Positions 1 through 64,000 of a stretch of DNA of 64,000 nt are shown one piece after another. The position numbers were made by a program, and so were the translations under genes. Location: assembly GCA_049968435.1 (NCBI GenBank), contig JBMFQU010000001.1, positions 609 through 64,608 on the forward strand, read 5' to 3'. The first letter of the stretch is position 1; each line of letters begins with the position of its first letter. The notes under the pieces were generated by a model. The model had not been told where the DNA came from, did not search any database, and saw only the letters and a program-made list of their open reading frames with translations. The DNA comes from Brevinematia bacterium (GTDB lineage Bacteria; Spirochaetota; Brevinematia; DTOW01).

Positions 1-9
1 AAAATATTT

Positions 10-1242
10 TTGGTAGTAGTTTTTGCATTAAATTTTATAGGTTTTGTTGTTCTGTTTGTGTCGTTTTCTTTTGTTGCCCTTTTCTTTGAAATTGCTTTAT
101 TATCTGTTTCGTCTGTATCTTTAGCTCTTATTATGTACTTAAGTAGGCGGGTAGGAGTTATTTTTCACTTTATTAAAAAGATCTTACCAAACTATCATCC
201 TTTACTTTCAATAGGTCAAATTGATAAATTTGTTATTAAAAATTTTCTTATTTTTAGAAAAAGGTTTTTGGAACTTTACCGAGAGAATGCTATTCTTTTT
301 GAGGTTTTTAATAATTTGGATAATGTTGGAATCATACTTTTAAACTCTAATAACCAAATTATTTTTTATAATACTTATATTGAAAAGTTTTTTGAACTTA
401 GTCAGAATTGTTTTGGTAAAAGTTTATCTTCTATTTTTACTCTTGCTATTGTTAAGATTTCTTTAGATGATTCTGAACAAGAAGTAGAAGTTGTAAAGGA
501 AGGTAAGATTAAAACTTTGAGGATTTTTATAAGAAATATAAAAGAAAATAAGCTGATTTATTTTTTCGATATAACTGAGCTTAAAGAACTTCATAAGACT
601 ACTCAGCTAACGATGAGTATAATTTCACATGAACTAAATACCCCCATCACTAGTATAAGCCTTGCTTTGGAAAACATACTTTTTAGTGGAAAAGTTTCTC
701 AGGAGATTATAGATGTAACTCTTTCCAATATTTATCGTCTTACTAATACTATTTCTAACATAATAAGTTTATCAAATATATACTCTAGCAAAGTAATTTT
801 ATCAAAGTCTAGGTTTGATATTTTAGAATTGATAGATTCAATAACGAAATCTCTCATTCCTACCTATAAAAATAAGCATATAAAACTCAATTTAAATGTT
901 GAAGGTGATACTAACTTTGAAGAAGATAGAGAAAAATTACAGTTAATTTTAACTAATATTATTGATAACGCTATGAAGTTTTGTAATGAAGGTGGTGAGG
1001 TAGACATTTCTGTTATAAATCATAATGAGGGATATAAGATTACTGTTACTAACACTGGTTCAACTATAAATGATGAAGAGAAAGAAAAAATATTTGATAT
1101 GTTTTATCGTGGAAAAGGCTCTAGCGCAAAAGGTAGTGGTTTAGGTTTGTATATTGTGAAGTTATTATCGAATATTCTCTCTTTGAAGGTTTCTGTTTTT
1201 AGCGAAAACAATAGAACATCTTTTGTTTTAGAAAAGCTCTAG
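10..1242 (+). CDS. Sensor histidine kinase with N-terminal TM segments, a PAS-like region, HisKA and HATPase domains. The frame is open to the window start, so it may be 5'-partial.
   Basis: H-box 'HELNTPITSISLALE', N-box 'LILTNIIDNAMKF' and G-box 'GSGLGLYIVK'. No stop codon lies upstream in this frame before position 1. Confidence 0.8.
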   Translation: MVVVFALNFIGFVVLFVSFSFVALFFEIALLSVSSVSLALIMYLSRRVGVIFHFIKKILPNYHPLLSIGQIDKFVIKNFLIFRKRFLELYRENAILFEVFNNLDNVGIILLNSNNQIIFYNTYIEKFFELSQNCFGKSLSSIFTLAIVKISLDDSEQEVEVVKEGKIKTLRIFIRNIKENKLIYFFDITELKELHKTTQLTMSIISHELNTPITSISLALENILFSGKVSQEIIDVTLSNIYRLTNTISNIISLSNIYSSKVILSKSRFDILELIDSITKSLIPTYKNKHIKLNLNVEGDTNFEEDREKLQLILTNIIDNAMKFCNEGGEVDISVINHNEGYKITVTNTGSTINDEEKEKIFDMFYRGKGSSAKGSGLGLYIVKLLSNILSLKVSVFSENNRTSFVLEKL

Positions 1243-1302
1243 TTTTACTATTACCTCTGAGTTGAATTTAATAGCTTTATTTGAAAATAATTCCAGGAAA
1301 TT

Positions 1303-2235
1303 ATGGAGAAAGAAATTATTCTATGGGTAGTTTTTTGGACTGTATTTCTTGTCGTTCTGATACTTGATTTATTTGTTTTCTTTAGAAAACATTCAGAAAT
1401 TAATGTAGGAAAAGCTTTTTTTCTTTCATTTACTTGGATGATTATTGCTCTTTTTTATTCGGTACTTATATTCCTTTATGAAGGTACAACTTCAGGTGTT
1501 GAATATATAACTGCTTATTTTGTTGAGTGGTCTTTGAGTGTTGATAATTTATTTGTATTTCTAGTCATTTTTACATTTTTTAGTGTGCCTAAGGAGTATC
1601 AACATCAAGTTCTGTTTTGGGGTGTTTTAGGAGCAATAGTTTTTAGAGGTATTTTCATATTCTTAGGTGTTTCTCTTGTAAATCAATTTTCTTGGTTGTT
1701 TGTTGTTTTTGGGGTTTTCTTAGTATATACTGCTTTTGTACTTTTATTTAAAAAAGATGATGAGCAAGTTAAAATAGAGAATAGGTTTGCTTATAAGTTA
1801 GCAAGAAAGTTATTTAATATAACACCTGATTACATAAATGGGTATTTTTTTAAAAAAATTGATGGAAAAATTTGGGCTACTCCTCTTTTTCTGTGCTTGA
1901 TAATGATAGAGTCTACTGATATCTTATTTGCTATAGATTCTATTCCTGCTGTTCTAGGTATTTCTACACATCCTTTAGTTGTATTCACTTCAAACATTTT
2001 TGCAGTAATGGGGCTTAGATCTATGTATTTTGCTCTTGCCGGCATAATGGGCATTTTTAAATTTTTGAAGTATGGACTTTCTATAGTACTTGCTTATATA
2101 GGTTTGAAAATGATAGTTAAAGAACTTTTACACATAAAGATAGATTCTTTCATTTCTCTTTTAATTGTTTTGTCAATACTTGGAATTTCTGTACTTTTAT
2201 CACTTATTATAAAGGATAAAAGAGCTGGAGTATGA
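1303..2235 (+). CDS. TerC-family integral membrane protein
   Basis: Multi-TM protein with the TerC-like 'SLSVDNLFVFLVIF' motif. Its 4-nt overlap with aroE suggests an operon. Confidence 0.7.
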   Translation: MEKEIILWVVFWTVFLVVLILDLFVFFRKHSEINVGKAFFLSFTWMIIALFYSVLIFLYEGTTSGVEYITAYFVEWSLSVDNLFVFLVIFTFFSVPKEYQHQVLFWGVLGAIVFRGIFIFLGVSLVNQFSWLFVVFGVFLVYTAFVLLFKKDDEQVKIENRFAYKLARKLFNITPDYINGYFFKKIDGKIWATPLFLCLIMIESTDILFAIDSIPAVLGISTHPLVVFTSNIFAVMGLRSMYFALAGIMGIFKFLKYGLSIVLAYIGLKMIVKELLHIKIDSFISLLIVLSILGISVLLSLIIKDKRAGV

Positions 2236-3080
2236 TAACTTCATCTTCTAATATATTTTGCGTTATAGGTAATCCTATAAAACATTCAAAGTCTCCTGTT
2301 ATTCATAATTTCATATTCAATATATTGGGTATTGATGCTGTTTATGTTGCTTTTGAAGTTAAGGATTTAGAGACTTTTTTTAAATTCATGAGAGATGTGG
2401 GTATTTCTGGGGTTAGTATAACTATACCACATAAAGTAGAGTCATTAAAACATGTAGATTGGGTTGATGAAGTTGCTAAAAAAATAGGAGCGATAAATAC
2501 TATTAAGAATGAACAAGGTTATCTAAAGGGTTTTAATACTGATGTTGAGGGTATATTAAAAGCTTTTGAGGTTAGAGGAATTACATCTCTTAAAGGCAAG
2601 TTTTCTTTGGTATTGGGTACAGGCGGAGTTGCTAGAAGCACAATACACTCTTTGATACTTTTAGGTGTTGAGAAAATTGTAATTGCTGGTAGAACCCTAG
2701 ATAAGTTAAGTTATTTGGTTGAAGAAGTTAGATCTTTTTTCAAAAATGTTGATGGAGTAAGCTTTGATAAAGTAGGAGAGTTAATAAAGGTGGGGGTAGA
2801 TGTTGTAGCGAATTGTACACCTTTGGGTATGTTTCCTGAAGTTCAAGTTGCACCGATTGATCTAAGTTTAATAAATAGTAATCATATTGTTTTTGATACT
2901 ATTTATACGCCTATTGAAACTAGGTTAATTAAAGTTGCAAAAGAAGTAGGGGCTAAAGTTATATATGGTATTGACATGTTTGTTTTTCAGGCTTTGGCTC
3001 AGCAAAAAATATGGCTAAATAGAGAAGATGTTTTTGTTTTAAAAGATGAAGTTATTGATCTTCTAAATGGCTTTCGCTAA
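2232..3080 (+). CDS. aroE: Shikimate 5-dehydrogenase
   Basis: N-terminal 'GNPIKHSKSPVIHN' shikimate-binding signature and a 'GTGGVARS' Rossmann motif. Confidence 0.85.
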   Translation: MITSSSNIFCVIGNPIKHSKSPVIHNFIFNILGIDAVYVAFEVKDLETFFKFMRDVGISGVSITIPHKVESLKHVDWVDEVAKKIGAINTIKNEQGYLKGFNTDVEGILKAFEVRGITSLKGKFSLVLGTGGVARSTIHSLILLGVEKIVIAGRTLDKLSYLVEEVRSFFKNVDGVSFDKVGELIKVGVDVVANCTPLGMFPEVQVAPIDLSLINSNHIVFDTIYTPIETRLIKVAKEVGAKVIYGIDMFVFQALAQQKIWLNREDVFVLKDEVIDLLNGFR

Positions 3081-3618
3081 ATACTTCTGCTGTGAAAACG
3101 AATATTTCAGTATCTTCTTTCTTGTAATCATTTGGAGATAGTCCTGCTTTTATGCAAGTATATTGAAGAAATGTTATTTTATCCCAGTTATGTTCAATAG
3201 CAACCTGCGGTAATAATAATCCTTGGAATGGTCCTCTTCTTACTATTAGTCCGTGTTTGCCGACTTCTATTTCTGAGATTGATTCTATTTTTTTAGGTTC
3301 TGAGAGTATAGAAATTTCAATTTCAATCTGATTTATCTCTTCTTTTTCTAATGGATCGAATCTTGGATCTTTCGTAGCAGAAGAAATAGCAGCATCAACT
3401 ACAAGTTGGGGGAATGGCTTTATTGGGTATATATATCCTATACATCCTCTTAATTCTTTGTTTTTAGTTAGTGTTACAAATACTCCTCCGTGTATACCTA
3501 TTTTCTCAACTATTTTCTTTTGTTTTTCAAGTTCTTGTTTTAGACTAGAATTAAATATTGATTCAATGGAAAGTCTAGCTAATTTTAATATCGCCTTCTT
3601 CTGATCCTTACTTATCAT
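3052..3618 (-). CDS. AMMECR1-domain protein
   Basis: 'LRGCIGYIYP' AMMECR1 signature; 188 aa. Confidence 0.7.
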   Translation of the reverse strand: MISKDQKKAILKLARLSIESIFNSSLKQELEKQKKIVEKIGIHGGVFVTLTKNKELRGCIGYIYPIKPFPQLVVDAAISSATKDPRFDPLEKEEINQIEIEISILSEPKKIESISEIEVGKHGLIVRRGPFQGLLLPQVAIEHNWDKITFLQYTCIKAGLSPNDYKKEDTEIFVFTAEVFSESHLEDQ

Positions 3619-3865
3619 AAGTAAATTTTACTAAAGTATTAAAGAGGTTTCAATGTTTTTAGTCTAAGATTAGAATATAATACTCCAGTTAGTATTTTTA
3701 CTTCTACCTCTAGTAATGAAAGTTAAATATTTTATACCTTTTAGTTAGAGATGTTTTAATTATAACTTCTAAAATAATTTAAGAGATGTGATTAATAATT
3801 ATTCTAATAAAAGGTACCTATAAGAGGCGAAGCTTTCTGATTTATTTATAGTAACAGAGAAGTTT

Positions 3866-3962
3866 CTTAAATTTTTACTTCTATTAGGAGTGAATTTTTA
3901 TATTCTCTTACTTCTAGAAGGTAATTAATAGGAAGATAGAATTTTCCTAACTAATTAGAGGG
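3866..3962 (+). repeat. About 95-bp intergenic repeat module 'cttaa..ttctattaggag..aatttttatattctcttactt.tag.agg..agaattttcctaac.aattagagg'. A second copy lies at 10279-10372.
   Basis: Direct by-eye alignment of 3866-3962 with 10279-10372. Confidence 0.6.
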
Positions 3963-4000
3963 AGATCTTGATAAGAGGGTAAAACCCCTACAAAGGCGGG
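3958..4000 (+). repeat. Repeat module 'agggagatcttgataagagggt' followed by a short hairpin. A second copy lies at 12944-12990.
   Basis: The 22-mer is identical in both copies. The downstream GGGT..ACCC hairpin stems differ between the two copies. Confidence 0.6.
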
Positions 4001-4086
4001 TGAGCGGGAAGCAAAAAGTAAGTTTCTCAAACTTCTTAAAAAGCAGTTCTTAACTCTATTAAAGGGGAGAAGGAGAGGTACTCTGT

Positions 4087-4103
4087 AGGAGGCGAAGCCT
4101 CCT
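4087..4103 (+). repeat. REP-like palindromic hairpin 'aggaggcgaagcctcct', containing a GCGAAGC mini-hairpin core.
   Basis: Perfect inverted repeat seen in the sequence. Variants lie at 3828-3840, 10218-10234, 10383-10401, 12856-12877, 48511-48540 (inverted) and 57528-57545 (inverted). Confidence 0.6.
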
Positions 4104-4203
4104 CTGGAATCAAAGGGCGGGAGGGTGGGGCACGCACTAAAAGAAGTTTCTAATTTATCTTCATTATTGAAAACTATAAGATTGGGTGATTAGAATTTAG
4201 CTT

Positions 4204-5055
4204 ATGAATATTGTTGCTAAAATTCTCATAGAGGCTTTACCTTACATAATTAAATTTAAAGATAACATACTTGTTATAAAGTATGGTGGAAGTGTAATGC
4301 AAAAAGAAGGTTTGAAAGAGTCTTTTTGTAAGGATGTTGTTTTACTTAAGCATTTAGGAATGCATCCTGTTATAGTACATGGTGGGGGCAAAAAAATTTC
4401 AGAGCTTATGGAGAAAATGAATAAAAAGGTAGAATTTGTTAAGGGGCAAAGGGTTACTGATAAAGAAACTGTTGAAATTGTTGAGATGGTTTTAAGCGGT
4501 ACTATAAATAAAGAATTGGTTTTTGGTATAATAAAGAATGGGGGTAGGGCTGTCGGGATTTCTGGTAAAGATAATTTTACTATAAAGGCAAAGAAAAAGT
4601 TAGTAGATGGTGTTGATTTAGGTTTTGTTGGTGAAGTTGAAAAAGTTGATCCTTCTCTTATTGTTTCTTTAATTCAAGATGGCTTTATTCCAGTGGTGTC
4701 GCCAATTGGTGTTGATGAGGAAGGTAATTCTTATAATATAAATGCTGATGATGTTACTGCTGAGGTAGCTGTTTCCCTAAAAGCAAATAAGCTAATTTAT
4801 CTTACTGATGTTGATGGTGTATATAAAGATATAAATGACAAAAATTCTTTAATTCCTTCTTTAACAATAAAACAACTCCAAGGATTAGTTGAATCTGATG
4901 TTATTAAAGGTGGTATGATACCTAAGGTGAATTCAATGATAAAAGCTATAGAAAGAGGAGTAGGTCAAATTCATCTTATAAACGGCACTATAGAACATTC
5001 TATTCTAATAGAGTTATTTACAGATAAAGGTATAGGTACTCAAATTACTATCTAA
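4204..5055 (+). CDS. argB: Acetylglutamate kinase
   Basis: 'VIKYGGSVM' and 'VIVHGGG' amino-acid-kinase motifs; 283 aa. Confidence 0.85.
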   Translation: MNIVAKILIEALPYIIKFKDNILVIKYGGSVMQKEGLKESFCKDVVLLKHLGMHPVIVHGGGKKISELMEKMNKKVEFVKGQRVTDKETVEIVEMVLSGTINKELVFGIIKNGGRAVGISGKDNFTIKAKKKLVDGVDLGFVGEVEKVDPSLIVSLIQDGFIPVVSPIGVDEEGNSYNINADDVTAEVAVSLKANKLIYLTDVDGVYKDINDKNSLIPSLTIKQLQGLVESDVIKGGMIPKVNSMIKAIERGVGQIHLINGTIEHSILIELFTDKGIGTQITI

Positions 5056-5840
5056 ATTAGGTTTTTATCGGTAAGAAAAGAGAGTAATATGTTATTAAAT
5101 TTTTCAGGTTCTTCTAGAGGGGACATGTGCCCTGAGGTTTCAAACTCTACAAAAGTTGCGTTAGGTAGATTATCAGCTATGTATTTTACTATCTCTATCG
5201 GTACTATTTTGTCATCTTTTCCGCCTATCACAAGAGATGGTACATCTATCTCTTTTAAGAGTTCTCTTGAATCTGGTCTTGTTGCGATAACATATACCAA
5301 TGCACTTAATCCTTCTGGTGTTGTGTCTTTTATAATTTCATCTATGAACTCTACTACTTCTTTTCTATTTTCTTTTGTATAATCTGATACTAAGTTTTGG
5401 CTAAATGTTTTTTGATATCCCTCCTTGTCCTCTTGTATTTTTTCTATATCTGATAATCTTTTTTTCTTACTTTCTTCATCTAATGCTTTTGCTCTGGTAT
5501 GACAGAAAACAAAACCACTTACTTTGTCTTTATATTGTCTCCATATTTCAAACATTACATATCCTCCCATGCTTGTACCTATTGGTATAATACCTTTAAA
5601 AGGTAGATTTTTTATGTTATCTAGGATTATTTCAACTAATTCCTTAATGCTCATTTCAATTTTATTAGGTTTTTCGCTTTTACCTATGCCAGGGTAGTTT
5701 AGAGCAATGAATGGTATATTTTCTTTTTCAAGAAACTTTATTTGATTTATGTACATCTCTTTTGGAGTAGGAAATGCAGGTAAAAATAATATTGTGTTTT
5801 TGTTTTGTGATAAATTCTTTTGGTAAATGTCTAATTTCAT
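5052..5840 (-). CDS. Alpha/beta-fold hydrolase
   Basis: 'GTSMGGYV' nucleophile elbow (GxSxG) and a C-terminal 'SGHM' His; 262 aa. Confidence 0.6.
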   Translation of the reverse strand: MKLDIYQKNLSQNKNTILFLPAFPTPKEMYINQIKFLEKENIPFIALNYPGIGKSEKPNKIEMSIKELVEIILDNIKNLPFKGIIPIGTSMGGYVMFEIWRQYKDKVSGFVFCHTRAKALDEESKKKRLSDIEKIQEDKEGYQKTFSQNLVSDYTKENRKEVVEFIDEIIKDTTPEGLSALVYVIATRPDSRELLKEIDVPSLVIGGKDDKIVPIEIVKYIADNLPNATFVEFETSGHMSPLEEPEKFNNILLSFLTDKNLI

Positions 5841-5921
5841 ATTTACCCCCCTTGAAAATTATAATAATTATTATAATAATTAATGCTAGAGTAATTTTCC
5901 ACTTTTTGTAAGAGGTATTTT

Positions 5922-6515
5922 ATGTTTGAATTACGTAAGGCTAGATTAGATGATGATTTAGATTTCTCTGAGCTGATTTTAATTTCCTCCCCTTATTTTA
6001 AATTTCTTTTCGGTGATAGCATCAAAAGTGTATTAAAGATTTTGTTTCGTTCTCCTTCTAATCTTTTTAGTTTTGAGCATACTTACTTTGTTGAGGTTAA
6101 TAATAAAAAGGCAGGTATGGTTTTAGCTTATGGTTGGCAAGAAGAGAAAGAAGAAGATTTTAGAACTGGGTTTTTATTTTTTAAAAATTTGGGTTTTAGT
6201 CTTTTAATTAAGCTTCCAATACTTTTAAAACTTAATAATACAGTTGGTAAATTGGGTAGAGGTGAATATTACATAAGTAATTTATCTGTTTATCCAAGTT
6301 TTAGAAGGTTAGGGATAGGGAAGATGTTAATCTCTGAATGTGAGAAAATTGCTAAGTATTCTGGGGCGAAAAAAATTGTTTTAGATGTAGAGAAGGATAA
6401 TACTAATGCTATTTCTTTTTATAAAAAGTTAGATTATACTATAGTTAAAGAGTTTTCAATACCGTTTATTACTGGAAGAAATTTAGAATTCTATAGAATG
6501 ATTAAAACGGTATAG
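5922..6515 (+). CDS. GNAT-family N-acetyltransferase
   Basis: 'RRLGIGKMLI' motif-A-like segment, the 'NTNAISFYKKLDY' tail, and a length typical of the family. Confidence 0.65.
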   Translation: MFELRKARLDDDLDFSELILISSPYFKFLFGDSIKSVLKILFRSPSNLFSFEHTYFVEVNNKKAGMVLAYGWQEEKEEDFRTGFLFFKNLGFSLLIKLPILLKLNNTVGKLGRGEYYISNLSVYPSFRRLGIGKMLISECEKIAKYSGAKKIVLDVEKDNTNAISFYKKLDYTIVKEFSIPFITGRNLEFYRMIKTV

Positions 6516-6574
6516 TTTTTATTAAAGTTATTTTAATTTTTCTTTTCAAATAAATTATTTATCTTTTAGAATAA

Positions 6575-6961
6575 TTGTATTATATGGTTGATGGTGAATT
6601 AACAAGAACTTTGAAGAGGTACCTTAAGGTTATCTTTGATATAGAATCTGAAAAAGGAATTGTAAGAGTTAAAGATATTTCTGATAGACTATCTATTTCT
6701 ATGTCTTCTGTTTCTTCTTCTTTGAGAAAATTGCATGAGTTAGGTTATATATCTTATGAGAAGCGCACATTTGTAAAATTTACTGTTAAGGGTAGGGTTG
6801 TTGCTGATAAGTTAGATTATAATTCTAAGGTTTTGTTTAGATTTCTTGTTGATGTTTTGAAAGTAGATAGAGATATTGCTGTAAAGCAATCTGATATTAT
6901 ATGTGTAGATATCTTTGATGAGGTTTTGCGAAGTATTGAACGTTTTATGAGTAAGCTATGA
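6575..6961 (+). CDS. DtxR/MntR-family metal-dependent transcriptional regulator
   Basis: 128 aa with an N-terminal HTH 'RVKDISDRLSISMSSVSSSLRKLHELGYI' and a metal-binding/dimerisation half. Its stop overlaps the next start (ATGA). Confidence 0.6.
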   Translation: MYYMVDGELTRTLKRYLKVIFDIESEKGIVRVKDISDRLSISMSSVSSSLRKLHELGYISYEKRTFVKFTVKGRVVADKLDYNSKVLFRFLVDVLKVDRDIAVKQSDIICVDIFDEVLRSIERFMSKL

Positions 6962-8106
6962 ATGATATAAGTTACAATTTGGATAATATTATTTATCTCT
7001 ACAGAAAGGGTGAGTTTGGTAAGGTTGTTTCTATTCTTGAGGGCCGAGATATAGATGAAAATGAAGATGTTTTAGTTCAAAAGATTTATGCCTTTTCTTT
7101 GATTAGAGTGAATAGGTTGTCGGAAGCTCAGTATGTTCTTGAAAATTTGCTAGATAATTATCCTGAAGATTTTGAGGTTCTTAATGCTCTCTCTTATATA
7201 CATATACTTAAGGGACATAAGACACCTGCTTTAAATTATCTTCTTGACGCTGAATACTATGCTCCAATTGAGTTTAAAGAGAAAATAAAGAATAATTTAA
7301 AATTATTCTCCGATATACCGGATATACTTGTTTTAAAGTCATATGTTAGACCAAGGGAATTTTTGGTTTTATCTTTACCTGAGGTAAAATTTACCAGAAA
7401 GTTTAATTTTAAATCTTTGATTCCTAATTTTGATTTTAGAAACTTGAAGTTTAACTTTTGGGTAGTATTTTGGGTATTGGTAGGATTATTTTTGATTAGT
7501 GGTATTTATTTTCTTTCAAACTACATTTTTACTAGTCTTCCAAGTAAAGCAAATGATAAAGTTGTTTATGAGAATATAAATAGAATAGAGATAGAGAATA
7601 TTGAAAAGACAACTGCAAGTTCAATTGTTACAAATCAGATCATTTTAAGTGATAAGGAAGTTGTTTCATTGTTTAATGAACTTAGGTTACTTTTGTCTAA
7701 GGATAGAGCTTCTAATAGGGCTAAGTTTATAGCCAATTATCTTTTGAATTCTAACGCATCTTCTCAAGTTAAAAGTAAGGTTGAAATTTTAAAAACTTTT
7801 ATGGAAGAACCTGTTGCTAATTTAGATTGGCAACCTTTATATGAAGAGGTTTCATCAAAACCATATATCTATGATGGTGTGTATGCCGTTTGGAAAGGTA
7901 AAATAGTTAATGTTTCTAAATTACCTAGTGGAGTTGAATTTACTTTTGTAGTTGAAGGTGATAATTCTAATGTTATAAAAGGATTCATAAAGGGTAGGAT
8001 GAGAAACTTTCTTGATGGGTATGTAGGCCAGACTTTAAGAGCGTTAGGTAAAATTGTTGTTTCTAGTAAAGAAATTGTATTTGATATTCAAAAGATAATC
8101 GAGTAA
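6958..8106 (+). CDS. Hypothetical membrane protein with an N-terminal TPR-like region, one TM helix and a C-terminal extracytoplasmic domain.
   Basis: TPR-like helical repeats followed by the TM segment 'FWVVFWVLVGLFLISGIYFL'. Translationally coupled to the DtxR-like gene. Confidence 0.4.
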   Translation: MNDISYNLDNIIYLYRKGEFGKVVSILEGRDIDENEDVLVQKIYAFSLIRVNRLSEAQYVLENLLDNYPEDFEVLNALSYIHILKGHKTPALNYLLDAEYYAPIEFKEKIKNNLKLFSDIPDILVLKSYVRPREFLVLSLPEVKFTRKFNFKSLIPNFDFRNLKFNFWVVFWVLVGLFLISGIYFLSNYIFTSLPSKANDKVVYENINRIEIENIEKTTASSIVTNQIILSDKEVVSLFNELRLLLSKDRASNRAKFIANYLLNSNASSQVKSKVEILKTFMEEPVANLDWQPLYEEVSSKPYIYDGVYAVWKGKIVNVSKLPSGVEFTFVVEGDNSNVIKGFIKGRMRNFLDGYVGQTLRALGKIVVSSKEIVFDIQKIIE

Positions 8107-9120
8107 CTAAAAGTGTTGCCAACCTTTAAAAAAGTTTTTTTTGATTTTTTTATTATTACTATAGATTTCAATTTGACTTCCTTCTGTTATTTGCCCTATC
8201 TCTGTTATCTTTAGTTTTAATTCCTTAGATATTTTTTGTATCTCATCTTTTCTATCGTTTGGTACTGTAAAAATTAGTTCATAATCTTCGCCACCTGTAA
8301 GAGCGTATTTTAGCCTATTTAAATAATTATCTTTACCTTTTTTTAAAAATTCTTCTACTAAATGGTTATATCCAGGACTTATTGGAATATTTTCTAATTT
8401 TATTTTCGCACCGACTTTAGAGCTTTTCAATATGTGGTTGAGGTCTTGTAATAATCCATCGCTTATATCAATACAAGAGGTTGCTATATTTACTATTCTT
8501 TTACCTAACTCAATTCTAGGTGTGGGGTTTAAGTGCCTTCTTATAAGGTATTTTCTAAATTTAATTAATTCTTCACTTTCTTTGTGTTCTTCTCTTTTCT
8601 CCATTATTAGCTTTAGTCCTAAAGCAGAATCTCCCAATGTGCCACTTACGAAAATTAAATTGCCCGGTTTTGCTCCCTTTCTTGTTAAAACTTTGTCATT
8701 AGATATACCAATCAAAGTTATTGTGATTGATAGGGTATTGCCTTTTGATAGGTTACCTCCTCCTATATATACATCGTATTTAGAGAAAGTTCTAGTTAGT
8801 CCCTTATAAAGTTCAGTTACCCAGTTCTCTTTAGTTTTGGTTGGTAAGATAAGAGAAATTATAGCGAATTTTGGTATACCTCCCATTGCGGCTATGTCGC
8901 TTAAGTTTGCTGATGCTGATTTTATTCCTAGATCGTAAGGAGGAAATAATTCTTTTTTAAAATGTACACCATCTACCAAGGAATCTGTTGTTATAAGTAT
9001 GCTTTGATTTTCTTTGAATACAAAACAATCGTCTCCGTTAGGTACCAAAACATTTCCAGGAACATTTTTTTCTGTTATATTTTTTATTACCTCTATGAGT
9101 TCAAATTCTTCTAATTTCAC
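8107..9120 (-). CDS. thiL: Thiamine-monophosphate kinase
   Basis: AIR-synthase-related fold with 'DDCFVF' and 'TTDSLVDGVHF' motifs. Confidence 0.75.
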   Translation of the reverse strand: MKLEEFELIEVIKNITEKNVPGNVLVPNGDDCFVFKENQSILITTDSLVDGVHFKKELFPPYDLGIKSASANLSDIAAMGGIPKFAIISLILPTKTKENWVTELYKGLTRTFSKYDVYIGGGNLSKGNTLSITITLIGISNDKVLTRKGAKPGNLIFVSGTLGDSALGLKLIMEKREEHKESEELIKFRKYLIRRHLNPTPRIELGKRIVNIATSCIDISDGLLQDLNHILKSSKVGAKIKLENIPISPGYNHLVEEFLKKGKDNYLNRLKYALTGGEDYELIFTVPNDRKDEIQKISKELKLKITEIGQITEGSQIEIYSNNKKIKKNFFKGWQHF

Positions 9121-9123
9121 TTT

Positions 9124-9891
9124 TTATTCTTGTTTTTCAAAGTAATTTTTTAAAGATCCTATACCTTCTATTTCAATTATTATTTCGTCTCCATTTTTCA
9201 TTTCTCCTATGCCGGGTGGAGTACCTGTTGCTATTACATCTCCTGGTAGCAAAGTCATTATTTTTGATACAAAGCTTACTATTTCTTCAACTCCGAATAT
9301 CATATTTGAAGTTGTTGAATTTTGTTTGATTTCTCCGTTTAGGTATGCTCTTATTTTTAAATTTCTCCAATCTAAATCAGTTTCAATCCATGGCCCTATA
9401 GGACAGAATGTATCAAATGATTTTGCTCTAGTCCATTGCCCATCCTTATTTTGGAAGTATCTTTCAGTTACATCATTTAAACATGTAAAACCTAAAATAT
9501 AGTCTTTTGCTTCTTCGGGGGAGATGTTTTTACATTTTTTTGATATAACTACTGCTAATTCTGCTTCATAGTCAACTCTTTGGCAAAATTTAGGAGCTGT
9601 TATTGTTTCCTCTGGTCCTATTACAGAAGTGGTAGGTTTTAGAAAAAGTATAGGTTCCTCTGGTATTGGCATTTTAAGTTCTTCTGCATGATCTCGGTAG
9701 TTTAAACCAACACATACAACCTTTGAAGGGATTGTTGGTACTAAAATGTTTATTTCTTCAATTTTAAAACTCTTCTCTTCTAATTCAAAATCAGAAAATA
9801 TACTTCCTTTTATAGGAATAGTAATTTTCTCTTCTTCATCAAAAACACCTTGATAAATTTTACCTTCATGTTCAAATCTTCCTAGCTTCAT
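9124..9891 (-). CDS. Fumarylacetoacetate hydrolase (FAH) family protein. The probable start is MKLGRF.
   Basis: 'GLNYRDHAEE' and 'GDVIATGTPPGIG' FAH signatures. Confidence 0.7.
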   Translation of the reverse strand: MKLGRFEHEGKIYQGVFDEEEKITIPIKGSIFSDFELEEKSFKIEEINILVPTIPSKVVCVGLNYRDHAEELKMPIPEEPILFLKPTTSVIGPEETITAPKFCQRVDYEAELAVVISKKCKNISPEEAKDYILGFTCLNDVTERYFQNKDGQWTRAKSFDTFCPIGPWIETDLDWRNLKIRAYLNGEIKQNSTTSNMIFGVEEIVSFVSKIMTLLPGDVIATGTPPGIGEMKNGDEIIIEIEGIGSLKNYFEKQE

Positions 9892-10278
9892 AGTAGTATA
9901 AATGTAAAAGTATTTGCTTGTTCTTTTCAAATAGATTGAATTTATTTTGTAAAAATCTTTCTAAATTTATTAAGAATTGAGGCTTTATATTTTCTTACTT
10001 CTATGAAATACTAATAGTATGTGGAATTTTTACAAATCATGGTGTGAATACTAAAATAAATTTCTAAAAATTTCTAAACTTTGTTAGAAATAGAGAACTT
10101 TTTCTTACCAATTTAACAATTTACAGAAAGAGGTTAAGGTGAAGCTTTCTTAAATTACTTACTTAATGGAAGCAGTGAAGGCGAAGCTTACTTTGGAATG
10201 ATTAAGGAGGTATTACTAGGAAGCGAAGCCTTCTGTTGCACTAAAGGGCTTATGGGGAACAAAAAGAAGCTTATAAAA

Positions 10279-10372
10279 TTTCTTAACTTCTATTAGGAGG
10301 TAAATTTTTTATATTCTCTTACTTTTAGTAGGACCTAATATGAATTTAGAATTTTCCTAACAAATTAGAGGT
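10279..10372 (+). repeat. Second copy of the about 95-bp intergenic repeat module (see 3866-3962).
   Basis: By-eye alignment; about 80% identity. Confidence 0.6.
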
Positions 10373-10382
10373 AGGTATTACT

Positions 10383-10401
10383 AGGAGGACGAAGTCTTCC
10401 T
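10383..10401 (+). repeat. REP-like hairpin 'aggaggacgaagtcttcct'. A sister copy 'aggaagcgaagccttct' lies at 10218-10234.
   Basis: Imperfect inverted repeat with a GAA loop. The same stem recurs as a terminator at 46779-46800. Confidence 0.55.
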
Positions 10402-10558
10402 GTAGAACTCAGGGGAGGTTTCTAAAATTCTTAACTTCTATTAGAAGAGTTGAATCTTTGGTTTTAGTAGAAAGAAGAAGTTGAAGATAAGAATATTATT
10501 TACTTGGATAATTTGAAAAATAGTATTATTATAATTTACATTAAATTAGGGGGAGATC

Positions 10559-11008
10559 ATGAGAAGAAATATTGTTTTTTTGTTGTTTGTATTCACTTTA
10601 ATATTTCTATTTTCTTGCTCAAAGAAAGAAGATAAGGTTGGAAGAGAACTTGAAGATAAAATGTCTAAACTTTTAGGTCAGATCGTTGTTGAATTGAAAG
10701 AACCTAAGGTTATAGATAATCTTGATCCTAGAAAATTTGTTGAGTTGAGCGCTATTATGCTTGTTAGCAATTATTATTGGACTAAAGAACTTATTAGTTC
10801 AAATTCAAATGTGTCTCCTGAGGAAATTGATAGTTATAAAACTTTAAAAAAGCAGCAGCTTTTGTCTTCTTTTGGTTTAACTCTTGATGATTATGAGAAT
10901 TATTCAATCAAAAATTACAAAGAACTACAAGAGTTTTCTAAAGAGAATCCTGAAGTTATGGACTTGTATAATGAAATTGCCAGATCATTACCTACTTTTG
11001 AGGATTGA
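10559..11008 (+). CDS. Hypothetical lipoprotein
   Basis: Signal peptide with a lipobox 'LFSC'. No recognisable domain. Confidence 0.4.
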   Translation: MRRNIVFLLFVFTLIFLFSCSKKEDKVGRELEDKMSKLLGQIVVELKEPKVIDNLDPRKFVELSAIMLVSNYYWTKELISSNSNVSPEEIDSYKTLKKQQLLSSFGLTLDDYENYSIKNYKELQEFSKENPEVMDLYNEIARSLPTFED

Positions 11009-11126
11009 TTTTAATAAATTAGGTTAATTAAGTATTAATAGAAGTTTTAGAGGTTTTTTGAAAAATTTGAAATAGTTTTGATAGTAATATTATAATAATC
11101 TTTAAGTATTGAAGGTGGAGGATAGT

Positions 11127-11960
11127 ATGTCTGATGTTGTTCAGGAAAGTCAGATGGAGATACAACCTTTCTCTTCTGAGAAGGTTAATATTAATATTCT
11201 TTTAGAAGCTGGGGCTCACTTTGGGCATCAAAAGAGTAAATGGAATCCTAAAATGAAGGAGTATATTTTTGCTTCTAAAGGTAATGTTCATATAATTAAT
11301 CTTCAGAAGACTTTAGAAAAATTAAAGGAAGCTTATGAGTTTGCTAAAGAAATGGCTAAACAAGGTGCTAGGTTTTTGTTTGTTGGTACTAGAAAGCAAG
11401 CTCAGGATATCATAAAGCAAGAAGCTCTTGCTTGTGGTCAGTTCTATATAAATACTAAATGGATTCCAGGTACTTTGACTAATTTCCCTTCTATAAGAAG
11501 ATCTATTCAAAATTTGATGAGGATAGAAAAGATGGAAGCTGACGGTTCTATAAATCAACTTCCGAAAAGTGAAATAAATAAGGTAATGAAGTTAAAGAAG
11601 AAACTTTTGGAGAAGTTAGAGGGTATTAAAGAGATGAAGACGCTTCCAGATGTTCTTTACATTGTAGATATCACTAAAGAGGAAATTGCTGTTAAGGAAG
11701 CTAGGAAGATGGGGATTCCTATTATTGCTATTGTTGATACTAATGCTGATCCTACATTAGTTGATTATCCAATTCCGGCGAATGACGATGCAGTTAGATC
11801 AATACAAATCATTACTGAGGTTATAAAGAGTGCGATATTAGAGGGCGAAAATTATGCAGTTAAGAAAGAAATAGAAGAGATATCTGAAGAGGAAAAACCA
11901 GATTTAAGTGTTCCAGAAGATATTTCTGATAAACTAGAGAGTATGGAAGATAGAGATTAA
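11127..11960 (+). CDS. rpsB: 30S ribosomal protein S2
   Basis: 'LLEAGAHFGHQKSKWNPKM' S2 signature. A GGAGG lies 7 nt upstream of the ATG at 11127. Confidence 0.85.
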   Translation: MSDVVQESQMEIQPFSSEKVNINILLEAGAHFGHQKSKWNPKMKEYIFASKGNVHIINLQKTLEKLKEAYEFAKEMAKQGARFLFVGTRKQAQDIIKQEALACGQFYINTKWIPGTLTNFPSIRRSIQNLMRIEKMEADGSINQLPKSEINKVMKLKKKLLEKLEGIKEMKTLPDVLYIVDITKEEIAVKEARKMGIPIIAIVDTNADPTLVDYPIPANDDAVRSIQIITEVIKSAILEGENYAVKKEIEEISEEEKPDLSVPEDISDKLESMEDRD

Positions 11961-11962
11961 AT

Positions 11963-12685
11963 ATGGTTATTTCTTATGAGTATAAGAATGTAAAGATTGG
12001 ATTGGATATTCCTAACTTTAATGATCCAAAATCGGTTGATGAGTTTGATTTAGTAAACTTTTCTATCTCATCCGTTCTTCATCCTAATCTTGCAAATAGT
12101 GATTTTAATGTTTTTTTACCTAATCAAGTTCATGGTGATGATATTATAGTTTTAAAGCAAAATAAGATTCATTACAAATCTCAAATTTTTGACTTTGATT
12201 ATTCTTTATCTAGGACTTTGGAAGCAGATGCTATTGTTAGTTTTGATAAGGAAGTTATAATTGGAGTTAGGACTGCCGACTGTGCACCCATTCTTTTTAG
12301 TGATGGTATTTTGACCGGTGTTATTCATGCTGGATGGAGGGGGCTTAAGGCTGGGATAATTCAGAAGACTATTAACTTTATAAAGGATGAAGTTGGTTTT
12401 GATTCAAGTTCTTTTGTGTTTTTTATCTTACCATGTATTCATGTTTGCTGCTATGAGGTGGGAAAAGAATTTTTAGAGTGGGGAGAGAAATTTTGCCATA
12501 TTAAGGGAGATAAGATTTTTTTTGATATACCTAAGTTCGTATTTTCTACTTTATCTAATTTAGGTGTGGTTGAAGATAATATTTTCTATTCGCCTCTTTG
12601 CACAAGTTGTTATTCTAATGTTTTACCTTCATATAGGGCTAGTAAAACCGAGGAAAGAATGGTTTCATTTATTTCTTTGACTTAA
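11963..12685 (+). CDS. pgeF: YfiH/PgeF-family (DUF152) purine-nucleoside phosphorylase / laccase-domain protein
   Basis: 'RTADCAPIL' and 'HAGWRG' conserved Cys/His motifs. Confidence 0.7.
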   Translation: MVISYEYKNVKIGLDIPNFNDPKSVDEFDLVNFSISSVLHPNLANSDFNVFLPNQVHGDDIIVLKQNKIHYKSQIFDFDYSLSRTLEADAIVSFDKEVIIGVRTADCAPILFSDGILTGVIHAGWRGLKAGIIQKTINFIKDEVGFDSSSFVFFILPCIHVCCYEVGKEFLEWGEKFCHIKGDKIFFDIPKFVFSTLSNLGVVEDNIFYSPLCTSCYSNVLPSYRASKTEERMVSFISLT

Positions 12686-12855
12686 TTTGTTTTACTCTTT
12701 ATTGGAAGAATTAAAAGCGTAGACTTGACTAATCCAAACTGTAACTTTCAGTTCTATCACTAAGAAAGGTAAATTTTCTTATGGAGGTAATGGAAGAAGC
12801 AAAGGCAAATTTTGTTTTTGTGGCTTTCCAATCTTTCCAAATAGTAGGTACTACT

Positions 12856-12877
12856 AGGAGGATGCGAAGCCTTCGCT
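12856..12877 (+). repeat. REP-like hairpin 'aggaggatgcgaagccttcgc', preceded by 'gtaggtactactagg'.
   Basis: Shares 'ggta.gta.tactaggagg..cgaag.cttc' with 10205-10235, 10371-10401 and 48511-48540. Confidence 0.55.
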
Positions 12878-13068
12878 AAGTAGGAGTTAGGAATTTGTAA
12901 TTAGGAATTTGGGAATAGGTGATTGTGGGATAAGTAAAGGGAGATCTTGATAAGAGGGTTGAACCCTCTTAACGCACTAAAGGGTGGGGAAGATAATAAA
13001 AGTATTTTTAAAACACTATTTAAAATTTGTTGTTAGTATTACATAACTAATTTATAATACTGCTAACG

Positions 13069-14319
13069 ATGGCAGAAGAAATATCATTCAGAGTAGTAAA
13101 GTATAAACCCAATACTTACATAGTAATAGAAGGAGATAGGATACCTGAGGAATTTTACATAATTCAGTCAGGGAAAGTACAAGTTTTTGAAACAATAGAT
13201 CCCATAATAAAGGGTACAAAGGAAGGGACAACTCTACAAAAAGGAGACTTTTTTGGAGTAGTATCTTGTATGAGTAGAAGAAACAATATGGAAACAGTTA
13301 TAGCATTAGAAGAAACTTCATTATTAGCAGTAAAGAGATCTCAGTTTGGGGATCTAATCCAAAAGAGCGCACCAATAGCTGTAAAGATACTTAGGTTTTT
13401 TAGTAAAAAACTCAGAGAATACGATTCTACTTTAACGAAACTCACTTTTAAGTCAAAATCAGAGGAAGATCCATACCAGCTATTTAACATAGCAGAGTTC
13501 TATTACTCAAAAAAGATGTTTGAACAAGCAGCATATGCTTATAGAAAGTACATAGAGTATTGTCCAGATGGTGGATATATTCCAAGTGCAAAAATGAAGT
13601 TAGCATCAATTGATCCAATGATCGCATTAGCAGAACCAGAAGTGATAGAGTCTAAATCAATAGAAAGGTACCATGATAACCAAGTTATATTCTGCGAACA
13701 CGAATACGGTGAAAAAGCTTATGTAATACTAAAAGGTAATGTCAGAATAACAAAATTTGTAAACGGAAATGAAGTATTATTAGCTGTTTTGAAAGAAGGA
13801 GATGTATTTGGAGAGATGGCAATCCTTGAAAATAGACCAAGAAGTGCAACAGCAACGGCAGTCGGAGAAACAGAATTACTTTACATCAAAAAGGAAAACT
13901 TTGAAATGATGGTACACACCAATCCAGATATAGCAACAAAAATTATAGAGCTACTAAGTGATAGGATTTGGACAATATATCGTCAGTTAGCAAATATAGT
14001 ATTGAAAGATCCAACAGCAAGAATATATGACGCAATAATGATACAGATAGAAAAAAATAGAATACCCATAAAACCTAAAGAATCATTTACGCTTAATTTC
14101 ACTGTAGAAGACTTAATAAAATTTTTAGGTTATCCAATGGATGAAGGCAAAAAATACTTAAAACAAGTACTTGATACCGATAAAAATATAACAATATCAC
14201 AAAACAACAAAATAGTAATAAATGATTTAGAAAAACTAGTAAAGGATGTTACATTCTATAAGAAAAAACTACTCTTAGATCTAAAAATTCAAATGAGTAG
14301 ATCACAGACGAACAGGTAA
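13069..14319 (+). CDS. Crp-like regulator with two cyclic-nucleotide-binding domains, a TPR-like middle segment and a probable C-terminal wHTH.
   Basis: Two cNMP-binding beta-roll motifs ('GDFFGVVSCM..RR', 'GDVFGEMAILENRPRSATA') and a C-terminal helix-turn-helix-like 'FTVEDLIKFLGY..KKYLKQ'. Confidence 0.6.
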   Translation: MAEEISFRVVKYKPNTYIVIEGDRIPEEFYIIQSGKVQVFETIDPIIKGTKEGTTLQKGDFFGVVSCMSRRNNMETVIALEETSLLAVKRSQFGDLIQKSAPIAVKILRFFSKKLREYDSTLTKLTFKSKSEEDPYQLFNIAEFYYSKKMFEQAAYAYRKYIEYCPDGGYIPSAKMKLASIDPMIALAEPEVIESKSIERYHDNQVIFCEHEYGEKAYVILKGNVRITKFVNGNEVLLAVLKEGDVFGEMAILENRPRSATATAVGETELLYIKKENFEMMVHTNPDIATKIIELLSDRIWTIYRQLANIVLKDPTARIYDAIMIQIEKNRIPIKPKESFTLNFTVEDLIKFLGYPMDEGKKYLKQVLDTDKNITISQNNKIVINDLEKLVKDVTFYKKKLLLDLKIQMSRSQTNR

Positions 14320-14321
14320 AT

Positions 14322-16262
14322 CTACTTTAAACTTTTTTTCCTAACTTCATAAACATTCGTACCTGCCTTTGATTTTACAGTAACTGTAAAGTTCTTTTTT
14401 ATGTAATCTTCTATTATTTTTCTTTTACTAATATTCCACATGTTATCACCCTGCCTAATTACCACATAACTACCATCAAGGAGCTTTAATTTATTACCTG
14501 GATAAACCCAATCTGGATCTTCCCACTTTTTAGGTTTTCTGTAAGTAAGGGGCTTATAACCATTTATAACTGCTACTTTATTAACATACACCCATATATC
14601 GTAATCAGTAATAGTTATACCCAATGTCTTCTGAACTTCTGTAAGCTCAGGTTCGTATATGTTATCAAGGTTTGAAATTATTTGACTAACTCTTCTCTCT
14701 TCTTGAGTAAGAGAAATCCCAAAAAAATTATAAATACTCTCTCTAAATAATAACCCTACACCTCCAACTAAAAGCAATAAAACTAAAACTCCTAACACCC
14801 ACCAATATCTAAATCTAAAAAACCCATCAGTATAACTTCTTCTTTCAGAAGAAATTTTCTTTCTTTTTTCTTCTGTCACAACCTTATGTTTTTCCTCGAC
14901 TGAGGAAACCTCAGAAACAAAATCACCTTCACTAACCTTTCTTTTAGCAATCTCTTGAATTTCTTCTCCTTTTTCAGTTCCTTCTAATCTTTCACTCTTA
15001 ACAAGTAAATTAATTTTATCAGTATAAGCTAGAGAGTAAACAAATTCATAAGCATCTATAAGCTCCTCAAGTCTTTTTCTATCGTTAGCTACCCGCCTAT
15101 TATCTTTCTCGAATTCTTTCTCTATATCAGATACAAAAATCCTTTTATCAGTTATCTTTCTCATATTTTCTCTTACATTCAAGAACTCTTTGTCAAAATC
15201 ACCTTCAACGGGATCCATAAAAATAATATCAGAGTAAAAACCAGTAAATTTTTGCTTATTGAAATTTTCTAAAACAACATACTCCTTATCATAAAGCTCT
15301 AATTTATTTTTAACTTCTCCATCTCCCAAAATAAGATTTTTATCTCTACCGTCCCTATCTTTAAGTGGAATATAATACTTTCCTTCCTCTAAAACAATAT
15401 TTACATTATTTATGATATTTATCCTATCGCTCACATCAACAAACTTGATACCAACATTAAACTGTTTGAAATCTTCAAAGACAGATCTATTGGTAAAAAC
15501 TTTTAAACTACTCCTATCAAAAATTAATCTAATCCCATCTATAAGGGAAATAACATCATTACCTATAACTTCTCTTACTTTTGCAAGAGGTACAAAATTT
15601 TTCAAAAAAGATCTTTCATCAAATTGATCAGTTATGACAAATATTTCTCCATTCTTAGTCTTTATAACATAACTACCTGAAATTCTTAATATAGAGTTAT
15701 TGGGCAAAAGATCATAAAACTTTAAAGAGAACAAATATACTATCTTAGAAGTCGTCAAATCATTGTTTATAGTACTAAACATATCAAATATCTTTTTACC
15801 ACTAAATGTAATGGCAAAATTAGCATTATCGTATAAAAGTACATAGCTCTTATACTTCTCACTTATTTCAGATAAAACTTTGTTAAGTTCCTTCTCTTCA
15901 CCTGATTTATCAATCACTTTAACGTTAACCTTATGATGAAACTCCTTCTTTAGAAATTTAAGAATTACATTATAAACACTACTAGGCACAATAAAATTAG
16001 TATCAAATTCATCAGTTTCAATTTGTTTTATTTCATCCTTCAATGAAGAAAGATAACCAGCACTTACAACCACATTGGATATATGTTTTTTTATTTTTTC
16101 GATATAAGTCGAATAACCCACCCTTATAAATGGTCTCTCATCAAGAGGAGAAAAACCTGTAAAAACAACATAACAATCTCTATCTACTTTAAAAACTCTT
16201 TTATTAGGTTCGTCATTATACATCCTTATGAGAGAAATAAACTTTCTAACTTTTTCTTCCAT
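14322..16262 (-). CDS. Hypothetical 646-aa protein with a large cytoplasmic N-terminal domain, a single TM helix and a C-terminal extracytoplasmic LysM-like domain.
   Basis: TM helix 'WWVLGVLVLLLLVGGVGLLF'. The C-terminal 'DPDWVYPGNKLKL' resembles the end of a LysM fold. The N-terminal domain is unrecognised. Confidence 0.4.
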   Translation of the reverse strand: MEEKVRKFISLIRMYNDEPNKRVFKVDRDCYVVFTGFSPLDERPFIRVGYSTYIEKIKKHISNVVVSAGYLSSLKDEIKQIETDEFDTNFIVPSSVYNVILKFLKKEFHHKVNVKVIDKSGEEKELNKVLSEISEKYKSYVLLYDNANFAITFSGKKIFDMFSTINNDLTTSKIVYLFSLKFYDLLPNNSILRISGSYVIKTKNGEIFVITDQFDERSFLKNFVPLAKVREVIGNDVISLIDGIRLIFDRSSLKVFTNRSVFEDFKQFNVGIKFVDVSDRINIINNVNIVLEEGKYYIPLKDRDGRDKNLILGDGEVKNKLELYDKEYVVLENFNKQKFTGFYSDIIFMDPVEGDFDKEFLNVRENMRKITDKRIFVSDIEKEFEKDNRRVANDRKRLEELIDAYEFVYSLAYTDKINLLVKSERLEGTEKGEEIQEIAKRKVSEGDFVSEVSSVEEKHKVVTEEKRKKISSERRSYTDGFFRFRYWWVLGVLVLLLLVGGVGLLFRESIYNFFGISLTQEERRVSQIISNLDNIYEPELTEVQKTLGITITDYDIWVYVNKVAVINGYKPLTYRKPKKWEDPDWVYPGNKLKLLDGSYVVIRQGDNMWNISKRKIIEDYIKKNFTVTVKSKAGTNVYEVRKKSLK

Positions 16263-16704
16263 ATTCTACCCCCTTCAAAAGTTCCAAAAACTTTCTAATT
16301 CTTCTTTCAGAGATAATCACAACTTCTCCACTTTTCAATGTAATCTCTAAACAAGGTTTTTTATCAACAACAAACATAATAATATTATGATCTTTAAGAA
16401 CTCCATAAGAAAAGTCTTTTAATTCTGTTTCTTTAATTTGAACAATATCATCAATGCCAAAATAGAAATAAAAAAATCCCATTCTAATACCAACCTTATT
16501 ACCATCAACGCTAACGTAGAAGGTAGAGAGGTAAAAGGTATAAAAAGATACTAAAACAACAAAAAAGATTAGAATCAAAGAAGGATGAACCTCTTCAAGA
16601 AAAACATTTCCTATAGAAGTTTGATAAATAAGAAAGAATACTAAAATAAAATCTAATAAAATAAGAGGTAAATTCCTTATTAAAATAAACCTAGTATATT
16701 TCAT
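16246..16704 (-). CDS. Membrane protein with a bacterial PH (bPH_2/YdbT-like) domain
   Basis: Two N-terminal TM helices followed by about 80 aa with a PH-like beta-sandwich pattern. Overlaps both neighbours. Confidence 0.45.
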   Translation of the reverse strand: MKYTRFILIRNLPLILLDFILVFFLIYQTSIGNVFLEEVHPSLILIFFVVLVSFYTFYLSTFYVSVDGNKVGIRMGFFYFYFGIDDIVQIKETELKDFSYGVLKDHNIIMFVVDKKPCLEITLKSGEVVIISERRIRKFLELLKGVEYGRKS

Positions 16705-17540
16705 AAACTTCCTCTATACAATACTTCAACAATTTTGCATGTTTGTTTACCTTCTTTAACATCATGGACTCTTATAATAGAAGCACCATTCATAAGAGCA
16801 ACTGTATTTAGAGCTATAGTTCCTGTTAATCTCTCTTCAATAGGTACATTAAGAATACCCCCTACAATAGATTTTCTAGATAAACCAACCAATATAGGTT
16901 TTTTAAGTTGTTTAAGTTCGGCAAGTCTTCGTATTATAGAAATGTTATGTTCAAGCTTTTTACCAAAACCTATTCCAGGATCAATAATTATTTTGCTAGG
17001 ATCAACACCGAAGCTTTCAAATTTTTCTATTCTTTCTCTTAAAAACTCAGTTATTTCTCTAACAACATCTTTATACTCAGGGTTATCTTGCATACTCTTA
17101 GGAGTACCCTTTATATGCATAAGTATAATTGGAACATTATAATCTCTTATAACCCTTATCATATCTTGATCAAAAGTACCAGCAGAAATGTCATTCACAA
17201 TATCAGCACCATTTTCTATTGCTTGTTTCGCAACTTGTGATTTATAGGTATCAACCGAAATAGGTATATTTGGGAAATTTTTTCTTATTTCTCTAATTGC
17301 CGGAATAACTCTCCTTAATTCTTCTTCTAAATTTACTGGATCAGAACCAGGTCTTGTAGATTCGCCTCCTATATCAATTATATCAACTTCATCTTGAATC
17401 ATCTTACTAACAACATTAATTAGATCATCAAGTTTAACCCTGCTACCTTCAAAGAAAGAATCAGGTGTAACATTAATAATACCCATACAGTACTTATGAG
17501 ATGAGAAATCAAATTCTTTACCCCTAATAACTAAACTCAT
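16701..17540 (-). CDS. folP: Dihydropteroate synthase
   Basis: 'GIINVTPDSFFEG' and 'IDIGGESTRPGS' pterin-binding signatures. Confidence 0.85.
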   Translation of the reverse strand: MSLVIRGKEFDFSSHKYCMGIINVTPDSFFEGSRVKLDDLINVVSKMIQDEVDIIDIGGESTRPGSDPVNLEEELRRVIPAIREIRKNFPNIPISVDTYKSQVAKQAIENGADIVNDISAGTFDQDMIRVIRDYNVPIILMHIKGTPKSMQDNPEYKDVVREITEFLRERIEKFESFGVDPSKIIIDPGIGFGKKLEHNISIIRRLAELKQLKKPILVGLSRKSIVGGILNVPIEERLTGTIALNTVALMNGASIIRVHDVKEGKQTCKIVEVLYRGSL

Positions 17541-17748
17541 CTTACCTCCTCGGTTCTAAAATTATAGTTTATTAAGAAGTAAAGTTGAAAATCTTTTTAA
17601 AATCGAATTTTCTAAATATTAAAACTCTACTAAAAACAATACCTTAAACTTGTTAGAAATATCAAAAATAACCATTTCTAATAAGTTTTAGAAAGGAAAA
17701 GCAAAAACAATTAGATAAACAACTAATATTTTTCTTAAAATATTTACG

Positions 17749-18618
17749 ATGAAAATATTACTTATAGGTGCTTATGGCCAATTAGGTACAGAGTTTAGAA
17801 GATTTTTCGAAGAACATAATATTGATTATATACCAACAAGTACTAAAGAAAGAGAAGGGAAAAATTTAGTTTTAGATATCGCTAATATAAACAAAGTAAA
17901 AGAAGTATTTTCTAAATACAAATTTGATGTTGTTATAAATTGCTCAGCTTATAACTATGTAGATAAAGCTGAAGAAGAATGGCAAAAAGCTTATTCAATA
18001 AATGGTCTTGGAGTAAGGAATTTAGCAATAGAGTCAAATAAGAAGAGCATCCCTTTGGTACATTATTCTACAGATTATGTTTTTGACGGAAGTAAAACAA
18101 CACCTTTCACTATAGCTGATATACCAAATCCTCTGTCAAAATATGGTAAAAGTAAATTGTTAGGAGAGAATTTTTTAAAATCACTTACAAATAAATACAT
18201 ACTCATAAGAGTAAGCTGGGTTTTTGGTAAAGGAGGGGAGACGAATTTCATAAAAAAACTAATAGAATGGTCTAAAAAAGGTGAAGTTAGAGTTTCAACA
18301 GACGAAATTTCAGCACCTACCTATACAAAAACAATTGTCAATGCAACTTGGAAACTTCTAGAAGTAGAAGGGTTTGGAATCTATCATCTTTCAAACGAGG
18401 GAGAGTGTAGCAGATATGAATACGCTAAGTTTATACTAGAAACATTAAACTGGAAAGGAAAGCTTTACGAAGCAAAGCAAGAAGACTTTAACTTACCGGC
18501 AAGAAGACCCAAATACTCAAAGTTAGATAACTTTGGCATGAAAGAAACTATAAAAATTGAAATACCTCATTGGAAAGAAGTTGTAGGAAAATATATGAAG
18601 GAGGAACTAAATTTATGA
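17749..18618 (+). CDS. rfbD: dTDP-4-dehydrorhamnose reductase
   Basis: 'MKILLIGAYGQLG' Rossmann motif and RmlD-like length. ATGA overlap with rfbB. Confidence 0.8.
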   Translation: MKILLIGAYGQLGTEFRRFFEEHNIDYIPTSTKEREGKNLVLDIANINKVKEVFSKYKFDVVINCSAYNYVDKAEEEWQKAYSINGLGVRNLAIESNKKSIPLVHYSTDYVFDGSKTTPFTIADIPNPLSKYGKSKLLGENFLKSLTNKYILIRVSWVFGKGGETNFIKKLIEWSKKGEVRVSTDEISAPTYTKTIVNATWKLLEVEGFGIYHLSNEGECSRYEYAKFILETLNWKGKLYEAKQEDFNLPARRPKYSKLDNFGMKETIKIEIPHWKEVVGKYMKEELNL

Positions 18619-19676
18619 AACTTTTAGTAACAGGATGTGCAGGATTTATAGGTACAAACTTTGTATATTTCTATTTAAGAAAGTACAAAGATAGCTTCAT
18701 AGTGGGACTTGATAAACTAACATATGCAGGAAACTTAGAAAATTTATCAAAACTCTCAGAAGAGGAGAAAAAGAGATTTGTATTTATAAAAGGAGATATC
18801 AATAACTCTGAATTAGTTAATCACATCTTCAATCAATACGATATAGACATTGTTGTAAATTTTGCAGCAGAATCACATGTAGATAGATCTATATTTGATC
18901 CACATGTGTTTATACAAACCAATGTTTTAGGAGTACAAAACCTATTAAGTGTTGCAATGAACTATTGGAGGAGAGGAGACAGGTGGAAAGAAGGTAAACG
19001 ATTCATACAAGTATCAACTGACGAAGTTTATGGATCACTCGGTTCAGAAGGGTACTTTACAGAAAACACACCTCTTGACCCTCATAGTCCATACTCTGCA
19101 AGCAAAGCCGGAGGGGATTTGATAGCAAAAAGCTACTATGATACATTCAAAATGCCAATAATTATAACAAGATGTTCAAATAACTATGGACCTTACCAAT
19201 TCCCCGAAAAACTAATTCCACTTATGATATGGAACGCAATAAACCATAAAGAATTACCGGTATATGGTGATGGTAAAAATATAAGAGATTGGCTATACGT
19301 TGAAGATCATTGTAGAGCCATAGACCTAGTTATAGAAAAAGGTAGACTTGGAGAAGTATATAACATTGGTGGACACAATGAAAGGGAAAACATATATGTT
19401 ATTAAAAAAATAATAGAGATCTTAATTAAGAAAACAGGTGATGCGAAAATAAATGAAAGCTTAATAAAATTCGTTAAAGATAGACCTGGACACGACAGAA
19501 GGTACGCAATGGATCCAACCAAAATAATGACAGAATTAGGATGGAAACATTCTCTTCAATTCGAAGAAGGACTTGAGCTAACAATAGATTGGTACCTAAA
19601 TAACATAGATTGGGTAAAAAGTGTCATTTCAGGTGAATATATGAAATTTTACGAAAAAAATTACTCAAACAGATGA
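18615..19676 (+). CDS. rfbB: dTDP-glucose 4,6-dehydratase. The start is taken at MKLLVTG.
   Basis: 'LVTGCAGFIGTNF', 'YSASKAGGD' and the 'DxxD..E' catalytic pattern. Confidence 0.85.
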   Translation: MKLLVTGCAGFIGTNFVYFYLRKYKDSFIVGLDKLTYAGNLENLSKLSEEEKKRFVFIKGDINNSELVNHIFNQYDIDIVVNFAAESHVDRSIFDPHVFIQTNVLGVQNLLSVAMNYWRRGDRWKEGKRFIQVSTDEVYGSLGSEGYFTENTPLDPHSPYSASKAGGDLIAKSYYDTFKMPIIITRCSNNYGPYQFPEKLIPLMIWNAINHKELPVYGDGKNIRDWLYVEDHCRAIDLVIEKGRLGEVYNIGGHNERENIYVIKKIIEILIKKTGDAKINESLIKFVKDRPGHDRRYAMDPTKIMTELGWKHSLQFEEGLELTIDWYLNNIDWVKSVISGEYMKFYEKNYSNR

Positions 19677-19679
19677 AAA

Positions 19680-22600
19680 CTAACTTGATACAACATCCTG
19701 TAATCTATAAGAAACAACCTTCGAAACTCCTTTCTCTTCCATAGTAACACCGTATATATCATGGCACATTTCTATTGTTGACTTATTGTGAGATATTATT
19801 ATAAACTGTGTTTTATCCTGAAAAGCGAGAAGTAATCTTTTAAATCTCTCTGTATTTTCATCATCAAGAGGAGCATCTACTTCATCCATAATAACCACAG
19901 GAGTATTGTTTATTATAAGAGAAGAAAATATAAATATTATACCAACTAAAGCTTTCTCACCTCCAGACAATAACATAAGATTTCTAACCTTCTTACCAGG
20001 AATATTAACAATAAGCTCTATACCACCTTCAACTAGATCATTATTGACTATCTCAACTTTAACTCCACCTCCACCAAATATCTCTTTAAACACATCTGTA
20101 ATTATCCTACTTATGTCATTAATAGAGGATTCTATAATATTCTCTATCTCCTTATTTATCTCTCCTATCATATTTTCTAATTTTTGCTTACTCTGCAAAA
20201 TGTCATCAAGATTATTCTTCAATTTCTCATACTCCTCACCTACCTTTAAAAACTCATCTTCAGCACCTTCATCAATAAACCCAAGTTTTTTTATCTCATT
20301 TTTAATTTCATTAATTTTTTTACCAACCAAACCTAAATCTGTATATTCATTACTAAAACCTGTAAGATCTTCATAAGTTATACCATACTTCTCTTTTAAT
20401 TGACTTTCTAAATCTAAAATACTATTTTCCAAAGTAATTATCTTCTCCTCCAACTTAAACGATTCCTTCTCAAAAGTACCCACTTCATTTGTAAGAGATT
20501 CTCTTTCACTAAGTAGTTTTCTATAATTATCATTTAAAACTTTTACATTGTAAGACAACTCAGAAACAACTTTTAAAACCTGATCCCTATCCCTATAAAG
20601 ACTATCAAGATCATCTTTAAGTAATTTTAGCTTCTCTTCATAAGTAGATATGTTTTTTTTCTCGGACTCAATTTCTTCTTTCTTCCTTAGAGAATAAGCA
20701 TCAATATTAGAAATTTCTTCATCGATCTTCAAAATTCTAAAATGAGAGTACTCTTTATTTGAAGACATAACTGTAAAAGAAGTGTTTAAATCAACAAGCT
20801 TTGACCTTTTTAAAGATATATTTGAATCAATTTCTGATATTTCTTTATCAATCTCTTCTATCTTTTTATCTTTCTTTAAAGAATCAAGAAAATTTAAAGC
20901 AGAATTTACATCACTAACATTAATATTAAAATGCTCTCGAACTTTTGAAAAAATTCTCTCTAAAGATAGTTCAAGATTTTTATATTTAGAATCTAAATCT
21001 TTAATTTCACTATCTATTCTTGACAAAAGATTATCTTTCAACTTTATCTGTTTAAGTATTTCATCTACTTTCTGTTCATAATAAAATAAATCTTTCTCCT
21101 TACTGGCTATCAAACTTTCTAAATCTTTCATGGAATCCTTTATCTTCAAGAAATTTTCCTTTTTAGCGTTTAAAACACTATACATCTCCTCGATTTGGTT
21201 TCTAAATCTAACAATTTTTTCATCAAGTTCCATTTTTCTAGTTATAAAATCAGTAGCCGCAGATAAAAAAGGTAAAGACTTCAAATCGTTATAAACATCA
21301 GAAACCAAAGTTTTTATCTCATTTATACTCTCAAAAACAAATGAAAAATTATCATTAGAAATGATAGAATCACATATTTTTAGAATTCTCTCTGAGGCAA
21401 TACCTACCTTACTCACAAACTCTCCAACCTTAATCGCACTATCACTTATCTCTTTTGAAAATTCACTAAATATCTTTTCTGATTCCTTCGTAAGGTTATT
21501 GACTATTTTCTGCAATTCAACAATTGACATTTCTAATTGCTTTATTGAAGAAGATTCTTCTTCCAATTCTAAAAGTTTCTTGCTCTTCTCATCTTTTATC
21601 AAGTTTAGAGAAGAAACTATTTCAATCTTTCTTTTATCATTTTCTTCAATTTCAAGTCTAAATCTTTCAATTTCTCTAAAAAGCTGAACTCTACTTTCTT
21701 CTAGTTCTCTTTTCTTAACTTCTATAAACTCCATCTCCCTTTTTATATCGTTCAACTTATTTATTAACTCATTTACTACATTCAATTTTAATAATAAATC
21801 TCGCTTTTTGTTTTCTAGTTCTCTTTTCACACCTTCAAGAGATTTTAACTCAGAGTCTAGCTCCGAGATTTGAGATGAAATAATTGAAAAATCTTCTTCC
21901 AATTCTCTCAAATTCTTATAAAGGTTTTCTTTTTCTCTAAAAAGATCTTCCTTTCGCTTAACTTCTTTATCCAGCGAAGAGCAAAATATCTCAATTGTTC
22001 TCTTTGAGATGCTAATTTTCGACTCAAAATCTTTCTTTTCAATCTCCTTAGACTTTATTAAACGTTCAAGTTCATTAAGTCCATCTCTCTTCTTTGAAAG
22101 TAAGTTATTATTTGATTGTAACTCTAGATCAGCCTCCTTCATATAAGAAGAGAGCTCATTTATTTTCGAGTTTATTTCTTGGATTCTATTATTAAGACTT
22201 TCTTTCTCTCTTTTTAGATAATCAACCTCTTTTTTTAAGCTTTCTAATTTAAGTTTAAAAAAAACCTTCTCAAAGAATTCCAATTTTTCAGTAAGTTCTC
22301 TATAACTCTTCAGCTTTTGTACCTGATCCTTAAGTCTAAGGTAATCTTTCTCAATAGACTCCAACCTAACCGAAATAGTACTTATGGTATAATTTATATC
22401 TTGTAATCTTTTTTCTGCTTCTTTCTTTTTAAACTTTACCTTTGTTATCCCTAGAAGTTCATCAACATAAACTCTCTTCTCAAGTGGACTACCTATAACA
22501 AGTTTATCTACTTCACCTTGACCAACGATAGAGTAACCATCTTTACCAAAGCCAGTTCCCAAGAAAAGATTAACTATATCCTTAACTCTAGCTTCTTGCT

Positions 22601-22952
22601 TGTTAAGTAATATTTTACCTTCGCCAGATCTATAATACCTCTTTGTTATTTCAACTTCATCAACAGGAATTTGCAATATTCTTTTAGAATTATCAAACAA
22701 CAAAGAAACCTCAGCAACGCTTATGGAAGGACGATATTGAGAACCTGAAAAAAGTATATCCTCAAAAGTATCTCCTCTAAGAACTTTAGCACTATTTTCA
22801 CCTAAAACCCATCTTATAGCATCAACTATATTACTCTTACCAGATCCATTAGGCCCAACTATAGCCGTAATGGGAGAATTAAATTCAATTTTTGATCTAT
22901 CAGCAAAAGACTTAAATCCAAAAAGTTCTATCTTGCGAAGAAAAACCGACAT
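19680..22952 (-). CDS. smc: Chromosome segregation protein SMC
   Basis: Walker A 'GPNGSGKSN', a long coiled coil, the hinge, and a C-terminal 'LSGGEKAL..MDEVDAPLD' signature. Confidence 0.9.
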   Translation of the reverse strand: MSVFLRKIELFGFKSFADRSKIEFNSPITAIVGPNGSGKSNIVDAIRWVLGENSAKVLRGDTFEDILFSGSQYRPSISVAEVSLLFDNSKRILQIPVDEVEITKRYYRSGEGKILLNKQEARVKDIVNLFLGTGFGKDGYSIVGQGEVDKLVIGSPLEKRVYVDELLGITKVKFKKKEAEKRLQDINYTISTISVRLESIEKDYLRLKDQVQKLKSYRELTEKLEFFEKVFFKLKLESLKKEVDYLKREKESLNNRIQEINSKINELSSYMKEADLELQSNNNLLSKKRDGLNELERLIKSKEIEKKDFESKISISKRTIEIFCSSLDKEVKRKEDLFREKENLYKNLRELEEDFSIISSQISELDSELKSLEGVKRELENKKRDLLLKLNVVNELINKLNDIKREMEFIEVKKRELEESRVQLFREIERFRLEIEENDKRKIEIVSSLNLIKDEKSKKLLELEEESSSIKQLEMSIVELQKIVNNLTKESEKIFSEFSKEISDSAIKVGEFVSKVGIASERILKICDSIISNDNFSFVFESINEIKTLVSDVYNDLKSLPFLSAATDFITRKMELDEKIVRFRNQIEEMYSVLNAKKENFLKIKDSMKDLESLIASKEKDLFYYEQKVDEILKQIKLKDNLLSRIDSEIKDLDSKYKNLELSLERIFSKVREHFNINVSDVNSALNFLDSLKKDKKIEEIDKEISEIDSNISLKRSKLVDLNTSFTVMSSNKEYSHFRILKIDEEISNIDAYSLRKKEEIESEKKNISTYEEKLKLLKDDLDSLYRDRDQVLKVVSELSYNVKVLNDNYRKLLSERESLTNEVGTFEKESFKLEEKIITLENSILDLESQLKEKYGITYEDLTGFSNEYTDLGLVGKKINEIKNEIKKLGFIDEGAEDEFLKVGEEYEKLKNNLDDILQSKQKLENMIGEINKEIENIIESSINDISRIITDVFKEIFGGGGVKVEIVNNDLVEGGIELIVNIPGKKVRNLMLLSGGEKALVGIIFIFSSLIINNTPVVIMDEVDAPLDDENTERFKRLLLAFQDKTQFIIISHNKSTIEMCHDIYGVTMEEKGVSKVVSYRLQDVVSS

Positions 22953-23279
22953 TACCCCTCCCAGAAACCAAACTAATTTTAAACCAACTCCTTTAGAAAC
23001 ATAAAGTTAAAAGACTAACCTACTTCTTTAGCAAAACTTCTTTTTACCTTTCTCTAACTCTAAAAGAAATTATTTTCTTTCCATAATGTTTAACCTAAAC
23101 CTACAAGAAAACTTGCCCAACATATAAACTTCATTTTGTTGATAAATTTATCTAGATGCACAAAGACAAGGATTTTACTTTTAGTAGAGGCTAAATCTCC
23201 TATTCACTATTTTTAAAGTTCAACAAAGCAAAAGCAATATAAGCCTAATTGATAAAATTGTAATTCGAGTGCAAAATAT

Positions 23280-24218
23280 TTATTCAACTCCACAAAGTTT
23301 TCTATACTTTTCAAAGTTAGCTATTACATCTTGCCTAAATTTTTCAAGCAATTCAGGATTTTTCAATATACCAGCAAATCTCTTTTGTTTTGATAAAAAC
23401 TCCTCTATTGGCTTTAATTGTTTTGGATTTGATGGACTCCATTTATACTTGCCGTTTTCATATTCAACAAGAGGCCAATAACCAGTTTCAACTGCAGCTT
23501 TGGACAGTGAAACAGCATCTCCAGTTGGCATACTCCACCCAGGGATACATGGAGTTATTGAAAGTAAAAAAGTTGGACCTTCAATAGATAAAGCCTTTTG
23601 TACTTTACTAATAAGATCGTTCCAGTGGTAAATACTGATAGTAGCAGCGTAAGGAATATTGTGTGCTACAGCTATTGCAAATAAATCTTTTCTAGGTTGA
23701 GTTTTACCTGGTATTACTTTACCAAAAGGTGCAGTTGTAGTATTTGCAAAAAGTGGAGTAGCGCTACTTCTTTGATATCCTGTATTCATGTATGCTTCAT
23801 TATCGTAAGCAATGTAAAGTATATTATGTCCCCTTTCTAAAGCACCTGATAGACTCTGAAGTCCTATATCGTAGCTACCACCATCTCCACCTATAGCAAC
23901 AAATTTAACTTTTCTATTGTGATATATTTTGCCCTTTTCCTTTAAAGCATAATAAGCCCTTTCAACACCTGAAATAGTAGCAGCTGCATTCTCAAAAGCG
24001 TTATGTATCCAAGGGTATTTCCAAGAACTTTCTGGATAAACACTAGTTGTAACCTCTAGGCATCCTGTTGAATTCGAAATAACTAAATCTATATCAAGGA
24101 GTTGGGCTGACATTATTAGTTCTCTAACAAATATTGCAACTCCACAACCTGCACACATTCTATGCCCTTTAGCAAAATTCAAATTCATGCCAGCAATTTG
24201 CTTTAGATTAACAGCCAT
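23280..24218 (-). CDS. porB: Pyruvate/2-oxoacid:ferredoxin oxidoreductase beta subunit (TPP-binding)
   Basis: 'GDGG' TPP motif and the CxxC..C cluster. Last gene of the porGDAB order. Confidence 0.8.
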   Translation of the reverse strand: MAVNLKQIAGMNLNFAKGHRMCAGCGVAIFVRELIMSAQLLDIDLVISNSTGCLEVTTSVYPESSWKYPWIHNAFENAAATISGVERAYYALKEKGKIYHNRKVKFVAIGGDGGSYDIGLQSLSGALERGHNILYIAYDNEAYMNTGYQRSSATPLFANTTTAPFGKVIPGKTQPRKDLFAIAVAHNIPYAATISIYHWNDLISKVQKALSIEGPTFLLSITPCIPGWSMPTGDAVSLSKAAVETGYWPLVEYENGKYKWSPSNPKQLKPIEEFLSKQKRFAGILKNPELLEKFRQDVIANFEKYRKLCGVE

Positions 24219-24227
24219 AAAAACCTC

Positions 24228-25433
24228 CTACTTTTTAACAAACTCTGGGTTCAACCCAACATAAGCAATCTGACCAGCTATGCCTTCTTTTAGAGAGTAC
24301 TTAGCATGCTTATAAACTTCTTCGATATCTTTATCTGTAATATCCCTACCACCTAGCCCATAAACATAATCATTAACTAACATCTCTTTTTGGGCAGCAA
24401 ACAAGCCTGATGTTATATCTTGATACAGAGGAGAACCAGTTGTACCGAAAGACAATGCTCTATCCATAACTATCAAGAACTTAGCTGAAGGTATAGTATT
24501 TATTAATTTTTCAACAACAAAAGGTCTAAAAACTCTAACATTAACAGCTCCAACCTTTTCTCCCTTATTCCTAAGCTTATTTACAACATATCTTATAGTA
24601 CCAGAAGTAGAATTCATTGAAACAAAGACTATTTCTGCATCATCAGTCATATATCCTTCAAAGAAATCAAACTTTACTCCAGTTTTGTCATAGAAATCTT
24701 TAAATACTTCTTCTATAACAGGAATAGAATTTTCCATAGCTTTTTGAACACTCACTCTAAACTCAAAGTAATGAGTCGGCATAGCCCACTCGCCCACAGA
24801 AATAGGATTTTGAAAGTCAAGTAAAGAGTAAGGGAATTTATTTGGACCAACATAGTTTTTAACAAATTCATCATCAAATACATTAACTGCTTCAACACAA
24901 TGGCTTGTAATAAACCCATCTTGATTTACAGCAACTGGCAAAAACACCCTAGGATCTTCTGCAATCTTGAAAGCGAGAATATTATTATAGTAAACATCTT
25001 GAGGATTCTCCGAAAATAGCATAATCCAACCAAGATCTCTAATTGCCATAGCATCTGAATGATCACAATGTATATTTAAAGGACCAGAAATAGCCCTATT
25101 TACAATATTCATAACTATTGGTAATCTTAGCGAAGATGCAATAGCTACAATCTCCCACATAAGCGCAAGCCCCTGAGAAGAAGTAGCAGTAGTCGCTCTT
25201 GCACCTGCCGAAGCAGCACCTACAACAGCACTCATAGCACTATGTTCTGATTCAACCTGAATCATTTCAGTTTTAACAATTCCATCAGCAACAAACTGAG
25301 CATACTCTTGAACAATAGGTGTCTGAGGAGTAATAGGATAAGCAGCAATAACATCAATATCAACTTGCCTCATCGCCTCAGCAGCAGCTTGAGCACCAGT
25401 TAGAGATTTCCTTACTTTATCAATCACTAACAT
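24228..25433 (-). CDS. porA: Pyruvate:ferredoxin oxidoreductase alpha subunit
   Basis: POR alpha-domain conservation; 401 aa. Confidence 0.8.
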   Translation of the reverse strand: MLVIDKVRKSLTGAQAAAEAMRQVDIDVIAAYPITPQTPIVQEYAQFVADGIVKTEMIQVESEHSAMSAVVGAASAGARATTATSSQGLALMWEIVAIASSLRLPIVMNIVNRAISGPLNIHCDHSDAMAIRDLGWIMLFSENPQDVYYNNILAFKIAEDPRVFLPVAVNQDGFITSHCVEAVNVFDDEFVKNYVGPNKFPYSLLDFQNPISVGEWAMPTHYFEFRVSVQKAMENSIPVIEEVFKDFYDKTGVKFDFFEGYMTDDAEIVFVSMNSTSGTIRYVVNKLRNKGEKVGAVNVRVFRPFVVEKLINTIPSAKFLIVMDRALSFGTTGSPLYQDITSGLFAAQKEMLVNDYVYGLGGRDITDKDIEEVYKHAKYSLKEGIAGQIAYVGLNPEFVKK

Positions 25434-25444
25434 AAAAACCTCCC

Positions 25445-25732
25445 TTACTTTTCAGCAACCATATCAATTGCATTCCTAGGACAAACACTTGCACACACAG
25501 AACAACCTTTACAATAATCATAATCAAATCCTAACATTTTACCATCTTTTACCAGAATACTATCATCAGGACAATATATCCAACAAATCATACAATCAAC
25601 ACACTTTTCTTTATTTAAAACTGGCTTAAATGTCCTCCATCCACCAGTTTTGTTTTCAACAGAAGTCCCACCTTTAGTATGAGCACCTACATTTAAGTTA
25701 ATAAATTTAACTTCTTTATCTAATACTAACAT
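25445..25732 (-). CDS. porD: Pyruvate:ferredoxin oxidoreductase delta subunit (2x[4Fe-4S] ferredoxin)
   Basis: Two CxxCxxCxxxCP motifs. Confidence 0.75.
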   Translation of the reverse strand: MLVLDKEVKFINLNVGAHTKGGTSVENKTGGWRTFKPVLNKEKCVDCMICWIYCPDDSILVKDGKMLGFDYDYCKGCSVCASVCPRNAIDMVAEK

Positions 25733-25734
25733 AC

Positions 25735-26334
25735 TTATCCTCCTATAATTTCATTAATGCCTCTTTCAAAAGCAAGTATATTTTTATTAACCCCTTCCTC
25801 TCCGAGCTTTTTCATAAACTTCTTCCTAATAACTTCCTTAACTTTTTCTGGATTAATAAAACCAGTGAGTTTTACAATAACCCCAAGAAGAGGCATATTG
25901 GCAAAATTCTTACCAAAAAGATCTATAGCTATCCCCGTAGCGTCTAAGGTATATACCTTAATATTAGAAGGGATATTATACCTTTTTCTAACTTCTTCAG
26001 GCTTTAAAGGTGTATTAACAACAACAATACCATCATCCTTTATCCCTTCAAGGACACTCTCAGCATTAAACAAACTTTCATCCATCACAACAACAATATC
26101 AGGATTATCAATCTGATAATGCACATCAATTTTATCCTTAGATATTCTACTATAAGCTTTCATAGGAGCACCCGTTCTTTCAGCACCAAACTCTGGAAAA
26201 GATTGAGCATACATACCAACATCAATAGCAGATTCAGCAATCAACTGAGCAGCAGTTTTAGCACCTTGCCCAGCCCTCCCATGTATCCTTATATCGTAAA
26301 ACTCCTTTACCGATACCTCCATGACACCCTCCAT
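25735..26334 (-). CDS. porG: Pyruvate:ferredoxin oxidoreductase gamma subunit
   Basis: 'GRAGQGAKTAAQL' gamma-domain motif. Confidence 0.75.
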   Translation of the reverse strand: MEGVMEVSVKEFYDIRIHGRAGQGAKTAAQLIAESAIDVGMYAQSFPEFGAERTGAPMKAYSRISKDKIDVHYQIDNPDIVVVMDESLFNAESVLEGIKDDGIVVVNTPLKPEEVRKRYNIPSNIKVYTLDATGIAIDLFGKNFANMPLLGVIVKLTGFINPEKVKEVIRKKFMKKLGEEGVNKNILAFERGINEIIGG

Positions 26335-26506
26335 ATCACATTCTTTGACTACTTTAAATTGTTTTAGTTATTTTAATTAAAATACAAATTTAGTATATGT
26401 AAAATCAATAAATACTATAAAATTAATAGGAATATTGATTATTGAAAGAAAATTAACTAATTTATAAAATATAGTAACCAAAATAGAATTTCATATATCA
26501 TTATAT

Positions 26507-26935
26507 ATGATTATGGAAAAAACAAAAATTTTCACAATAATTTATTTAAATTTAATCTTAATTATACTACTAACAAGCATATCATTTGCCGAAACAAATC
26601 GTAATATACTTCCTAGCACTAGAGATCTACAGGAAATACTAGCAAAAGTAAACCTTTCAAAAGAACAAAAAATCAAAATAGCTAAAATATTAAAAGAAAC
26701 CAAAAACAGATTAACAGAAATACAAGATCAAATAGAAAAGATGAGAAAGCAAAGCTTAGAAATAATAAAGCAATATCCCTTGAATAAAAACGCTGCTATT
26801 GAGAGTCAAGAGCAAATAGCTGAATTACTAAAAAGAATACACATGATAAGATCTAAAACGTTTTTTGAGATTATTGCTTTACTAGATGAAGAACAATATA
26901 AAACTTTTGTAGAATTAACCTTCCCAGAAAAATGA
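26507..26935 (+). CDS. Periplasmic Spy/CpxP-like (LTxxQ-type) small protein
   Basis: Signal peptide followed by an all-helical, K/E-rich 110-aa region. Sits directly upstream of the RND pump. Confidence 0.4.
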   Translation: MIMEKTKIFTIIYLNLILIILLTSISFAETNRNILPSTRDLQEILAKVNLSKEQKIKIAKILKETKNRLTEIQDQIEKMRKQSLEIIKQYPLNKNAAIESQEQIAELLKRIHMIRSKTFFEIIALLDEEQYKTFVELTFPEK

Positions 26936-27095
26936 ACCAAAGTTTAAATTTTCTATAACCTTGATATAAATAGTTTTTGATTTTAAAATAGGGGTATAAT
27001 CTTTATTTTAATACTTATTTGTAAGTATTCTTAACTCTAAGTTTTTAATTTATGATTATAACGATTAGATTTCCAAACATTCTTAATAAAAAAAT

Positions 27096-27124
27096 TTGAC
27101 AATAAAAAGAATAATAATTATTAT
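27096..27124 (+). promoter_or_regulatory. Sigma70-like promoter: TTGACA, a 17-nt spacer, then TATTAT, for the RND pump gene.
   Basis: Hexamers read directly from the sequence, about 30 nt upstream of the ATG. Confidence 0.4.
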
Positions 27125-27127
27125 TAT

Positions 27128-27141
27128 ACTGACCAGTCAGT
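27128..27141 (+). promoter_or_regulatory. Perfect palindrome 'actgac-ca-gtcagt' between the -10 hexamer and the SD of the RND gene. Candidate operator.
   Basis: 6-bp arms with a 2-bp spacer, seen in the sequence. Confidence 0.3.
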
Positions 27142-27153
27142 AGGAGAAAATAT

Positions 27154-30100
27154 ATGTGGGGATTATTGAAAGGATTGTTAAACAATATACCAGCGGTAAT
27201 AATGATACTAGCTGCAATAATAGTATTAGGTATAGTTGCAGGCATGAAATTACCAGTTGATTTATTTCCTAATATTGAGTTTCCTGTAGTAGCTATAAGA
27301 ATAGACTATCCTGGAGCATCACCTGAAACTGTTGAACAGAATATTGCAAGGATACTGGAAGGTCAATTTTTAACAGTAAATGGTGTAAAAAATGTAATAT
27401 CAAGATGTTTTGAAGGATTTCTATTTATAACAGTTGAATTTGAGTATGGAGTTAATTTAGATCAAGCAGCTAATGATATAAGAGAAAAGATAGATTTTGT
27501 TTCTAAATTATTACCCAGTGATGCAAGTAAACCTCAAATATTCAAATTCGATCCAAGTATACTACCAATAATGAATATATCAATAAGTGGTATAGATGAC
27601 TTATCTGCACTAAGGGAGATAGCACAAGATACTATATCTAAGAGGCTATCTCAAATAGAGGGAGTAGCAAATGTAACTGTAAATGGCGGATATGATAAAA
27701 AAGTTTTTGTAGAGTTAGACACCAAGAAATTAAATTCATTTGGAATATCTCCATCTGATGTTGTTAGTGCAATATCAAGAGAAAATCAAAATATACCATC
27801 TGGACAAATAATAAGTGGATATAAAAAAATCAGTATAAGATTCTCAAGTGAATACAAGAATACTGAAGAAATAAAGGATGTGTTAGTAGGTAATCGAAAG
27901 GGATACCCTGTAAAAGTTAGGGACGTTGCAAACGTTGAATTTAAACCAGATACAGAAAATGCAACAATAGTAAAAGTTAATGGACAACCGGGTATTGTGC
28001 TGTCAATAAACAAAAAATCAGGAAGTAGCACTGTTGATGTATCTGAAAAGGTGAGAAAAAAAATTGAAGAATTAAAAAAAGATTATCCCAACCTAAACTT
28101 TACAATAATTACTGACCAAGGAGATTTTATTGTAAAATCATTAAACAATGTTAAAGATAATGCTATTAATGGAGCATTGTTAGCTGTAATTGTAGTATTT
28201 CTCTTCTTAGTAAGCATAAAAGAAACAATACTAATAGGTTTAGCAATTCCTATTTCAATCGTTATAACACTTGTATTAATGTACTTCTTAGGAATATCTT
28301 TGAATGTAATATCTCTTGCAGGATTAGCATTAGGCGTAGGAATGATGGTTGACAACTCAATAGTAGTAATTGAAAGTATCTATCTTAAAACCAAGCAAGG
28401 TAAGAATCCAATAGAGGCAGCCTTTGAAGGAACAAAAGAAGTTGGTGTTGCAATCTTAGGATCTACCTTAACAACTATATTCGTATTTGCACCCCTAGTA
28501 TTTACTCAAGGTTTAGCATCACAGATCTTTAAAGACCTAGCAGCAACAGTTAGTATATCAATATTTTCATCTCTACTTGTAGCAATATTCATAGTTCCAC
28601 CATTAGAATCAAGGTATTGGAGTTTTGTTGATAAATTTGATCAATTTATTCAAAGAAACAAACTTTTATTCTTTTTCTCAGAATTAATTCTAAAAATAAG
28701 AGATACAATTTATGAAAGTCTACTAAAAAGTATCTTAGGACTAAAGAAAACGATGCTTGTATTTACTATAATTTTTCTAGCATTAGGTATATTATCATTT
28801 ATCTACATAGGAAAAGAACTATTACCAATAGTAGATAGTGGAGACATAAATGTCACAATAACTTTCCCTCCAGGAACCTATAAAGACATAACTTCAAAAT
28901 ACGCTGAAGAAGTAGACAAATACCTAGAAACTAACGAAAATGTAAAGTATTTTTACTATGTTATAAACACAAGTAGTAGTGGCTTAAGATTCTTAGTTAG
29001 ATCTAGTGGTGAAAATACAATAAATATAACAGTAAAGTTAAAAGATATAAGAGAAAGAAACATTTCTTCTGAAGAATTTAGCGTAGAACTAAGAAAATTC
29101 CTAACTAGAATACCTGGAAAAAGTAAAGTAGATGCATCAAGTGGGGTAATAAGAATACCAGGAGGTGGAGCAGGTGGAGCAAATGCAGATATGAAATTAA
29201 TAGGAGATGATATAGAAGAATTAAAAAGAATATCCTCTAAGATAGAGGAAATAGGAAGGGAAATAAGCGGTATACAAGAAATAAATTCATCCTTAGACGA
29301 TCCTATACAAGAATACATAATATATCCTGATAAAAACAAACTATCTTACTATGGAATATCAAGCTTACAATTAGGTAATTCAATAAAGACTGGATTCTTA
29401 GGTACAACAGCATCTTTCTTTAGATTAAAAGGGAAACAATACGAAATTTTTGTACAATTGAAAAACGATGATAGAAAATACTTAGAAGATATACTATACA
29501 AATACATACCAACACCTCTGGGACTTGTACCAATAATAGATTTGGTAAAAATAAGCAATGGTTATTCTCCGCAAATGATAATGAGAGAAAATAACAGTAG
29601 AACAGTGTCTTTATCATTAGTTGGATACAACATAGCACAAACAAAATTAGTTGAATTGATAGATAAAGAAGTAAAGAAAAATGTCTACATTCCACCTAAC
29701 ATTACCATTTCATACGGTGGAAGTTTCGAAGAACTACAAAATACATTTAGAGATCTAATTTTAGTTTTCATACTTTCATTAGTACTCGTATATTCAACAA
29801 TGGTGGTATTATTTAAATCCTTTAAAGATCCATTCATAATAATATTCACAGTACCTTATGGAGTTTTCTCAGTACTCATAATTTTTCTATTATTAGGGCT
29901 AAAAATAAATATCATCTCTGCTATAGGATTAATAATAATTCTTGGAATAGTCGTAAATAATGGTATAGTTATGGTCGATTATATGAATCAACTTCTCGAA
30001 AGAGGATACAAACTAAGAGATGCCATTATTGAAGGAGCAAAAAGAAGATTTAGACCAATACTAATGACAAGTTTAACCACAATTATAGGTCTTTTACCTA

Positions 30101-30243
30101 TAGCATTTGGATTAGGTGAAAGTGGAGAACTTTATCAACCGCTAGGTCAAACAATATTTATAGGAATGACATTAGGTACATTATTTACATTGTTTATTGT
30201 ACCAATCATATACGAATACTTTAATAGAAAAAGATTTTCTTAA
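27154..30243 (+). CDS. RND-family (AcrB/HAE-type) efflux transporter
   Basis: 1029 aa with 12 TM helices and two large periplasmic loops. No adaptor or OMP gene is adjacent. Confidence 0.85.
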   Translation: MWGLLKGLLNNIPAVIMILAAIIVLGIVAGMKLPVDLFPNIEFPVVAIRIDYPGASPETVEQNIARILEGQFLTVNGVKNVISRCFEGFLFITVEFEYGVNLDQAANDIREKIDFVSKLLPSDASKPQIFKFDPSILPIMNISISGIDDLSALREIAQDTISKRLSQIEGVANVTVNGGYDKKVFVELDTKKLNSFGISPSDVVSAISRENQNIPSGQIISGYKKISIRFSSEYKNTEEIKDVLVGNRKGYPVKVRDVANVEFKPDTENATIVKVNGQPGIVLSINKKSGSSTVDVSEKVRKKIEELKKDYPNLNFTIITDQGDFIVKSLNNVKDNAINGALLAVIVVFLFLVSIKETILIGLAIPISIVITLVLMYFLGISLNVISLAGLALGVGMMVDNSIVVIESIYLKTKQGKNPIEAAFEGTKEVGVAILGSTLTTIFVFAPLVFTQGLASQIFKDLAATVSISIFSSLLVAIFIVPPLESRYWSFVDKFDQFIQRNKLLFFFSELILKIRDTIYESLLKSILGLKKTMLVFTIIFLALGILSFIYIGKELLPIVDSGDINVTITFPPGTYKDITSKYAEEVDKYLETNENVKYFYYVINTSSSGLRFLVRSSGENTINITVKLKDIRERNISSEEFSVELRKFLTRIPGKSKVDASSGVIRIPGGGAGGANADMKLIGDDIEELKRISSKIEEIGREISGIQEINSSLDDPIQEYIIYPDKNKLSYYGISSLQLGNSIKTGFLGTTASFFRLKGKQYEIFVQLKNDDRKYLEDILYKYIPTPLGLVPIIDLVKISNGYSPQMIMRENNSRTVSLSLVGYNIAQTKLVELIDKEVKKNVYIPPNITISYGGSFEELQNTFRDLILVFILSLVLVYSTMVVLFKSFKDPFIIIFTVPYGVFSVLIIFLLLGLKINIISAIGLIIILGIVVNNGIVMVDYMNQLLERGYKLRDAIIEGAKRRFRPILMTSLTTIIGLLPIAFGLGESGELYQPLGQTIFIGMTLGTLFTLFIVPIIYEYFNRKRFS

Positions 30244-30890
30244 GGGATAGGTTCAATCCATTCAAATTCTTTCAAACGTTTAAGTTTTTCTCTGTTAGAG
30301 GCTATCTTCTTAAGTAGCCTCTCTATAGTCACATCATAATAAATTTCTCCGTTTAGAAGTTTTTTAAATTCTTCTTCGATATAATAAAGGGTGGTCATAT
30401 ACTTTTGAGAATCATAAGCAGAAATCATATTAGCATACCTCTTAGCTATCTTAAACCAACCCATAGCCGATTTAAAATAAGATTCAGCAACATCATACCC
30501 TTCTAAAAGTTCTTTTTCATATTCTTTGCTATAAAAGTAAATATTATCTTTATAAAATTGTTTTCCAAAATCTAAATAATTCTTAGTAAGCAATAAAGCA
30601 ATGTGCATCTTAACTAAAAGTTTATATCTATTCCAATGAGTCTCGTTACTAATAGGTGTTATTGCTCTTATAGGATGATCAAAAGGTAGACTCCAGGCAA
30701 GCTCAAGAAAATATATATTCCTTGAAATATTATCAAGATCTTGGTAAAGCCATTCATTGTATATCTTCAAAAAATCTTCTACATACTTTAATCTCTTATT
30801 CAAAGGCCTAAACTTAAAATCTTCAATATCACAAAATACGTATCCAGAAAATAAGAGCATGAATAAAAATATCCAAAAAAATTTTTTCAT
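30240..30890 (-). CDS. Hypothetical secreted protein
   Basis: N-terminal signal peptide; no recognised domain. Confidence 0.35.
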   Translation of the reverse strand: MKKFFWIFLFMLLFSGYVFCDIEDFKFRPLNKRLKYVEDFLKIYNEWLYQDLDNISRNIYFLELAWSLPFDHPIRAITPISNETHWNRYKLLVKMHIALLLTKNYLDFGKQFYKDNIYFYSKEYEKELLEGYDVAESYFKSAMGWFKIAKRYANMISAYDSQKYMTTLYYIEEEFKKLLNGEIYYDVTIERLLKKIASNREKLKRLKEFEWIEPIP

Positions 30891-30924
30891 ATAAAATATT
30901 ATCGGAATAAAATTTAAGGAAAAA

Positions 30925-32046
30925 TCAAAGTTTAAAAAACTTCTTCAATATAGAAGCTCTTTCCTTACCTATAATAGAATCATTAGATACAGTTATTCCT
31001 GAATATAGCATTATACTAGTATCCCTAAGAAGAATAGTAAAGAAATTGATCATTTCGTTCAAGTTTATTTTCTCACCAAATTCATTACCAAAAAAAACCA
31101 ACATACTAAGCTTTGACATAAGCCCTAAAAAAGCTTTATAGTGTATAAAATTAGCCATTTTTATAGTATTCTTAAAATCTTGATACTCCGAATAAAGATT
31201 AAATTTTTTACCTTTCGATTTTTTTCTCTCAGCTAGTTCAACTTCCTTAACTTTAGAAAGGAGATTTGATAAAAGAATCTTATTAGCAATCATCGATTTA
31301 TCTGGATTAAACACATAAAAAAACTCCATGAAACTTGTTTTATCATACAATGGATTGTGATGATAGAAAATTCCATTACTTGCCAAAGTCCCTAAAACAG
31401 ATTCAAAAACACTACTCCCTCTTAATCCCCATATATTGAGAAGAAATCTTATTTTTACACCATGTCCAACAGTAGCTAAATCATTAGTTATATAACCATA
31501 ACTTCTGCTAAAGGTAGGAACAAAATAATCATCGAAAAGTATTGAAACACTTTCAATTACATCAAAAACCTTCTCTATACCATTACCTAACACAACTGAT
31601 CTTAGCGAAAAATGATTAAAAACATTAGTATAGATAAAATATTTAAGATTGGATTCACAGTATATACTTACTCCTAGATCATTACCTAAAAACCTCAAAA
31701 TATCACTTTCAATAAACTCTCTGTCAATGAGTCCTAAAATTTCAATATCTCTATCTGCGATAAAAGAAATATCATAAATTTGAGAGGAATCAGGTAAAAT
31801 CCTTACAAAGTCAGTAATTTTTAAAATAATTTCTTCTTTATGTCTACTATCAAGACGATTTGAAAAATCGTATCCGTCAATATTCCTGTATAAATCCGCT
31901 ACAGTATAAACAACAAAATCTTCATCAATATCAGAACGTTGAGGCATAGCTTTAGCAAAAATAATATTATCTATCATGATGAATAATTTAATAACATAAA
32001 AAATATTTTTCAAATTTAACACCTTAAAATTAACTTTCACTAGCAA
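30925..32046 (-). CDS. Divergent ATP:guanido phosphotransferase (McsB/arginine-kinase-like) domain protein. An alternative start is the ATG at 31977 (MIDN).
   Basis: Ungapped similarity of 'GYITNDLATVGHGVKIRF' to the McsB active-site block 'GYLTSCPTNVGTGLRASV'. Also N-terminal 'LYRN' and 'F..R' motifs. The catalytic Cys and the NEEDH glutamates appear substituted. Confidence 0.4.
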   Translation of the reverse strand: MLVKVNFKVLNLKNIFYVIKLFIMIDNIIFAKAMPQRSDIDEDFVVYTVADLYRNIDGYDFSNRLDSRHKEEIILKITDFVRILPDSSQIYDISFIADRDIEILGLIDREFIESDILRFLGNDLGVSIYCESNLKYFIYTNVFNHFSLRSVVLGNGIEKVFDVIESVSILFDDYFVPTFSRSYGYITNDLATVGHGVKIRFLLNIWGLRGSSVFESVLGTLASNGIFYHHNPLYDKTSFMEFFYVFNPDKSMIANKILLSNLLSKVKEVELAERKKSKGKKFNLYSEYQDFKNTIKMANFIHYKAFLGLMSKLSMLVFFGNEFGEKINLNEMINFFTILLRDTSIMLYSGITVSNDSIIGKERASILKKFFKL

Positions 32047-32179
32047 TTAATTCCTTATCAATAACCACATGAATTTTAATTCATAACAGAAAGTGATATA
32101 CTTAAAGATTAGAAAACACACTAACATAATATCTTATTAATATATTTGCAAAAATTATTTAAACAACTTTAAAATAATA

Positions 32180-32255
32180 TAAGTATCATGTCCCATGACC
32201 GAGGGGGCAAAGAAGTTCTCGGTTTGGAGTTTAAATTTAAACTCCAGAGATAAAT
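32180..32255 (+). promoter_or_regulatory. Structured 5' leader of rpsF, a candidate S6:S18 autoregulatory element.
   Basis: Two hairpins, 'ccgag..ctcgg' and the perfect palindrome 'ggagtttaaatttaaactcc', immediately upstream of the start. rpsF leaders are known structured autoregulatory RNAs. Confidence 0.3.
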
Positions 32256-32606
32256 ATGAATATATCAGAAATTAGAGAAGCAATATCAAAATCTAAATCT
32301 TCTCAAACAAAAACCTATGAAATAGGTTTTATAATAGAACCTGACGAGCAATTGGTACCTAGAGTAATGGAGAAAGTAAAAAACATTATTTTACAATATG
32401 GAGGAACCATTATAAGTGAATCTGAATTAGGCAGAAGATCTCTGGCATATCCTATAAGAAAAAACAGAAAGAAATATCTAGAAGGTATCTATAAATTCAT
32501 AATATTTGAAGGAACCCATAGCACAGTTGAAAACCTTGATAAACTCGTAAAAATTGATGAAAATATAATAAGGCATATCATACTTAGAGTGAAAAAAAAT
32601 GGCTAG
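32256..32606 (+). CDS. rpsF: 30S ribosomal protein S6
   Basis: 'YEIGFIIEP' S6 signature. Confidence 0.8.
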   Translation: MNISEIREAISKSKSSQTKTYEIGFIIEPDEQLVPRVMEKVKNIILQYGGTIISESELGRRSLAYPIRKNRKKYLEGIYKFIIFEGTHSTVENLDKLVKIDENIIRHIILRVKKNG

Positions 32607-33210
32607 ATCTTTCAATAAGGTAATAATTGTAGGAAACTTAGTTAAAGATCCAGAACAAGAAACCTTAACGAAAACGGGTAAAAAAGTATTAAGAATAAGA
32701 ATAGCAGTTAATGACTCTTATAAGAATTCTGAAACAACTTACTTCTTTGATGTTGTTTTGTGGGAAGGTTTAGTAGATATTATAAAAAATTACACAAGAA
32801 AAGGTTCAAAAATACTTGTAGAAGGAAGCTTGATTCAGAGAAGTTGGACTACTAAAGATGAGAAAGGAAGTGAAGTAAAAAAGACAGCAGTAGAAATACG
32901 TGCAGAAAATATACTATTGCTTTCACCTAAAGGCGAAAGCGCCATAAAAGCAGAAGGAGTAACAAACCAACTTACTGAAAATATAAAAGAAATCCCCAAA
33001 AAAGAAGGAAAGTACGAAAGTTTTATAAACAGTACCTCTTATGAAGAGGAAGGAGAAGGAGAAACTTTCGAAGACTTTGGCGAAAATATCTTAGAAGATG
33101 AAGAAAAATTTTTCGAAGAAATTGAAGAAAAAGAAATTGATTACAATAAAATAGACAGTGAAGATAATCATATAGAAGACATAAATACTGATGACGAATT
33201 TAAGGTATAA
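32599..33210 (+). CDS. ssb: Single-stranded DNA-binding protein
   Basis: OB-fold 'NKVIIVGNLVKDPE' and an acidic C-terminal tail. Confidence 0.85.
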   Translation: MARSFNKVIIVGNLVKDPEQETLTKTGKKVLRIRIAVNDSYKNSETTYFFDVVLWEGLVDIIKNYTRKGSKILVEGSLIQRSWTTKDEKGSEVKKTAVEIRAENILLLSPKGESAIKAEGVTNQLTENIKEIPKKEGKYESFINSTSYEEEGEGETFEDFGENILEDEEKFFEEIEEKEIDYNKIDSEDNHIEDINTDDEFKV

Positions 33211-33241
33211 TCTATATATTTTCAAATATTAGGAGGTTTAT

Positions 33242-33520
33242 ATGAGTACAAGTTTAGATCAAAGTATAAATATAAAAGCTGAAGATGAAGGTCAAAAGGT
33301 ACAAAAATCTGTTACAGTAAAGAAAAAGAAAAGAACATGTCAAAAAAAGTTATTGAACATAACATACAAAGATGTTGATATTCTTTCTCAGTTTTTAACT
33401 ATGACGGGCAAAATAAAATCTTCAAAAATAACTAGAGTTTGTACAAAAGTCCAAAAGAAAATAACCAGAGAAATAAAAGTAGCAAGGATAATGGCCTTAC
33501 TACCATTTACAGACAGATAA
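33242..33520 (+). CDS. rpsR: 30S ribosomal protein S18
   Basis: 'ITYKDVDILSQFLTMTGKI' S18 signature. Confidence 0.85.
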   Translation: MSTSLDQSINIKAEDEGQKVQKSVTVKKKKRTCQKKLLNITYKDVDILSQFLTMTGKIKSSKITRVCTKVQKKITREIKVARIMALLPFTDR

Positions 33521-33541
33521 TGCTACAAAATTATAAATTAA

Positions 33542-33630
33542 GGAGAGGTGTCCGAGCGGCCTAAGGAGCAGCACTGGAAATGCTGTGTACGGGGCAACCC
33601 GTACCGAGGGTTCAAATCCCTCCCTCTCCG
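33542..33630 (+). tRNA. tRNA-Ser (GGA)
   Basis: Cloverleaf folded by hand: acceptor GGAGAGG/CCTCTCC, anticodon stem CAGCA/TGCTG with loop CTGGAAA, and a long variable arm. Confidence 0.85.
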
Positions 33631-33835
33631 CATTTTCTTTTTCAATATCTCCACTATCTCCATTAATTTAGGGAAGTAATATCTAAATTTAGTAGAAGGC
33701 TTCTAAATTAATTTTAAGATACATAAATAAATAAAAAACAATACTTTACTTCAAAAAAATACTATCTTTCTAAAAGTAAAAGGAAAAACTATACTTTATT
33801 CCAAGATTTTCGAAGAATCAACAGGATAGTAAAAT

Positions 33836-34282
33836 TTAAAAAACATTCTCACCCAAGTAAGATAGCAAACACATAAGTCCAGCATAATAACTATCTGCTT
33901 TAAAACCAGAAATTACACCAATTGCAATATCTGACAAATAAGAATGATGTCTAAAAGATTCTCTTTTAAAAACATTTGAAATATGAACTTCAACAAAAGG
34001 AATATTTACTGCAAGAATTGCATCTCTTATAGCTATAGAAGTATGTGTGTAAGCACCTGCATTTAAAATCATTCCACTAGCTTTTAAACCTTCTTTTTGT
34101 ATAAAACTAACTATTTCACCCTCTAAGTTTGATTGAAAACTTATAACTTCATAACCAAATTTACTAGAAATTTCTTTACATTTTAATAAAATATCCTCTA
34201 ACTTCAAATTACCATACTTGTCAGGTTCTCTAACACCGAGCATATTGAGGTTAGGACCATTTACAATAAGTATTTTCTTCAT
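33836..34282 (-). CDS. aroQ: 3-dehydroquinate dehydratase, type II
   Basis: 'IVNGPNLNMLGVREP' and 'HISN' type II DHQase motifs. Confidence 0.85.
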   Translation of the reverse strand: MKKILIVNGPNLNMLGVREPDKYGNLKLEDILLKCKEISSKFGYEVISFQSNLEGEIVSFIQKEGLKASGMILNAGAYTHTSIAIRDAILAVNIPFVEVHISNVFKRESFRHHSYLSDIAIGVISGFKADSYYAGLMCLLSYLGENVF

Positions 34283-34284
34283 AT

Positions 34285-34548
34285 TTACTTCTTATCTTCT
34301 ATTAATATTACTTTATTCAAAGAAACCCTATATTTTGAATCTTTAACCAATCTTTGAATAGTAGTAAGGTTTTCCAAATTATAAGAAAGCTTTTTATTTT
34401 CATCAATAAGTTCATCTAACTGTTTCCTTAATTTTAGTTCTTCTTTACACAAAGATTTATAGTAAGACCTTTGTAAAACAAACGAAATCATAATTCCAAG
34501 AGACATCAACATAATAATTGCCAAAACACCCAACCTTCTCATAATCAT
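34285..34548 (-). CDS. FtsL-like / septum-formation-initiator small membrane protein
   Basis: 87 aa with one TM helix and a coiled-coil. Positioned immediately downstream of rsmH with a 4-nt overlap. Confidence 0.45.
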   Translation of the reverse strand: MIMRRLGVLAIIMLMSLGIMISFVLQRSYYKSLCKEELKLRKQLDELIDENKKLSYNLENLTTIQRLVKDSKYRVSLNKVILIEDKK

Positions 34549-35444
34549 ACCTTCTCATAAACTCTTAATTTTGCTGATCTGGAAGAAGGATTTAAAGAAA
34601 CCTCTTCCTTTGAAGGAATTATCGGTTTTTCGTTAACTATTCTAAACACCCCATTATCAACGAGGGTTCTCATCTTAGTTTTTACCAATCTATCCTCTCC
34701 TGAATGAAAAGTAATTATGCATAACCTACCACCTCTTCTTAAGAAATTACCTACCTTCGACAAAAATCTCTCTAAAACTTCATATTCCTTATTGACAAAA
34801 ATTCTTATAGCCATAAATGTTTTAGTAGCAGGGTGTATTCTCTTTTTATAGTACTTTCCTATTGCCCTTTTAACTATATCCGCAAGTTCTTTTGGTGTTT
34901 CTATCCTCTTACTTTTTCTATATTCAACAATTGCATCTGCTATTCTTCTAGCAAAAGGCTCATCGCCATATTTGAATATAATATCTGTAAGATCTTTCTT
35001 AGTAAAATTATTAACAACTTCATAAGCTGTATATTCCACTTTATCAGCTTTGGCATAAGTCATTGTGAGAGGATACTCTGAATCAAAGCTAAAACCTTTC
35101 CTTTTATTAACAAAATGGTACATTGACATGCCTAAATCAGCTAAAATACCATCAAACCCATCTACACCACTTTCTACATATATTCTATCAATATTTTCAA
35201 AACCCTCATTAATAAAATACACATTTTTAAAATTTTTCAATCTACCCTTAGCAACTTCAAGAATATCTTTGTCCTTATCAACACATATTAAATTCCCCTT
35301 ACCTTCAAGCACTTTACATATTTCATACGAATGCCCCCCCTCTCCACATGTGCAATCAAGGTAATTACCCTCTTTATTGATAATTAAGTTTTCAATAACT
35401 TCTTTAACTAAGACAGGCTTATGGTAATAAATACTATTAAACAT
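34545..35444 (-). CDS. rsmH: 16S rRNA (cytosine1402-N4)-methyltransferase RsmH/MraW
   Basis: 'DCTCGEGGHS' SAM motif and MraW family conservation. Confidence 0.85.
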   Translation of the reverse strand: MFNSIYYHKPVLVKEVIENLIINKEGNYLDCTCGEGGHSYEICKVLEGKGNLICVDKDKDILEVAKGRLKNFKNVYFINEGFENIDRIYVESGVDGFDGILADLGMSMYHFVNKRKGFSFDSEYPLTMTYAKADKVEYTAYEVVNNFTKKDLTDIIFKYGDEPFARRIADAIVEYRKSKRIETPKELADIVKRAIGKYYKKRIHPATKTFMAIRIFVNKEYEVLERFLSKVGNFLRRGGRLCIITFHSGEDRLVKTKMRTLVDNGVFRIVNEKPIIPSKEEVSLNPSSRSAKLRVYEKV

Positions 35445-35474
35445 GTTATAATTTTAAATTATTTTAACCAAAAA

Positions 35475-36416
35475 TCATAAATTGGCGCTTGGCACTACCA
35501 TCTTATCACCAATCACAAATGAAAATTTAACAGAATATAAACCTTCTCCTTTTAGAGAAGGAGTACCTATAACTTCTCCTTTTTGAACCTTATCCCCTGA
35601 CTTAACAAAGACATCATCCATCATACCATATATACTGTAAAGGTTATCACTATGCTTAACTATCACAGTGTTTCCGAAAATACTAAAAGTACCTACAAAA
35701 ACAACTTCTCCTGAATTAATAACCTTAACCTTATCTTTTTTAGTTAAAACTATTTCAACAAACTTTCCATTATTCCTAATTTCCTTTACAAAACTCACCG
35801 GAAGCTCAAATCTTAATTTTATTGAAGAATAACTCACTTTCTTTATATTATCTTTATTATTTTTGAAGTTTTGCTCTTCCAAAACTATTATCTCACCAAC
35901 CTTCAGTTTACCTCCCTCAACCCTATTTAACTTTCTTATCTTATCTAAGCTAACACCAGTTTTTTTAGAGATACTATACAAAGTATCACCAGGTTTAACG
36001 ACATAAACACTATCTCTTTTAAATTTTTTATTTTCAATAGTACCAACTTTCTTAGAAGAAGGTATAATCAAAAGTTGGTTCGCCTTTAGATCTAAACTCG
36101 TTAACTTATTTGCAGATATAATCTCTTCTATAGTGGTATTAAACCTTTTACTTATACTAAAAAGCGTATCACCTTTCTTAACCTTATACTCTTGATAAAC
36201 TCTAACGGGTATTTTTATAATCTCACCTACTCTTAGGGTATTTATACCATTTTCTTTTTGAATAACCCAAATATCAACATTAAACTTCTTCGAAAGAGAA
36301 TAAAAAGTATCACCCTTGTTAACAGTATACTTTATATACTCAGCTCTAGAAATAGAAAAAAATAACATAAATAAAAGTATAGTAAATATTTTCTTAAAGA
36401 AACGAAAAAAAAACAT
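35475..36416 (-). CDS. LysM-repeat protein with a degenerate C-terminal LytM/M23 domain (NlpD/EnvC-like)
   Basis: Three LysM repeats ('Y.V.KGDT..SI(S)KK'). The C-terminal M23-like beta region lacks the HxxxD and HxH metal ligands. Confidence 0.65.
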   Translation of the reverse strand: MFFFRFFKKIFTILLFMLFFSISRAEYIKYTVNKGDTFYSLSKKFNVDIWVIQKENGINTLRVGEIIKIPVRVYQEYKVKKGDTLFSISKRFNTTIEEIISANKLTSLDLKANQLLIIPSSKKVGTIENKKFKRDSVYVVKPGDTLYSISKKTGVSLDKIRKLNRVEGGKLKVGEIIVLEEQNFKNNKDNIKKVSYSSIKLRFELPVSFVKEIRNNGKFVEIVLTKKDKVKVINSGEVVFVGTFSIFGNTVIVKHSDNLYSIYGMMDDVFVKSGDKVQKGEVIGTPSLKGEGLYSVKFSFVIGDKMVVPSANL

Positions 36417-36593
36417 TACTATATATTTTTCGGAAAAATAGTTTAATTAAAGAACTTTAACCAATTTAAAAGTTATAAACTACCTTTAGGTCAGTGAAAG
36501 ATAAACACTCACTACTTTAATCAGAAAGTAAAACTTTTATCTATTATAATAGGAGCTAGGAATTATTTAAGAAACCTCCTTTTGTTACCCACC

Positions 36594-36695
36594 CTTAAGT
36601 TCTACAATTAGAGATGTTAAAAAGTTTAGGAAAATAATAGGAGGAAGGAATTTTTAAGGAATTCCTTTTGCTTTTACCATGCTCTTAAGCGTCTA
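36594..36695 (+). repeat. About 100-bp repeat module, copy 1. It is about 95% identical to 57426-57528 and contains a 12-nt palindrome AAGGAATTCCTT.
   Basis: Direct alignment of the two copies. Confidence 0.7.
36645..36675 (+). terminator. Hairpin 'aaggaatt-tttaagg-aattcctt' followed by a T-rich tract, a candidate intrinsic terminator inside the repeat module.
   Basis: 8-bp AU-rich stem and 7-nt loop, then 'ttgctttt'. An identical structure lies at 57477-57507. Confidence 0.35.
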
Positions 36696-36883
36696 TAGGA
36701 AGCTACACACTCTTTTAATTAACTCTTATTAGAATCTTTCCTCAATATCCAATTGAAGGTTTAATCCTCTTTTAGAAATTACTTTTAGTAATTCTACTCT
36801 AACTGTTTGGAATAAGCAGGATGGAATTTTCAAACATATACTGAATTTTGATAAATCACAAATGAAATGTTTATATTTTTCTT

Positions 36884-38356
36884 GTGAGAGATGTTTTTCT
36901 TGATGAGGATACAATTTACGCACCAATAACACCTAATATTCACTCTCCTGTAAGTGTTATAAGAATATCTGGAGAAAAAGCAATAGAAATAGTGGATAGT
37001 ATATTCAAAGGTAAGAAAAAACCTAAAGAAGCACAAACTCATAGAATACTTTACGGATATATAGTAGATGAAGAAGGCAACAATATTGATGATGTTTTGG
37101 TATCTATTATGAGGAAACCAAACTCCTATACTGGAGAAGATGTTGTTGAAATAAGTTGCCATGGTAATCCTCTGATAGTTAGCAAAATAACAGAACTAAT
37201 CAGAAACAAAGGAGCAAGAATAGCACTACCAGGAGAATTCACAAAAAGAGCATTCATTAATGGTAAGATTGATCTTGTTCAAGCAGAAGCAATTAATTCC
37301 TTAATAAATAGCAAAACATTAAGTAATGTAAAAATATCAAGGCATATACTTGATGGCATATTATCAGAAAAAATAAAAGAAATAAAAGACAAATTACTAG
37401 ACTTACTTGCCTATCTTGAAGTTTTGGTTGATCACCCTGAGGAAGATTTAGCTAATAGAGATTGGGAGTACATTGAAAACACTATATTTGAAACAATACA
37501 AAAATTAGATAATATCGTTGAAAAATCAAAAAAAAGAAAATTTTTCTCAGAGGGTATAAAAATATGTATAGCAGGAAGAACAAATGTAGGCAAATCATCA
37601 CTCATGAACGCACTTGTAGGAGAAGATAGAGCAATAGTTTCAGAAATACCCGGAACAACAAGAGATGTAATAAAAGAAATTGTATCAATTGAAGGAGTAC
37701 CTGTAAGTATATTTGACACAGCAGGCATAAGAAACACTATAAGCCCCATAGAAAAAGAAGGAATAAAGAGAACTATAAATAGTATAAAATCATCAGATAT
37801 TATACTAATCGTATTCGATGCTTACTCAAAGATAACTCAAAGTGATATTGAAACAATAAGAAGTATAAAGGATGTAGTAAAGGACAAAAATATCTTTGCA
37901 GTACTAAACAAGATTGATACATTGGGTAATATTACAGAAGAAATGTTAGAAAAACTAATTAGCGAAAAAAATGATTCAAAAATACTCAATAAAAAATCAG
38001 AAATTGAAAAAATCTTAAAAGAGGAAGGAATAGATATAGTAAAATGGTTTTTTGTTTCAGCAAAGAATAATATTGGTATAAAAAAGTTATCAAATGAAAT
38101 AATAACAACTGTCATTGGAAGTGTTGAAGAAGAGTTAAATAACATACTAATAAACAACGATAGACACCAAGAATTAATAGAGGAAACAATAAAATCTTTA
38201 GAAGAAGCATTAAATGCAGTGAAAGACAGAATGCCAGAAGAATTTATAGCAATAGGCATAAGAGATGCATTATCATATATAGGTGAAATGATAGGAGAAA
38301 TAACAACAGAAGATCTCATGGATAGAATTTTCAAAAATTTTTGTGTAGGAAAATGA
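36884..38356 (+). CDS. mnmE: tRNA modification GTPase MnmE (GTG start)
   Basis: G-domain 'GRTNVGKSSL', 'DTAG', 'NKID', and the C-terminal 'CVGK' motif. Confidence 0.85.
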   Translation: MRDVFLDEDTIYAPITPNIHSPVSVIRISGEKAIEIVDSIFKGKKKPKEAQTHRILYGYIVDEEGNNIDDVLVSIMRKPNSYTGEDVVEISCHGNPLIVSKITELIRNKGARIALPGEFTKRAFINGKIDLVQAEAINSLINSKTLSNVKISRHILDGILSEKIKEIKDKLLDLLAYLEVLVDHPEEDLANRDWEYIENTIFETIQKLDNIVEKSKKRKFFSEGIKICIAGRTNVGKSSLMNALVGEDRAIVSEIPGTTRDVIKEIVSIEGVPVSIFDTAGIRNTISPIEKEGIKRTINSIKSSDIILIVFDAYSKITQSDIETIRSIKDVVKDKNIFAVLNKIDTLGNITEEMLEKLISEKNDSKILNKKSEIEKILKEEGIDIVKWFFVSAKNNIGIKKLSNEIITTVIGSVEEELNNILINNDRHQELIEETIKSLEEALNAVKDRMPEEFIAIGIRDALSYIGEMIGEITTEDLMDRIFKNFCVGK

Positions 38357-39078
38357 AAAATAGTCAAATAAACTTATTCTCAAAGCAACCTTTGACAATT
38401 ATATCAAAAACTAATTTCATAAACTTCTTAAACTGTAAATACACTTGGTATCTAGCAAATGTAAAAAAAATTAAACCAAAGCTAACATTAAATATGGAAG
38501 CTGGAAATACATTACATTCCATACTTAAGGAAATAAACCAAAAATTCAGTACGCTAGAAGAAGTAAAAAAGTTCATAGAACTAAAAAAACTTTCTTTAAA
38601 AGAGCACGAAAAAGAAATTAACAATATACTTTTATTCCTTGAATCAAGGAATAAAAAAAATCTAAATATCTTTCCAGTAATATCAGAAACATCACTTGAA
38701 ATTAGAGTAAGTAATTTCAAACTTAAAGGAATCGTTGATGCAATATATAATTTTGAAGATGAATTTGAAATTTTTGAATATAAAAAGAGCTTTTATAAAA
38801 GTAAAATTGAAGACTTCTTTTTAGAAACATCATTTTATTCTTTTCTATTCGAAAATAGCCAAAAAAGGAAAATTATAAGAATGGGTTTATTTTCATTTGA
38901 AACAGGGGAAGTCATATACAAAGAATACAACTTGAACCAATCAAAGGAAACAGAAGAAAAAATAATATATGTTATTGACTCGATAAACAAAAATAATTTT
39001 GAACCAAACCCTTCTATTGAAAATTGTAAGAATTGTATTTTCAAAGAATTTTGCGAATATGCATATAAAAACTTTTAA
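38353..39078 (+). CDS. Standalone Cas4-like PD-(D/E)xK nuclease with 4 Cys (probable Fe-S cluster)
   Basis: One N-terminal Cys ('FLNCKY') plus the C-terminal 'CKNCIFKEFC'. Nuclease core 'GIVDAIY..FEIFEYKKS'. ATGA overlap with the mnmE stop. Confidence 0.5.
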   Translation: MKNSQINLFSKQPLTIISKTNFINFLNCKYTWYLANVKKIKPKLTLNMEAGNTLHSILKEINQKFSTLEEVKKFIELKKLSLKEHEKEINNILLFLESRNKKNLNIFPVISETSLEIRVSNFKLKGIVDAIYNFEDEFEIFEYKKSFYKSKIEDFFLETSFYSFLFENSQKRKIIRMGLFSFETGEVIYKEYNLNQSKETEEKIIYVIDSINKNNFEPNPSIENCKNCIFKEFCEYAYKNF

Positions 39079-39234
39079 TAACTAAAACTTATTTTTATCA
39101 GAAGGATAAAGAAATATTCCATGTTTCAAATACAATACCAAAACAATGGCGTGCGTAATGAAGAGGCATAAATAGAACCAGAAGTTGCTAAAATTTATAA
39201 GAGTTTTTTAAAATTTTTATTGCTGGAGGTTGTA

Positions 39235-39525
39235 ATGGCTAATATAAAATCTAACGAAAAAAGATCAAAGCAGAGCGAAAAAAGGTATCTTAGAAATAAA
39301 ATGTGGAAAGAAAAGGTAAAAACTCTTAGAAAGAAGATAATAAAATCCATACTTACTAAGAGCGTAAGTGAAGAAGAATTAAAAAGAATGATAAAAGAAT
39401 ACCAATCATTGGTTGACAAAACATATACTAAAAATGTATTTAAGAAAAATAAAGTTGCTAGATTAAAATCTAAGATATTTAACTTTTTAAAAAAGAATGG
39501 AATAACACTAAATAAACTTAATTAA
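39235..39525 (+). CDS. rpsT: 30S ribosomal protein S20
   Basis: 'MANIKSNEKRSKQSEKR' S20 N-terminus. A GGAGG lies upstream. Confidence 0.8.
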   Translation: MANIKSNEKRSKQSEKRYLRNKMWKEKVKTLRKKIIKSILTKSVSEEELKRMIKEYQSLVDKTYTKNVFKKNKVARLKSKIFNFLKKNGITLNKLN

Positions 39526-39537
39526 TCTAATTGATAA

Positions 39538-39611
39538 CGGGGCGTAGCTCAGATGGTTAGAGCGCATGCCTTGGGAGCATGAGGTCCCCGGTTCAAGTCC
39601 GGGCGCCCCGA
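39538..39611 (+). tRNA. tRNA-Pro (TGG)
   Basis: Acceptor CGGGGCG/CGCCCCG and anticodon loop CTTGGGA. Confidence 0.85.
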
Positions 39612-39612
39612 A

Positions 39613-40428
39613 TTACATCACTTCTTTTAACTTTAATCTAATTACAGCATTTCCTTTAAATCCTATAATCTTAGTAGCAGTCCCTAGAAAAAGAGGTATA
39701 GTACTTTTTGATCCTAATTCAACAGTATATTCATTAAGAACAAAATCAATAACTTTACCACTACCCTTAAATTTTATATCTCCAACAACTATATCATTAT
39801 TTTCAAGCTCAAGCGCAGAAAAACTAGTAAAACTATTTATATAAAAGTTCTTACTTAAACCATAAACATTAACAACATTACTGATCTCATTCCTAATTCC
39901 ACTATCTCCAACCTTAAAATCGAAAGTCCTAAATATAATTTCATTTGTAGGATCCACTTCAGGTAACTTGGGAAAAAGCAAATCAAGTAATAGAAGAGAG
40001 AAAGGATCATAAGTTTTTAATCTTTTATTACCTTTATCATCCATATAAAAAGAAATTTCAAGATTAGTAAAATTGATAAGCTGATTAATAGTTTCAAAGA
40101 AGCCTGAAGATGACTTTAAATCAAATTTATTAAAAACAATCGTAAAAAGCTTTTGATTAGCTTCTTGCTTAGAACTCAAAATAAAAGAAGTCTTCAAGCT
40201 AAAATTACCTGAATAAGATAAAAGAAGATATGTAATAATACCATCACCATTCAATTCAAAATCATATACATAAACCTTTTCTGGTAAATAATCGTAGATA
40301 TACTTAACTTCTCCCTTTGGGGGAAAACAAGAATTTAGAGATAGAACAAAACCTACAAAAAGTATAAAAACTAAAAGTTTTTTCATGCTAAAATTATTAA
40401 AAACAGCAAGGTAAAAACTCAAAAACAA
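39613..40428 (-). CDS. Hypothetical lipoprotein
   Basis: Lipobox 'LNSC'. No recognised domain. Confidence 0.35.
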   Translation of the reverse strand: MFLSFYLAVFNNFSMKKLLVFILFVGFVLSLNSCFPPKGEVKYIYDYLPEKVYVYDFELNGDGIITYLLLSYSGNFSLKTSFILSSKQEANQKLFTIVFNKFDLKSSSGFFETINQLINFTNLEISFYMDDKGNKRLKTYDPFSLLLLDLLFPKLPEVDPTNEIIFRTFDFKVGDSGIRNEISNVVNVYGLSKNFYINSFTSFSALELENNDIVVGDIKFKGSGKVIDFVLNEYTVELGSKSTIPLFLGTATKIIGFKGNAVIRLKLKEVM

Positions 40429-40521
40429 TTTTTAAATAACTATGCGGTCATAATTTTTAAAAATTCGTAATATTTGAAATAAATTAGAAATTTATTAAAA
40501 AATTACAATAGTAGGTAGTTT

Positions 40522-41410
40522 ATGAATAAGAAAGTAGTAATATTTTTGGTAGTTTCATTTTTATTCAGTTGGATAATTGCTTTAGTAATATGGAAATTTA
40601 GCTTATACGAAGGAAGAAATTTATTGCTTACTACTCTTCTTGTAGTATACATGTTTGGTCCTGCTATAGGAGCCATAATAGCACAAAGATCATCTAATCA
40701 AAAAGTTAAGGATTTAGGTATTGAATTCAAAGTAAATAAATGGTGGATATTAGGAGTATTATCAATACTAACAATAACAATTCTAACTCCTTTAATCTCC
40801 TACCTATTAGGAGGAGGGCTTATAACTTCATGGGAAGAATTACAAAATAAAGTAGTAGAAATTTATAAAAGTGAATTGGCCCAAAAACAAATGGAAAAGA
40901 TAGGTAAAGTTGTAAATAACAATATACTAATATTATATTTAATAACTATACTTTCGGGAGTAGTAGCAGGATTGACTATAAATGGATTAGCAGCCTTTGG
41001 TGAAGAGCTAGGATGGAGAGGATTACTTTTTGAAGAATTCAAGAAATATGGATTTATAAAATCATCATTTCTAATAGGAATAATATGGGGACTATGGCAT
41101 GCTCCTATAATAGCAATGGGGGCATAACTTTCCTCAACATCCTACAGAAGGTATATTTCTGATGACAGCATTTTGTGTAGCACTCGCATTTATAATGAAC
41201 TACTTCAGATTAAAAACTAATTCAGTAATACTCTCTTCAATAATGCACGGAACTCTAAACGGAACAGCAGGCATTTATGTATACGCAAATAAAGTATCAA
41301 ACGATATACTGTATAACTTAACAGGCATAGCAGGTATAATGGTAATAATACTATTAATTTTTATAATCTCATTTGACAGAGAAGTATTTCTGTCAGAAAA
41401 ATTAAACTAA
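40522..41410 (+). pseudogene. CPBP (CAAX) family intramembrane metalloprotease, interrupted by a stop after codon 201 (ORFs 40522-41127 and 41162-41410).
   Basis: The EExxxR motif ('EELGWRGLLFEE') and an FxxxH-like motif ('LWHAP') lie in the first ORF. The HxxxN-like motif ('MHGTLN') lies in the second ORF. Confidence 0.45.
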
Positions 41411-41432
41411 AAATTTTCCGATTATTAAGTGA

Positions 41433-42386
41433 ATGAAAAAAGAGATAGTAATATCAGTGCTAATATATTTTTCAGTAATAATAACAGTATTACTCATAAT
41501 ACCATTTTTATCCGAAAATATTTCAAAAGTATTCTCAGAAAATAAAACACCATACGAAATTTATCACGAACTTGGAAAAGACAACAATGAAGAAACAAAT
41601 ATATCCAATACACTATCAGATTATAGCCCTACTGAATTTATGGAAAAAGAATATACCATACCTACCGAAGAACAAATTCAAGACATTATAGTACCAAAGG
41701 GGAAACCTATGATAACCTTAGTAATAGATGATTACGGTTATTCTCTTGAAGAACCAGTAATAACCTCTATAACATCTAGTATACCAATAACAGTAGCCAT
41801 AATCCCATTTCTAAAATATTCAAAAACAATAAATAATTTAGCCAAAATGTACAACAAAGAGGTAATAATTCATCTACCCATGGAAGCCTACAAATTAAAA
41901 ATAAAAGATACCCCTTACATAAAAAAAGGACAAGACTCTACAGAAATCATAAGAATCTTAGAAAAAGCAACTCAGGAATTAGAAGGAGTAGGAATGAACA
42001 ATCACATGGGATCAGAAGCAACAGAAGACCCAGAGGTAATGGAAACAATAATAAGATTTCTTAAAAGAAAGAATCTATTTTTCTTAGATTCACTAACTAC
42101 TCCAAACTCAGTAGGATATAAAAAAGCAAAAGAAATGGGATTAGTCCCTTTAAAAAGAGATGTATTTCTTGATAATTATCCATCACAATATTACATAGAG
42201 GATCAATTGAGGATGGTAGAAAAAGTGGCTACCAAAAAGGGTTACTGTATAGCAATTGGACATATTAGAGAAAACACTATAAAAACTTTAATGAAATGGT
42301 ACCAAGACAATAAATCTAATTATAGATTTACAACTCTTAAGAATCTTTATGAGGAACTAACCAAATTGGAAATAAGCAAAAAATAA
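41433..42386 (+). CDS. Divergent polysaccharide deacetylase (YibQ-like) family protein
   Basis: 'ITLVIDDYGYS' and 'HLPME' motifs typical of the divergent PDA family. N-terminal TM anchor. Confidence 0.6.
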   Translation: MKKEIVISVLIYFSVIITVLLIIPFLSENISKVFSENKTPYEIYHELGKDNNEETNISNTLSDYSPTEFMEKEYTIPTEEQIQDIIVPKGKPMITLVIDDYGYSLEEPVITSITSSIPITVAIIPFLKYSKTINNLAKMYNKEVIIHLPMEAYKLKIKDTPYIKKGQDSTEIIRILEKATQELEGVGMNNHMGSEATEDPEVMETIIRFLKRKNLFFLDSLTTPNSVGYKKAKEMGLVPLKRDVFLDNYPSQYYIEDQLRMVEKVATKKGYCIAIGHIRENTIKTLMKWYQDNKSNYRFTTLKNLYEELTKLEISKK

Positions 42387-42400
42387 GGGGAAATCCCCTT
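42385..42400. terminator. Bidirectional terminator-like hairpin 'aaggggaaatcccctt'. It is duplicated at 42662-42677.
   Basis: 6-bp GC-containing stem flanked by A/T runs, lying between convergent genes. Confidence 0.45.
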
Positions 42401-42413
42401 AAATATCTTAATC

Positions 42414-42623
42414 TTATTGTTTCTTTTCTTTCAAGGTACAAATGCCAAAAATGCTATAAAGCAAACAGAAACCAGTTATAGCAGTCAAAGCTAAGATACC
42501 ACCTACAACAATAAGCACTATTTGTAAAACACCAGAAGTAAAGAATACTCCTACAACAATTAATATTAAAGCTAATACAGCTCTTATTATCCTATCAAGT
42601 AAACTTTCATTAACCTTTAACAT
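42414..42623 (-). CDS. DUF2892 (YgaP C-terminal-like) small membrane protein, copy 1. ATG start with a GGAGG RBS.
   Basis: Two TM helices and 'TGFCLLYSIFGICT' (GxCxxY-like) motif; 69 aa. Confidence 0.6.
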   Translation of the reverse strand: MLKVNESLLDRIIRAVLALILIVVGVFFTSGVLQIVLIVVGGILALTAITGFCLLYSIFGICTLKEKKQ

Positions 42624-42690
42624 ATATAACCTCCTATATATTCTCTTATTAAGCAAAAAATAAGGGGAAATCCCCTTAAATATCTTAATC

Positions 42691-42900
42691 TTATTGTTTC
42701 TTTTCTTTCAAGGTACAAATGCCAAAAATGCTATAAAGCAAACAGAAACCAGTTATAGCAGTCAAAGCTAAGATACCACCTACAACAATAAGCACTATTT
42801 GTAAAACACCAGAAGTAAAGAATACTCCTACAACAATTAATATTAAAGCTAATACAGCTCTTATTATCCTATCAAGTAAACTTTCATTAACCTTTAACAT
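42691..42900 (-). CDS. DUF2892 small membrane protein, copy 2 (identical)
   Basis: Identical to copy 1. Confidence 0.6.
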   Translation of the reverse strand: MLKVNESLLDRIIRAVLALILIVVGVFFTSGVLQIVLIVVGGILALTAITGFCLLYSIFGICTLKEKKQ

Positions 42901-42922
42901 ATATAACCTCCTATATATTCTC

Positions 42923-43579
42923 TTATTTTGCAAATGATAAAACTTGATTTATAAAAGAATGCTCATCTTGAACTCCAATAGTAATAGAATCTTCTGAATC
43001 GTTTATAATTTGGGTAGGAACACTTTCAATACCCCACTTCATAGCTAAATCAGGAACTTCGTTTGCTTCAATAACTTCAGAAGTTACTTTACCACTTGAA
43101 GCAACTGCAATTCTATTTGCAAGATAAGCAGAAGCTGGGCAATAAGGGCAAGAAGGCGTCACAAATACTTTTATATTAACAGGTTTACTAATAGAACTTA
43201 ATTCTTTAGCCATATTTCCTTCTATGTCATGTGAATCATTAGAAACCATAATCAATGTTTCAACAATTTGACTTGCTTCATATCCTAAAGGTGATCCTCT
43301 GAAAATGATCTTATACCCTTTATCTTCACCTATTGTAACTGTAGGATTAGTCTCAATAGGGATACCTACATCACTAACTTGGACATTTTCTCTGAAATTG
43401 ACTTTAATTTTGCTATTAATCTCACCCAATTCCTTAAAAAATTGTTTAGTAAAATTTACATATTCCTCATTTTCATTTTCACCTGTCCTAAAGTAAACAT
43501 TAACAACAACTTCATTCGAAAGTTCTTGAAACCTCTCTTCAAGGAATTTCCTTGATTCATTATCGATGATTTGCTCCAT
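42923..43579 (-). CDS. Glutaredoxin-like protein disulfide oxidoreductase (two thioredoxin-fold units, one CPYC active site)
   Basis: 'SCPYCPAS' active site in the C-terminal unit. The 218-aa two-domain architecture matches thermophile PDOs. Confidence 0.6.
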   Translation of the reverse strand: MEQIIDNESRKFLEERFQELSNEVVVNVYFRTGENENEEYVNFTKQFFKELGEINSKIKVNFRENVQVSDVGIPIETNPTVTIGEDKGYKIIFRGSPLGYEASQIVETLIMVSNDSHDIEGNMAKELSSISKPVNIKVFVTPSCPYCPASAYLANRIAVASSGKVTSEVIEANEVPDLAMKWGIESVPTQIINDSEDSITIGVQDEHSFINQVLSFAK

Positions 43580-43642
43580 AAAATATATACCTCCTAAAAT
43601 TTTTACTCATAAAAGATAAAAATAAAACTTCGAAAAGTCAAA

Positions 43643-44287
43643 CTATTTCCCCTTCATAAGCTTTTTTATTTCATCCCTTATTCTAGCTGCATCTTCATAT
43701 CTTTCTTCAGCAACTGCTTTATCAAGCTCACGCTGAAGCTCTTCAATTAATGCATCCTCTTTACTTTGTGATTGTAACTTGGATTTTCTAGACTTATTTT
43801 CCTCAAATATTTCTTTCTCATTACTTTGTTCTTGTAAAACTTCTCCTAACCCTGTACTTTTACTACCACTATAATATTCCTCTCTATCAACTCCAGCTTG
43901 CCTAATTACATGTTCTGCAACAAATATAGGTGCATTATATCTAACTGCTAATGCAACAGCATCGCTCGGGCGAGAATCTATTTCCAAAACCATATCCCTA
44001 AATGAAATAAAAAGAATAGCATAGAATGTATTATCCCTAAGATCATTGATAACAACTTTTTCAACAAAAGCTCCTATACTATCTAAAACATTCTTAAAAA
44101 GATCATAAGTCAAAGGTCTTGGAAAACTAATATTCTGAAGTTTCATCAATATACCATTTGCTTCAAAAGGACCTATATATATAGGTAAAACTACTGTAGA
44201 ATTAGGCTCCCTAAATATCATTGCAAAACCTGTATTTGTCATTACAATATCCTCTATTTCCACTCTAACTAAATCACTATCCTTCAT
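43643..44287 (-). CDS. Bifunctional-nuclease (DUF151) domain protein with a C-terminal UVR motif
   Basis: DUF151-like N-terminal 130 aa plus 'EERYEDAARIRDEIKKL', a UvrB/UvrC-type motif. Confidence 0.55.
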   Translation of the reverse strand: MKDSDLVRVEIEDIVMTNTGFAMIFREPNSTVVLPIYIGPFEANGILMKLQNISFPRPLTYDLFKNVLDSIGAFVEKVVINDLRDNTFYAILFISFRDMVLEIDSRPSDAVALAVRYNAPIFVAEHVIRQAGVDREEYYSGSKSTGLGEVLQEQSNEKEIFEENKSRKSKLQSQSKEDALIEELQRELDKAVAEERYEDAARIRDEIKKLMKGK

Positions 44288-44329
44288 AGTACATCATAAA
44301 AATAAATAAATTTATAAATCTTAGTCAAA

Positions 44330-45967
44330 TTATTTTTCTTCATAAGGAATTTCCAAAAAAAATTCGCTACCTTTACCAGATTTAGATTCAAAATAAACCT
44401 TACCTCCATGATTCAAAACTATACTTTCAACTATACTAAGTCCTAATCCACTACCTGTTTTCTTAGTAGTTGTGTAAGGTTTAAATATCTTATCACCCAT
44501 ATCTTCAGGAATACCTATACCATAATCCTTAACAGAAATAATAACTCTGTCTTCCTCTTTGGAAAACTTTATAGTTATTTTATTAGAAATACCCTCAGAA
44601 GCTTCTAAACCATTCTTTACCAAATTTATAAGACACTGCTTTATCTGATCAAAGTCAGCGTAAATCGTATCATCCCCATTGATAATAACCTCAAACTCCA
44701 CATCCCTATATGAAAAAAGTTCCTTAATATGCTTCATAATATCAGAAAACCTAAACTTAGATCTATTTGGTAAGGGTATTTTTGCAAAATTTGATAGTTG
44801 GGTAACTAACTTATCTATTCTATCAACTTCCTCCAATATAATACCAAGAGAACTAATAACTCTTTCTTTAAAATCTTCTGCATCTTGATTTAATAAAATT
44901 CTCTGAATAGATAATTTTATAGGAGAAAGAGGATTCTTAATTTCATGTGAAAATTTCCTTGCTATATCTTTCCATAACTCTATTTTTTCAATTTTACTCA
45001 ACCTATAATAAGCTTCAAGTAGCTTCATTGTCATAATATTAAATTGATCTATCAAATACCTTATTTCATCTATAGTTCCCTCATTGCTAACCACATAATT
45101 TAAATTACCTTGCGAAACTTCTTTCATACCATTAGCAAGTCTTGAAATACCTAAGGAAATGTATTCTGAGAAAAGGTAAGCAACGAGAATAGATATAAAG
45201 AAAGACGGGATATTCAACAACAAGATTATCAAAACAATATATTTACCAAAAACTTCATAAAACAAAAACTCTAAAGAACTAGAAACTTTCAATATCTTCG
45301 AAATATTAACTTTAATATCATAAATATTAGAGTCAATTTGAGTATAAGAAACTAAAAATCCATTCTTAATTTTTTTAAAAGCAAAAAGATATTCATCTTT
45401 ACCAAAAACAATTAAACTCTTCCCCTCGTCAGAGTAAGCTCTCTTAAGCTGATCCCAAATTATATCAAGAAAACCATTTTTACCATAAACATAATTGTAA
45501 GGAAATTTAACAATGTAAATATTATCACTACCCCTACCTTTAGCTAAAGCTTTCTCCAACCCAATGAAAGTATCTCTATATAAAAACGATAATCTATTTA
45601 ATAGATCCTTAGAAACATCAGAAAGTCTTTGCTCCGCACTAAACTGCAAAACATCTTTAAATGCATCTATAGTCGAAATAAAAATCACTGAAAGTATGGA
45701 AGAAGATACAAGACCAGCAGTAATAAACAAAACAATTAATCTAAATCTTATTTTAGATCCAAGCTTACCCTTAATAAAATCTCTAAAGGATTTAAAAAGA
45801 ATAAAAACAGATGCGATCATGGAAAAAGAAATAAAACAACTAATAAGGAACAAGAGAAAAGGATCAATAAAAGATACATAAGAAACTCTAATAATCCAAC
45901 TGAAAAGCAAAAATCCCAATCCAAGAGATAAAACCATTAAAGAAACCAAAATAACAAACTTTTTCAT
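44330..45967 (-). CDS. Sensor histidine kinase (2 TM, periplasmic loop, HAMP, HisKA, HATPase). No response regulator lies nearby.
   Basis: 'FSHEIKNPLSPI' H-box, 'LVKNGLEA' N-box and 'GSGLGLSIV' G-box. Confidence 0.8.
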   Translation of the reverse strand: MKKFVILVSLMVLSLGLGFLLFSWIIRVSYVSFIDPFLLFLISCFISFSMIASVFILFKSFRDFIKGKLGSKIRFRLIVLFITAGLVSSSILSVIFISTIDAFKDVLQFSAEQRLSDVSKDLLNRLSFLYRDTFIGLEKALAKGRGSDNIYIVKFPYNYVYGKNGFLDIIWDQLKRAYSDEGKSLIVFGKDEYLFAFKKIKNGFLVSYTQIDSNIYDIKVNISKILKVSSSLEFLFYEVFGKYIVLIILLLNIPSFFISILVAYLFSEYISLGISRLANGMKEVSQGNLNYVVSNEGTIDEIRYLIDQFNIMTMKLLEAYYRLSKIEKIELWKDIARKFSHEIKNPLSPIKLSIQRILLNQDAEDFKERVISSLGIILEEVDRIDKLVTQLSNFAKIPLPNRSKFRFSDIMKHIKELFSYRDVEFEVIINGDDTIYADFDQIKQCLINLVKNGLEASEGISNKITIKFSKEEDRVIISVKDYGIGIPEDMGDKIFKPYTTTKKTGSGLGLSIVESIVLNHGGKVYFESKSGKGSEFFLEIPYEEK

Positions 45968-45970
45968 ATC

Positions 45971-46555
45971 TTACCTCAATTTAAATTCTTCTGAATAAAC
46001 TACAGGAGTCTCTATATTACCCATACCTAAAACAGATGCTATAAGACTCAAAGGAGGTTTTAATTTCATGTAAACAATTGAAGCTTGGACTGAGATAAAA
46101 AATTTTGTATCTTGATAAACCTCATAAAAATCTGGATTATTTTTTAGTTCATCAAGTTTTATCTTAAAAAGCAACGGAGAAATAACCACAGGAAGAGATG
46201 ACAATTTATCTATAACCTTAAAATAGCCATCATTATACACAACTATTCTCTTAAACAATAAATCATAGTAAACTTTGTAAGAAACCAAAATGTTAGTAAT
46301 TTCTGTTTGGACATTCAAAATACCAAAATCTTTTCTGATTAATCTAACGTTAAAAATAACATTCAAGTCAATATTTCTTACAAGAAGATTTTCCAAATTT
46401 TGAGGAAGATCACCCTCAACTAAGAGCATAACAAGTATAGAATTACGATTTTCATCAATAAATATATCTGGCTTAGATAATTCAAAAGAAAAAAGATTTG
46501 TACTATATAAAAATATCAAAAACACTACAGAAATTTTCGAAAAACCTTTTAACAT
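45971..46555 (-). CDS. Hypothetical periplasmic protein co-transcribed with the kinase (DUF4390-like position)
   Basis: Signal peptide; 194 aa. Sits immediately upstream of the HK with a 4-nt gap. Confidence 0.3.
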   Translation of the reverse strand: MLKGFSKISVVFLIFLYSTNLFSFELSKPDIFIDENRNSILVMLLVEGDLPQNLENLLVRNIDLNVIFNVRLIRKDFGILNVQTEITNILVSYKVYYDLLFKRIVVYNDGYFKVIDKLSSLPVVISPLLFKIKLDELKNNPDFYEVYQDTKFFISVQASIVYMKLKPPLSLIASVLGMGNIETPVVYSEEFKLR

Positions 46556-46769
46556 ATATTAATATGAAGTATATTGAAGATTATAGATAAACTTCTATTA
46601 TTTATTCAATCTTAAACTACTGTTCTAAGACAAACTTGAATACTAACCTTGAATAATAATAAAAACCCTAGCATCAATCACCTGGTCATATAAAAGATGA
46701 ATTAATTATCTATTAGGGATTCGCTACTTGATAGATTTAAGAATTTTAATAAAATTAAAAAACGTAACA

Positions 46770-46800
46770 ATTTTAAAAAGGAAGACTCGGCCGTCCTCCT
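46770..46800 (-). terminator. Intrinsic terminator downstream of the OMP gene: hairpin 'aggaggac-ggccga-gtcttcct' followed by TTTTT on the minus strand.
   Basis: 8-bp stem plus U-tract read on the minus strand. The stem is the same as in the REP-like hairpin at 10383-10401. Confidence 0.5.
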
Positions 46801-46815
46801 TTATTATAATTTAGA

Positions 46816-47817
46816 TCAAAATAATAATCCTACTTCCAAACCAAATCTAGTTTGATCTTTGTTATCATCTATAAAAGAATTTTCAGCATTTACGTAAGAG
46901 ATCTCCAGCCTAAAAAGTAGAGGTCCTTGAATGTAAGACGGTGTTAGAGTTAATGTTAAACCTTTGTTTTTATCTCCAAGTCCTATAAGGTCTACTCCTT
47001 CTATATCTGGGTTATCTTGGACATATTCTATTCTGCCCGAAATCTTAAAGGGTTTAAAGAAATAAGAAAGATGTGCTGCACCACCAATTGCTGTTGCAGA
47101 TGTACTATCTTTTGGAGATTCTACATATACAAGATCTGCACCAAAGGATAAATCACCAACTATGTAAGAAATTACAGAATTAAACTCTTTGGTGTTAATT
47201 ATTGAACTACCGTCGGGTATATGTATGTTAAAAGATATTGACAAATTATCTATAAGTGTTAGACCAAGAGTAGCTTCAATAGCTGGTTTTAGAGTAGTAA
47301 CAAGAGAATAAAATCCATCGTTTATTCCAATCTTAACGAAAAGCAGATCTGTAGTATAAACTAACCTTACACCACTATGTATTAAGGGTTGCATATTCCA
47401 CACAAGTCCCCTCTGGATATGGTTATTAAGGTAAGTAAAAGCAGATTCATAGCCTATTAAGGTAGACAATTTACCAAACTGTAGAGAAAGACCTCTAATA
47501 GGTACTAACTCTACATAAGCTATAGGCAAAGTACTAAAAAGATCTGTATAAGTTGTAGTCTTTAGTATTCCAATACCTACAACAGGTAAATAATATGCAC
47601 CACCTACCAGCGAAAAACCTATTGGTTCTGCATTCTTTGATATACTTACAAGAGAAGAAGCATCGTAGTATGTTATACCTCTATCATAAATAACATAAGC
47701 TGTTAATGCCACATCTATGTTGATATTACCTATTTTTTCGACATTCTCTAATTCAAAAGCTTGAGATGATAAGCTTATAAAACTGAACAAAATGATTAGT
47801 AGAAACGCTTTTTTCAT
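46816..47817 (-). CDS. Outer-membrane beta-barrel / porin-like protein
   Basis: Signal peptide, alternating hydrophobic beta-strand pattern, and a C-terminal aromatic residue (..GLLF). Confidence 0.45.
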   Translation of the reverse strand: MKKAFLLIILFSFISLSSQAFELENVEKIGNINIDVALTAYVIYDRGITYYDASSLVSISKNAEPIGFSLVGGAYYLPVVGIGILKTTTYTDLFSTLPIAYVELVPIRGLSLQFGKLSTLIGYESAFTYLNNHIQRGLVWNMQPLIHSGVRLVYTTDLLFVKIGINDGFYSLVTTLKPAIEATLGLTLIDNLSISFNIHIPDGSSIINTKEFNSVISYIVGDLSFGADLVYVESPKDSTSATAIGGAAHLSYFFKPFKISGRIEYVQDNPDIEGVDLIGLGDKNKGLTLTLTPSYIQGPLLFRLEISYVNAENSFIDDNKDQTRFGLEVGLLF

Positions 47818-47867
47818 AATAAACCTCCTTTAAAAAAACAGGGGAAAAGAACCTAAAGCGTAAAGCT

Positions 47868-48518
47868 TTAGGTCACATTGTAAGTACTTTCCCCATGCTG
47901 AGATTCATCAAGTCCTGTTATTTCATCATCATGTTTTACTCTAAGCCCTACAAATATCTTAATGATAAGAAGTATTAGTAGAGTAACTATAGCATCGTAA
48001 ATTATTACAACACTAACAGCAAAAGGTTGAATAATTAACTGAATAGGATTTTCATAAATTAGCCCTCTACCTAATTCGTTTACTGATGGATCAGCAAAAA
48101 CATCCGTTAGTATAGCACCAAGAATACCGGCAATACCGTGTATACCAAAAACATCAAGAGCATCATCATAACCTAACCTTCTTTTTACTATTGCAACCAT
48201 AAAGTACGGGATAATACCTGCAATTAAACCTATTATTAAAGCACCTACTACATTGACAAAACCTGCAGCAGGTGTTATAGCAACAAGTCCAGCCACCGCA
48301 CCAGAAGCAAGGCCTAGGACAGTAGGCTTTTTAGTGTAAACCCATTCAGTAAACATCCAAGATAAAGCTGCAACAGCCGATGCAGTATTTGTATTTAGAA
48401 AAGCGGCAGATGCAAGCGAGTCTGAAGCTACAACAGAACCAGCATTAAAGCCAAACCATCCAAACCACAATAACCCCGTACCTATGACAACCATAGGAAG
48501 GTTGCTGGGAATAAGCAT
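47868..48518 (-). pseudogene. Ammonium transporter (Amt) C-terminal half only (TM6-11). The N-terminal about 190 aa are absent.
   Basis: It begins at the mid-protein 'GTGLLWFGWFGFNAGS' signature. There is no upstream ORF in about 300 bp. Its start is fused to a REP-like motif at 48511-48540. Confidence 0.55.
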
Positions 48519-48814
48519 CGCCTCCTATAGATTACTACCTTTTATTTCCATGATTTAATCAATATCACTATAAGAAATTTACCAAAAAACCAACAATACT
48601 TTTGCTTATTTTTTAGATAAAAATCTTTAACTTATGCTTAAAATTAAGACAATTAAAATCGATTTAGCTTTTGGTTATTGCAAATTCTAAAATTAAAAGC
48701 TAGAATGTTATTAAATATTTTTCAGAATTACCACTCTAACTTTAGAAAGTTAATTAATTTCCTTGTAGGAAAGACTTATAGAATAATAGTGATATCTTAT
48801 TTTAATTAGGAGCT

Positions 48815-50008
48815 TCAATATACTTTTTTCTTAGAAAGCAAAACTTTCTCAGTATCAACTGCAATAGCAAGTTCCTCGTTGGTAGGCATAACAACAACTT
48901 TTATTTTAGAAGATGGTTTAGAAATAATACCCTCAATTCCTCTTATTGTCTTTTCATTAGCTTCGTCATCTATTTGAATACCAATATCCTCGAGCCCTTC
49001 TAAAGATTTTTTTCTAACAAGTGGAGAATTTTCACCAACCCCTGCAGTAAAAACAATAGCATCAACCTTACCAAGTTCAAAAAAATAAGCACCAATGTAT
49101 TTTCTTATTCTATTACAATACATTTCCATAGCCAAAATTGCTTTTTCATTTCCTCTGAAATACTCATCTTCAATAATTCTCATATCATTTGAAATACCAG
49201 TTATACCCAAAACTCCGCTTTCTTTGTTCAGTATTCTATCCATTTCAGAAGTTGAAATCCCTTCTTTATCCATTATATAAAGAGGTACACTAGGATCAAT
49301 ATCACCTGTTCTAGTACCCATTATAAGACCTTCAAGAGGAGTAAAACCCATAGAAGTATCATAAGATTTACCTTCTCTAACAGCAGTTATACTAGCTCCA
49401 TTACCTAAATGGCAAGTTATCATATTAGAAGAGTTTATATCCAAACCAAGAAATTCAGCAGTTTTATAAGCAACATATCTATGAGAAGTACCATGAAAAC
49501 CATACTTTCTGATTCTATAAATATCGTAGTACTTATAAGGAAGAGCATAAAGGTAGTTATGCTGAGGTATAGTTTGATGAAAAGCAGTATCAAAAACAGC
49601 CACTTGAGGTAAATTAGGCAGAACTTCCCTACAAGCAAGAATACCCGCAAGAGCAGGTGGATTGTGTAAAGGTGCGATTTTTGAAAACTCCCTTATATAC
49701 TCTATAACCTCATTATCAATTAAAACGCTCTCAAAAAATTTGTATCCCCCGTGAACAACTCTATGCCCAATAGCATCAATCTCAAAGTTGTTGTCTTTTA
49801 CTACCCTTACTACTATGGCAATAGCATCCTTATGATCTCTAGCAATTACATCTTCTTTAACTTTATTTCCATTTAGAGTATAACTATGCGTTGCACCGAT
49901 ATTACCTACTCTATCAACTAAACCCTTTACTATCACACTATTACCAGAAGTATCGATAAGTTGATATTTTACAGATGAGCTACCTGAATTTACTACAAGT
50001 ACATTCAT
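48815..50008 (-). CDS. ackA: Acetate kinase
   Basis: 'VLVVNSGSSSVKYQL' N-terminus and ASKHA-fold motifs. Confidence 0.9.
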   Translation of the reverse strand: MNVLVVNSGSSSVKYQLIDTSGNSVIVKGLVDRVGNIGATHSYTLNGNKVKEDVIARDHKDAIAIVVRVVKDNNFEIDAIGHRVVHGGYKFFESVLIDNEVIEYIREFSKIAPLHNPPALAGILACREVLPNLPQVAVFDTAFHQTIPQHNYLYALPYKYYDIYRIRKYGFHGTSHRYVAYKTAEFLGLDINSSNMITCHLGNGASITAVREGKSYDTSMGFTPLEGLIMGTRTGDIDPSVPLYIMDKEGISTSEMDRILNKESGVLGITGISNDMRIIEDEYFRGNEKAILAMEMYCNRIRKYIGAYFFELGKVDAIVFTAGVGENSPLVRKKSLEGLEDIGIQIDDEANEKTIRGIEGIISKPSSKIKVVVMPTNEELAIAVDTEKVLLSKKKVY

Positions 50009-50027
50009 ACATAGATTTTAATAAAGT

Positions 50028-50663
50028 TTACCATCCTTTTTCAATAATCACTTCCAACCATTCTCTAACTTCACCAAACATAAAACTCTCACCATGCCCA
50101 GGGAAACAAACAACATCATCAGGTAATATATCTTTCAATCTTTTCAAAGATTCCAATAAATCATTTTGATCACCACCAGGTAAATCTGTTCTTCCATATG
50201 AGAATTTAAAAAGTGTATCTCCTGTAAAAGCAACCTTACTCTTAGGAAAATAAAAGCAACTAGAACCAGGAGTATGTCCCGGTGTATGAATACACAAAAA
50301 TTCTTCATCACCTAGTGATAATTTACTACCATCCTGAAAAATAATATTAGGTTCAATAGATCTAAAATCAATACCCAAGATATAGGAAGATAAATTTCTA
50401 ATAGGATCAATAATCATATCAGCATCAAGTTTATTTATTCCTAACTTGGCGGAAGTTTCTTTAATGACTAAATTGTTACCTAAAATATGATCAAAATGCC
50501 CGTGAGTATTTATAACATATTCTAGATTTAAATCTTTACTTCTTAACTTTTTTAGTATTAAATCTGATTCGTAGCCTGGATCAAAAATTATTCCCCCGTA
50601 ATCATTCCATACAATATAAGAATTTGTAAAAAACTCACCTAAAACCAATACTTCTACTTCCAT
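50028..50663 (-). CDS. MBL-fold metallo-hydrolase (glyoxalase II-like)
   Basis: 'THGHFDH' metal-binding motif. Confidence 0.65.
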   Translation of the reverse strand: MEVEVLVLGEFFTNSYIVWNDYGGIIFDPGYESDLILKKLRSKDLNLEYVINTHGHFDHILGNNLVIKETSAKLGINKLDADMIIDPIRNLSSYILGIDFRSIEPNIIFQDGSKLSLGDEEFLCIHTPGHTPGSSCFYFPKSKVAFTGDTLFKFSYGRTDLPGGDQNDLLESLKRLKDILPDDVVCFPGHGESFMFGEVREWLEVIIEKGW

Positions 50664-50815
50664 ATAAATTATTTTAAAAGTTAACTAAAAGTACTTGAAA
50701 AACTATTTTTAATTCTTCTCATCTAAAGTGAATAGTTTTAGCATCCTATTGGTACAATATTATCAATCCTAAATCACGAATTAGAACGATTATACTTTTC
50801 AAAAGTTTTTAATAT

Positions 50816-51883
50816 TTATCTACTTAATATCAGATCCCAGCGATAAAAAACAACTCTATTATCAGGTAAGTCTACAAAAGAAGCAAAGAGATCTCCAGAT
50901 TTTGTAACTTTAAATCCTCGAATAAGATTTGGGTATTCAAAGTTCAGATAAAGTTCTCGAGAAATTTTAAAACTTGATTGAAAAGGATCAAAAAATATAA
51001 CAACAGGAAATTTGTTCTTATAAGAAGCAGCAGCAACCATATTGTTTTTCAAAACAGAGAGCAACTGAAAATTTTCTGAAGAAGTAATAACATCAAATTT
51101 TCTTTCAACTTGTTTTGAACCTATATCAAACAAAACAATAGTACTTTTAGGAGAATCCATGGAGTCAAATTTGACCAAAATTTTCTGAACCTTAGCTACA
51201 ATGGAAGAAGTAATATAAAAATTAGTAAGACTCAAAGATAAGGGATCTATTATAAATGATTGGATAAAAATAAAAGATGATGAAAACAAGTCTACTTTTA
51301 ACTTATTATCAACTTGTTGAAAAACATAAAAATTTCCTAAATCATCAAAATCAACATTTATAATGTTGGTGTAAACATCTTTAGAGATTTCAATATCATT
51401 TGATTTATCCAAAGAGCTATATCCAATAGAATAAAGAGTAAAATCATCATTTAAATCTTTTATAAATATAAAAAGGATATTTCCGTTATTGTTTACAACG
51501 AAATCATATAAATAGTTTGTTGAATAATACTTTTTCAACAGAGAAGATTCGGATCTACTTAATTTGATCATTCTTAACTCATTAGATAAAGCATTAGCAC
51601 ATAGAATTGAGGACTGATACGGTGAAAAAATTACATAGAAATAATCATCGAAGAAATTTTTTATCGAAGGATCTAAATTAGAATTAAGAACATCTCGGAA
51701 TGAGTAAAATATGTAATTTGAATTTTGGTCAGAAACTTGTATAACAAACTGATTTTCATTAGATCCTATTCTAAGCTCGGAGTAATAAGATCCCTTAACT
51801 CCTTGATAACAAGAGGATAAAAAGATTAAGAAAGAAAATAGAAGTAGAATAGAAAAGAAAAACTTATTCATTACTTCCTCCAA
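50816..51883 (-). CDS. Hypothetical lipoprotein
   Basis: Lipobox 'LSSC'; 355 aa; no recognised domain. Confidence 0.35.
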   Translation of the reverse strand: MEEVMNKFFFSILLLFSFLIFLSSCYQGVKGSYYSELRIGSNENQFVIQVSDQNSNYIFYSFRDVLNSNLDPSIKNFFDDYFYVIFSPYQSSILCANALSNELRMIKLSRSESSLLKKYYSTNYLYDFVVNNNGNILFIFIKDLNDDFTLYSIGYSSLDKSNDIEISKDVYTNIINVDFDDLGNFYVFQQVDNKLKVDLFSSSFIFIQSFIIDPLSLSLTNFYITSSIVAKVQKILVKFDSMDSPKSTIVLFDIGSKQVERKFDVITSSENFQLLSVLKNNMVAAASYKNKFPVVIFFDPFQSSFKISRELYLNFEYPNLIRGFKVTKSGDLFASFVDLPDNRVVFYRWDLILSR

Positions 51884-51919
51884 TTAAACTAGGCAAAAGG
51901 CAAAAACATAATAAAAAAA

Positions 51920-52038
51920 GCCTGGCGAGTACCTACTTTCCCACCTCGTTGCCAAGGCAGTATCATCGGCGGTACGGGGCTTAACTTCCGGGTTCGGAAT
52001 GGAAACCGGGTGTTTCCCCCGCCCTATGCTCACCAGGC
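51920..52038 (-). rRNA. rrf: 5S rRNA
   Basis: The reverse complement gives the canonical 5S ends and about 119 nt. The segment is GC-rich relative to the flanks. Confidence 0.85.
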
Positions 52039-52089
52039 AAAAAAACATCCATCTGACGATGGATGATGTTTATTAATTTATATTGATGG

Positions 52090-55075
<2,986 letters not shown>

Positions 55076-55131
55076 ACCTTCGCTATGAAAACCATATTAT
55101 GTCTAGAGCAAATTAAGCCTTATAGCTCAAG

Positions 55132-55203
55132 TGGAGGTGAGGGGAATTGAACCCCTGACCTTCTCGGTGCAAGCGAGACGCTCTCCCTCTGAGCTACACC
55201 CCC
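55132..55203 (-). tRNA. tRNA-Ala (TGC) in the 16S-23S spacer
   Basis: Acceptor stem with the G3:U70 identity pair, anticodon loop CTTGCAC, and an encoded CCA. Confidence 0.9.
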
Positions 55204-55220
55204 ACATTAAATAATTAATG

Positions 55221-55294
<74 letters not shown>

Positions 55295-55358
55295 AAAAAG
55301 AAACCTAAAATAAAGACTTAGGAAGATATTTATCTGCCGGACGGGCAAAAGATCACCT

Positions 55359-56858
<1,500 letters not shown>

Positions 56859-57425
56859 TTATAGAGAGTTTATAACTCAAAAATAATTTCTGCACACAAG
56901 ACCCGCCGGCAGATACATATCTTCCTATGTTATAGAGCAACAAAACACCAACAAATTACGTTGGTAACTACTATTATAAAAAAACAATTACATAGTTGCA
57001 AATTAATTTCACTTCTTCAAGAAGAAGTGAAAACCTTCAATATAAAATAGAGCAAAAACCCTTAACTTTCAAAAGGCGAATATAATTATATACAAAATTT
57101 TTCCAATTGTCAAATTCAATAAAAATATCTAAATTCCCAAATCTAAAATTTTTAATCTAAATAATAATTTTCACATACCTTCACTAGAAGGTAGAAATTT
57201 ATTATCTTAATTGAACTAGAAATTTCTTAAGAAAATTCTTCTTGTTTCCCACCCCTCTTTTGATACCTCCCTTTAGTCATCTAAATTAGCCTACATTTCT
57301 TTAAGAAAGTTATTTGCTATTCCTGATAGAAGTTAAGAATTTTAGAAACTTCTTTTTGTTTCTCACCCAACCCGCCCTTAAGCATTTGCAGGAGAGCTAA
57401 CGCCCTCCTACCTAGTAATACCTCC

Positions 57426-57528
57426 CCTAAGTTCTACAATTAGAGATGTTAAAAAGTTTAGGGAAATAATAGGAGGAAGGAATTTTTAAGGAATTCCTTT
57501 TGCTTTTCGCCTGCTCTTAAGCGTCTAC
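57426..57528 (+). repeat. About 100-bp repeat module, copy 2, about 95% identical to 36594-36695. It contains the same terminator-like hairpin at 57477-57507.
   Basis: Direct alignment. Confidence 0.7.
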
Positions 57529-57545
57529 CGGAGGCTTCGCCTCCT
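57528..57545 (-). repeat. REP-like hairpin 'ccggaggcttcgcctcct', the inverted orientation of the 4087-4103 motif.
   Basis: The reverse complement matches 'aggaggcgaagcctcc'. The neighbouring 57361-57425 and 57640-57665 are inverted copies of modules seen at 10205-10260 and 12944-12965. Confidence 0.55.
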
Positions 57546-57909
57546 ATTAGTACCTCCTATTAGAGAGTTAAAAAGTAAAATTTTTAGTTCTCCTAATAGA
57601 ATTTAGGATTTTTAAGAAACCTCTCTTTGTTTACCACCCACCCTATAGTGCCAAGATCTCCCTTTATCTACTGGACATAGAAGATTCTTTATTCCCAAAT
57701 TCCTAATTCCAAACCACTAATTCCAATAAAGTTAATATCTTCCTATTAGCACATTCTTTCAGCAACAACTTCAAAGTTTTAAATCCTATTAGGAAATCTA
57801 CCTATTACCAAATTCTTAATTCCAAGCCTCAAATTGCGATAGATTTAATATTAATAAACTTCTTGAAAAAGAAAATATGTTAGTTAGAAAATAAAAAATG
57901 GAGGCACAA

Positions 57910-59520
57910 ATGAAAAAAATTATACCATTATTAATTACTTTACTAGTAATCAGTATATCTTGTAGCAAAAGTTCTCTAAGAGATGAGAATACGATAATCT
58001 TAACCCTTCCACAAGAACCTCAAACCTTGAACCCTGTTTCATCTTTGGACTTATACTCATCAACAGTAATAAGTTTTATTTACGATTCTTTATTTGAAAT
58101 TGATAAAAACCTAAATTTCATTCCCAAAATAGTAGAATCATTTTCAGTTTCACCAGATTCAAAAACATTTATCTTCAAATTAAAAAAGAATGCAAAATGG
58201 CAAGATGGAACACCAATAACCTCAGATGATATTATCTTCACTTTTTCAATGATAACAAATCCTATATCAAAAGCGTTTAACAAAGTAGCACAGTATAAAG
58301 ATGTAAAAGAAGTAAGCAAAATAGATGATTATACATTTAAAGTTGAGTATAAAACACCTTATGCACCTGCACTAGAAAGTTGGGCTATGACACCAATACC
58401 AAAACACATCTTCGAAAAAGAGGATTTTCAAAACTCAAAATACAATACCTACCCAATAGGTAGCGGACCTTATTTTGTAAAAAAATTCATGCCAGGGCAA
58501 TACATAATCCTTGAAAAAGTAACAAACTACTGGGACAAGGGAAAAGAACCAAAGATAAGTAAAATAGTATTCAAGATAATAAAGGATCCTACTGTTGAGT
58601 TTAATGCATTAAAAGTAGGAGAAACAGATTTAGCAGGAATAAGACCTATTGATTGGGTCTCAAAAACAGAAGAAGAATGGTTTAAGTCCAGGTTTAACAA
58701 ATTCAAATACTATACTTTAAACATATCCCAAATAGCTTTAAACCTAAAAGACGAAATACTTTCAGATAAACAAGTAAGAAAAGCATTGGCACATTCAATA
58801 AACAAAGAAGAAATAAGGGAAAATATATACTATAATTTAGCAGAACCACTTTCGGGTCCATTCCCACCAAACAGTTGGGCTTTTAATCCAAACGTAAAAG
58901 ATTACGAATATTCGTTAGAAAAAGCAAAAGAATATCTTGAAAAAAGCGGTTGGAAAGATATTGATAATGACGGTATTAGGGAGAAAAAACTTAAAATAAC
59001 CAATGCCAAAGGAGAAGAAATTAAAGTTAACAAAAAACTAACACTTGAACTAATAATACCACAAGGTAGTGAAACAGGAATAAAAATTTCAGAAATACTA
59101 AAGGAAGACCTAAAGAAAGTTGGTATAGATCTGAATATAAGAGTATTAGAGTGGTCTCTTGTTACAAAAAGTATTGACAGTAAATCTTTCCAAATGGTTA
59201 TGTTTGGATGGTCATTATCTATTGATCCCGATCCCTACGATATATGGCATTCATCTCAGATAAGATCAGGACTAAATTATGTAAGCTATTCAAATTCTCA
59301 AGTAGATAAACTTTGCGAAGAAGGAAGAAAAATATTCGATAGAGAAAAAAGAAAAAAAATCTATGAACAAATACATAAAATTATAAATGACGACTTACCT
59401 TATTTATTCCTATTTTCAAGAGCATCACTTGTTGGAGCAAGTAAAAGAATAGAAGGTATAGATCCTTCTACCGCAGGAATCTACTGGAACTTCAACAGTT
59501 GGACACTAAAAAAGCCTTAA
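57910..59520 (+). CDS. ABC transporter substrate-binding lipoprotein, family 5 (oligopeptide/dipeptide/nickel type). No permease or ATPase genes are adjacent.
   Basis: Lipobox 'ISCS', SBP_bac_5-like length and conserved W/Y-rich core. A GGAGG lies upstream of the ATG at 57910. Confidence 0.7.
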   Translation: MKKIIPLLITLLVISISCSKSSLRDENTIILTLPQEPQTLNPVSSLDLYSSTVISFIYDSLFEIDKNLNFIPKIVESFSVSPDSKTFIFKLKKNAKWQDGTPITSDDIIFTFSMITNPISKAFNKVAQYKDVKEVSKIDDYTFKVEYKTPYAPALESWAMTPIPKHIFEKEDFQNSKYNTYPIGSGPYFVKKFMPGQYIILEKVTNYWDKGKEPKISKIVFKIIKDPTVEFNALKVGETDLAGIRPIDWVSKTEEEWFKSRFNKFKYYTLNISQIALNLKDEILSDKQVRKALAHSINKEEIRENIYYNLAEPLSGPFPPNSWAFNPNVKDYEYSLEKAKEYLEKSGWKDIDNDGIREKKLKITNAKGEEIKVNKKLTLELIIPQGSETGIKISEILKEDLKKVGIDLNIRVLEWSLVTKSIDSKSFQMVMFGWSLSIDPDPYDIWHSSQIRSGLNYVSYSNSQVDKLCEEGRKIFDREKRKKIYEQIHKIINDDLPYLFLFSRASLVGASKRIEGIDPSTAGIYWNFNSWTLKKP

Positions 59521-59559
59521 ATTTGTAGTTAAATTAATAAATTATCTATAATCAGATTT

Positions 59560-60546
59560 ATGAACATAGGAATAATAGGATCAGGGAGTTGGGGACTTGC
59601 TTTATCTATAGTTTTTTCTGAAAAAAACAATGTAAAACTTTGGATAAGAAGAGAAGAAACATTAAATTACTTAAAAGAACATAGAGAAAGCCCTGATTAC
59701 CTAAAAGGCATAAAACTACCAAAAAACATAATTTTTACTTCCTACTTCGAAGAACTAAAAGATAGAGATGTAATATTTGTTGTAGTACCTTCTAAATACT
59801 TTAGAGAAACAATAAGAAACTTCAAAAAATATATAGAAGAGAAAGTTATAATAAGTTGTACAAAAGGTATAGAAACTGATACTCTTTATTTTCCTACTGA
59901 CATAATCAAAGAGGAAATCAATCCAAAATACTTAGGGGTACTTTCGGGTCCAAGTCATGCTGAAGAGGTAGCCAGAAAATTACCTTGCGCTGTAACACTA
60001 TCAACAAACAGTACCAAAATAACCAAACAAATTCAAAAAGAAATAAGTACCAATTTTTTTAGAGTCTACGAATGGCATGATACAAGAGGAATAGAAATCT
60101 CAGGAGCATACAAAAATGTTATAGCAATATCAGCAGGTATAATTGATGGTCTAAATCTAGGTAATAATGCTAAAGCGTCCCTTATCACAAGAGGATTACA
60201 CGAAATAGTAAAATTGGGCAAAAAAATTGGAGGTAAAACAGAAACTTTCTATGGACTCTCAGGCGTTGGAGATTTAATTGTAACTTGCACTAGTAATTAC
60301 AGCAGAAATAGGAACTTAGGAGAAATGATAGCAAGAGGATATAAAGCAGAAGAAGTTATGAAAAATTCAAAAATGGTTGCTGAAGGATATTATAACGCAA
60401 TATCTGTAAAGAAATTATCTGAGAAATACAGAGTAGAACTACCTATAGCAAACGAAGTATACGAAATAATCTACAATTCTAAAAATCCTATAGAATCCCT
60501 AAAAGATCTAATGAAAAGAGAATTAAAACAAGAATTTTATTTCTAA
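59560..60546 (+). CDS. gpsA: NAD(P)H-dependent glycerol-3-phosphate dehydrogenase
   Basis: 'IGIIGSGSWGLAL' Rossmann motif and GpsA conservation. Confidence 0.85.
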   Translation: MNIGIIGSGSWGLALSIVFSEKNNVKLWIRREETLNYLKEHRESPDYLKGIKLPKNIIFTSYFEELKDRDVIFVVVPSKYFRETIRNFKKYIEEKVIISCTKGIETDTLYFPTDIIKEEINPKYLGVLSGPSHAEEVARKLPCAVTLSTNSTKITKQIQKEISTNFFRVYEWHDTRGIEISGAYKNVIAISAGIIDGLNLGNNAKASLITRGLHEIVKLGKKIGGKTETFYGLSGVGDLIVTCTSNYSRNRNLGEMIARGYKAEEVMKNSKMVAEGYYNAISVKKLSEKYRVELPIANEVYEIIYNSKNPIESLKDLMKRELKQEFYF

Positions 60547-60548
60547 TT

Positions 60549-61430
60549 ATGAAAACGGCATCAGTAAAAGTAAACATAGATAAACTTGAACATATCTTTA
60601 AAGAACTTATTAAAAAATTTAATTATCAGGAACTAGAACCTAAAAATGTTTATGAATACAAAAGGCTTAGAAACGAAAATTCAACTTTAGTAATATACAG
60701 AAGCGGTAAAATAGTTTTAAGGGGCGAAAATATAGAAGAAATTGAAGATTTTTTATTAACATTTTCTAATTTAAAAAATTATGAGGACTATAGTACTCTA
60801 ATAGGTATAGATGAGACTGGGAAAGGTGAACTTTTCGGTCCTATAGTAATATGTGGTGTAAGAATAACAAAAAACCAAAAAAACATAGAGAAAGCAATAT
60901 CTACAATGGATACAAAATCAAATAGATATTCTATAGAAAGATATAAAAACTTATTTGATAAACTCATTGAGCTTGGAGTTATATTTGAAATTGAAGAAAT
61001 ACAACCAATAGAAACATTACCTAGGACTTTAAACAGATTGATGTTTGATAAATGCATAAACATACTTGACAAATTAACCTCCAATTATTCCGATAACGGT
61101 AGAATAGTGATTGATAATTTTGGTATAAACCAAAAAGAAATAGAATTTATTAGTGAAAGGTACAAAAACTATGAAGTAATAATAGAATCTAAAAGTGATG
61201 AAAATTACCTAGAGTGTAAAACAGCCTCTCTACTATCAAGATACCATAGAGAAAAGATCATGGAAGATATAAATAAAAGATATTCTGTAGATGGGATAGA
61301 ACCAGGAAGTGGCAATATAGGCAATCTTCAAACAAAAAAGTGGCTAAAAAAGTGGATAGAACTAGAAGGCACAATACCATATTTCGTAAAAAGATGGGAC
61401 AAAGTTATAAAAAAATTATTAGAGGAATAG
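60549..61430 (+). CDS. rnhC: Ribonuclease HIII-like (N-terminal TBP-like domain plus RNase H fold)
   Basis: 'IGIDETGKGELFGPIV' matches the RNase HIII 'GxDExGxGDxFGP' active-site block. An about 80-aa N-terminal extension is present. Confidence 0.6.
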   Translation: MKTASVKVNIDKLEHIFKELIKKFNYQELEPKNVYEYKRLRNENSTLVIYRSGKIVLRGENIEEIEDFLLTFSNLKNYEDYSTLIGIDETGKGELFGPIVICGVRITKNQKNIEKAISTMDTKSNRYSIERYKNLFDKLIELGVIFEIEEIQPIETLPRTLNRLMFDKCINILDKLTSNYSDNGRIVIDNFGINQKEIEFISERYKNYEVIIESKSDENYLECKTASLLSRYHREKIMEDINKRYSVDGIEPGSGNIGNLQTKKWLKKWIELEGTIPYFVKRWDKVIKKLLEE

Positions 61431-61431
61431 T

Positions 61432-62130
61432 ATGATTAAGTTAATAGCAAATTCCACCTGTCTATGGTGTGGTAGTGAACTAAAATATAGCGAACTAAAG
61501 CATTGTATCTGCTCAGATTGTATCAGCAAAATAGAATACATAGATATAAATAACTCTTGTTTTAAGTGCGGATTACCTAACAGTAAAAATTACTGTAGGT
61601 TTTGCCAAAATCAGGAAATAAAAGTAGAAAGGAATATTTCACTACTTAGGTACGAAGGAATAACAAAAGATATAATTCATTCAATAAAGTTTCATAATGA
61701 CAAAAACAAAATAGATATACTTAAGCTTATTCTAGATAAGATAAATATCAATGATCTTTTTAGCGAAAAAATAGATATAATAATCCCTGTACCGGTTTCC
61801 TTAATCTCTTTTTTGAAGAGAGGTTTCAATTTGGTTGATGAACTATTTAAAGAATTTGCAATAAAAAATAAAATACCTTATATAAAAGTTTTAGGTAAAA
61901 GAATAACTTCAAAAGAACAAAAAAAGCTTTCCAAAGAGGAAAGAATACAACTAGTTAAGAAAAAGTTTTATATAAAGAAAAATATAGATCTCAGTAACAA
62001 AAATATCTTAATAGTAGATGATGTATTTACAACGGGTAGCACTATAAATGCTTGCTATGAGCTAGTAAAAAAACTAGGAGCAAATAAGATTTTTAGTTTA
62101 ACGCTGTGCAGAGCGATTGAAAACATTTAA
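61432..62130 (+). CDS. comFC: ComF-family protein (phosphoribosyltransferase domain with an N-terminal 4-Cys zinc finger)
   Basis: CxxC..CxxC pairs in the N-terminal 60 aa. The 'ILIVDDVFTTGSTI' PRTase motif. Confidence 0.7.
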   Translation: MIKLIANSTCLWCGSELKYSELKHCICSDCISKIEYIDINNSCFKCGLPNSKNYCRFCQNQEIKVERNISLLRYEGITKDIIHSIKFHNDKNKIDILKLILDKININDLFSEKIDIIIPVPVSLISFLKRGFNLVDELFKEFAIKNKIPYIKVLGKRITSKEQKKLSKEERIQLVKKKFYIKKNIDLSNKNILIVDDVFTTGSTINACYELVKKLGANKIFSLTLCRAIENI

Positions 62131-63539
62131 TATGCACCTTTAGCTTTGATTATAGCAGGTATGGTTTTTATTATTATGACTATATCAAGCCAAAATGACC
62201 AATTTTCAACATACCAGATGTCTGTTCTAACTCTAGAATCGTAATCAGATTCATTTCTACCAGAAATTTGCCACAAGCCGGTAATTCCAGGTTTAACAGA
62301 ATAATAATAAAATTTACCTTCCTCCCTATAGTACTTCTCTATCTCTTCTTTTGTAACTGCCCTAGGTCCTACAACGCTCATATCACCTATTAAAACATTT
62401 ATAAACTGAGGTAATTCATCTAAACTAAATTTCCTTATTATTCTTCCTATCTTTGTAATTCTAGGATCATCCTTAAGTTTTCTATACTTTTCCCATTCTT
62501 CTCTTTTTTGAGCATCAGTTGCTAAAATTACCTTTAATCTCTCGTCAGCATCAGAATACATACTTCTAAGTTTTAAGCAATGAAATTCGACTCCATTCTC
62601 TTTAACCCTACGTGACTTATATATAGGCCATCCAGGAGATTCAATAACTATAACGAGAGATAAAATACCAATAACAGGAAGTACAAAAACCAAAATAGCC
62701 AAACTAAATAATATATCAAAAAACCTCTTTGTTAATCTATTTATAGGAACCAAAAGATTATTTTTAACAGAAATAAACGGCAAAGTCTGATCAATAATGA
62801 ATATCATCTCACTATTCAAAAATGGAAGCCTCGATATACTAGGTACTATTAAAGTTTTTCTAACAACAGAGTGGATACTCGATATTAATCTCACATAAAA
62901 ATCTTCAGGAGCATCATCAAGAGATATCAAGGCAATATCAATATAAGAATTACTTAACTTATTCTTTATTCTATTTATAGTATCAAACGAAAAATCCTTC
63001 ACAAGTATAATCTGCCTAACTCTTATAAGTAGAGATTTATTTTTTCTAGTAGCTTCATACAAAAGTTTCTTTGAATTAAATGAATTAGTGATTATAGCAG
63101 CCCTATATGTTAAGAAAAAACTATTGTAGATTAAATATTTTGTAAGTCCTCTAAGGGTAATATTCACAGGTACATAAAATAAAGAAGTTACAATAACCAA
63201 AAACCTAGCATCAAAATCGTACCATTTACCGATATAGAATATTGACATTACTATAATAAAACTAAATAAAGAGACATTTACAATTTTTCTAGACTCTTCC
63301 CAAAAAGAAATATTACTAGTATAAAGCCGACTTAGAAGAGAAATAGAAAGAAAAACAACCCAAATCCAAGAAGGGTAAAATGGACCAACAATAGGAGGTA
63401 AATTATCAGGTAAAATATAACCAGGAGCATCAACAAATATTTTTCTAAAAATCAAACCAAGATAATTGGAAAGATAAATAGAAATAAAATCAACGAAAAG
63501 AAATATTACGAACCTTAAAATAGCTCTAACTTGATACAC
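62127..63539 (-). CDS. Polyprenyl-phosphate sugar phosphotransferase (WbaP/exopolysaccharide priming glycosyltransferase)
   Basis: Five N-terminal TM helices. The C-terminal 'bacterial sugar transferase' motifs 'DELPQFINVL' and 'SVVGPRA'. Confidence 0.8.
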   Translation of the reverse strand: MYQVRAILRFVIFLFVDFISIYLSNYLGLIFRKIFVDAPGYILPDNLPPIVGPFYPSWIWVVFLSISLLSRLYTSNISFWEESRKIVNVSLFSFIIVMSIFYIGKWYDFDARFLVIVTSLFYVPVNITLRGLTKYLIYNSFFLTYRAAIITNSFNSKKLLYEATRKNKSLLIRVRQIILVKDFSFDTINRIKNKLSNSYIDIALISLDDAPEDFYVRLISSIHSVVRKTLIVPSISRLPFLNSEMIFIIDQTLPFISVKNNLLVPINRLTKRFFDILFSLAILVFVLPVIGILSLVIVIESPGWPIYKSRRVKENGVEFHCLKLRSMYSDADERLKVILATDAQKREEWEKYRKLKDDPRITKIGRIIRKFSLDELPQFINVLIGDMSVVGPRAVTKEEIEKYYREEGKFYYYSVKPGITGLWQISGRNESDYDSRVRTDIWYVENWSFWLDIVIIIKTIPAIIKAKGAY

Positions 63540-63582
63540 ATAGAAATTTTAAATGAAAATTTTATTTTCTAACAATTTATCT

Positions 63583-64000
63583 TCAAAATCCTTTTTTCCT
63601 GTATTCAGAATGGGGACCTATGTTAAGTTCTCTAAAACTTTCTTCAACAAGGCTTTCTCTACCTATCAAGCTTTTTTCTACTATCATACCCTCAACTTTA
63701 GCTCTTTCTTCAACGATAGATTCCCTAATTATTGAAAATTTTACAGAAGCTCCCTCGTGGATAGAAACATAAGGACCAATTACAGAATCCTCAATAAAAG
63801 CATTTGGATTTATGTAAACAGGTGGGATGATAACAGAATTCTTTATATTTATACCATGATGAATTTCATTATGAAACTTTTTGAGTAACTTAGAATTAGC
63901 GTCAATAAGTTTTTCCTTACTTCCACAATCATATACCTCATCAGCAGAAAAAATTCCTATCCTCTCTCCTCTCCTTATCATCTCCATCATCGCATCAGTT
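63583..64000 (-). CDS. C-terminal part of a sugar-phosphate nucleotidyltransferase (left-handed beta-helix hexapeptide region). The gene continues beyond the window.
   Basis: Hexapeptide repeats '[LIV]G..' such as 'IEDSVIGPYVSIHEGASV'. The ORF is truncated by the window edge. Confidence 0.45.
   Translation of the reverse strand, partial: TDAMMEMIRRGERIGIFSADEVYDCGSKEKLIDANSKLLKKFHNEIHHGINIKNSVIIPPVYINPNAFIEDSVIGPYVSIHEGASVKFSIIRESIVEERAKVEGMIVEKSLIGRESLVEESFRELNIGPHSEYRKKGF

Follow-up and report, generated by a model that had tools for sequence, protein, structure and literature searches.

A hairpin and G-tract repeat family in the intergenic regions of a Brevinematia genome

The 64-kb window, i.e., the whole stretch of DNA analyzed here, belongs to the MAG of an uncultivated Brevinematia spirochaete, and its longest intergenic regions carry tandem arrays of a repeat unit of ~95 bases. 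Each complete unit consists, in this order, of a head (GGAGGTAYTAnTAGGAGG), a hairpin, a G-tract (GGGYGGGnGGGTGGGG) and an AT-rich tail. We favor, at a probability of roughly 0.55, the reading that the units represent a lineage-specific, non-coding, structure-bearing intergenic repeat of the REP/BIME, NIME and BOX kind, turned over by recombination. For comparison, a few short contigs of sister strains were used.

Unit anatomy and genomic position

To catalog the units, an nhmmer profile trained on 11 copies was employed, which detected 13 significant units in the window (E-values from 5e-4 to 7e-22; Table 1). All 13 are extragenic and are confined to five regions (3619–4203, 9931–10558, 12686–13068, 36417–36883 and 56863–57897), which are five of the six longest intergenic regions of the window. 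Comparison of these regions with the window by blastn recovered significant segments shared among the five, including 3812–3978 versus 10208–10388 (74% identity, E = 5e-24) and 36589–36733 versus 57421–57564 (88%, E = 5e-40). Three module patterns were matched 4, 6 and 2 times in the window, versus shuffled expectations of 0.02, 0.72 and 0.00. The first-pass annotation had listed six regions with shared modules; the sixth, 48519–48560, reached only E = 1.9 and is the ribosome-binding region of the gene at 47868–48518.

The same annotation had described a kit of four separate modules. All four belong to a single unit: module (iv) corresponds to the G-tract and tail read as their reverse complement, and module (ii) can be aligned with module (i), of which it is a variant form of the head. 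A 22-mer of the variant head of A2 occurs exactly at 3959 and 12938. The unit hairpin usually has a GCGAAGC core, and this heptamer is found seven times in the window, six times within units, each on the G-tract strand, and once within the 23S rRNA. Units are arranged head to tail, in a single orientation per region in 5/5 regions, and are delimited by their own heads and tails, with no constant short boundary repeat between them. The proposed description as a REP-like, strictly intergenic mosaic of imperfect palindromes is supported, and a CRISPR array was rightly rejected, as the units vary from 58 to 107 nt, have a mean column identity of 48% and lack unique spacers. The label MITE-like was not supported, since neither terminal inverted repeats (none bounding the arrays in a blastn self-comparison of the window) nor clean target duplications were found. 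A small ORF in the variant head, which by eye resembles the start of a 149-aa gene at 20/26 positions, was dismissed because its frames stop after 4–29 codons.

Table 1. Repeat units, related elements and neighboring sites in the window.
Feature	Positions	Strand	Composition or context	Support
Unit A1	3811–3890	+	Degenerate head, GCGAAGC hairpin, G-tract absent, tail end ttctattaggag	nhmmer E = 1.1e-10; hairpin fold no better than shuffles
Module iii	3866–3962	+	Linker from A1 tail to A2 head	Second copy 10279–10372, third allele in strain contig L009 (three-way alignment)
Unit A2	3958–4061	+	Variant head agggagatcttgataagagggt, weak hairpin, degenerate G-tract, duplicated tail	nhmmer E = 5.8e-12
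Unit A3	4071–4168	+	7-bp hairpin AGGAGGC-GAA-GCCTCCT, four-run G-tract GGGCGGGAGGGTGGGG	nhmmer E = 2.3e-16; DNA fold −6.8 kcal/mol, z −3.4
argB promoter-like site	4167–4196	+	TTGAAA-18-TAGAAT, 7 nt before argB ATG (4204)	Consensus scan 10/12
Two decayed hairpin copies aaggtgaagcttt, gaaggcgaagctta	10131–10200	+	Upstream of B1; GCGAAGC at 10181	Sequence reading; blastn 10143–10328 vs 57622–57434
Unit B1	10205–10299	+	Complete: head, GCGAAGC core, two-run G-tract, canonical tail	nhmmer E = 6.8e-22
Unit B2	10368–10446	+	Hairpin AGGAGGAC-GAA-GTCTTCCT, G-tract deleted, canonical tail	nhmmer E = 2.7e-14
Unit C1	12842–12880	+	Head and GCGAAG-C-CTTCGC palindrome only	nhmmer E = 5e-4; fold −4.2 kcal/mol
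Extra module aggaatttgtaattaggaatttgggaata	12883–12930	+	Also 57690–57738, 57803–57851 and L009 contig end (L009 1–93)	Inverted repeat 86%; blastn 12824–12949 vs 57776–57652
Unit C2	12937–13014	+	Variant head, 9-bp hairpin TAAGAGGGT-TGA-ACCCTCTTA, G-tract GGGTGGGG	nhmmer E = 1.5e-6; DNA fold −7.8 kcal/mol, z −6.4
Unit D1	36546–36603	-	G-tract and tail only	nhmmer E = 8.6e-6
Unit D2	36635–36734	-	88% copy of F2; tail hairpin AAGGAATT/AATTCCTT	nhmmer E = 4.3e-7; direct repeat; 99.5% conserved in strain L011
Candidate decayed unit after porin gene	46715–46812	-	B2-identical stem, TTTT, tail-like stretch	Alignment; weak
16S rRNA	55359–56862	-		
rRNA operon promoter-like site	57085–57113	-	TTGACA-17-TATAAT, downstream of all four F units	12/12 consensus match
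Unit F4	57206–57269	-	Head remnant, G-tract GGGGTGGG, palindromic tail	nhmmer E = 1.8e-5
Unit F3	57321–57427	-	Hairpin AGGAGGGC-GTTA-GCTCTCCT (GCGTTAGC core), G-tract GGGCGGGTTGGG, canonical tail	nhmmer E = 1.3e-16; DNA fold −6.8 kcal/mol, z −3.1
Unit F2	57467–57559	-	Hairpin GGAGGC-GAA-GCCTCC, degenerate G-tract, tail hairpin	nhmmer E = 1.2e-17; fold z −2.6
Unit F1	57591–57655	-	Variant head without hairpin, G-tract GGGTGGGTGG, tail	nhmmer E = 9.1e-13

About eight of the 14 hairpins tested fold clearly better than shuffled sequences, with stems of 6–9 bp and z-scores down to −6.4, the remainder being decayed. Their stems show compensatory differences between copies, as had been pointed out earlier: AGGAGGC/GCCTCCT, AGGAGGAC/GTCTTCCT, AGGAGGGC/GCCCTCCT and AGAGGGT/ACCCTCT all fold. 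Hairpin cores in the window units are GCGAAGC (six) and GCGTTAGC (one), and those of the sister family described below include GCGATAGC and GCGGAGC. GCGAAGC is indeed a known mini-hairpin motif, and the DNA mini-hairpin class is defined as GCGNAGC/GCGNNAGC (PMC13037366); by their sequence, all four cores are assigned to this class rather than to the RNA GNRA loops. TAG precedes most stems, as GTAG in A3 and many sister-family copies and as CTAG or ATAG elsewhere, and this tag lies within the palindrome. The G-tracts carry two to four G-runs; in the window, four runs (at least three G, short loops), which match the canonical quadruplex motif, occur only in A3, the other tracts having two or three.

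Folded as RNA, whole units are not consistently better than shuffles (z from +1.3 to −3.1), which led us to reject a structured non-coding RNA; the only RNA-level structure recurring in most units is the head hairpin; a few also have a short stem in the tail. In an Rfam search only rRNA and tRNA passed the gathering score, the best repeat-region matches reaching 12–25 bits against gathering scores of 41.5–100. A tRNA-derived element was likewise discarded, as the tRNAs of the window are four ordinary ones, and so was a phage or plasmid origin, the three patterns giving 0 hits in viral contigs. One stem had been reported to serve as a terminator hairpin at 46779–46800. The 8-bp stem of B2 (AGGAGGAC/GTCTTCCT) and a tail-like stretch are present there and the element is likely the terminator of the porin gene, but it was missed by both the nhmmer profile and a terminator scan.

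A preference for 5' regions is borne out by the distribution of the units, which occur in four of nine divergent regions versus one of 51 others (Fisher p = 0.0012), and the strands given earlier are correct (+ in the first three regions, − at 36.5 kb and 57 kb). A link between orientation and transcription is not supported. The window is uninformative in this respect, as four of its five unit-bearing regions separate divergent genes and a unit in either orientation there faces a gene transcribed away from it; the co-directional regions of the sister family are split into 15 co-oriented, six anti-oriented and four mixed ones (p = 0.08). The best sigma-70-like sites sit between the units and the start codons, 6–16 nt from ATG or GTG (6–10 nt in four genes), the tail of A3 extends into the −35 of the argB site, and the rRNA site at 57113–57085, with its 12/12 match, is located 93 nt downstream of the nearest unit (F4). 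Given this arrangement, the units are probably not leaders, as the first-pass annotation had implied, and probably lie in untranscribed DNA. Transcription of some units is nonetheless possible, as a 10/12 promoter-like site is found at 10029–10057, upstream of the B units, and region C follows PgeF with no predicted terminator between them.

Strain turnover and the sister family

The flanking genes are 99–99.8% identical between strains, yet the content of units differs. In L007 and L008, A3 is swapped for a different unit, with the argB promoter-like site conserved in both, and these two contigs diverge again further upstream of the A3 position. A different full unit takes the place of B2 in L010, and L009 joins window positions 1–3966 to 10265–12950 via its own third allele of module iii, so that the 6.3-kb argB–FAH block is absent there. 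Several of the short MAG contigs end within units (L008, L010, L012 and, at both ends, L009). Deletions and rearrangements that distinguish the strains have their breakpoints at arrays. Since MAG contigs can be chimeric at repeats, some of these rearrangements may be assembly or population artefacts; the L009 junction does bear an allele of its own.

The source species is absent among the GTDB representatives, where the best argB is 77% identical. Outside the window, the exact modules gave zero matches in the genome and metagenome collections scanned, and units were not found in L001–L004 and L006 (the closest relatives, argB 81–83%), L013, L014 and L016, with 10–21 kb sampled each. A sister family with the same hairpin and G-tract and a different tail is, however, abundant in related metagenome contigs, and it is clearly homologous to the window family. 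Its G-tracts number 102 versus 1 expected by shuffling, and 72 of them contain at least four G-runs. For 85 of the tracts a hairpin lies no more than 45 nt upstream, compared with 6 in shuffles, and these hairpins have 28 different stems. Counts from the hairpin-plus-G-tract detector are used for AT-rich relatives only, because it lacks specificity at high GC, 82 hits having been obtained from 1.2 Mb of unrelated loci.

Sister arrays are enriched in divergent regions as well (p = 0.003), five lie between convergent genes, and both orientations occur in only 9/50 regions. Their tails are arrays of 14-bp palindromes (GTGCTwAnnwAGCAC, period 16–17 bp), located downstream of the G-tract in 48 cases and upstream in four, and abutting strong TTGACA-17-TATATT promoters. 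The regular spacing of these palindromes and the position just upstream of core promoters resemble protein-binding sites. A ~320-nt array present in L015 is missing from L005, the flanks being ~97% identical; it is bordered by a 7-bp TTCAACA repeat only, and deletion by slippage fits equally well. In distant relatives, arrays adjoin orthologues of FAH, PgeF and M23 peptidase, and this recurrence beside orthologous genes could mean either long persistence or function. A coiled-coil protein gene recurs beside the largest sister arrays, with weak Pfam matches (KxDL, TRIM_CC).

Relation to known repeats and alternative readings

The NIMEs of Neisseria are composed of RS units bounded by dRS3 repeats; these units of 50–150 bp are variably combined, are subject to recombination and rearrangement, and are interleaved with other palindromic repeats. 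The arrays described here similarly form long intergenic regions of variably combined repeat units, but have no dRS3-like boundary (a 20-bp repeat of this type was not found around the units). They are neither linked to a phage integrase target nor similar to NIMEs in sequence, and their conserved parts are the hairpin and the G-tract. Pneumococcal BOX elements (boxA-boxB-boxC) are modular, hairpin-forming, lineage-specific intergenic repeats with a variable number of middle modules and no known transposase of their own. They share modularity, hairpin formation and lineage specificity with the units; BOX elements are discrete insertions bounded by A and C modules, whereas the arrays are open-ended tandems without terminal modules.

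Under the recombination reading, the unit would combine two sequences prone to adopt non-duplex forms in single-stranded or underwound DNA, namely a hairpin with purine and pyrimidine arms, its core usually the very stable DNA mini-hairpin GCGAAGC, and a block of G-runs. Recombination between copies, through gene conversion, unequal exchange and slippage at the hairpin or the G-runs, would be the main means by which units are maintained and altered. Insertions would be tolerated chiefly where the DNA upstream of promoters is not transcribed, most of all between divergent genes, and the strain breakpoints at arrays would be a side effect. No transposase or integrase was detected in the 64-kb window or among the 10 array-flanked genes.

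The arrays could instead be cis-acting upstream elements, serving as platforms for DNA-binding or nucleoid proteins, or as sinks of negative supercoiling (cruciform, quadruplex) that insulate or tune divergent promoters. The units end 15–90 nt upstream of the −35 of promoter-like sites and favor divergent regions, the sister palindromes keep to a constant side of the G-tract next to strong promoters, the arrays recur beside orthologous genes, and a promoter-upstream G4 is functional at Neisseria pilE (PMC10094033, PMC3547852). We still consider this reading unlikely, as unit number and content vary between strains with nearly identical genes, many copies are decayed, arrays also occur between convergent genes, the genes adjoining them have no function in common, the tail is not conserved between the window and sister families, and no candidate binding protein emerged.

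It is quite unlikely that the units are REP/REPIN elements proper, i.e., hairpins whose (G/C)TAG foot is recognized on single-stranded DNA and which are cut and copied by a RAYT (Y1 HUH) encoded elsewhere. Like the REP/BIME of Enterobacteria and Pseudomonas, the units are strictly extragenic, multi-copy, short imperfect palindromes, forming mosaics with other short motifs and varying in copy content between strains. REPs occur in more than 100 copies per genome and carry a conserved GTAG or CGTC tag at one foot; the 64-kb window has 13 units. Many of the unit hairpins start with TAG or GTAG at the foot, as in gTAGGAGGC (A3), cTAGGAGG (B1, B2, L010) and GTAGAGAGG...CCTCTCTAC (sister family), and GTAG-tagged palindromes are the commonest REP super-family, described in a paper that mentions the Neisseria mosaic intergenic regions as well (PMC3733652). 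The mini-hairpin core points to single-stranded DNA, and the G-tract strand of the sister family shows a weak bias with GC skew (56 vs. 30). However, the units are direct tandems, unlike the inverted doublets or alternating orientations of REP/REPIN, and at ~95 nt they join the hairpin with a block of G-runs and an AT-rich tail, far more than the 20–40 nt palindrome of a REP. The units are enriched between divergent genes, whereas most REPs are found in unidirectional or convergent regions (PMC3733652). No RAYT gene, which is usually flanked by the repeats, was found either: a Y1 transposase is absent from the window and from the array-flanked genes, and tblastn gave no hit in ~0.9 Mb with a weak query (IS608 TnpA).

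Improbable to a similar degree is that the unit is a working chromosome part, a dispersed non-B-DNA module upstream of promoters that initiates recombination or priming on the exposed strand, or organizes promoter regions. Such a module may comprise a very stable mini-hairpin, a one-nucleotide-loop quadruplex and then a lineage-specific protein-binding array, and by analogy it may be the genome-wide counterpart of the pilE G4, a single site, with an architecture that stays conserved as the sequence drifts. The motif G3N1-2G3N1-2G3N1G3-4 is found upstream of a promoter and tied to recombination at pilE, vls and tprK (PMC3547852, PMC10094033, PMC4412290), and F3 (GGGCGGGTTGGG) and A3 (GGGCGGGAGGGTGGGG) are similar in form to these motifs of Neisseria gonorrhoeae, Borrelia and Treponema. 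The latter are single, locus-specific antigenic-variation sites with a dedicated small-RNA promoter; the motif here is scattered among many housekeeping loci, most window copies having only two or three G-runs. The core motifs are also identical to mini-hairpins at single-strand initiation sites (phage G4, St-1, RSF1010 ssiA, N4 promoters; PMC13037366), which are single functional sites on phage or plasmid single strands; for the units, a priming or promoter role would be hypothetical.

Transcription of the units into 5' leaders (or small RNAs) in the same direction as the downstream gene, their hairpins acting in RNA processing, stability or translation control, is very improbable: units point at a gene transcribed away from them in 5/5 regions, their AGGAGG/CCTCCT arms resemble Shine-Dalgarno/anti-Shine-Dalgarno sequences, the site at 10029–10057 and PgeF readthrough could cover the B units and region C, one stem recurs in a terminator-like hairpin, and co-oriented tandem regions prevail over anti-oriented ones in the sister family (15 vs. 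6), but the orientation match is automatic in 4/5 regions, the best promoter-like sites are downstream, the consistent RNA fold is limited to one hairpin, the loops fit DNA and not RNA stable-loop classes (PMC13037366), anti-oriented, mixed and convergent cases exist, and no Rfam family matches.

Significance for Brevinematia

A new kind of genetic system is not indicated; the family is new, and the kind of bacterial repeat is already known. If the description holds, Brevinematia carry an abundant, previously undescribed repeat family, which would pair two single-strand DNA structures that rank among the most stable known, in genomes of only 29–36% G+C. The family would shape gene order between strains, account for the fragmentation of MAGs at intergenic regions in this group and offer a ready strain-typing marker. 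It would also provide a natural system for studying whether recombination or the insulation of promoters in bacteria is driven by motifs that combine a hairpin with a quadruplex.

A repeat unit shared by five long intergenic regions

Comparison of the long intergenic regions with the window by blastn joined regions A, B, C, D and F (Table) through many significant shared segments, and three module patterns were far more frequent than dinucleotide-shuffled expectation. The first-pass annotation had described a kit of four modules; these pieces do recur, but the alignment of 11 copies merges all four into one unit of ~95 nt. The unit consists of a head (GGAGGTAYTAnTAGGAGG), a hairpin built from the TAGGAGG arm of the head, a short loop and CCTCCTA, a spacer with TAAA as its last bases, a G-tract (complete form GGGYGGGnGGGTGGGG) and the AT-rich tail aacaaaaagaagtttctaaaattcttaacttctattaggag. 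In module ii the head takes a variant form, module iv is the opposite-strand reading of the G-tract and tail, and module iii is the linker from one tail to the next head. An nhmmer profile called 13 units in the window (E 5e-4 to 7e-22). A sixth region proposed to share the repeats, 48519-48560, was lost from the set (profile E=1.9), being simply the ribosome-binding region of gene 47868-48518.

Intergenic regions with repeat units and predicted promoters of the adjoining genes
Feature	Position	Strand	Content
Region A	3619-4203	+	3 units
Region B	9931-10558	+	2 units
Region C	12686-13068	+	2 units
Region D	36417-36883	-	2 units
Region F	56863-57897	-	4 units
rRNA operon	51920-56862	-	
Promoter-like site, AMMECR1-like gene	3653-3625		consensus match
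Promoter-like site, argB	4167-4196		consensus match
Promoter-like site, 149-aa gene	around 10505-10542		consensus match
Promoter-like site, cNMP regulator	13030-13058		consensus match
Promoter-like site, mnmE	36848-36877		consensus match
Promoter-like site, 16S rRNA	57113-57085		perfect TTGACA-17-TATAAT, 93 nt downstream of closest unit

The hairpin at 46779-46800, earlier read as a terminator made from one copy of the stem, shares its stem exactly with B2 (the second unit of region B) and is followed on the minus strand by a tail-like stretch, but neither the profile nor a terminator scan called it; it may be a decayed unit, now terminating the porin gene. The minus-strand ORF 47868-48518 (216 aa) aligns with the Ammonium_transp model (399 positions) over positions 186-399 only, and is thus an Amt transporter reduced to its C-terminal half. 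In place of the N-terminal half lie 296 nt of non-coding DNA (48519-48814), and the head-like motif ggtagtaatctataggagg sits at the precise point of truncation. Around its start (10541-10570, attagggggagatcATGagaagaaat), the 149-aa gene agrees with a variant unit head (3955-3980, attagagggagatcTTGataagaggg) at 20 of 26 positions; a unit may have given rise to the ribosome-binding site and start codon of this gene, or the derivation may run the other way.

Eight of the 14 hairpins tested fold clearly better than shuffles as DNA, the remainder being decayed. As had been claimed, stem differences between copies are compensatory, with paired changes and whole-pair insertions among AGGAGGC/GCCTCCT, AGGAGGAC/GTCTTCCT, AGGAGGGC/GCCCTCCT, AGGAGGGC/GCTCTCCT and AGAGGGT/ACCCTCT. 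The window has seven GCGAAGC heptamers; six lie inside units, on the G-tract strand every time, and GCGTTAGC replaces GCGAAGC in one unit. Both are members of the GCGNAGC/GCGNNAGC class of DNA mini-hairpins, whose melting temperature is ~70-77 °C with two base pairs only (PMC13037366). Since the unit loops differ from stable RNA loop classes, whole units fold as RNA no better than shuffles (z +1.3 to -3.1) and an Rfam search gave zero family matches for them, the structure looks like a feature of the DNA. From sequence, we infer that hairpins and quadruplexes may form.

Variation among strains

Coding DNA of six contigs from three other MAGs of the species (L007-L012) is 99-99.8% identical to the window; the units differ. 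The 68 nt immediately before argB, which contain the promoter-like site, are conserved across the window, L007 and L008. At the position of A3, the third unit of region A, both contigs hold another unit, with hairpin AGGAGG-aaaagg-TCTCCT and without a G-tract, and their divergence from each other begins one unit further upstream. Upstream of the 149-aa gene, L010 carries a complete unit (AGGAGGGC-GAA-GCCCTCCT, GGGTGGGTGGGG) at the B2 position, relative to which the window has the G-tract deleted and 38 nt inserted. In L009 (GCA_049970515.1), window 1-3966 is fused directly to 10265-12950 (window 3619-10558 versus L009 4396-4927), and the junction is its own third allele of module iii (3866-3962 and 10279-10372 in the window). 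The 6.3-kb argB-FAH block is therefore missing there, making the AMMECR1-like and 149-aa genes neighbours; argB of this assembly lies on the separate short contig L008. In L007 (GCA_049969235.1), argB adjoins a Clp ATPase gene that the window lacks. Short strain contigs begin or end within units, and region D is 99.5% conserved in L011. Part of these differences could stem from mixed populations being assembled together, but the alleles are distinct and show that real sequence variants exist.

Two further differences were observed. The last ~50 nt of PgeF and the following DNA differ between L010 2250-2345 (GCA_049969235.1) and window 12634-12685 (243 versus 240 aa), a breakpoint in the gene end, not in a unit. 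The gap between convergent genes that follows the polysaccharide deacetylase gene is filled by a perfect 277-bp tandem duplication (42373-42926, the two copies being 100% identical), whose sequence is single-copy in L011.

A sister family in distant Brevinematia

The exact modules had no match in the genome, metagenome or viral collections scanned, nor in DNA sampled from the closest relatives (argB 81-83%). The window's species is absent from the set of genome representatives searched, in which the best argB match was 77% identical. In the closest relative (L002), a long "intergenic" stretch (11810-12150) was identified by eye as tmRNA-like, ending in ggggttcaattcccctc, and not as a repeat array.

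More distant Brevinematia contigs (L005 and L015, argB 76%) carry intergenic units with the architecture of the window: a hairpin (G)TAGAGAGG-loop-CCTCTCTA(C) is followed after 6-10 A-rich nt by GGGCGGGTGGGTGGG, and then come 14-bp palindromes (GTGCTwAnnwAGCAC) in arrays, one per 16-17 bp. A double-palindrome scan matched at least 120 metagenome stretches, and the statistics come from 80 fetched loci (600 kb). Plain sequence homology connects the sister aGGGAGGCGATAGCCTCCCTtagaatcttaaGGGTGGGAGGGTGGGGctactaaaagtaa (L097, L102) with tAGGAGGCGAAGCCTCCTctggaatcaaaGGGCGGGAGGGTGGGGcacgcactaaaagaag of window unit A3. G-tracts with at least three runs numbered 102, versus 1 in shuffled loci, and 72 with at least four runs are canonical quadruplex motifs. 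A hairpin within 45 nt lay upstream in 85 cases and downstream in 27, against 6 in shuffled flanks; palindromes lay downstream of 48 G-tracts and upstream of 4. There are 28 different stem sequences. Most loops are triloops (GAA, GGA, GTA, AAA) or GATA, at ~2:1 on the G-rich strand relative to their complements.

Sister arrays occupy 20/71 divergent, 25/180 co-directional and 5/61 convergent regions (p=0.003); the co-directional ones are co-oriented with genes in 15 cases, opposite in 6 and mixed in 4 (p=0.08). The flanking genes are ordinary housekeeping genes. Arrays adjoin orthologues of FAH, PgeF and the M23 peptidase, genes that in the window border regions B, C and D. One ~320-nt array is present in L015 and absent in L005, with flanks ~97% identical. 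In L093-L172, L005 and L015 the palindrome arrays look like operator arrays for a putative dimeric DNA-binding protein; the palindrome has no occurrence in the window species. Immediately downstream of the biggest arrays (>1 kb; L097 1-1400, L102 13100-13400, L155, L163, L165) comes a strong TTGACA-17-TATATT promoter, serving a recurrent coiled-coil protein with weak KxDL/TRIM_CC Pfam matches only.

Promoter-proximal position and interpretation

All 13 units in the window (G+C ~29%) are intergenic and make up five of its six longest intergenic regions: 4/9 divergent, 1/41 co-directional and 0/10 convergent regions carry them (Fisher p=0.0012). Their orientation does track transcription, as first described, but uninformatively: in four of the five regions the flanking genes diverge, and a unit in either orientation then points to a gene transcribed away from it, so only region C bears on the question. 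The best sigma-70-like sites, which are predicted consensus matches rather than mapped starts and are consistent across all regions, lie between units and start codons, 6-16 nt before the start (6-10 nt at four genes).

On the evidence of 64 kb of genome and a few strain contigs, the units are most simply explained as a structured, non-coding repeat of intergenic DNA, of the same general kind as REP, BIME, NIME and BOX elements. A function in regulation or architecture competes seriously with this account: the units would be arrays that bind protein, or structures that absorb supercoils between divergent promoters, as their closeness to promoters, the palindrome arrays and the persistence of arrays in position suggest. 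Transcribed leaders are the least supported reading, as the best promoter-like sites in the window lie downstream of the units, which are probably upstream of promoters; still, transcription from a 10/12 promoter-like site at 10029-10057 could run on through the B units, and no terminator is predicted between PgeF and region C.

The units do not pass as members of REP/REPIN (inverted doublets absent, location atypical and no RAYT seen in the DNA searched), MITE (no terminal repeats or clear duplications) or NIME (no dRS3-like boundary); they also fail the CRISPR test, in line with the original judgement. No transposase was seen in the window or by rough tblastn across ~0.9 Mb.

At several genes (4167-4203, 3625-3653, 13030-13068, 36848-36883), the -10 box of the best promoter-like site lies 6-10 nt from the start without a Shine-Dalgarno sequence, which suggests that this organism commonly has leaderless or near-leaderless mRNAs. 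The peak of cumulative GC skew is near 14 kb (~14000-14400), where genes flip from mostly plus to mostly minus and unit orientation flips as well; the site could mark the terminus of replication or the edge of an inversion.

Under the intergenic-repeat account, the units would be tolerated chiefly in untranscribed DNA upstream of promoters and would turn over via recombination between copies and slippage at the hairpin and G-runs. The family would be old in the Brevinematia class, fast-evolving in sequence and constant in architecture.

Follow-up and report, generated by a model that had tools for sequence, protein, structure and literature searches.

A Spirochaetota-restricted family of bitopic LysM-type membrane proteins proposed as peptidoglycan-anchored scaffolds

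Does a gene for folate synthesis belong functionally with two genes for envelope proteins, and what is the role of the largest protein encoded in such a string? The question is raised by a locus in a Brevinematia (Spirochaetota) genome with a GC content of ~29%, where folP (16701..17540), a gene for a 152-aa protein (16246..16704) and a gene for a 646-aa protein (14322..16262) follow one another on the minus strand and converge with a plus-strand gene for a 416-aa protein (13069..14319); positions are those of the window, the whole 64-kb stretch of DNA that was analysed. The four open reading frames, the gene overlaps within the string (4 and 17 nt) and the 2-nt gap between the convergent stops of the 646-aa and 416-aa genes all lie exactly where a preliminary description had placed them. 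The folP stop and the start of the 152-aa gene share the sequence ATGA, and the 646-aa gene starts 17 nt ahead of the 152-aa gene stop; GAGGAGG precedes the folP ATG on its upstream side, and AAGGGGG sits 7 nt upstream of the ATG of the 646-aa gene. The promoter is presumed to lie in the 208 nt between folP and a divergent rfbD-like gene (17541..17748, minus strand), since this is the sole non-coding space upstream of the string; the region holds one sigma-70-like match (17665-17636), of a kind that is not enriched over shuffled sequences. With its overlaps and ribosome-binding sites the string is tightly packed, and in this genome the three genes are probably co-transcribed and, as had been proposed, translationally coupled.

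The first gene of the string encodes a 279-aa protein that scores 332 bits against the TIGR01496 dihydropteroate synthase (DHPS) model (cutoff 162.6) and matches Pfam Pterin_bind at 1.2e-87; judged by these matches, it is a genuine DHPS. The 152-aa protein had been described as a two-TM protein with a bacterial PH (bPH) domain. The two TM helices (approximately residues 12-32 and 41-60) stand, and they precede a cytoplasmic beta-sandwich with a C-terminal helix that appears PH-like, by fold only, in a low-confidence model; the bPH assignment found no counterpart among the Pfam bPH models, none of which matches at E <= 1. Its model confidence and its missing Pfam bPH match set this protein apart from bPH_2 proteins of the YdbS/YdbT type, as does its lineage-restricted occurrence, with 3 homologues in 5.8 billion proteins. 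The convergent 416-aa protein carries two cNMP-binding domains, as described (Pfam cNMP_binding covers two stretches at 1e-40), as well as a TPR-like spacer, and probably ends in a winged helix; weak FixK/FnrL alignments extend into its C-terminus, reaching residues 388-393.

The preliminary description had considered a link between folate synthesis and an envelope module. Read in this way, the products of the string (DHPS, the bPH protein and the LysM protein) would act as one module joining folate synthesis to the envelope, perhaps controlled by the convergent Crp-like regulator. The gene overlaps with ribosome-binding sites do imply co-expression in the Brevinematia genome, and the closest relative (79% identity) keeps an identical gene order. 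Among 88 loci encoding the 646-aa family, however, this relative is the only one in which folP and the 152-aa gene adjoin the family gene; the order is absent from 10 other Brevinematia loci and from 77 loci of other spirochaetes, and a Crp-like gene adjoins the family gene in none of the 88, the closest relative included. With the order limited to the closest relative and a Crp-like neighbour lacking from all of these loci, the folate–envelope link is unsupported. The confinement of the 152-aa protein to a narrow lineage also speaks against such a module, which we regard as highly improbable. The survey, a check that the preliminary description had itself named, thus largely refutes this reading: the arrangement is a recent, lineage-specific juxtaposition, a local accident rather than a functional module, and the 416-aa protein is a neighbour only, outside it.

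The 646-aa protein has no sequence match in Pfam, NCBIfam or PDB. Its 26 close homologues are, without exception, from Brevinematia, and a search with the N-terminal domain alone returned 148 clusters at 50% identity. Nearly all full-length matches possess a single TM helix at about three-quarters of their length and a C-terminal LysM motif, and share the C-terminal motifs NGY...[DN]P.W[IV][YF]P and GDxxW; the record titles of all 80 genome loci are of Spirochaetota type, bar a few labelled 'uncultured bacterium'. We conclude that the protein represents, in Brevinematia, an uncharacterised family that is confined to Spirochaetota and whose members are type-II bitopic inner-membrane proteins. 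Along their sequence a conserved N-terminal domain and a DRxRL helix are joined by a charged, disordered linker to the one TM helix, beyond which lies a LysM-type module, so that the proposed architecture, with its large cytoplasmic domain and LysM-type tail, is borne out in all its parts.

Every distant relative is matched over an N-terminal core (residues 18-170; 15753..16211, minus strand, as are all features of this protein) with the motif R-x-F-x-x-D-x-x-C-[YF]-[IV]-[IV]-[FY]-x-G ... P-F-[IVL]-R-[IVLM]-G ... Y-x-x-x-N. In a broad alignment of 13 sequences (A3) R22, F24, D27, C30, G36, P44, F45, R47, G49, E77, Y144 and N148 are invariant; in an alignment of 58 sequences (A7) R22, C30, G36, F45, R47, G49 and E77 remain so, and the others are kept in at least 90%. 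The core belongs to a cytoplasmic alpha/beta domain (residues ~20-345; 15228..16205), the model of which resembles the metallo-beta-lactamase (MBL) fold in a weak and partial structural overlap. The statement that this domain matches nothing recognisable holds at the sequence level, and it was assigned to no ordinary family: no metal-binding or catalytic MBL motif is conserved, no Lactamase_B HMM matches any of 58 family members, and no His occurs among the family-wide invariant or near-invariant residues. Integrator subunit 9 and the CPSF100-type pseudo-enzymes are catalytically inactive scaffolds of the MBL superfamily. The N-terminal domain differs from that superfamily in the absence of HxHxDH or any other metal ligand, in its motif RxFxxDxxC...PFxRxG, which resembles no MBL motif, in its lack of HMM similarity, and in its fusion to a TM helix and a LysM module. 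The second half of the domain is missing from short members of the family, P0033 (637 aa) among them, so that the conserved unit may be something other than the sandwich.

A cytoplasmic helical region (residues 356-444; 14931..15197) follows, modelled as helices 356-371, 378-409, 413-423 and 430-444 with pLDDT values up to 96; its DRxRLxxL motif (D394, R395, R397, L398) is family-wide and kept in distant relatives. It is joined to the membrane by a charged, disordered, K/E-rich linker (residues 445-486; 14805..14930) that is poorly conserved, with pLDDT <50 over residues 446-485 and 46% charged residues between positions 431 and 486. The TM helix (residues 487-509; 14736..14804; 487-505 in the model) is the sole segment with a 19-residue hydropathy >2, and the protein has no N-terminal hydrophobic segment and no signal peptide. 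Lysine and arginine number 4 on the N-flank of the helix versus 2 on its C-flank, which by the positive-inside rule predicts an N-in, C-out orientation with the N-terminal domain in the cytoplasm. A divergent LysM domain (residues 548-597, ITITDYDIWVYVNKVAVINGY...DPDWVYPGNKLKL; 14472..14621) is thereby placed in the periplasm. The 646-aa sequence alone stays below threshold for every LysM model; the LysM-like tail that had been suggested was confirmed by the family profile A4, which matches the PDB LysM domains of LytE (2e-7), SafA (2.2e-7) and TsaP (4.5e-6), and Pfam LysM is matched by 17 of 20 members in one set and 43 of 58 in another. A second, partial LysM (V-x-x-GDxxW-x-I, residues 599-624) and a Brevinematia-specific beta-hairpin tail complete the protein (14325..14468); profile positions 62-80 align with the first strand and helix of the LytE and SafA domains, and the model places a helix at 608-624 and strands at 625-632 and 635-642.

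That the protein connects cytoplasm and peptidoglycan across the membrane, as put forward in the preliminary description, is still the best functional reading of this architecture, and several known proteins are built along similar lines. MapZ/LocZ, DamX/FtsN and RodZ are positional tethers; DamX/FtsN, with SPOR domains, and RodZ are type-II bitopic proteins with an extracytoplasmic C-terminal domain that binds or associates with peptidoglycan. The orientation of all of these is identical to that of the 646-aa family. In MapZ a linker and one TM helix connect an N-terminal cytoplasmic interaction domain to a wall-associated ectodomain at the C-terminus (PMC4931243). The family differs in having a LysM module instead of a SPOR or MapZ ectodomain and an MBL-like fold instead of an HTH or FtsZ-binding region, and in showing no link to FtsZ or MreB. 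Proteobacterial landmark and scaffold proteins of the HubP/FimV/TsaP type cross the membrane with one TM helix and are anchored to peptidoglycan by a LysM-type domain in the periplasm; their large cytoplasmic portion, acidic or disordered in places, recruits partners, ParA/MinD-like ATPases among them (PMC12918733). One TM helix, a periplasmic LysM and a large cytoplasmic part are likewise found in the 646-aa family, the TsaP LysM is among its PDB matches, and in 20 loci a divergent MinD/ParA-like ATPase gene lies beside the family gene. The topology is inverted, however, with the LysM C-terminal and the cytoplasmic domain N-terminal; a FimV C-terminal/TPR motif is missing, sequence similarity does not extend beyond LysM, and a folded MBL-like module takes the place of an acidic repeat region.

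A more specific partner is suggested by gene order. In 27 species of the Spirochaetales branch, cfpA (NF040882, 1124 bits versus a cutoff of 500) is the next gene directly downstream of the family gene on the same strand, at distances of 67-231 nt, and this order persists despite a median identity of ~31% among the family proteins. In this branch a divergent MinD/ParA-like ATPase gene is also a frequent neighbour of the family gene. To our knowledge, no membrane anchors of the CfpA filaments have been identified so far; 'anchoring components' of unassigned identity were reportedly seen by tomography (Izard et al. 2004, cited in PMC3398590). Cytoplasmic filaments are found directly under the cytoplasmic membrane (PMC13398306). 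The adjacency that suggests a link to the CfpA system of Treponema and Spirochaeta is absent from other branches and from some contigs with cfpA: the Brevinematia loci all lack cfpA up to 8 kb from the family gene, as does the whole 64-kb window, the two genes are not neighbours in the 'Leptospirales' branch of ~1000-aa proteins, and four AT-rich contigs with cfpA have no family gene beside it. The CfpA cytoplasmic filament ribbon is the most specific candidate partner, for the Spirochaetales branch only, and we put forward a role of the family as filament anchor as a hypothesis.

We therefore lean, with somewhat better than even confidence, towards a bitopic, peptidoglycan-anchored transmembrane scaffold with a pseudo-enzyme docking domain, a possible partner of CfpA in Spirochaetales, whose operon in the present genome is accidental. 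The predicted LysM module would bind periplasmic peptidoglycan and fix the protein in place; the MBL-like domain, which lacks the metal site of that fold, may be a pseudo-enzyme serving to dock a partner, and a cytoplasmic structure would thereby be held against membrane and wall.

The N-terminal domain might instead be an active enzyme: a hydrolase, of divergent MBL fold or of another kind, in which the invariant Asp27, Cys30, Arg and Glu77 take the place of a di-metal centre and act on a cytoplasmic substrate, the LysM tail serving localisation only. The likeness of the model to MBL hydrolases and a compact polar set that is invariant or near-invariant family-wide (R22, D27, C30, R47, E77, Y144, N148) are in keeping with catalysis, yet the structural likeness is partial, none of the superfamily-defining His/Asp metal ligands is conserved, the 58 members yield no Lactamase_B match, short-form members are missing half of the domain, and the gene neighbourhood carries no metabolic signal; we judge an active enzyme unlikely. 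What we read as a docking surface could instead be a catalytic site made up of the invariant D, C, R and E. By analogy with LysM receptor kinases or PASTA kinases, the protein might also be a transmembrane sensor whose periplasmic LysM detects the state of peptidoglycan or muropeptides and signals through the TM and DRxRL helices to the cytoplasmic domain. Its bitopic build, an extracytoplasmic domain of ligand-binding type and the conserved juxtamembrane helix would suit this role, but no cytoplasmic output domain (kinase, cyclase, HTH or anti-sigma) is recognisable and the disordered, charged linker of ~40 residues that separates the cytoplasmic helices from the TM helix would be a poor signal conduit, so that we hold a sensor to be quite unlikely and retain the scaffold as the preferred reading. 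In some Brevinematales the genes that follow the family gene encode a further LysM protein and an ECF sigma factor, which would favour sensing, although the ECF neighbour occurs in 2-3 loci only.

The 646-aa gene (14322-16262, minus strand) is the last of three same-strand ORFs, following folP (16701-17540, 279 aa) and a 152-aa ORF (16246-16704), and it converges with a 416-aa ORF on the plus strand (13069-14319). A preliminary description proposed that these genes form an operon linking folate synthesis to an envelope module (folP/bPH/LysM), accompanied by a Crp-like regulator. Its ORF coordinates are reproduced exactly by our ORF table, and a reading of the sequence confirms the overlaps of 4 and 17 nt that it claimed: the folP stop and the start of the 152-aa gene share ATGA, and the ATG of the 646-aa gene precedes the 152-aa stop by 17 nt, with AAGGGGG located 7 nt upstream of that ATG. 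The stops of the 646-aa and 416-aa genes are 2 nt apart, as also stated there. The GC content is ~29% across the window, the rRNA operon excepted, and the nearest proteins in the databases carry the label Brevinematia bacterium (phylum Spirochaetota). In such AT-rich DNA, scans for promoter-like sites (12 seen versus 21 expected) and for terminators (none detected in 13900-17800) are uninformative. Among Brevinematia, the 3' end of the gene encoding the 646-aa protein or its relatives, hereafter the family gene, is nearly always 0-3 nt from the stop of the convergent gene (14317-14324 in the window; loci L001, L006, L007 and L011), which leaves no space for terminators on either strand. The convergent partner is apbE in five loci, the Crp-like gene in the window, and a Metallophos gene, at a distance of 12 nt, in L005.

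By its profile matches, folP encodes an ordinary dihydropteroate synthase, scoring 332.2 bits over its full length against the equivalog model TIGR01496 (cutoff 162.6) and 1.2e-87 against Pterin_bind. In a set of 5.8 billion proteins, the 152-aa protein has no more than three homologues, and all of them belong to the same lineage. Its designation as a bPH protein is plausible at the level of the fold and is otherwise unproven, since the protein matches nothing in Pfam and no bPH family at E <= 1, and its AF2 model, comprising two TM helices, seven strands and a C-terminal helix, is poor (pLDDT 54.8). The 416-aa protein does contain the two cNMP-binding domains attributed to it (cNMP_binding, Pfam 1e-40, 138 bits), with a sub-threshold TPR-like spacer. 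The HTH ascribed to the same protein is not independently recognised: Pfam HTH_Crp gives no match, and weak alignments to FixK (3e-8) and FnrL (2.7e-7) through residues 388-393 are both far below the cutoffs. Matches of this protein to PADLOC Pycsar/TIR effector models (1.4e-17 to 3.7e-9) are confined to the second cNMP-binding domain (~191-300) and reflect the sharing of that domain. As these are the sole PADLOC matches and provide no evidence of a defence system, a defence-system reading of the locus was rejected.

The order folP/small TM protein/family gene recurs only in the closest relative, P0002 (79% identity; locus L005), where the genes are spaced by an overlap of 4 nt and a gap of 3 nt. 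When folP, the 152-aa protein and the Crp-like protein were compared by BLAST with all ORFs of 88 loci, L005 alone gave matches to the first two, and no locus matched the Crp-like protein. Five other Brevinematia loci have the family gene on its own, convergent with apbE; in three an NTP-transferase gene precedes it, and in the most divergent locus it is isolated. There is thus no conserved linkage of the family gene to folP. Because the gene order is restricted to L005 and the Crp-like gene is retained in 0 of the 88 loci, we regard the folate-envelope and Crp links as chance or very recent adjacencies; chance adjacency is the reading that the preliminary description itself attached to a gene order not kept among relatives. 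The folate-envelope operon as written is ordinary and does not represent a new pairing.

Other neighbours of the family gene vary with lineage. Some loci of Brevinematales and of Spirochaetales have an NTP-transferase/hexapeptide gene beside it, of which the two versions have only the hexapeptide repeat in common; in L002, L009 and L010 that gene lies directly upstream. The window ends (63586-63999, minus strand) inside a homologue of this gene (70% identity over 141 aa), 47 kb from the family gene, a separation that illustrates the shuffled gene order in this class. In a Brevinematales sub-branch (~53% identity) a gene for a DUF4398+LysM protein of 443-462 aa lies 3' of the family gene in the same orientation (L002:9971-11909, L009:7989-9317), a second LysM protein in the neighbourhood, and in L002 an ECF sigma factor gene comes next. 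No functional signal comes from the remaining recurrent neighbours, all of them housekeeping or lineage-specific genes (GH57 branching enzyme, NhaP, MutS, GlnA-III, a BNR protein and a FecR/PQQ propeller).

With the folate-envelope point closed, what remains is a phylum-restricted membrane protein family whose architecture is conserved. The 646-aa protein has 26 close homologues, all full-length, with identities of 43-100%, and all from Brevinematia. An exhaustive profile search of 1.84 billion cluster representatives with the N-terminal 432 residues alone (E <= 1e-3) returned 148 clusters. Outside the Brevinematia cluster, the similarity is mainly to residues 18-170 and lies at the N-termini of the matching proteins. 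The query contained no C-terminus, and nearly every full-length match (600-1070 aa) possesses a single TM helix roughly three-quarters of the way along the protein as well as the C-terminal motifs NGY...[DN]P.W[IV][YF]P and GDxxW. A helix bearing the motif DRxRL, which precedes the linker, is likewise conserved across the broad family, whose common architecture is therefore evident from sequence comparison. A genome scan yielded 84 family loci, essentially all from MAGs labelled Brevinematia, Spirochaetaceae, Alkalispirochaeta, Spirochaeta, Leptospirales or Spirochaetota; the family is restricted to the Spirochaetota. Database entries name its members "hypothetical" and the C-terminal fragments "LysM peptidoglycan-binding domain-containing". 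A protein search with a broad alignment of the N-domain, the cytoplasmic N-terminal part of the protein, returned nothing but short fragments, none of them named or from a cultured species. We found neither a Pfam or NCBIfam model for the cytoplasmic domain nor a published study of the family; the signature RxFxxDxxC...PFxRxG provides a basis on which a family model can be built.

Searches of Pfam, NCBIfam, PADLOC and PDB sequences with the 646-aa protein, as a single sequence and as family profiles, revealed nothing beyond weak LysM matches. An AF2 model built from 20 homologues (pLDDT 76.5, pTM 0.64) comprises an alpha/beta domain (residues ~20-345), helices with pLDDT up to 96 (residues 356-444), a disordered charged stretch (residues 446-485), a TM helix (residues 487-505) and a C-terminal region of helices and strands. 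The hydropathy profile has a single hydrophobic segment (residues 487-509) and none near the N-terminus, with an excess of K/R on the N-terminal side. By the positive-inside rule, these features place the first ~486 residues in the cytoplasm and the last ~137 in the periplasm. The single TM helix is well established, and the N-in/C-out topology is probable.

The tail of the 646-aa protein was described previously as LysM-like, and this is correct, by virtue of the family rather than of the window sequence, which on its own is sub-threshold: it does not match Pfam LysM (PF01476), and scores 17.5 bits against the SafA LysM model (cutoff 67.85). A4, a profile built on the C-termini of 20 diverse members, detects LysM domains in the PDB, including those of LytE (2e-7), SafA (2.2e-7), a LysM protein (3.3e-6) and TsaP (4.5e-6), and Pfam LysM is matched by 17 of 20 and 43 of 58 family members (best E 4.6e-6). 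Residues 548-597 constitute one complete divergent LysM (ITIT / DYDIWVYVNKVAVINGY / ...DPDWVYPGNKLKL) and conform to the motifs G-[DN]-[ST]-[LI]-x-x-[IL]-[AS] and N...I-x-x-G-Q-x-L-x-[IV]-P of the ~45-residue beta-alpha-alpha-beta unit. In the AF2 model this unit has a helix (residues 553-566) and a strand (residues 591-593), and a loop replaces the second helix. A second, partial unit, VVIRQGDNMWNISKRKI (V-x-x-GDxxW-x-I), can be aligned with the opening strand and helix of LysM. On the strength of these profile matches LysM homology is established for the family, and we accept the tail of the 646-aa protein as a divergent LysM by homology transfer. It is predicted to bind peptidoglycan.

The N-domain contains a set of residues that are invariant or nearly so throughout the family (R22, F24, D27, C30, G36, P44, F45, R47, G49, E77, Y144 and N148). 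Foldseek independently lists a metallo-beta-lactamase (MBL) fold for this domain, with weak scores (best E 2e-3). No histidine is present among the conserved residues, and neither the H-x-H-x-D-H motif nor the downstream MBL metal ligands are conserved. The 646-aa protein and 58 members lack any Lactamase_B-type Pfam match at E <= 0.1, and family profiles detected no MBL sequence in the PDB. We therefore consider the modelled domain MBL-like in fold, and do not file it within the MBL superfamily, given the unconserved metal ligands and the lack of a Lactamase_B match in 58 members. It is more likely to be a binding module than a hydrolase, and a non-catalytic docking role would suit it. In short-form members (P0033, 637 aa; P0032, P0054 and P0061) a ~170-residue core leads straight into the DRxRL helix, and the TM helix lies near residue 275. 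The family can therefore do without the latter half of the predicted MBL-like sandwich, and the core may be a half-domain that either stands on its own or forms dimers. Within Brevinematia, the sequence H-H-K-V-N...I-D (15924-15938, residues 109-113) is near-invariant (H109, H110, K111, N113 and D118). This histidine motif is absent from the rest of the family and does not occur in an HxHxDH context; it might mark a metal or ligand site peculiar to this lineage.

In its working principle, a LysM anchor combined with a cytoplasmic recruitment platform, the 646-aa protein resembles HubP, FimV and TsaP, and it also resembles the type-II tethers MapZ, DamX and RodZ. It nevertheless belongs to none of these groups, since its topology is reversed relative to HubP/FimV and its domains are unrelated to those of the others. 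HubP/FimV proteins begin with a periplasmic LysM, followed by a TM helix and a long acidic cytoplasmic region ending in a FimV C-terminal/TPR motif, whereas the 646-aa protein has a cytoplasmic N-domain, a TM segment (residues 487-509) and a C-terminal LysM; HMM searches of this protein and of family members yielded no FimV or TPR match. The family thus appears to represent a phylum-specific, LysM-anchored bitopic scaffold or tether with a previously undescribed cytoplasmic domain.

Clustering of all genes around the family gene in the 88 loci revealed one recurrent association. In 27 loci, from different species, the next gene is a same-strand gene encoding a protein of ~660 aa (26 of the 61 loci whose downstream sequence extends to 1.5 kb or more), and this protein is CfpA (NF040882 equivalog, 1124 bits, cutoff 500). 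The gaps between the two genes are 67-231 nt. The cfpA-linked members all belong to an 800-900-aa branch from Spirochaetaceae-type MAGs, and synteny with cfpA is a feature of this one branch. Identity among the linked family proteins has a median of 31%, compared with ~70% for CfpA, indicating that the adjacency has survived long divergence. The order in Spirochaetales-type loci (e.g. L012, L014, L022 and L041; cfpA at L012:8507-10480) is a divergent MinD/ParA-like ATPase gene, present upstream of the family gene in 20 loci, then the family gene, cfpA, a gene for a 311-aa protein and a PPDK-like gene. In 24 of these loci, as well as in four AT-rich contigs (L089-L092), the 311-aa protein is encoded 3' of cfpA; it matches nothing in Pfam or NCBIfam and looks like a conserved, unnamed partner of CfpA. 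The adjacency is absent from the ~1000-aa "Leptospirales" branch, and tblastn with CfpA gave no match to the window or to 8 Brevinematia loci. The four AT-rich contigs (30-32% GC) were recovered from metagenomes by an AT-biased cfpA pattern scan and are not assignable to Brevinematia; in these contigs the position upstream of cfpA is occupied by a vWA-domain gene and not by the family gene.

Spirochaete cells are unusual in plan, with peptidoglycan close to the inner membrane, periplasmic flagella and, in many cases, sub-membrane CfpA filaments. Anchoring components of these filaments have been seen by tomography, and to our knowledge their identity has never been established. The filaments run just beneath the cytoplasmic membrane (PMC13398306), cfpA mutants have division and chromosome defects (PMC3398590), and a tomography study cited in both papers (Izard et al. 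2004) reportedly described "bridging and anchoring components". A bitopic protein with a predicted peptidoglycan-binding ectodomain is a natural candidate for a filament anchor. In such a scheme, CfpA filaments or, where cfpA is missing, an equivalent structure beneath the membrane would be held by the pseudo-MBL N-domain or by the DRxRL helix; the LysM would pin the complex to peptidoglycan, and the pinned complex would fix the position of the ribbon relative to the wall and the periplasmic flagella. The identification of the partner as CfpA or another sub-membrane structure is speculative, and we consider it unlikely, on balance, that the family is the membrane anchor of the cytoplasmic filament ribbon. 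Its location beside cfpA in 27 species, at ~31% identity, nonetheless makes it a concrete and testable candidate for that role. T. pallidum TP0749, which adjoins cfpA (TP0748), was considered as a possible family member and rejected, since it is a ~70-aa miniprotein (PMC9200625).

Two further features of the window were observed. At 11109-12685 on the plus strand, the translations alone suggest an rpsB-like ORF of 283 aa with a TTG start; the next ORF, 2 nt beyond it, encodes 240 aa and takes the place of the usual tsf. A complete rRNA operon (51920-56862, minus strand), comprising 16S, two tRNAs, 23S and 5S, has a GC content of ~53%, compared with ~29% for the genome. Large GC differences between rRNA and genome are seen in thermophiles, and the difference here fits the hot-spring-style MAG names of the closest relatives.

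Follow-up and report, generated by a model that had tools for sequence, protein, structure and literature searches.

Probable strain-specific tandem duplication of a YgaP-like_TM gene cassette next to a PDO-type thioredoxin-fold gene in an uncultured Brevinematia bacterium

The window analyzed here, a 64-kb stretch of DNA from a metagenome-assembled genome (MAG) of an uncultured Brevinematia bacterium, contains two adjacent, directly repeated units of 277 nt. Unit 1 (42373-42649) adjoins a deacetylase gene and carries the operon-distal copy of a small gene cassette, and unit 2 (42650-42926) adjoins a PDO-type gene and carries the operon-proximal copy. The units are 100% identical over 277 nt according to a repeat search and direct string comparison, and TRF gives the tandem repeat a score of 1110; the perfect 277-bp tandem duplication of the original prediction is thereby borne out. 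This pair is the sole long tandem repeat of the window, and the identity is no chance match, because the only other direct repeat of at least 60 nt is one unrelated 129-nt intergenic pair. The locus displays the features of a recent tandem duplication: head-to-tail units, zero divergence, a novel junction between 42649 and 42650 (CTCTTAT followed by TAAGCAAAAAAT) and intact flanking genes, none of the neighboring genes being damaged by the duplication. The repeat is located in the middle of a long contig. A mobile cassette (integron-like or MITE) was considered and ruled out: the sole inverted repeat of the unit is a 7-bp terminator stem, the unit is found nowhere else in the window, and the 12 ORFs examined with Pfam (36884-47817) belong to ordinary cellular families, with no integrase or transposase among them.

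Read on the minus strand, each unit is a full cassette composed of a ribosome-binding site, a gene of the YgaP-like_TM family (DUF2892, PF11127; hereafter YgaP_TM) and an intrinsic terminator. The gene occupies 42414-42623 in the distal copy and 42691-42900 in the proximal copy, in both cases an ORF of 69 aa plus stop. The ribosome-binding sites (minus strand, 42630-42635 and 42907-42912) read AGGAGG and lie 6 nt upstream of the ATG, in agreement with the GGAGG predicted in each unit. The terminator scan places a hairpin, TAAGGGGATTTCCCCTTA, with its T-tract after the distal copy (42384-42401, minus strand), where it overlaps the deacetylase stop codon; its duplicate lies between the two gene copies (42661-42678, minus strand), as also found by RNA folding. 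The hairpin has a 7-bp stem with four G-C pairs, followed by TTTTTT on the minus strand, and a folding energy of -10.4 kcal/mol at 37 °C and -6.5 kcal/mol at 60 °C. It had been described as a bidirectional terminator, but the scan scores it on the minus strand only; on the plus strand it has no T-tract, so that action in both directions is unsupported. The gene converging on the cassettes is an intact divergent-polysaccharide-deacetylase gene (41433-42386, plus strand; PF04748, E = 2e-57). Its last 14 nt (42373-42386; 11 coding nucleotides and the stop codon), rather than 13 nt as stated originally, are included in unit 1. At NCBI, the exact 69-aa sequence is deposited under two consecutive accessions, MGC8766121.1 and MGC8766122.1. 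These probably represent the two copies of the window, because they fall in the same numeric run as its deacetylase (MGC8766120.1) and PDO (MGC8766123.1).

The assignment of the 69-aa protein to the YgaP/DUF2892 family is right. Residues 3-66 match positions 2-65 of the 66-position PF11127 profile with an E-value of 1.3e-17 and 64.1 bits, above the Pfam gathering threshold of 25.3; NCBIfam has no model that matches the protein. An AlphaFold2 model of the single chain (mean pLDDT 79.5) shows helices at residues 8-27 and 32-50 and a short helix at 54-59, a two-helix hairpin that bears out the predicted two transmembrane segments. The expected GxCxxY-like cysteine motif is also present, as GFCLLY: in an alignment of 16 homologues it takes the form G-F-C-x-x-Y, in which F52, C53 and Y56 are invariant and G51 is nearly so, and the model places C53 just after helix 2. 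A Foldseek search of the model against the PDB returned non-specific hairpin matches only, and a search of PDB sequences with a profile of the YgaP_TM subfamily yielded no solved structure, only non-specific hydrophobic matches. In E. coli YgaP, F158-C159 are located at the C-terminus of TMH2 of a dimeric protein with a cytosolic rhodanese domain and both ends on the cytosolic side (PMC4730233). The window protein resembles the transmembrane domain of this protein in its match to the whole Pfam profile, its two modeled membrane helices and the invariant Phe-Cys after helix 2, whereas it is a stand-alone protein of 69 aa without a rhodanese domain, and the cytoplasmic thiol protein is the product of a gene of its own, the upstream PDO gene. 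Judged by these sequence traits, it is a member of the YgaP-TM family and not a YgaP orthologue.

The first gene of the operon (42923-43579, minus strand; PF13192) encodes a 218-aa thioredoxin-fold protein of the PDO type, glutaredoxin-like and with only one active site, CPYC. It matches the Pyrococcus PDOs 1J08 and 1A8L over its full length (profile 3-217 against residues 3-223, E about 1e-33), and as expected of a PDO its chain of about 220 aa comprises two thioredoxin-fold units. Compared with the hyperthermophile PDOs (Pyrococcus 1A8L and 1J08, Aquifex 2AYT, TIGR02187), both thioredoxin-fold units align and the C-terminal CPYC is present and invariant (FVTPxCPYC), but the window PDO, with EYVNF replacing CQYC, and all its Brevinematia relatives lack the N-terminal CXXC, and the score against TIGR02187 (171.8 bits) stays below the curated equivalog cut-off of 185. 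The prediction of a PDO with CPYC is accurate for the C-terminal site, the only one present; the N-terminal CXXC typical of classical PDOs is lacking. Single-site relatives occur in Thermotoga. As noted earlier, unit 2 does extend over the PDO stop codon (42923-42925), ending one base beyond it at 42926; the PDO gene, however, is transcriptionally upstream of the cassettes and not downstream.

Near the operon, a promoter-like site is found upstream of PDO only (TTGACT, 17-nt spacer, TATCTT; 43613-43641, minus strand), based on a consensus scan that is not evidence of function, and the proximal YgaP_TM gene starts 22 nt past the PDO stop codon. The same scan detected no promoter created by the junction for the distal copy; the only nearby hit, at 42711-42682, lies upstream of the inter-copy terminator. 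The cassette would form the second half of a two-gene operon, and the new order would be PDO, YgaP_TM, terminator, YgaP_TM, terminator. The extra copy would be expressed only via read-through of a modest 7-bp hairpin, so that any gain in dosage would be partial.

The order PDO followed by YgaP_TM, always in single copy, recurs in four other Brevinematia lineages (L004, L085, L086/L087 and L098/L099) with different flanking genes. PDO is found without an adjacent YgaP_TM gene in two related Brevinematia lineages (L088 and L089) and in L007 and L008. Distant loci were collected by a contig scan with the PDO alignment, using the general motif FVTPxCPYC; relatives among the matches listed share at most 45% identity, and in 9 of the 80 distant species loci among these matches the pair is directly adjacent on the same strand. 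Outside Brevinematia, the pair occurs in Elusimicrobia, Bacteroidota and Kryptoniota; in the first two of these phyla, the PDO homologue that accompanies YgaP_TM has retained both active sites (CQTC or CQYC plus CPYC). In L090-L092 and L096-L097, YgaP_TM lies within clusters of ECF-sigma, zf-HC2 anti-sigma, thioredoxin, PDO, thioredoxin-reductase and desulfoferrodoxin genes. These resemble SigR/RsrA-type operons (ECF sigma plus zf-HC2 anti-sigma), YgaP_TM directly following the thioredoxin gene, while the window locus consists of the PDO/YgaP_TM pair only, with no sigma factor, anti-sigma factor or reductase nearby. The YgaP_TM proteins of these clusters are the closest non-Brevinematia homologues.

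In Azospira, sulfide raises the expression of a DUF2892 gene about 10-fold (PMC5358917). The thiol or sulfur redox link proposed in the original prediction is strengthened by the conserved gene order, both in the PDO/YgaP_TM pairs and in the ECF-sigma/thioredoxin clusters, and this order supports a putative role of YgaP_TM in thiol redox. Gene order suggests that a cytoplasmic PDO may act on the conserved cysteine after helix 2 of a YgaP_TM dimer, and that the pair may constitute a module that handles thiols, persulfides or disulfides on the inner side of the membrane. The fused rhodanese domain of E. coli YgaP would take the place of the cytoplasmic thiol partner.

The age of the duplication was assessed with three other MAGs of the species (L001, L002 and L003; 99.0-99.7% DNA identity). 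The closest strain, L001 (GCA_049970515.1), has 99.4-99.7% identity to the window, and the two have in common a 1-nt G-run frameshift in an Rce1-like gene. L001 has one copy, with flanks that exactly equal the predicted pre-duplication sequence. L003 is likewise single-copy with the expected pre-duplication sequence, and the junction of the window is absent from both. On the genomes compared, the duplication is shown to be younger than the split from the closest known relative, since L001 has one copy. Looking at orthologous loci, as had been proposed, returned single copies in L001, L003 and the more distant lineages, and it favors a segmental duplication of very recent date over old paralogs. 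The lack of any difference over 277 nt has little dating power alone (chance 0.25 at 0.5% divergence). The gene's exact 29-mer had no match among the JGI metagenome contigs, where the species is not represented; the PDO protein has relatives there at 63% and 45% identity only.

L002 (GCA_049699335.1, contig JBNAXJ010000016.1), which comes from another assembly, has a duplication of its own, with a 300-nt unit, a different junction with 3-nt microhomology and copies that differ from each other. Its repeat contains a 100-N scaffold gap, but the novel junction lies in contiguous sequence and not across the Ns. The window unit is nested in the L002 unit, its two ends lying 8 nt and 15 nt inside those of the latter. 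Of the species' four known genomes, two carry a duplication of this 210-nt gene, each with a junction of its own. Site 42377 is C in both window copies and T in L001, L003 and L002 copy A. It had been stated beforehand that a related strain with diverged tandem paralogs would speak against a recent origin. L002 formally presents such paralogs; they do not make the window event old, however, because junction and unit length differ.

Our main reading, to which we assign a probability of about 0.7, is a strain-specific tandem duplication of a complete cassette belonging to a putative PDO/YgaP_TM thiol module, which would have arisen by one illegitimate event after the strains split. Such an event would be RecA-independent, by replication template switch or slipped mispairing, at a site just beyond the terminator hairpin. 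It may have been guided by a short stretch of imperfect homology that the deacetylase gene (TAAGCAAAAAATAA) and the PDO gene (TTTGCAAATGATAA) share at their ends. These breakpoint sequences match at 10 of 14 positions, one of them being the strain-specific C at 42377, and an equally good match is found in only 0.7% of the window's 14-mer pairs at that spacing; at the junction, only 1 nt of microhomology is exact. As a mark of mechanism, this homeology is suggestive. Microhomology-mediated tandem duplication and gene amplification have been studied in Salmonella and E. coli. The window case is similar to these in its identical head-to-tail copies, its exact junction homology within the 1-3 nt range, its single-copy sister strains and the instability expected through recombination between copies. 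It differs in the tiny unit (277 nt), which holds exactly one gene and its own terminator, and in the existence of a differently bounded duplication of the same gene in another strain.

It is rather improbable that the second copy is an artefact of assembly or population structure, in which most cells would be single-copy and the assembler would have looped through a minority variant or chimeric reads, or misjudged the copy number. The source is a MAG, and the contigs of other JBMF-prefixed MAGs, apparently submitted in the same batch, are named in SPAdes style, which points to a short-read assembly, in which an exact 277-nt tandem repeat forms a graph loop with an uncertain traversal count; the corresponding repeat of L002 broke the assembly at its 100-N gap, and the closest strain has one copy. 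Yet a de Bruijn assembler needs junction-containing reads to make the junction sequence, the repeat sits mid-contig rather than at a contig end, and the breakpoint homeology is above chance, as expected of a biological event. The artefact is made less likely because a second, independent MAG, L002, also carries a duplication of this gene, with its novel junction in contiguous sequence. We consider the duplication real with high probability from the sequence data, and duplication at this locus a biological phenomenon seen twice, given that L002 carries a different duplication of the same gene.

That second case also raises an unlikely scenario in which window and L002 descend from one older duplication, an ancestral 300-nt unit kept as a polymorphic two-copy allele in the species. 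The window junction would then have lost 23 nt (TTTCCAATTTTATCATTTGCAAA, 5' to 3' on the genes' strand), its copies would have been homogenized by gene conversion or unequal crossing-over, and L001 and L003 would have lost a copy by recombination. Exact nesting (8 nt and 15 nt) is automatic if the junction was trimmed, two of four known genomes duplicate the same 210-nt gene, and the L002 copies differ at clustered sites (42409, 42413, 42423, 42425 and 42377) that are alleles among the single-copy strains. At least four steps are needed, however (duplication, junction deletion, homogenization including 42377 and two losses), whereas an independent event takes only one. When simple crossover deletes one copy of an alpha-beta tandem, the 3' end that remains is normally that of the downstream (beta) copy, which makes it difficult to obtain a single-copy strain with an alpha-type 3' end, such as L001, in this way. 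L001 moreover has clean ancestral flanks. A further proposal adds to the single strain-specific event rather than replacing it: a real duplication would have been driven to high frequency twice because more YgaP_TM was advantageous, for instance in a hot spring that imposes sulfide, thiol or oxidative stress. Among four known genomes, two different junctions both enclose the complete gene, ribosome-binding site and terminator with 8-40 nt to spare, and random duplications very rarely hit the same windows of roughly 50 nt twice; YgaP_TM also sits in thiol-stress gene neighborhoods, and a member is strongly induced by sulfide in Azospira (PMC5358917). Nevertheless, the extra copy lies behind an intrinsic terminator without its own promoter-like site, so the expression gain may be small, and recurrence would also follow from a mutational hotspot at the locus, for example if polymerase stalls at the G+C-rich hairpin of this 30% G+C genome. 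The related lineages examined kept neither a second copy nor a relic (no relics of older duplicates were found downstream of the gene in L004, L085 and L086), and only two events are available. We regard this adaptive proposal as tentative: selection on YgaP_TM dosage is possible, and unproven because the extra copy is behind a terminator. A bolder version, that YgaP_TM is a dedicated membrane partner or substrate of PDO in a multi-phylum thiol or persulfide module, with its dosage under recurrent positive selection that brought independent minimal duplications to detectable frequency at least twice, appears doubtful at present.

As a mutation the window event is ordinary, a routine structural variant at the strain level, and its sole unusual feature is the separate duplication in a second strain. 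Two junctions around one gene in one species provide a small natural case for weighing hotspot against selection in recurrent minimal duplications. The stand-alone small members of the family are apparently uncharacterized, as the literature searched holds passing mentions of DUF2892 only and none of PF11127. The PDO/YgaP_TM pairing, together with the thioredoxin/ECF-sigma clusters, offers a testable functional hypothesis for this widespread family, namely that a thioredoxin-fold protein may service the invariant cysteine located where helix 2 ends on the cytoplasmic side.

The tandem duplication proposed in the original prediction is borne out: the 277-nt units 42373-42649 and 42650-42926 are identical and lie head to tail. 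Reading along the minus strand, a promoter-like site (43641-43613) precedes the 218-aa thioredoxin-fold gene for a protein disulfide oxidoreductase (PDO, 43579-42923), and a 22-nt spacer including an AGGAGG ribosome-binding site separates PDO from the proximal copy of the 69-aa ORF YgaP_TM (42900-42691). Between the two copies lies a hairpin, TAAGGGGATTTCCCCTTA then TTTTTT (42678-42661, minus strand), with the duplication junction downstream of it; beyond the junction the same ribosome-binding site, the ORF (distal copy, 42623-42414, minus strand) and the hairpin (42401-42384, minus strand) recur. The convergent deacetylase gene (PF04748, 41433-42386) ends inside this last hairpin and contributes its final 14 nt to the repeat unit, whose PDO-side end comprises the PDO stop codon and one base. 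Since a tandem duplication interrupts the original sequence on neither side, the deacetylase and PDO genes are unaltered. The 69-aa sequence is found under two consecutive accessions (MGC8766121.1 and MGC8766122.1), flanked by those of the deacetylase and PDO, and NCBI therefore appears to annotate both copies.

No other direct repeats of at least 60 nt were found in the 64-kb window besides an unrelated 129-nt intergenic pair. A non-coding element of ~130-145 nt occurs in two direct copies (36589-36733 and 57421-57564, 88% identity), one upstream of trmE (also in the same-species locus L001) and the other ~560 nt ahead of the 16S rRNA gene; an AGGAATTTTTAAGGAATTCCTT hairpin is part of the element, and no Rfam family matched it at gathering score. 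The rRNA operon (51920-56862, minus strand: 5S, 23S, tRNA-Ala, tRNA-Ile, 16S) has a G+C content of 53-56% (16S 55.7%) against ~30% for the genome, compatible with moderate thermophily.

YgaP_TM is a clear member of the YgaP-like_TM family (PF11127, formerly DUF2892; E 1.3e-17). Across 16 aligned homologues, N5, D10, R11, R14, V39, G41, T47, F52, C53, Y56 and T63 are invariant, and the AlphaFold2 model (pLDDT 79.5) has long helices at 8-27 and 32-50, with C53 directly past helix 2. In E. coli YgaP, a dimer, the same domain is located C-terminal to the cytosolic rhodanese domain, and F158-C159-G160 form the C-terminal end of TMH2 (PMC4730233). Based on this topology and on the position of C53 after helix 2, we infer that C53 is oriented toward the cytoplasm. 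The window PDO belongs to the PDO/glutaredoxin-like family, aligning over its full length to the Pyrococcus PDO structures 1A8L and 1J08 (E ~1e-33); it scores 171.8 bits against TIGR02187, just under the cut-off of 185, and has a single active site, the C-terminal CPYC. The N-terminal CXXC is missing from every Brevinematia PDO in the alignment. YgaP_TM-linked PDOs of Elusimicrobia and Bacteroidota/Kryptoniota (L044, L035, L081, L069) carry both sites, CQTC or CQYC plus CPYC. Judged from these sequences, the Brevinematia lineage appears to have lost the N-terminal site.

Three other MAGs of the same species contain the locus at 99.0-99.7% DNA identity to the window. Two are single-copy, namely L001 (GCA_049970515.1), which equals the window minus one unit except for a synonymous T for C at 42377, and L003 (GCA_049969235.1). 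In the window, a 1-nt insertion within a G-run (~41116-41120) breaks the neighboring Rce1-like CAAX protease gene (40522-41410) into two ORFs of 201 aa and 82 aa. This frameshift is common to the window and L001, and the 295-aa ORF is intact in L002 and L003; the split is either a real pseudogene of the window/L001 sub-lineage or a homopolymer error occurring twice. The shared frameshift marks L001 as the closest relative of the window and, as L001 is single-copy, the duplication is younger than their split. Perfect identity alone dates the event weakly (at 0.5% divergence, 277 nt would be free of differences with a probability of 0.25). The dating depends on the single-copy sister strain, together with the C at 42377 in both window copies, and supports the recent segmental duplication read in the original prediction.

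The remaining MAG, L002 (GCA_049699335.1, another submission), is duplicated with a different junction, which reads ...CTTATTTCCAAT|TTTATCATTTGCAAAATAAGAG... (5' to 3' on the genes' strand), with a repeat unit of 300 nt and a junction microhomology of 3 nt. Its second copy is broken by a 100-N scaffold gap; the junction itself lies in contiguous sequence. In their visible 3' parts, the L002 copies differ at 42377, 42409, 42413, 42423 and 42425, the same variants that separate L001 (alpha type) from L003 (beta type). Four of these sites fall within 17 nt at the YgaP_TM 3' end (42409-42425) in a species otherwise ~0.5% divergent. They form two haplotypes that encode the C-termini LKEKKQ and LKEEKQ, one on each L002 tandem copy, and could derive from recombination import or paralogue-derived alleles.

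It is very unlikely that the duplication is artefactual or reflects a minority variant that the assembler promoted: graph-based assemblers have no means of inventing its junction sequence, the repeat sits in the interior of a long contig, and a novel junction occurs at the same gene in the independent L002 assembly. The real copy number could exceed two. The source is likely a hot-spring short-read metagenome, given the SPAdes-style contig names and the taxa, among them Athalassotoga and Thermoplasmata, of MAGs with JBMF-prefixed accessions (apparently the same submission batch). The window unit is nested within the L002 unit, 8 nt inside at the deacetylase end and 15 nt inside at the PDO end. 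One older duplication shared with L002 would also yield this nesting, given a later 23-nt deletion at the junction and homogenization of the copies, but it requires several steps and poorly fits a nearest relative that is single-copy and alpha-type, making it unlikely. We therefore prefer independent events in the window and L002. If so, two minimal duplications of the same gene in four genomes point to a local hotspot or to selection for an intact extra copy.

Small tandem duplications usually arise by template switching or slipped mispairing, and a RecA-independent event of either kind near a stalling hairpin probably produced the one in the window. The breakpoint sequences, TAAGCAAAAAATAA and TTTGCAAATGATAA, match at 10/14 positions, a level (≥ 10/14) reached by 0.7% of window 14-mer pairs at the same spacing; the junction itself has one base of exact homology, and the strain-specific C at 42377 raises the match by creating GCAAA. 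On the deacetylase side, the breakpoints of both the window and L002 lie 11-19 nt past the G+C-rich hairpin. The window event is an ordinary type of mutation, and the gene it affects belongs to a known family. The distal copy lies downstream of a predicted intrinsic terminator, and a consensus scan found no promoter-like site created by the junction. The hairpin is modest (-10.4 kcal/mol at 37 °C, -6.5 at 60 °C), and some read-through to the distal copy is plausible, but dosage need not rise two-fold.

Elsewhere in Brevinematia, a conserved single-copy PDO→YgaP_TM pair with a gap of 11-29 nt is present, amid varying surrounding genes, at L004, L085, L086/L087 and L098/L099 (82%, 71%, 69% and 63% PDO identity to the window, respectively). 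L088, L089, L007 and L008 lack the pair. Among the PDO-profile matches listed, in 9 of 80 distant species loci the immediate neighbor of PDO on the same strand is a YgaP_TM ORF, downstream of PDO in Elusimicrobia and upstream in Bacteroidota and Kryptoniota, and 13 of these 80 have one within ~4.4 kb, against a rough chance expectation of < 1% (for one or two gene copies per genome). The YgaP_TM homologues P0005 and P0009 sit in a conserved cluster (L090-L092, ~1770-6150; L096-L097, ~1430-4110) ordered ECF sigma, zf-HC2 anti-sigma, thioredoxin, YgaP_TM, Zn-ribbon protein, uncharacterised ~103-aa protein and PDO, the latter a full-length homologue of the window PDO (E 3e-29); homologue P0007 stands alone. 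In L090-L092, an uncharacterised 72-aa protein, a thioredoxin-reductase-like flavoprotein and desulfoferrodoxin follow. This cluster, with its two uncharacterised small proteins, resembles a thiol/oxidative-stress regulon. Sulfide induces an Azospira DUF2892 gene ~10-fold (PMC5358917), and our literature search found no publication treating PF11127 together with PDO. Gene order makes a thiol-redox partnership of PDO and YgaP_TM likely, and both the recurrence of duplication at the YgaP_TM locus and the conserved pair offer modest leads.

Follow-up and report, generated by a model that had tools for sequence, protein, structure and literature searches.

What kind of gene is an ammonium transporter ORF that begins in the middle of the family's fold, directly behind a copy of a dispersed repeat? 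Such an ORF lies in a Brevinematia metagenome-assembled genome (MAG), in the 64,000-nt stretch of DNA analysed here (the window). The first-pass annotation, made from the letters of the DNA, left two readings side by side: a transporter inactivated by insertion or deletion, or an unusual split or half-size Amt. Our analysis indicates that the ORF is very probably what is left of a gene for an Amt ammonium channel, a pseudogene without function, produced in the likely course of events by transfer of a gene cassette and a subsequent deletion. The features of the locus, in the order of transcription, are as follows.

48815-50008, minus strand: acetate kinase gene (ackA), intact; upstream neighbour, outside the amt cassette
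48519-48814, no strand: non-coding spacer between ackA and the remnant, 296 bp, 23% GC
48513-48543, minus strand: junction copy of the repeat module, GGTAGTAATCTATAGGAGGCGATGCTT; contains AGGAGG and overlaps the ATG
48515-48527, minus strand: breakpoint interval of 13 nt, AGGAGGCGATGCT
47868-48518, minus strand: 5'-truncated amt remnant of 216 aa with TM6-TM11; corresponds to residues 210-425 in the Hydrogenobacter-type Amt of 425 aa
47852-47872, minus strand: hairpin CCTAAAGC-TTTAC-GCTTTAGG, overlapping the stop codon of the remnant and followed by a T-rich run (from reading the sequence)
46816-47817, minus strand: BBP2 (OmpL-like) beta-barrel porin gene, intact; downstream partner of amt, with its own AGGAGG, a 6-nt spacer and a signal peptide
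46775-46799, minus strand: terminator-like hairpin GGAGGAC-GGCCGA-GTCTTCC followed by TTTTT, after BBP2 (from reading the sequence)

The amt ORF and its flanks

The ORF runs from ATG to TAA over 216 codons and starts with MLIPSNLPMVVIGTGLLWFGWFGFNAGS. Its match to Pfam family PF00909 (Ammonium_transp) is restricted to profile positions 186-399 of 399 (E = 5.6e-72), and residues 195-406 of the E. coli AmtB chain align to ORF residues 4-215 (E = 8e-55), which places the initial methionine at about AmtB residue 192. Both alignments bear out the original description of the ORF as the C-terminal half of an Amt protein, from about residue 195. Alignment with full-length Amt proteins, which the same annotation had proposed, gave as closest full-length orthologue a 425-aa protein (P0242, which shares 99% identity with Amt from Hydrogenobacter sp. 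RSW1); the ORF spans its residues 210-425, and the N-terminal 209 residues are absent. The ORF protein is identical to NCBI entry MGC8766128.1, 'MAG: ammonium transporter [Brevinematia bacterium]', encoded on an 87-kb contig.

In the alignment to AmtB the product falls short of the complete 11-TM fold, with its TM1-5 and TM6-10 halves. Homology to the Amt/Mep/Rh channels (PF00909; AmtB, PDB 1XQE/1U7G; A. fulgidus Amt-1, 2B2F) is strong over TM6-TM11, a stretch that still carries the motif WFGWFGFNAGS and, in GIHG, the second pore histidine. The remnant departs from these channels in lacking TM1-TM5 and, with these helices, the conserved aspartate, the first of the two pore histidines and a part both of the Phe gate and of the recruitment site; its invariant glycines are mutated and no P-II gene adjoins it. 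The pore site of a full Amt (H168 and H318, D160, F107, W148) is incomplete here: equivalents of H318, W212, F215 and S219 are retained. By the established structure of AmtB, it is the absent half that carries D160, H168, F107 and W148 (E. coli AmtB numbering).

The upstream neighbour ackA covers Pfam Acetate_kinase positions 2-391 of 392. On the other side, the region of the stop-codon hairpin is common to the window and Hydrogenobacter sp. RSW1, in whose locus (L093) the spacer is homologous. The hairpin after BBP2, which a consensus terminator scan missed, has a stem identical to that of a repeat copy at 10385-10402; by virtue of this shared stem, GGAGG-type hairpin elements flank the segment of truncated amt and BBP2 on both sides.

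The breakpoint and the repeat module

Alignment in register with the gene that encodes P0242 (L090) shows where the homology ends. From position 48518 on, nucleotide identity to this gene is 0.90; upstream of the ATG it is 0.13-0.33 per 30-nt bin. The breakpoint is sharp and falls at codon 209/210 of 425. The 296 bp between it and ackA had been described as about 300 bp of non-coding DNA, rightly so: stops in the amt frame occur in the spacer, including a TAG two codons 5' of the ATG, and tblastn found in it no similarity to the N-terminal half of Amt, to GlnA or to P-II. Searching all 64 kb with six longer Amt homologues, and with the P-II protein and glutamine synthetase of a related cassette, produced no further tblastn match either. 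A promoter scan gave no excess of promoter-like sites in the spacer over chance. An apparent homology of the spacer to the repeat region at 3633-3835 (blastn E = 5e-5) was rejected: its Smith-Waterman score of 32 compares with 28.2 ± 2.2 in shuffled sequences (maximum 35), and beyond the junction module the likeness of the spacer to other repeat regions was likewise not above shuffles.

Could the junction have been made by the assembler? The 5' half of amt might have dropped out at 48520-48560 through collapse of a repeat or a chimeric join, given that the sequence comes from a MAG and has a repeat module at the point of joining. A second assembly decides the matter. The gene recurs on L002, a 958-bp JGI metagenome contig assembled from another sample, at 97% amino acid identity, with the identical junction string and the same upstream 292 bp with two SNPs. 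Since 10 substitutions and one indel separate the window from this contig, the two assemblies are independent. Misassembly is excluded because an independent contig has the identical junction and the shared repeat is only ∼30 nt long, too short to collapse an assembly; composition, too, is uniform over the join. We therefore give an artefact practically no credence. The comparison with a related strain, suggested at the outset in search of an intact amt, thus turned up the same truncation instead.

The junction contains a copy of a short module, GGTAYTAMTAGGAGGCGAAGCCTCC, of which there are seven other copies in the window, in intergenic clusters (at ∼3813, 4075, 10205, 10370 and 12845 on the plus strand, and at 57554 and 57422 on the minus strand). 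Five of these seven fold as a hairpin of the GGAGGC-GAA-GCCUCC type, the stem varying with pairing kept. The string aggtagtaatctataggaggcgATGcttattcc, quoted by the first-pass annotation as lying immediately 5' of the ATG, is indeed found at 48540-48509 on the minus strand. Its assignment to the repeat family holds at modest significance: the interval 48511-48543 is the best non-member match in the window to an HMM of the seven copies (nhmmer, E = 0.013; next match, E = 2.2), and the core AGGAGGCGANGC occurs exactly at three sites only, the junction among them (within one mismatch, seven sites against 0.15 expected). On this profile match and exact core the junction joins the GGTA..TAGGAGGCGAAGC hairpin repeat; the pattern originally written for the family, however, misses the junction even within three mismatches. 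The 5' GGTAYTAMTA segment of the junction copy shows indels (GGTAGTAATCTATA), and a profile of the 5' part alone gives E of about 100. A hairpin with a complementary 3' arm is absent at the junction copy, which has no stable fold (z = 0.10); the missing arm fits a copy cut within or after the hairpin loop.

The module resembles REP/BIME-like or MITE-like hairpin repeats in being short (∼30 nt), in forming a GGAGGC-GAA-GCCTCC hairpin whose stem changes keep pairing, and in its intergenic clusters, with one copy at the deletion junction. Unlike the named REP, BIME and MITE families, the module family is undescribed, and neither a transposase nor a target-site duplication was seen. Compared with Rfam, none of the repeat regions of the window reached a family's gathering score.

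The repeat clusters of the window (3600-4110, 9950-10500, 12720-12980, 36500-36800 and 57000-57750) are modular, holding the GGAGGC-GAA-GCCTCC module together with others such as GAGGTTTCTAAAATTCTTAACTTCTATTAG. The largest array adjoins the rRNA operon on its upstream side. One match to the core with one mismatch, AGGAGGCGAATC at 17359-17370 on the minus strand, lies within a coding ORF (16701-17540) and is probably due to chance.

At the junction itself, the 13 nt AGGAGGCGATGCT match the repeat consensus at 11 of 13 positions and the in-register amt sequence AAGATGCTACGCT at nine of 13. This patch is probably a microhomology at the deletion junction, inside the repeat, and may have mediated the joining.

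The proposal that the repeat supplies both the ribosome binding site and the start codon of the truncated gene was overstated. The repeat-derived AGGAGG ends 2 nt before the ATG, whereas other genes in the window with a strong Shine-Dalgarno (SD) site have spacers of 4-10 nt. The ATG, which is the first after the in-frame TAG, is one mutation away from the GAAG of the repeat and equally one mutation away from the ACG (Thr210) of amt itself. The repeat marks the endpoint of the deletion; as a working start it is at best a candidate.

Selection on the remnant, and other broken amt genes

Between the window and the second strain, the remnant has accumulated seven nonsynonymous substitutions and one synonymous (omega 2.34, from eight substitutions only), as against a long-term omega of 0.158 measured against Hydrogenobacter. 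The 7:1 ratio fits neutrality (P = 0.37) and is improbable under purifying selection (P = 0.0002 at omega 0.1 and P = 0.006 at omega 0.2). Divergence is 1.2% in the ORF and 0.7% in the spacer; the ORF has changed at least as much as the spacer. In the second strain, the frame is split by the loss of one nucleotide from a run of five A (window position 48332), although in a homopolymer of a 958-bp contig this may be a sequencing error.

Several replacements strike residues that hardly vary in the family, conservation being judged over 118 homologues. G139D (in TM10) is found in the window only and G156E in both strains; each replaces a glycine present in 100% of the homologues. G34S, T171V and L165P are also common to the two strains, A29V and A212T are confined to the window, and A39T to the second strain. 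The columns changed by G139D, G156E, A29V, G34S and T171V are 95-100% conserved. Since losses are common to both strains, the truncation predates their split. We did not see purifying selection on conserved Amt positions (omega 2.3 and invariant residues replaced, in a small sample). An apparent mosaic structure of the remnant, in which codon identity declines along the gene, was set aside, the counts being too small to interpret.

In sum, an essential part of the gene is lost, homology does not continue past the breakpoint, the lesion is real and evolution is neutral-like, as is characteristic of pseudogenes; with high probability the remnant is a drifting pseudogene. Of the two readings first offered, inactivation is the one that the data favour, given the sharp breakpoint, the same junction with a frameshift in the second strain, the omega of ∼2.3 against 0.16 and the loss of invariant residues. 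Still, the frame is open over 216 codons, with 79% identity to the functional orthologue and a host-like GC3 of 0.21; therefore either the truncation is recent or some constraint persists. With a strong AGGAGG and an ATG in place, the remnant may undergo some translation, though probably into nothing useful.

Amt is built of two halves related by pseudo-symmetry, and the truncation point lies in the loop that connects them, which would suit a split transporter in which a TM1-5 half encoded elsewhere assembles with the present half into a working Amt. One organism even has an amt interrupted at this same loop. Its gene is found in two separate assemblies (NCBI GCA_028276465.1, L087; ENA ERZ27247218, L088):

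L087 5001-6290 and L088 1961-3250: amt interrupted by a single in-frame TAA (codon 219, within the TM5-TM6 loop), with a GTG one codon later

The organism groups with Hydrogenothermaceae in a neighbour-joining tree of C-terminal halves, and its amt either has become a pseudogene by a recent nonsense mutation or encodes an Amt that is split naturally; the agreement in position is partly a selection effect of having searched with the N-terminal half. An N-terminal half encoded apart from the ORF, the observation that would have spoken for a split gene, was not found by tblastn within the 64 kb, and no N-terminal half labelled Brevinematia was among the best 120 matches in a database of 5.8 billion proteins, in a search that favours proteins of such lengths. 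Together with the neutral-like recent substitutions striking invariant glycines, and the frameshift in the sister strain, these results make a split transporter very improbable.

We assign a similarly slight chance to a stand-alone half-size or neofunctionalised Amt of six TM helices, translated from the SD and ATG donated by the repeat. The open frame with AGGAGG and ATG, the retained equivalents of H318, W212, F215 and S219, and the presence of the remnant in two strains agree with it; against it, the pore has lost one of its halves (H168, D160, F107, W148), omega stands at ∼2.3, a glycine in TM10 has become aspartate, the SD spacer is 2 nt, and no other genuine stand-alone half was seen among the entries examined. 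It is just as doubtful that such a six-helix half-Amt has some activity, be it as a self-associating half-channel like that before the internal duplication or coupled to BBP2; were it active, the repeat family could create new translation starts on truncated genes.

Database entries for Amt proteins of half size (200-280 aa) were considered as a possible family and rejected: where such entries were examined on long contigs, they proved to be neighbouring fragments of a gene that frameshifts or a stop had broken, and short entries rise to the top of database searches through the length bias of the search. Against metagenomes, the matches listed for the remnant protein were distant full-length Amt genes only, sharing the generic WFGWFGFN pattern. 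Neither a split nor a half-size Amt, the second of the original readings, is thus borne out by the 64 kb, by the best 120 matches or by the half-size entries. What the locus shows is genome decay of the ordinary sort rather than a novel type of half-size transporter.

A comparable truncation, independent of that in the window, was seen in a Sulfurihydrogenibium sp. MAG:

L114 6305-6975: 5'-truncated amt remnant with an open frame of 123 aa, directly upstream of an intact BBP2 gene

As in the window, the 5' part of amt is deleted in this MAG and non-coding DNA (∼300 bp) stands in its place. Here and in the organism with the in-frame TAA, amt is disrupted and the downstream BBP2 intact; breakpoints, lineages and types of lesion differ from those of the window. 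Another locus (L103) has BBP2 without any amt, and yet another (L111) N-terminal scraps only. By a comparison of these sequences, loss of amt with retention of BBP2 recurs (window, L114 and L087).

The Aquificaceae cassette and the history of the locus

A P-II gene is missing from the window, as the first-pass annotation had stated for glnK, and a porin gene follows amt; both facts stand, but the arrangement is no oddity. The order with P-II upstream and BBP2 downstream is the normal layout in ∼35 genomes, and glnK is not found after amt here because the P-II gene of the cassette sits upstream. Synteny of amt and BBP2 was found in L001, L003, L087/L088 and L089-L092, and a profile scan of species-representative genomes gave 41 loci (L093-L133), nearly all of them from Aquificota. 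The cassette glnB-glnA-amt-BBP2 is intact in ∼20 Aquificaceae genomes and is present in most Aquificaceae (Hydrogenobacter, Thermocrinis); Hydrogenothermaceae, Persephonella and Desulfurella have the order glnB-amt-BBP2. In the same scan no amt-BBP2 locus was found in Spirochaetota. The gap between amt and BBP2 in the cassettes is often ∼10 nt, and such tight linkage suggests, as far as gene order can, an outer-membrane partner for ammonium uptake. Nothing specific on Amt-porin operons or truncated Amt was found in the literature.

In a neighbour-joining tree of C-terminal halves, the remnant nests inside Aquificaceae, on a long branch beside Hydrogenobacter RSW1. It is 79% identical at the amino acid level to the C-terminal half of Hydrogenobacter Amt, BBP2 is 56% identical, and the non-coding spacer between the two genes is homologous to that of Hydrogenobacter RSW1 (L093). 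The BBP2 protein alone had no match in the genome collection, which does not include the MAG and its close relatives. Compared with the Aquificaceae cassette (Hydrogenobacter RSW1, L093; Thermocrinis, L100 and L108), the window has the same order of amt and BBP2 and a homologous spacer hairpin, but is without glnB, glnA and amt codons 1-209, and its host is an AT-rich Brevinematia MAG to which the third codon positions are fully adapted. Aquificaceae ancestry, as read from these sequences, would imply an old inter-phylum horizontal transfer into the Brevinematia genome. GC3 is 0.21 in the remnant, 0.19 in BBP2, 0.18-0.21 in host genes and 0.37 in the Hydrogenobacter-type gene (L090). A recent transfer was rejected, GC3 being host-like. 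Host-like GC3 with an overall omega of 0.16 therefore suggests to us that the gene was resident and functional for long before a recent deletion.

The sequence of events that we propose starts with a lineage that would have acquired an Aquificaceae-type glnB-glnA-amt-BBP2 cassette horizontally and kept it for long. A deletion would then have removed everything upstream of amt codon ∼209, with one endpoint in a copy of the dispersed module, within the spacer that follows ackA, and the other in the TM5-TM6 loop of amt, probably at the 13-nt patch of chance similarity; glnB and glnA were presumably lost in the same event as the 5' half of amt. BBP2, with its own Shine-Dalgarno site, would have survived, the 3' half of amt being DNA left untrimmed in front of it, and the 216-codon frame would still be open because the event was recent.

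Alternatively, the fragment may have arrived already truncated, an Aquificaceae donor having given only the 3' half of amt with BBP2; the remnant would be non-functional in this case as well. The nesting of both remnant and BBP2 within Aquificaceae is compatible with such an arrival, as are the flanks (ackA and a 194-aa ORF of unassigned identity), which are unrelated to the Aquificaceae neighbours, the lack of a HAD-hydrolase relic downstream and the GGAGG-type hairpin modules at both edges of the segment. The base composition argues the other way. The GC3 of 0.21 and 0.19 equals that of the host, against 0.37 for the Hydrogenobacter-type gene, and yet omega is 0.158; amelioration to this extent in a dead gene would have put stops throughout the 216 codons. 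What the values imply is long purifying selection in an AT-rich host; the donor may itself have been AT-rich and unsampled. Transfer of a segment already truncated is therefore less likely than long residence and recent deletion, and we consider it rather unlikely, if clearly less so than a split or half-size transporter.

The result serves mainly as a correction: entry MGC8766128.1 bears the name 'ammonium transporter' at NCBI but represents one half of a dead gene, and the Brevinematia MAG should not be credited with ammonium uptake on its account. Beyond this, an Aquificaceae-type amt-BBP2 segment appears to have moved into a hot-spring relative of the spirochaetes, amt decays repeatedly while its partner porin BBP2 is kept, and a short hairpin repeat marks the endpoint of a deletion. 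The transfer, the recurrent decay and the repeat endpoint are mildly useful observations that leave current understanding unchanged.

Elsewhere in the window, a 277-bp stretch is perfectly duplicated in tandem at positions 42373-42926 (100% identity), giving two copies of an ORF for an 80-aa membrane protein (42414-42656 and 42691-42933, both on the minus strand) with residue 2 as the only difference; either the duplication is very recent or the assembly is at fault.
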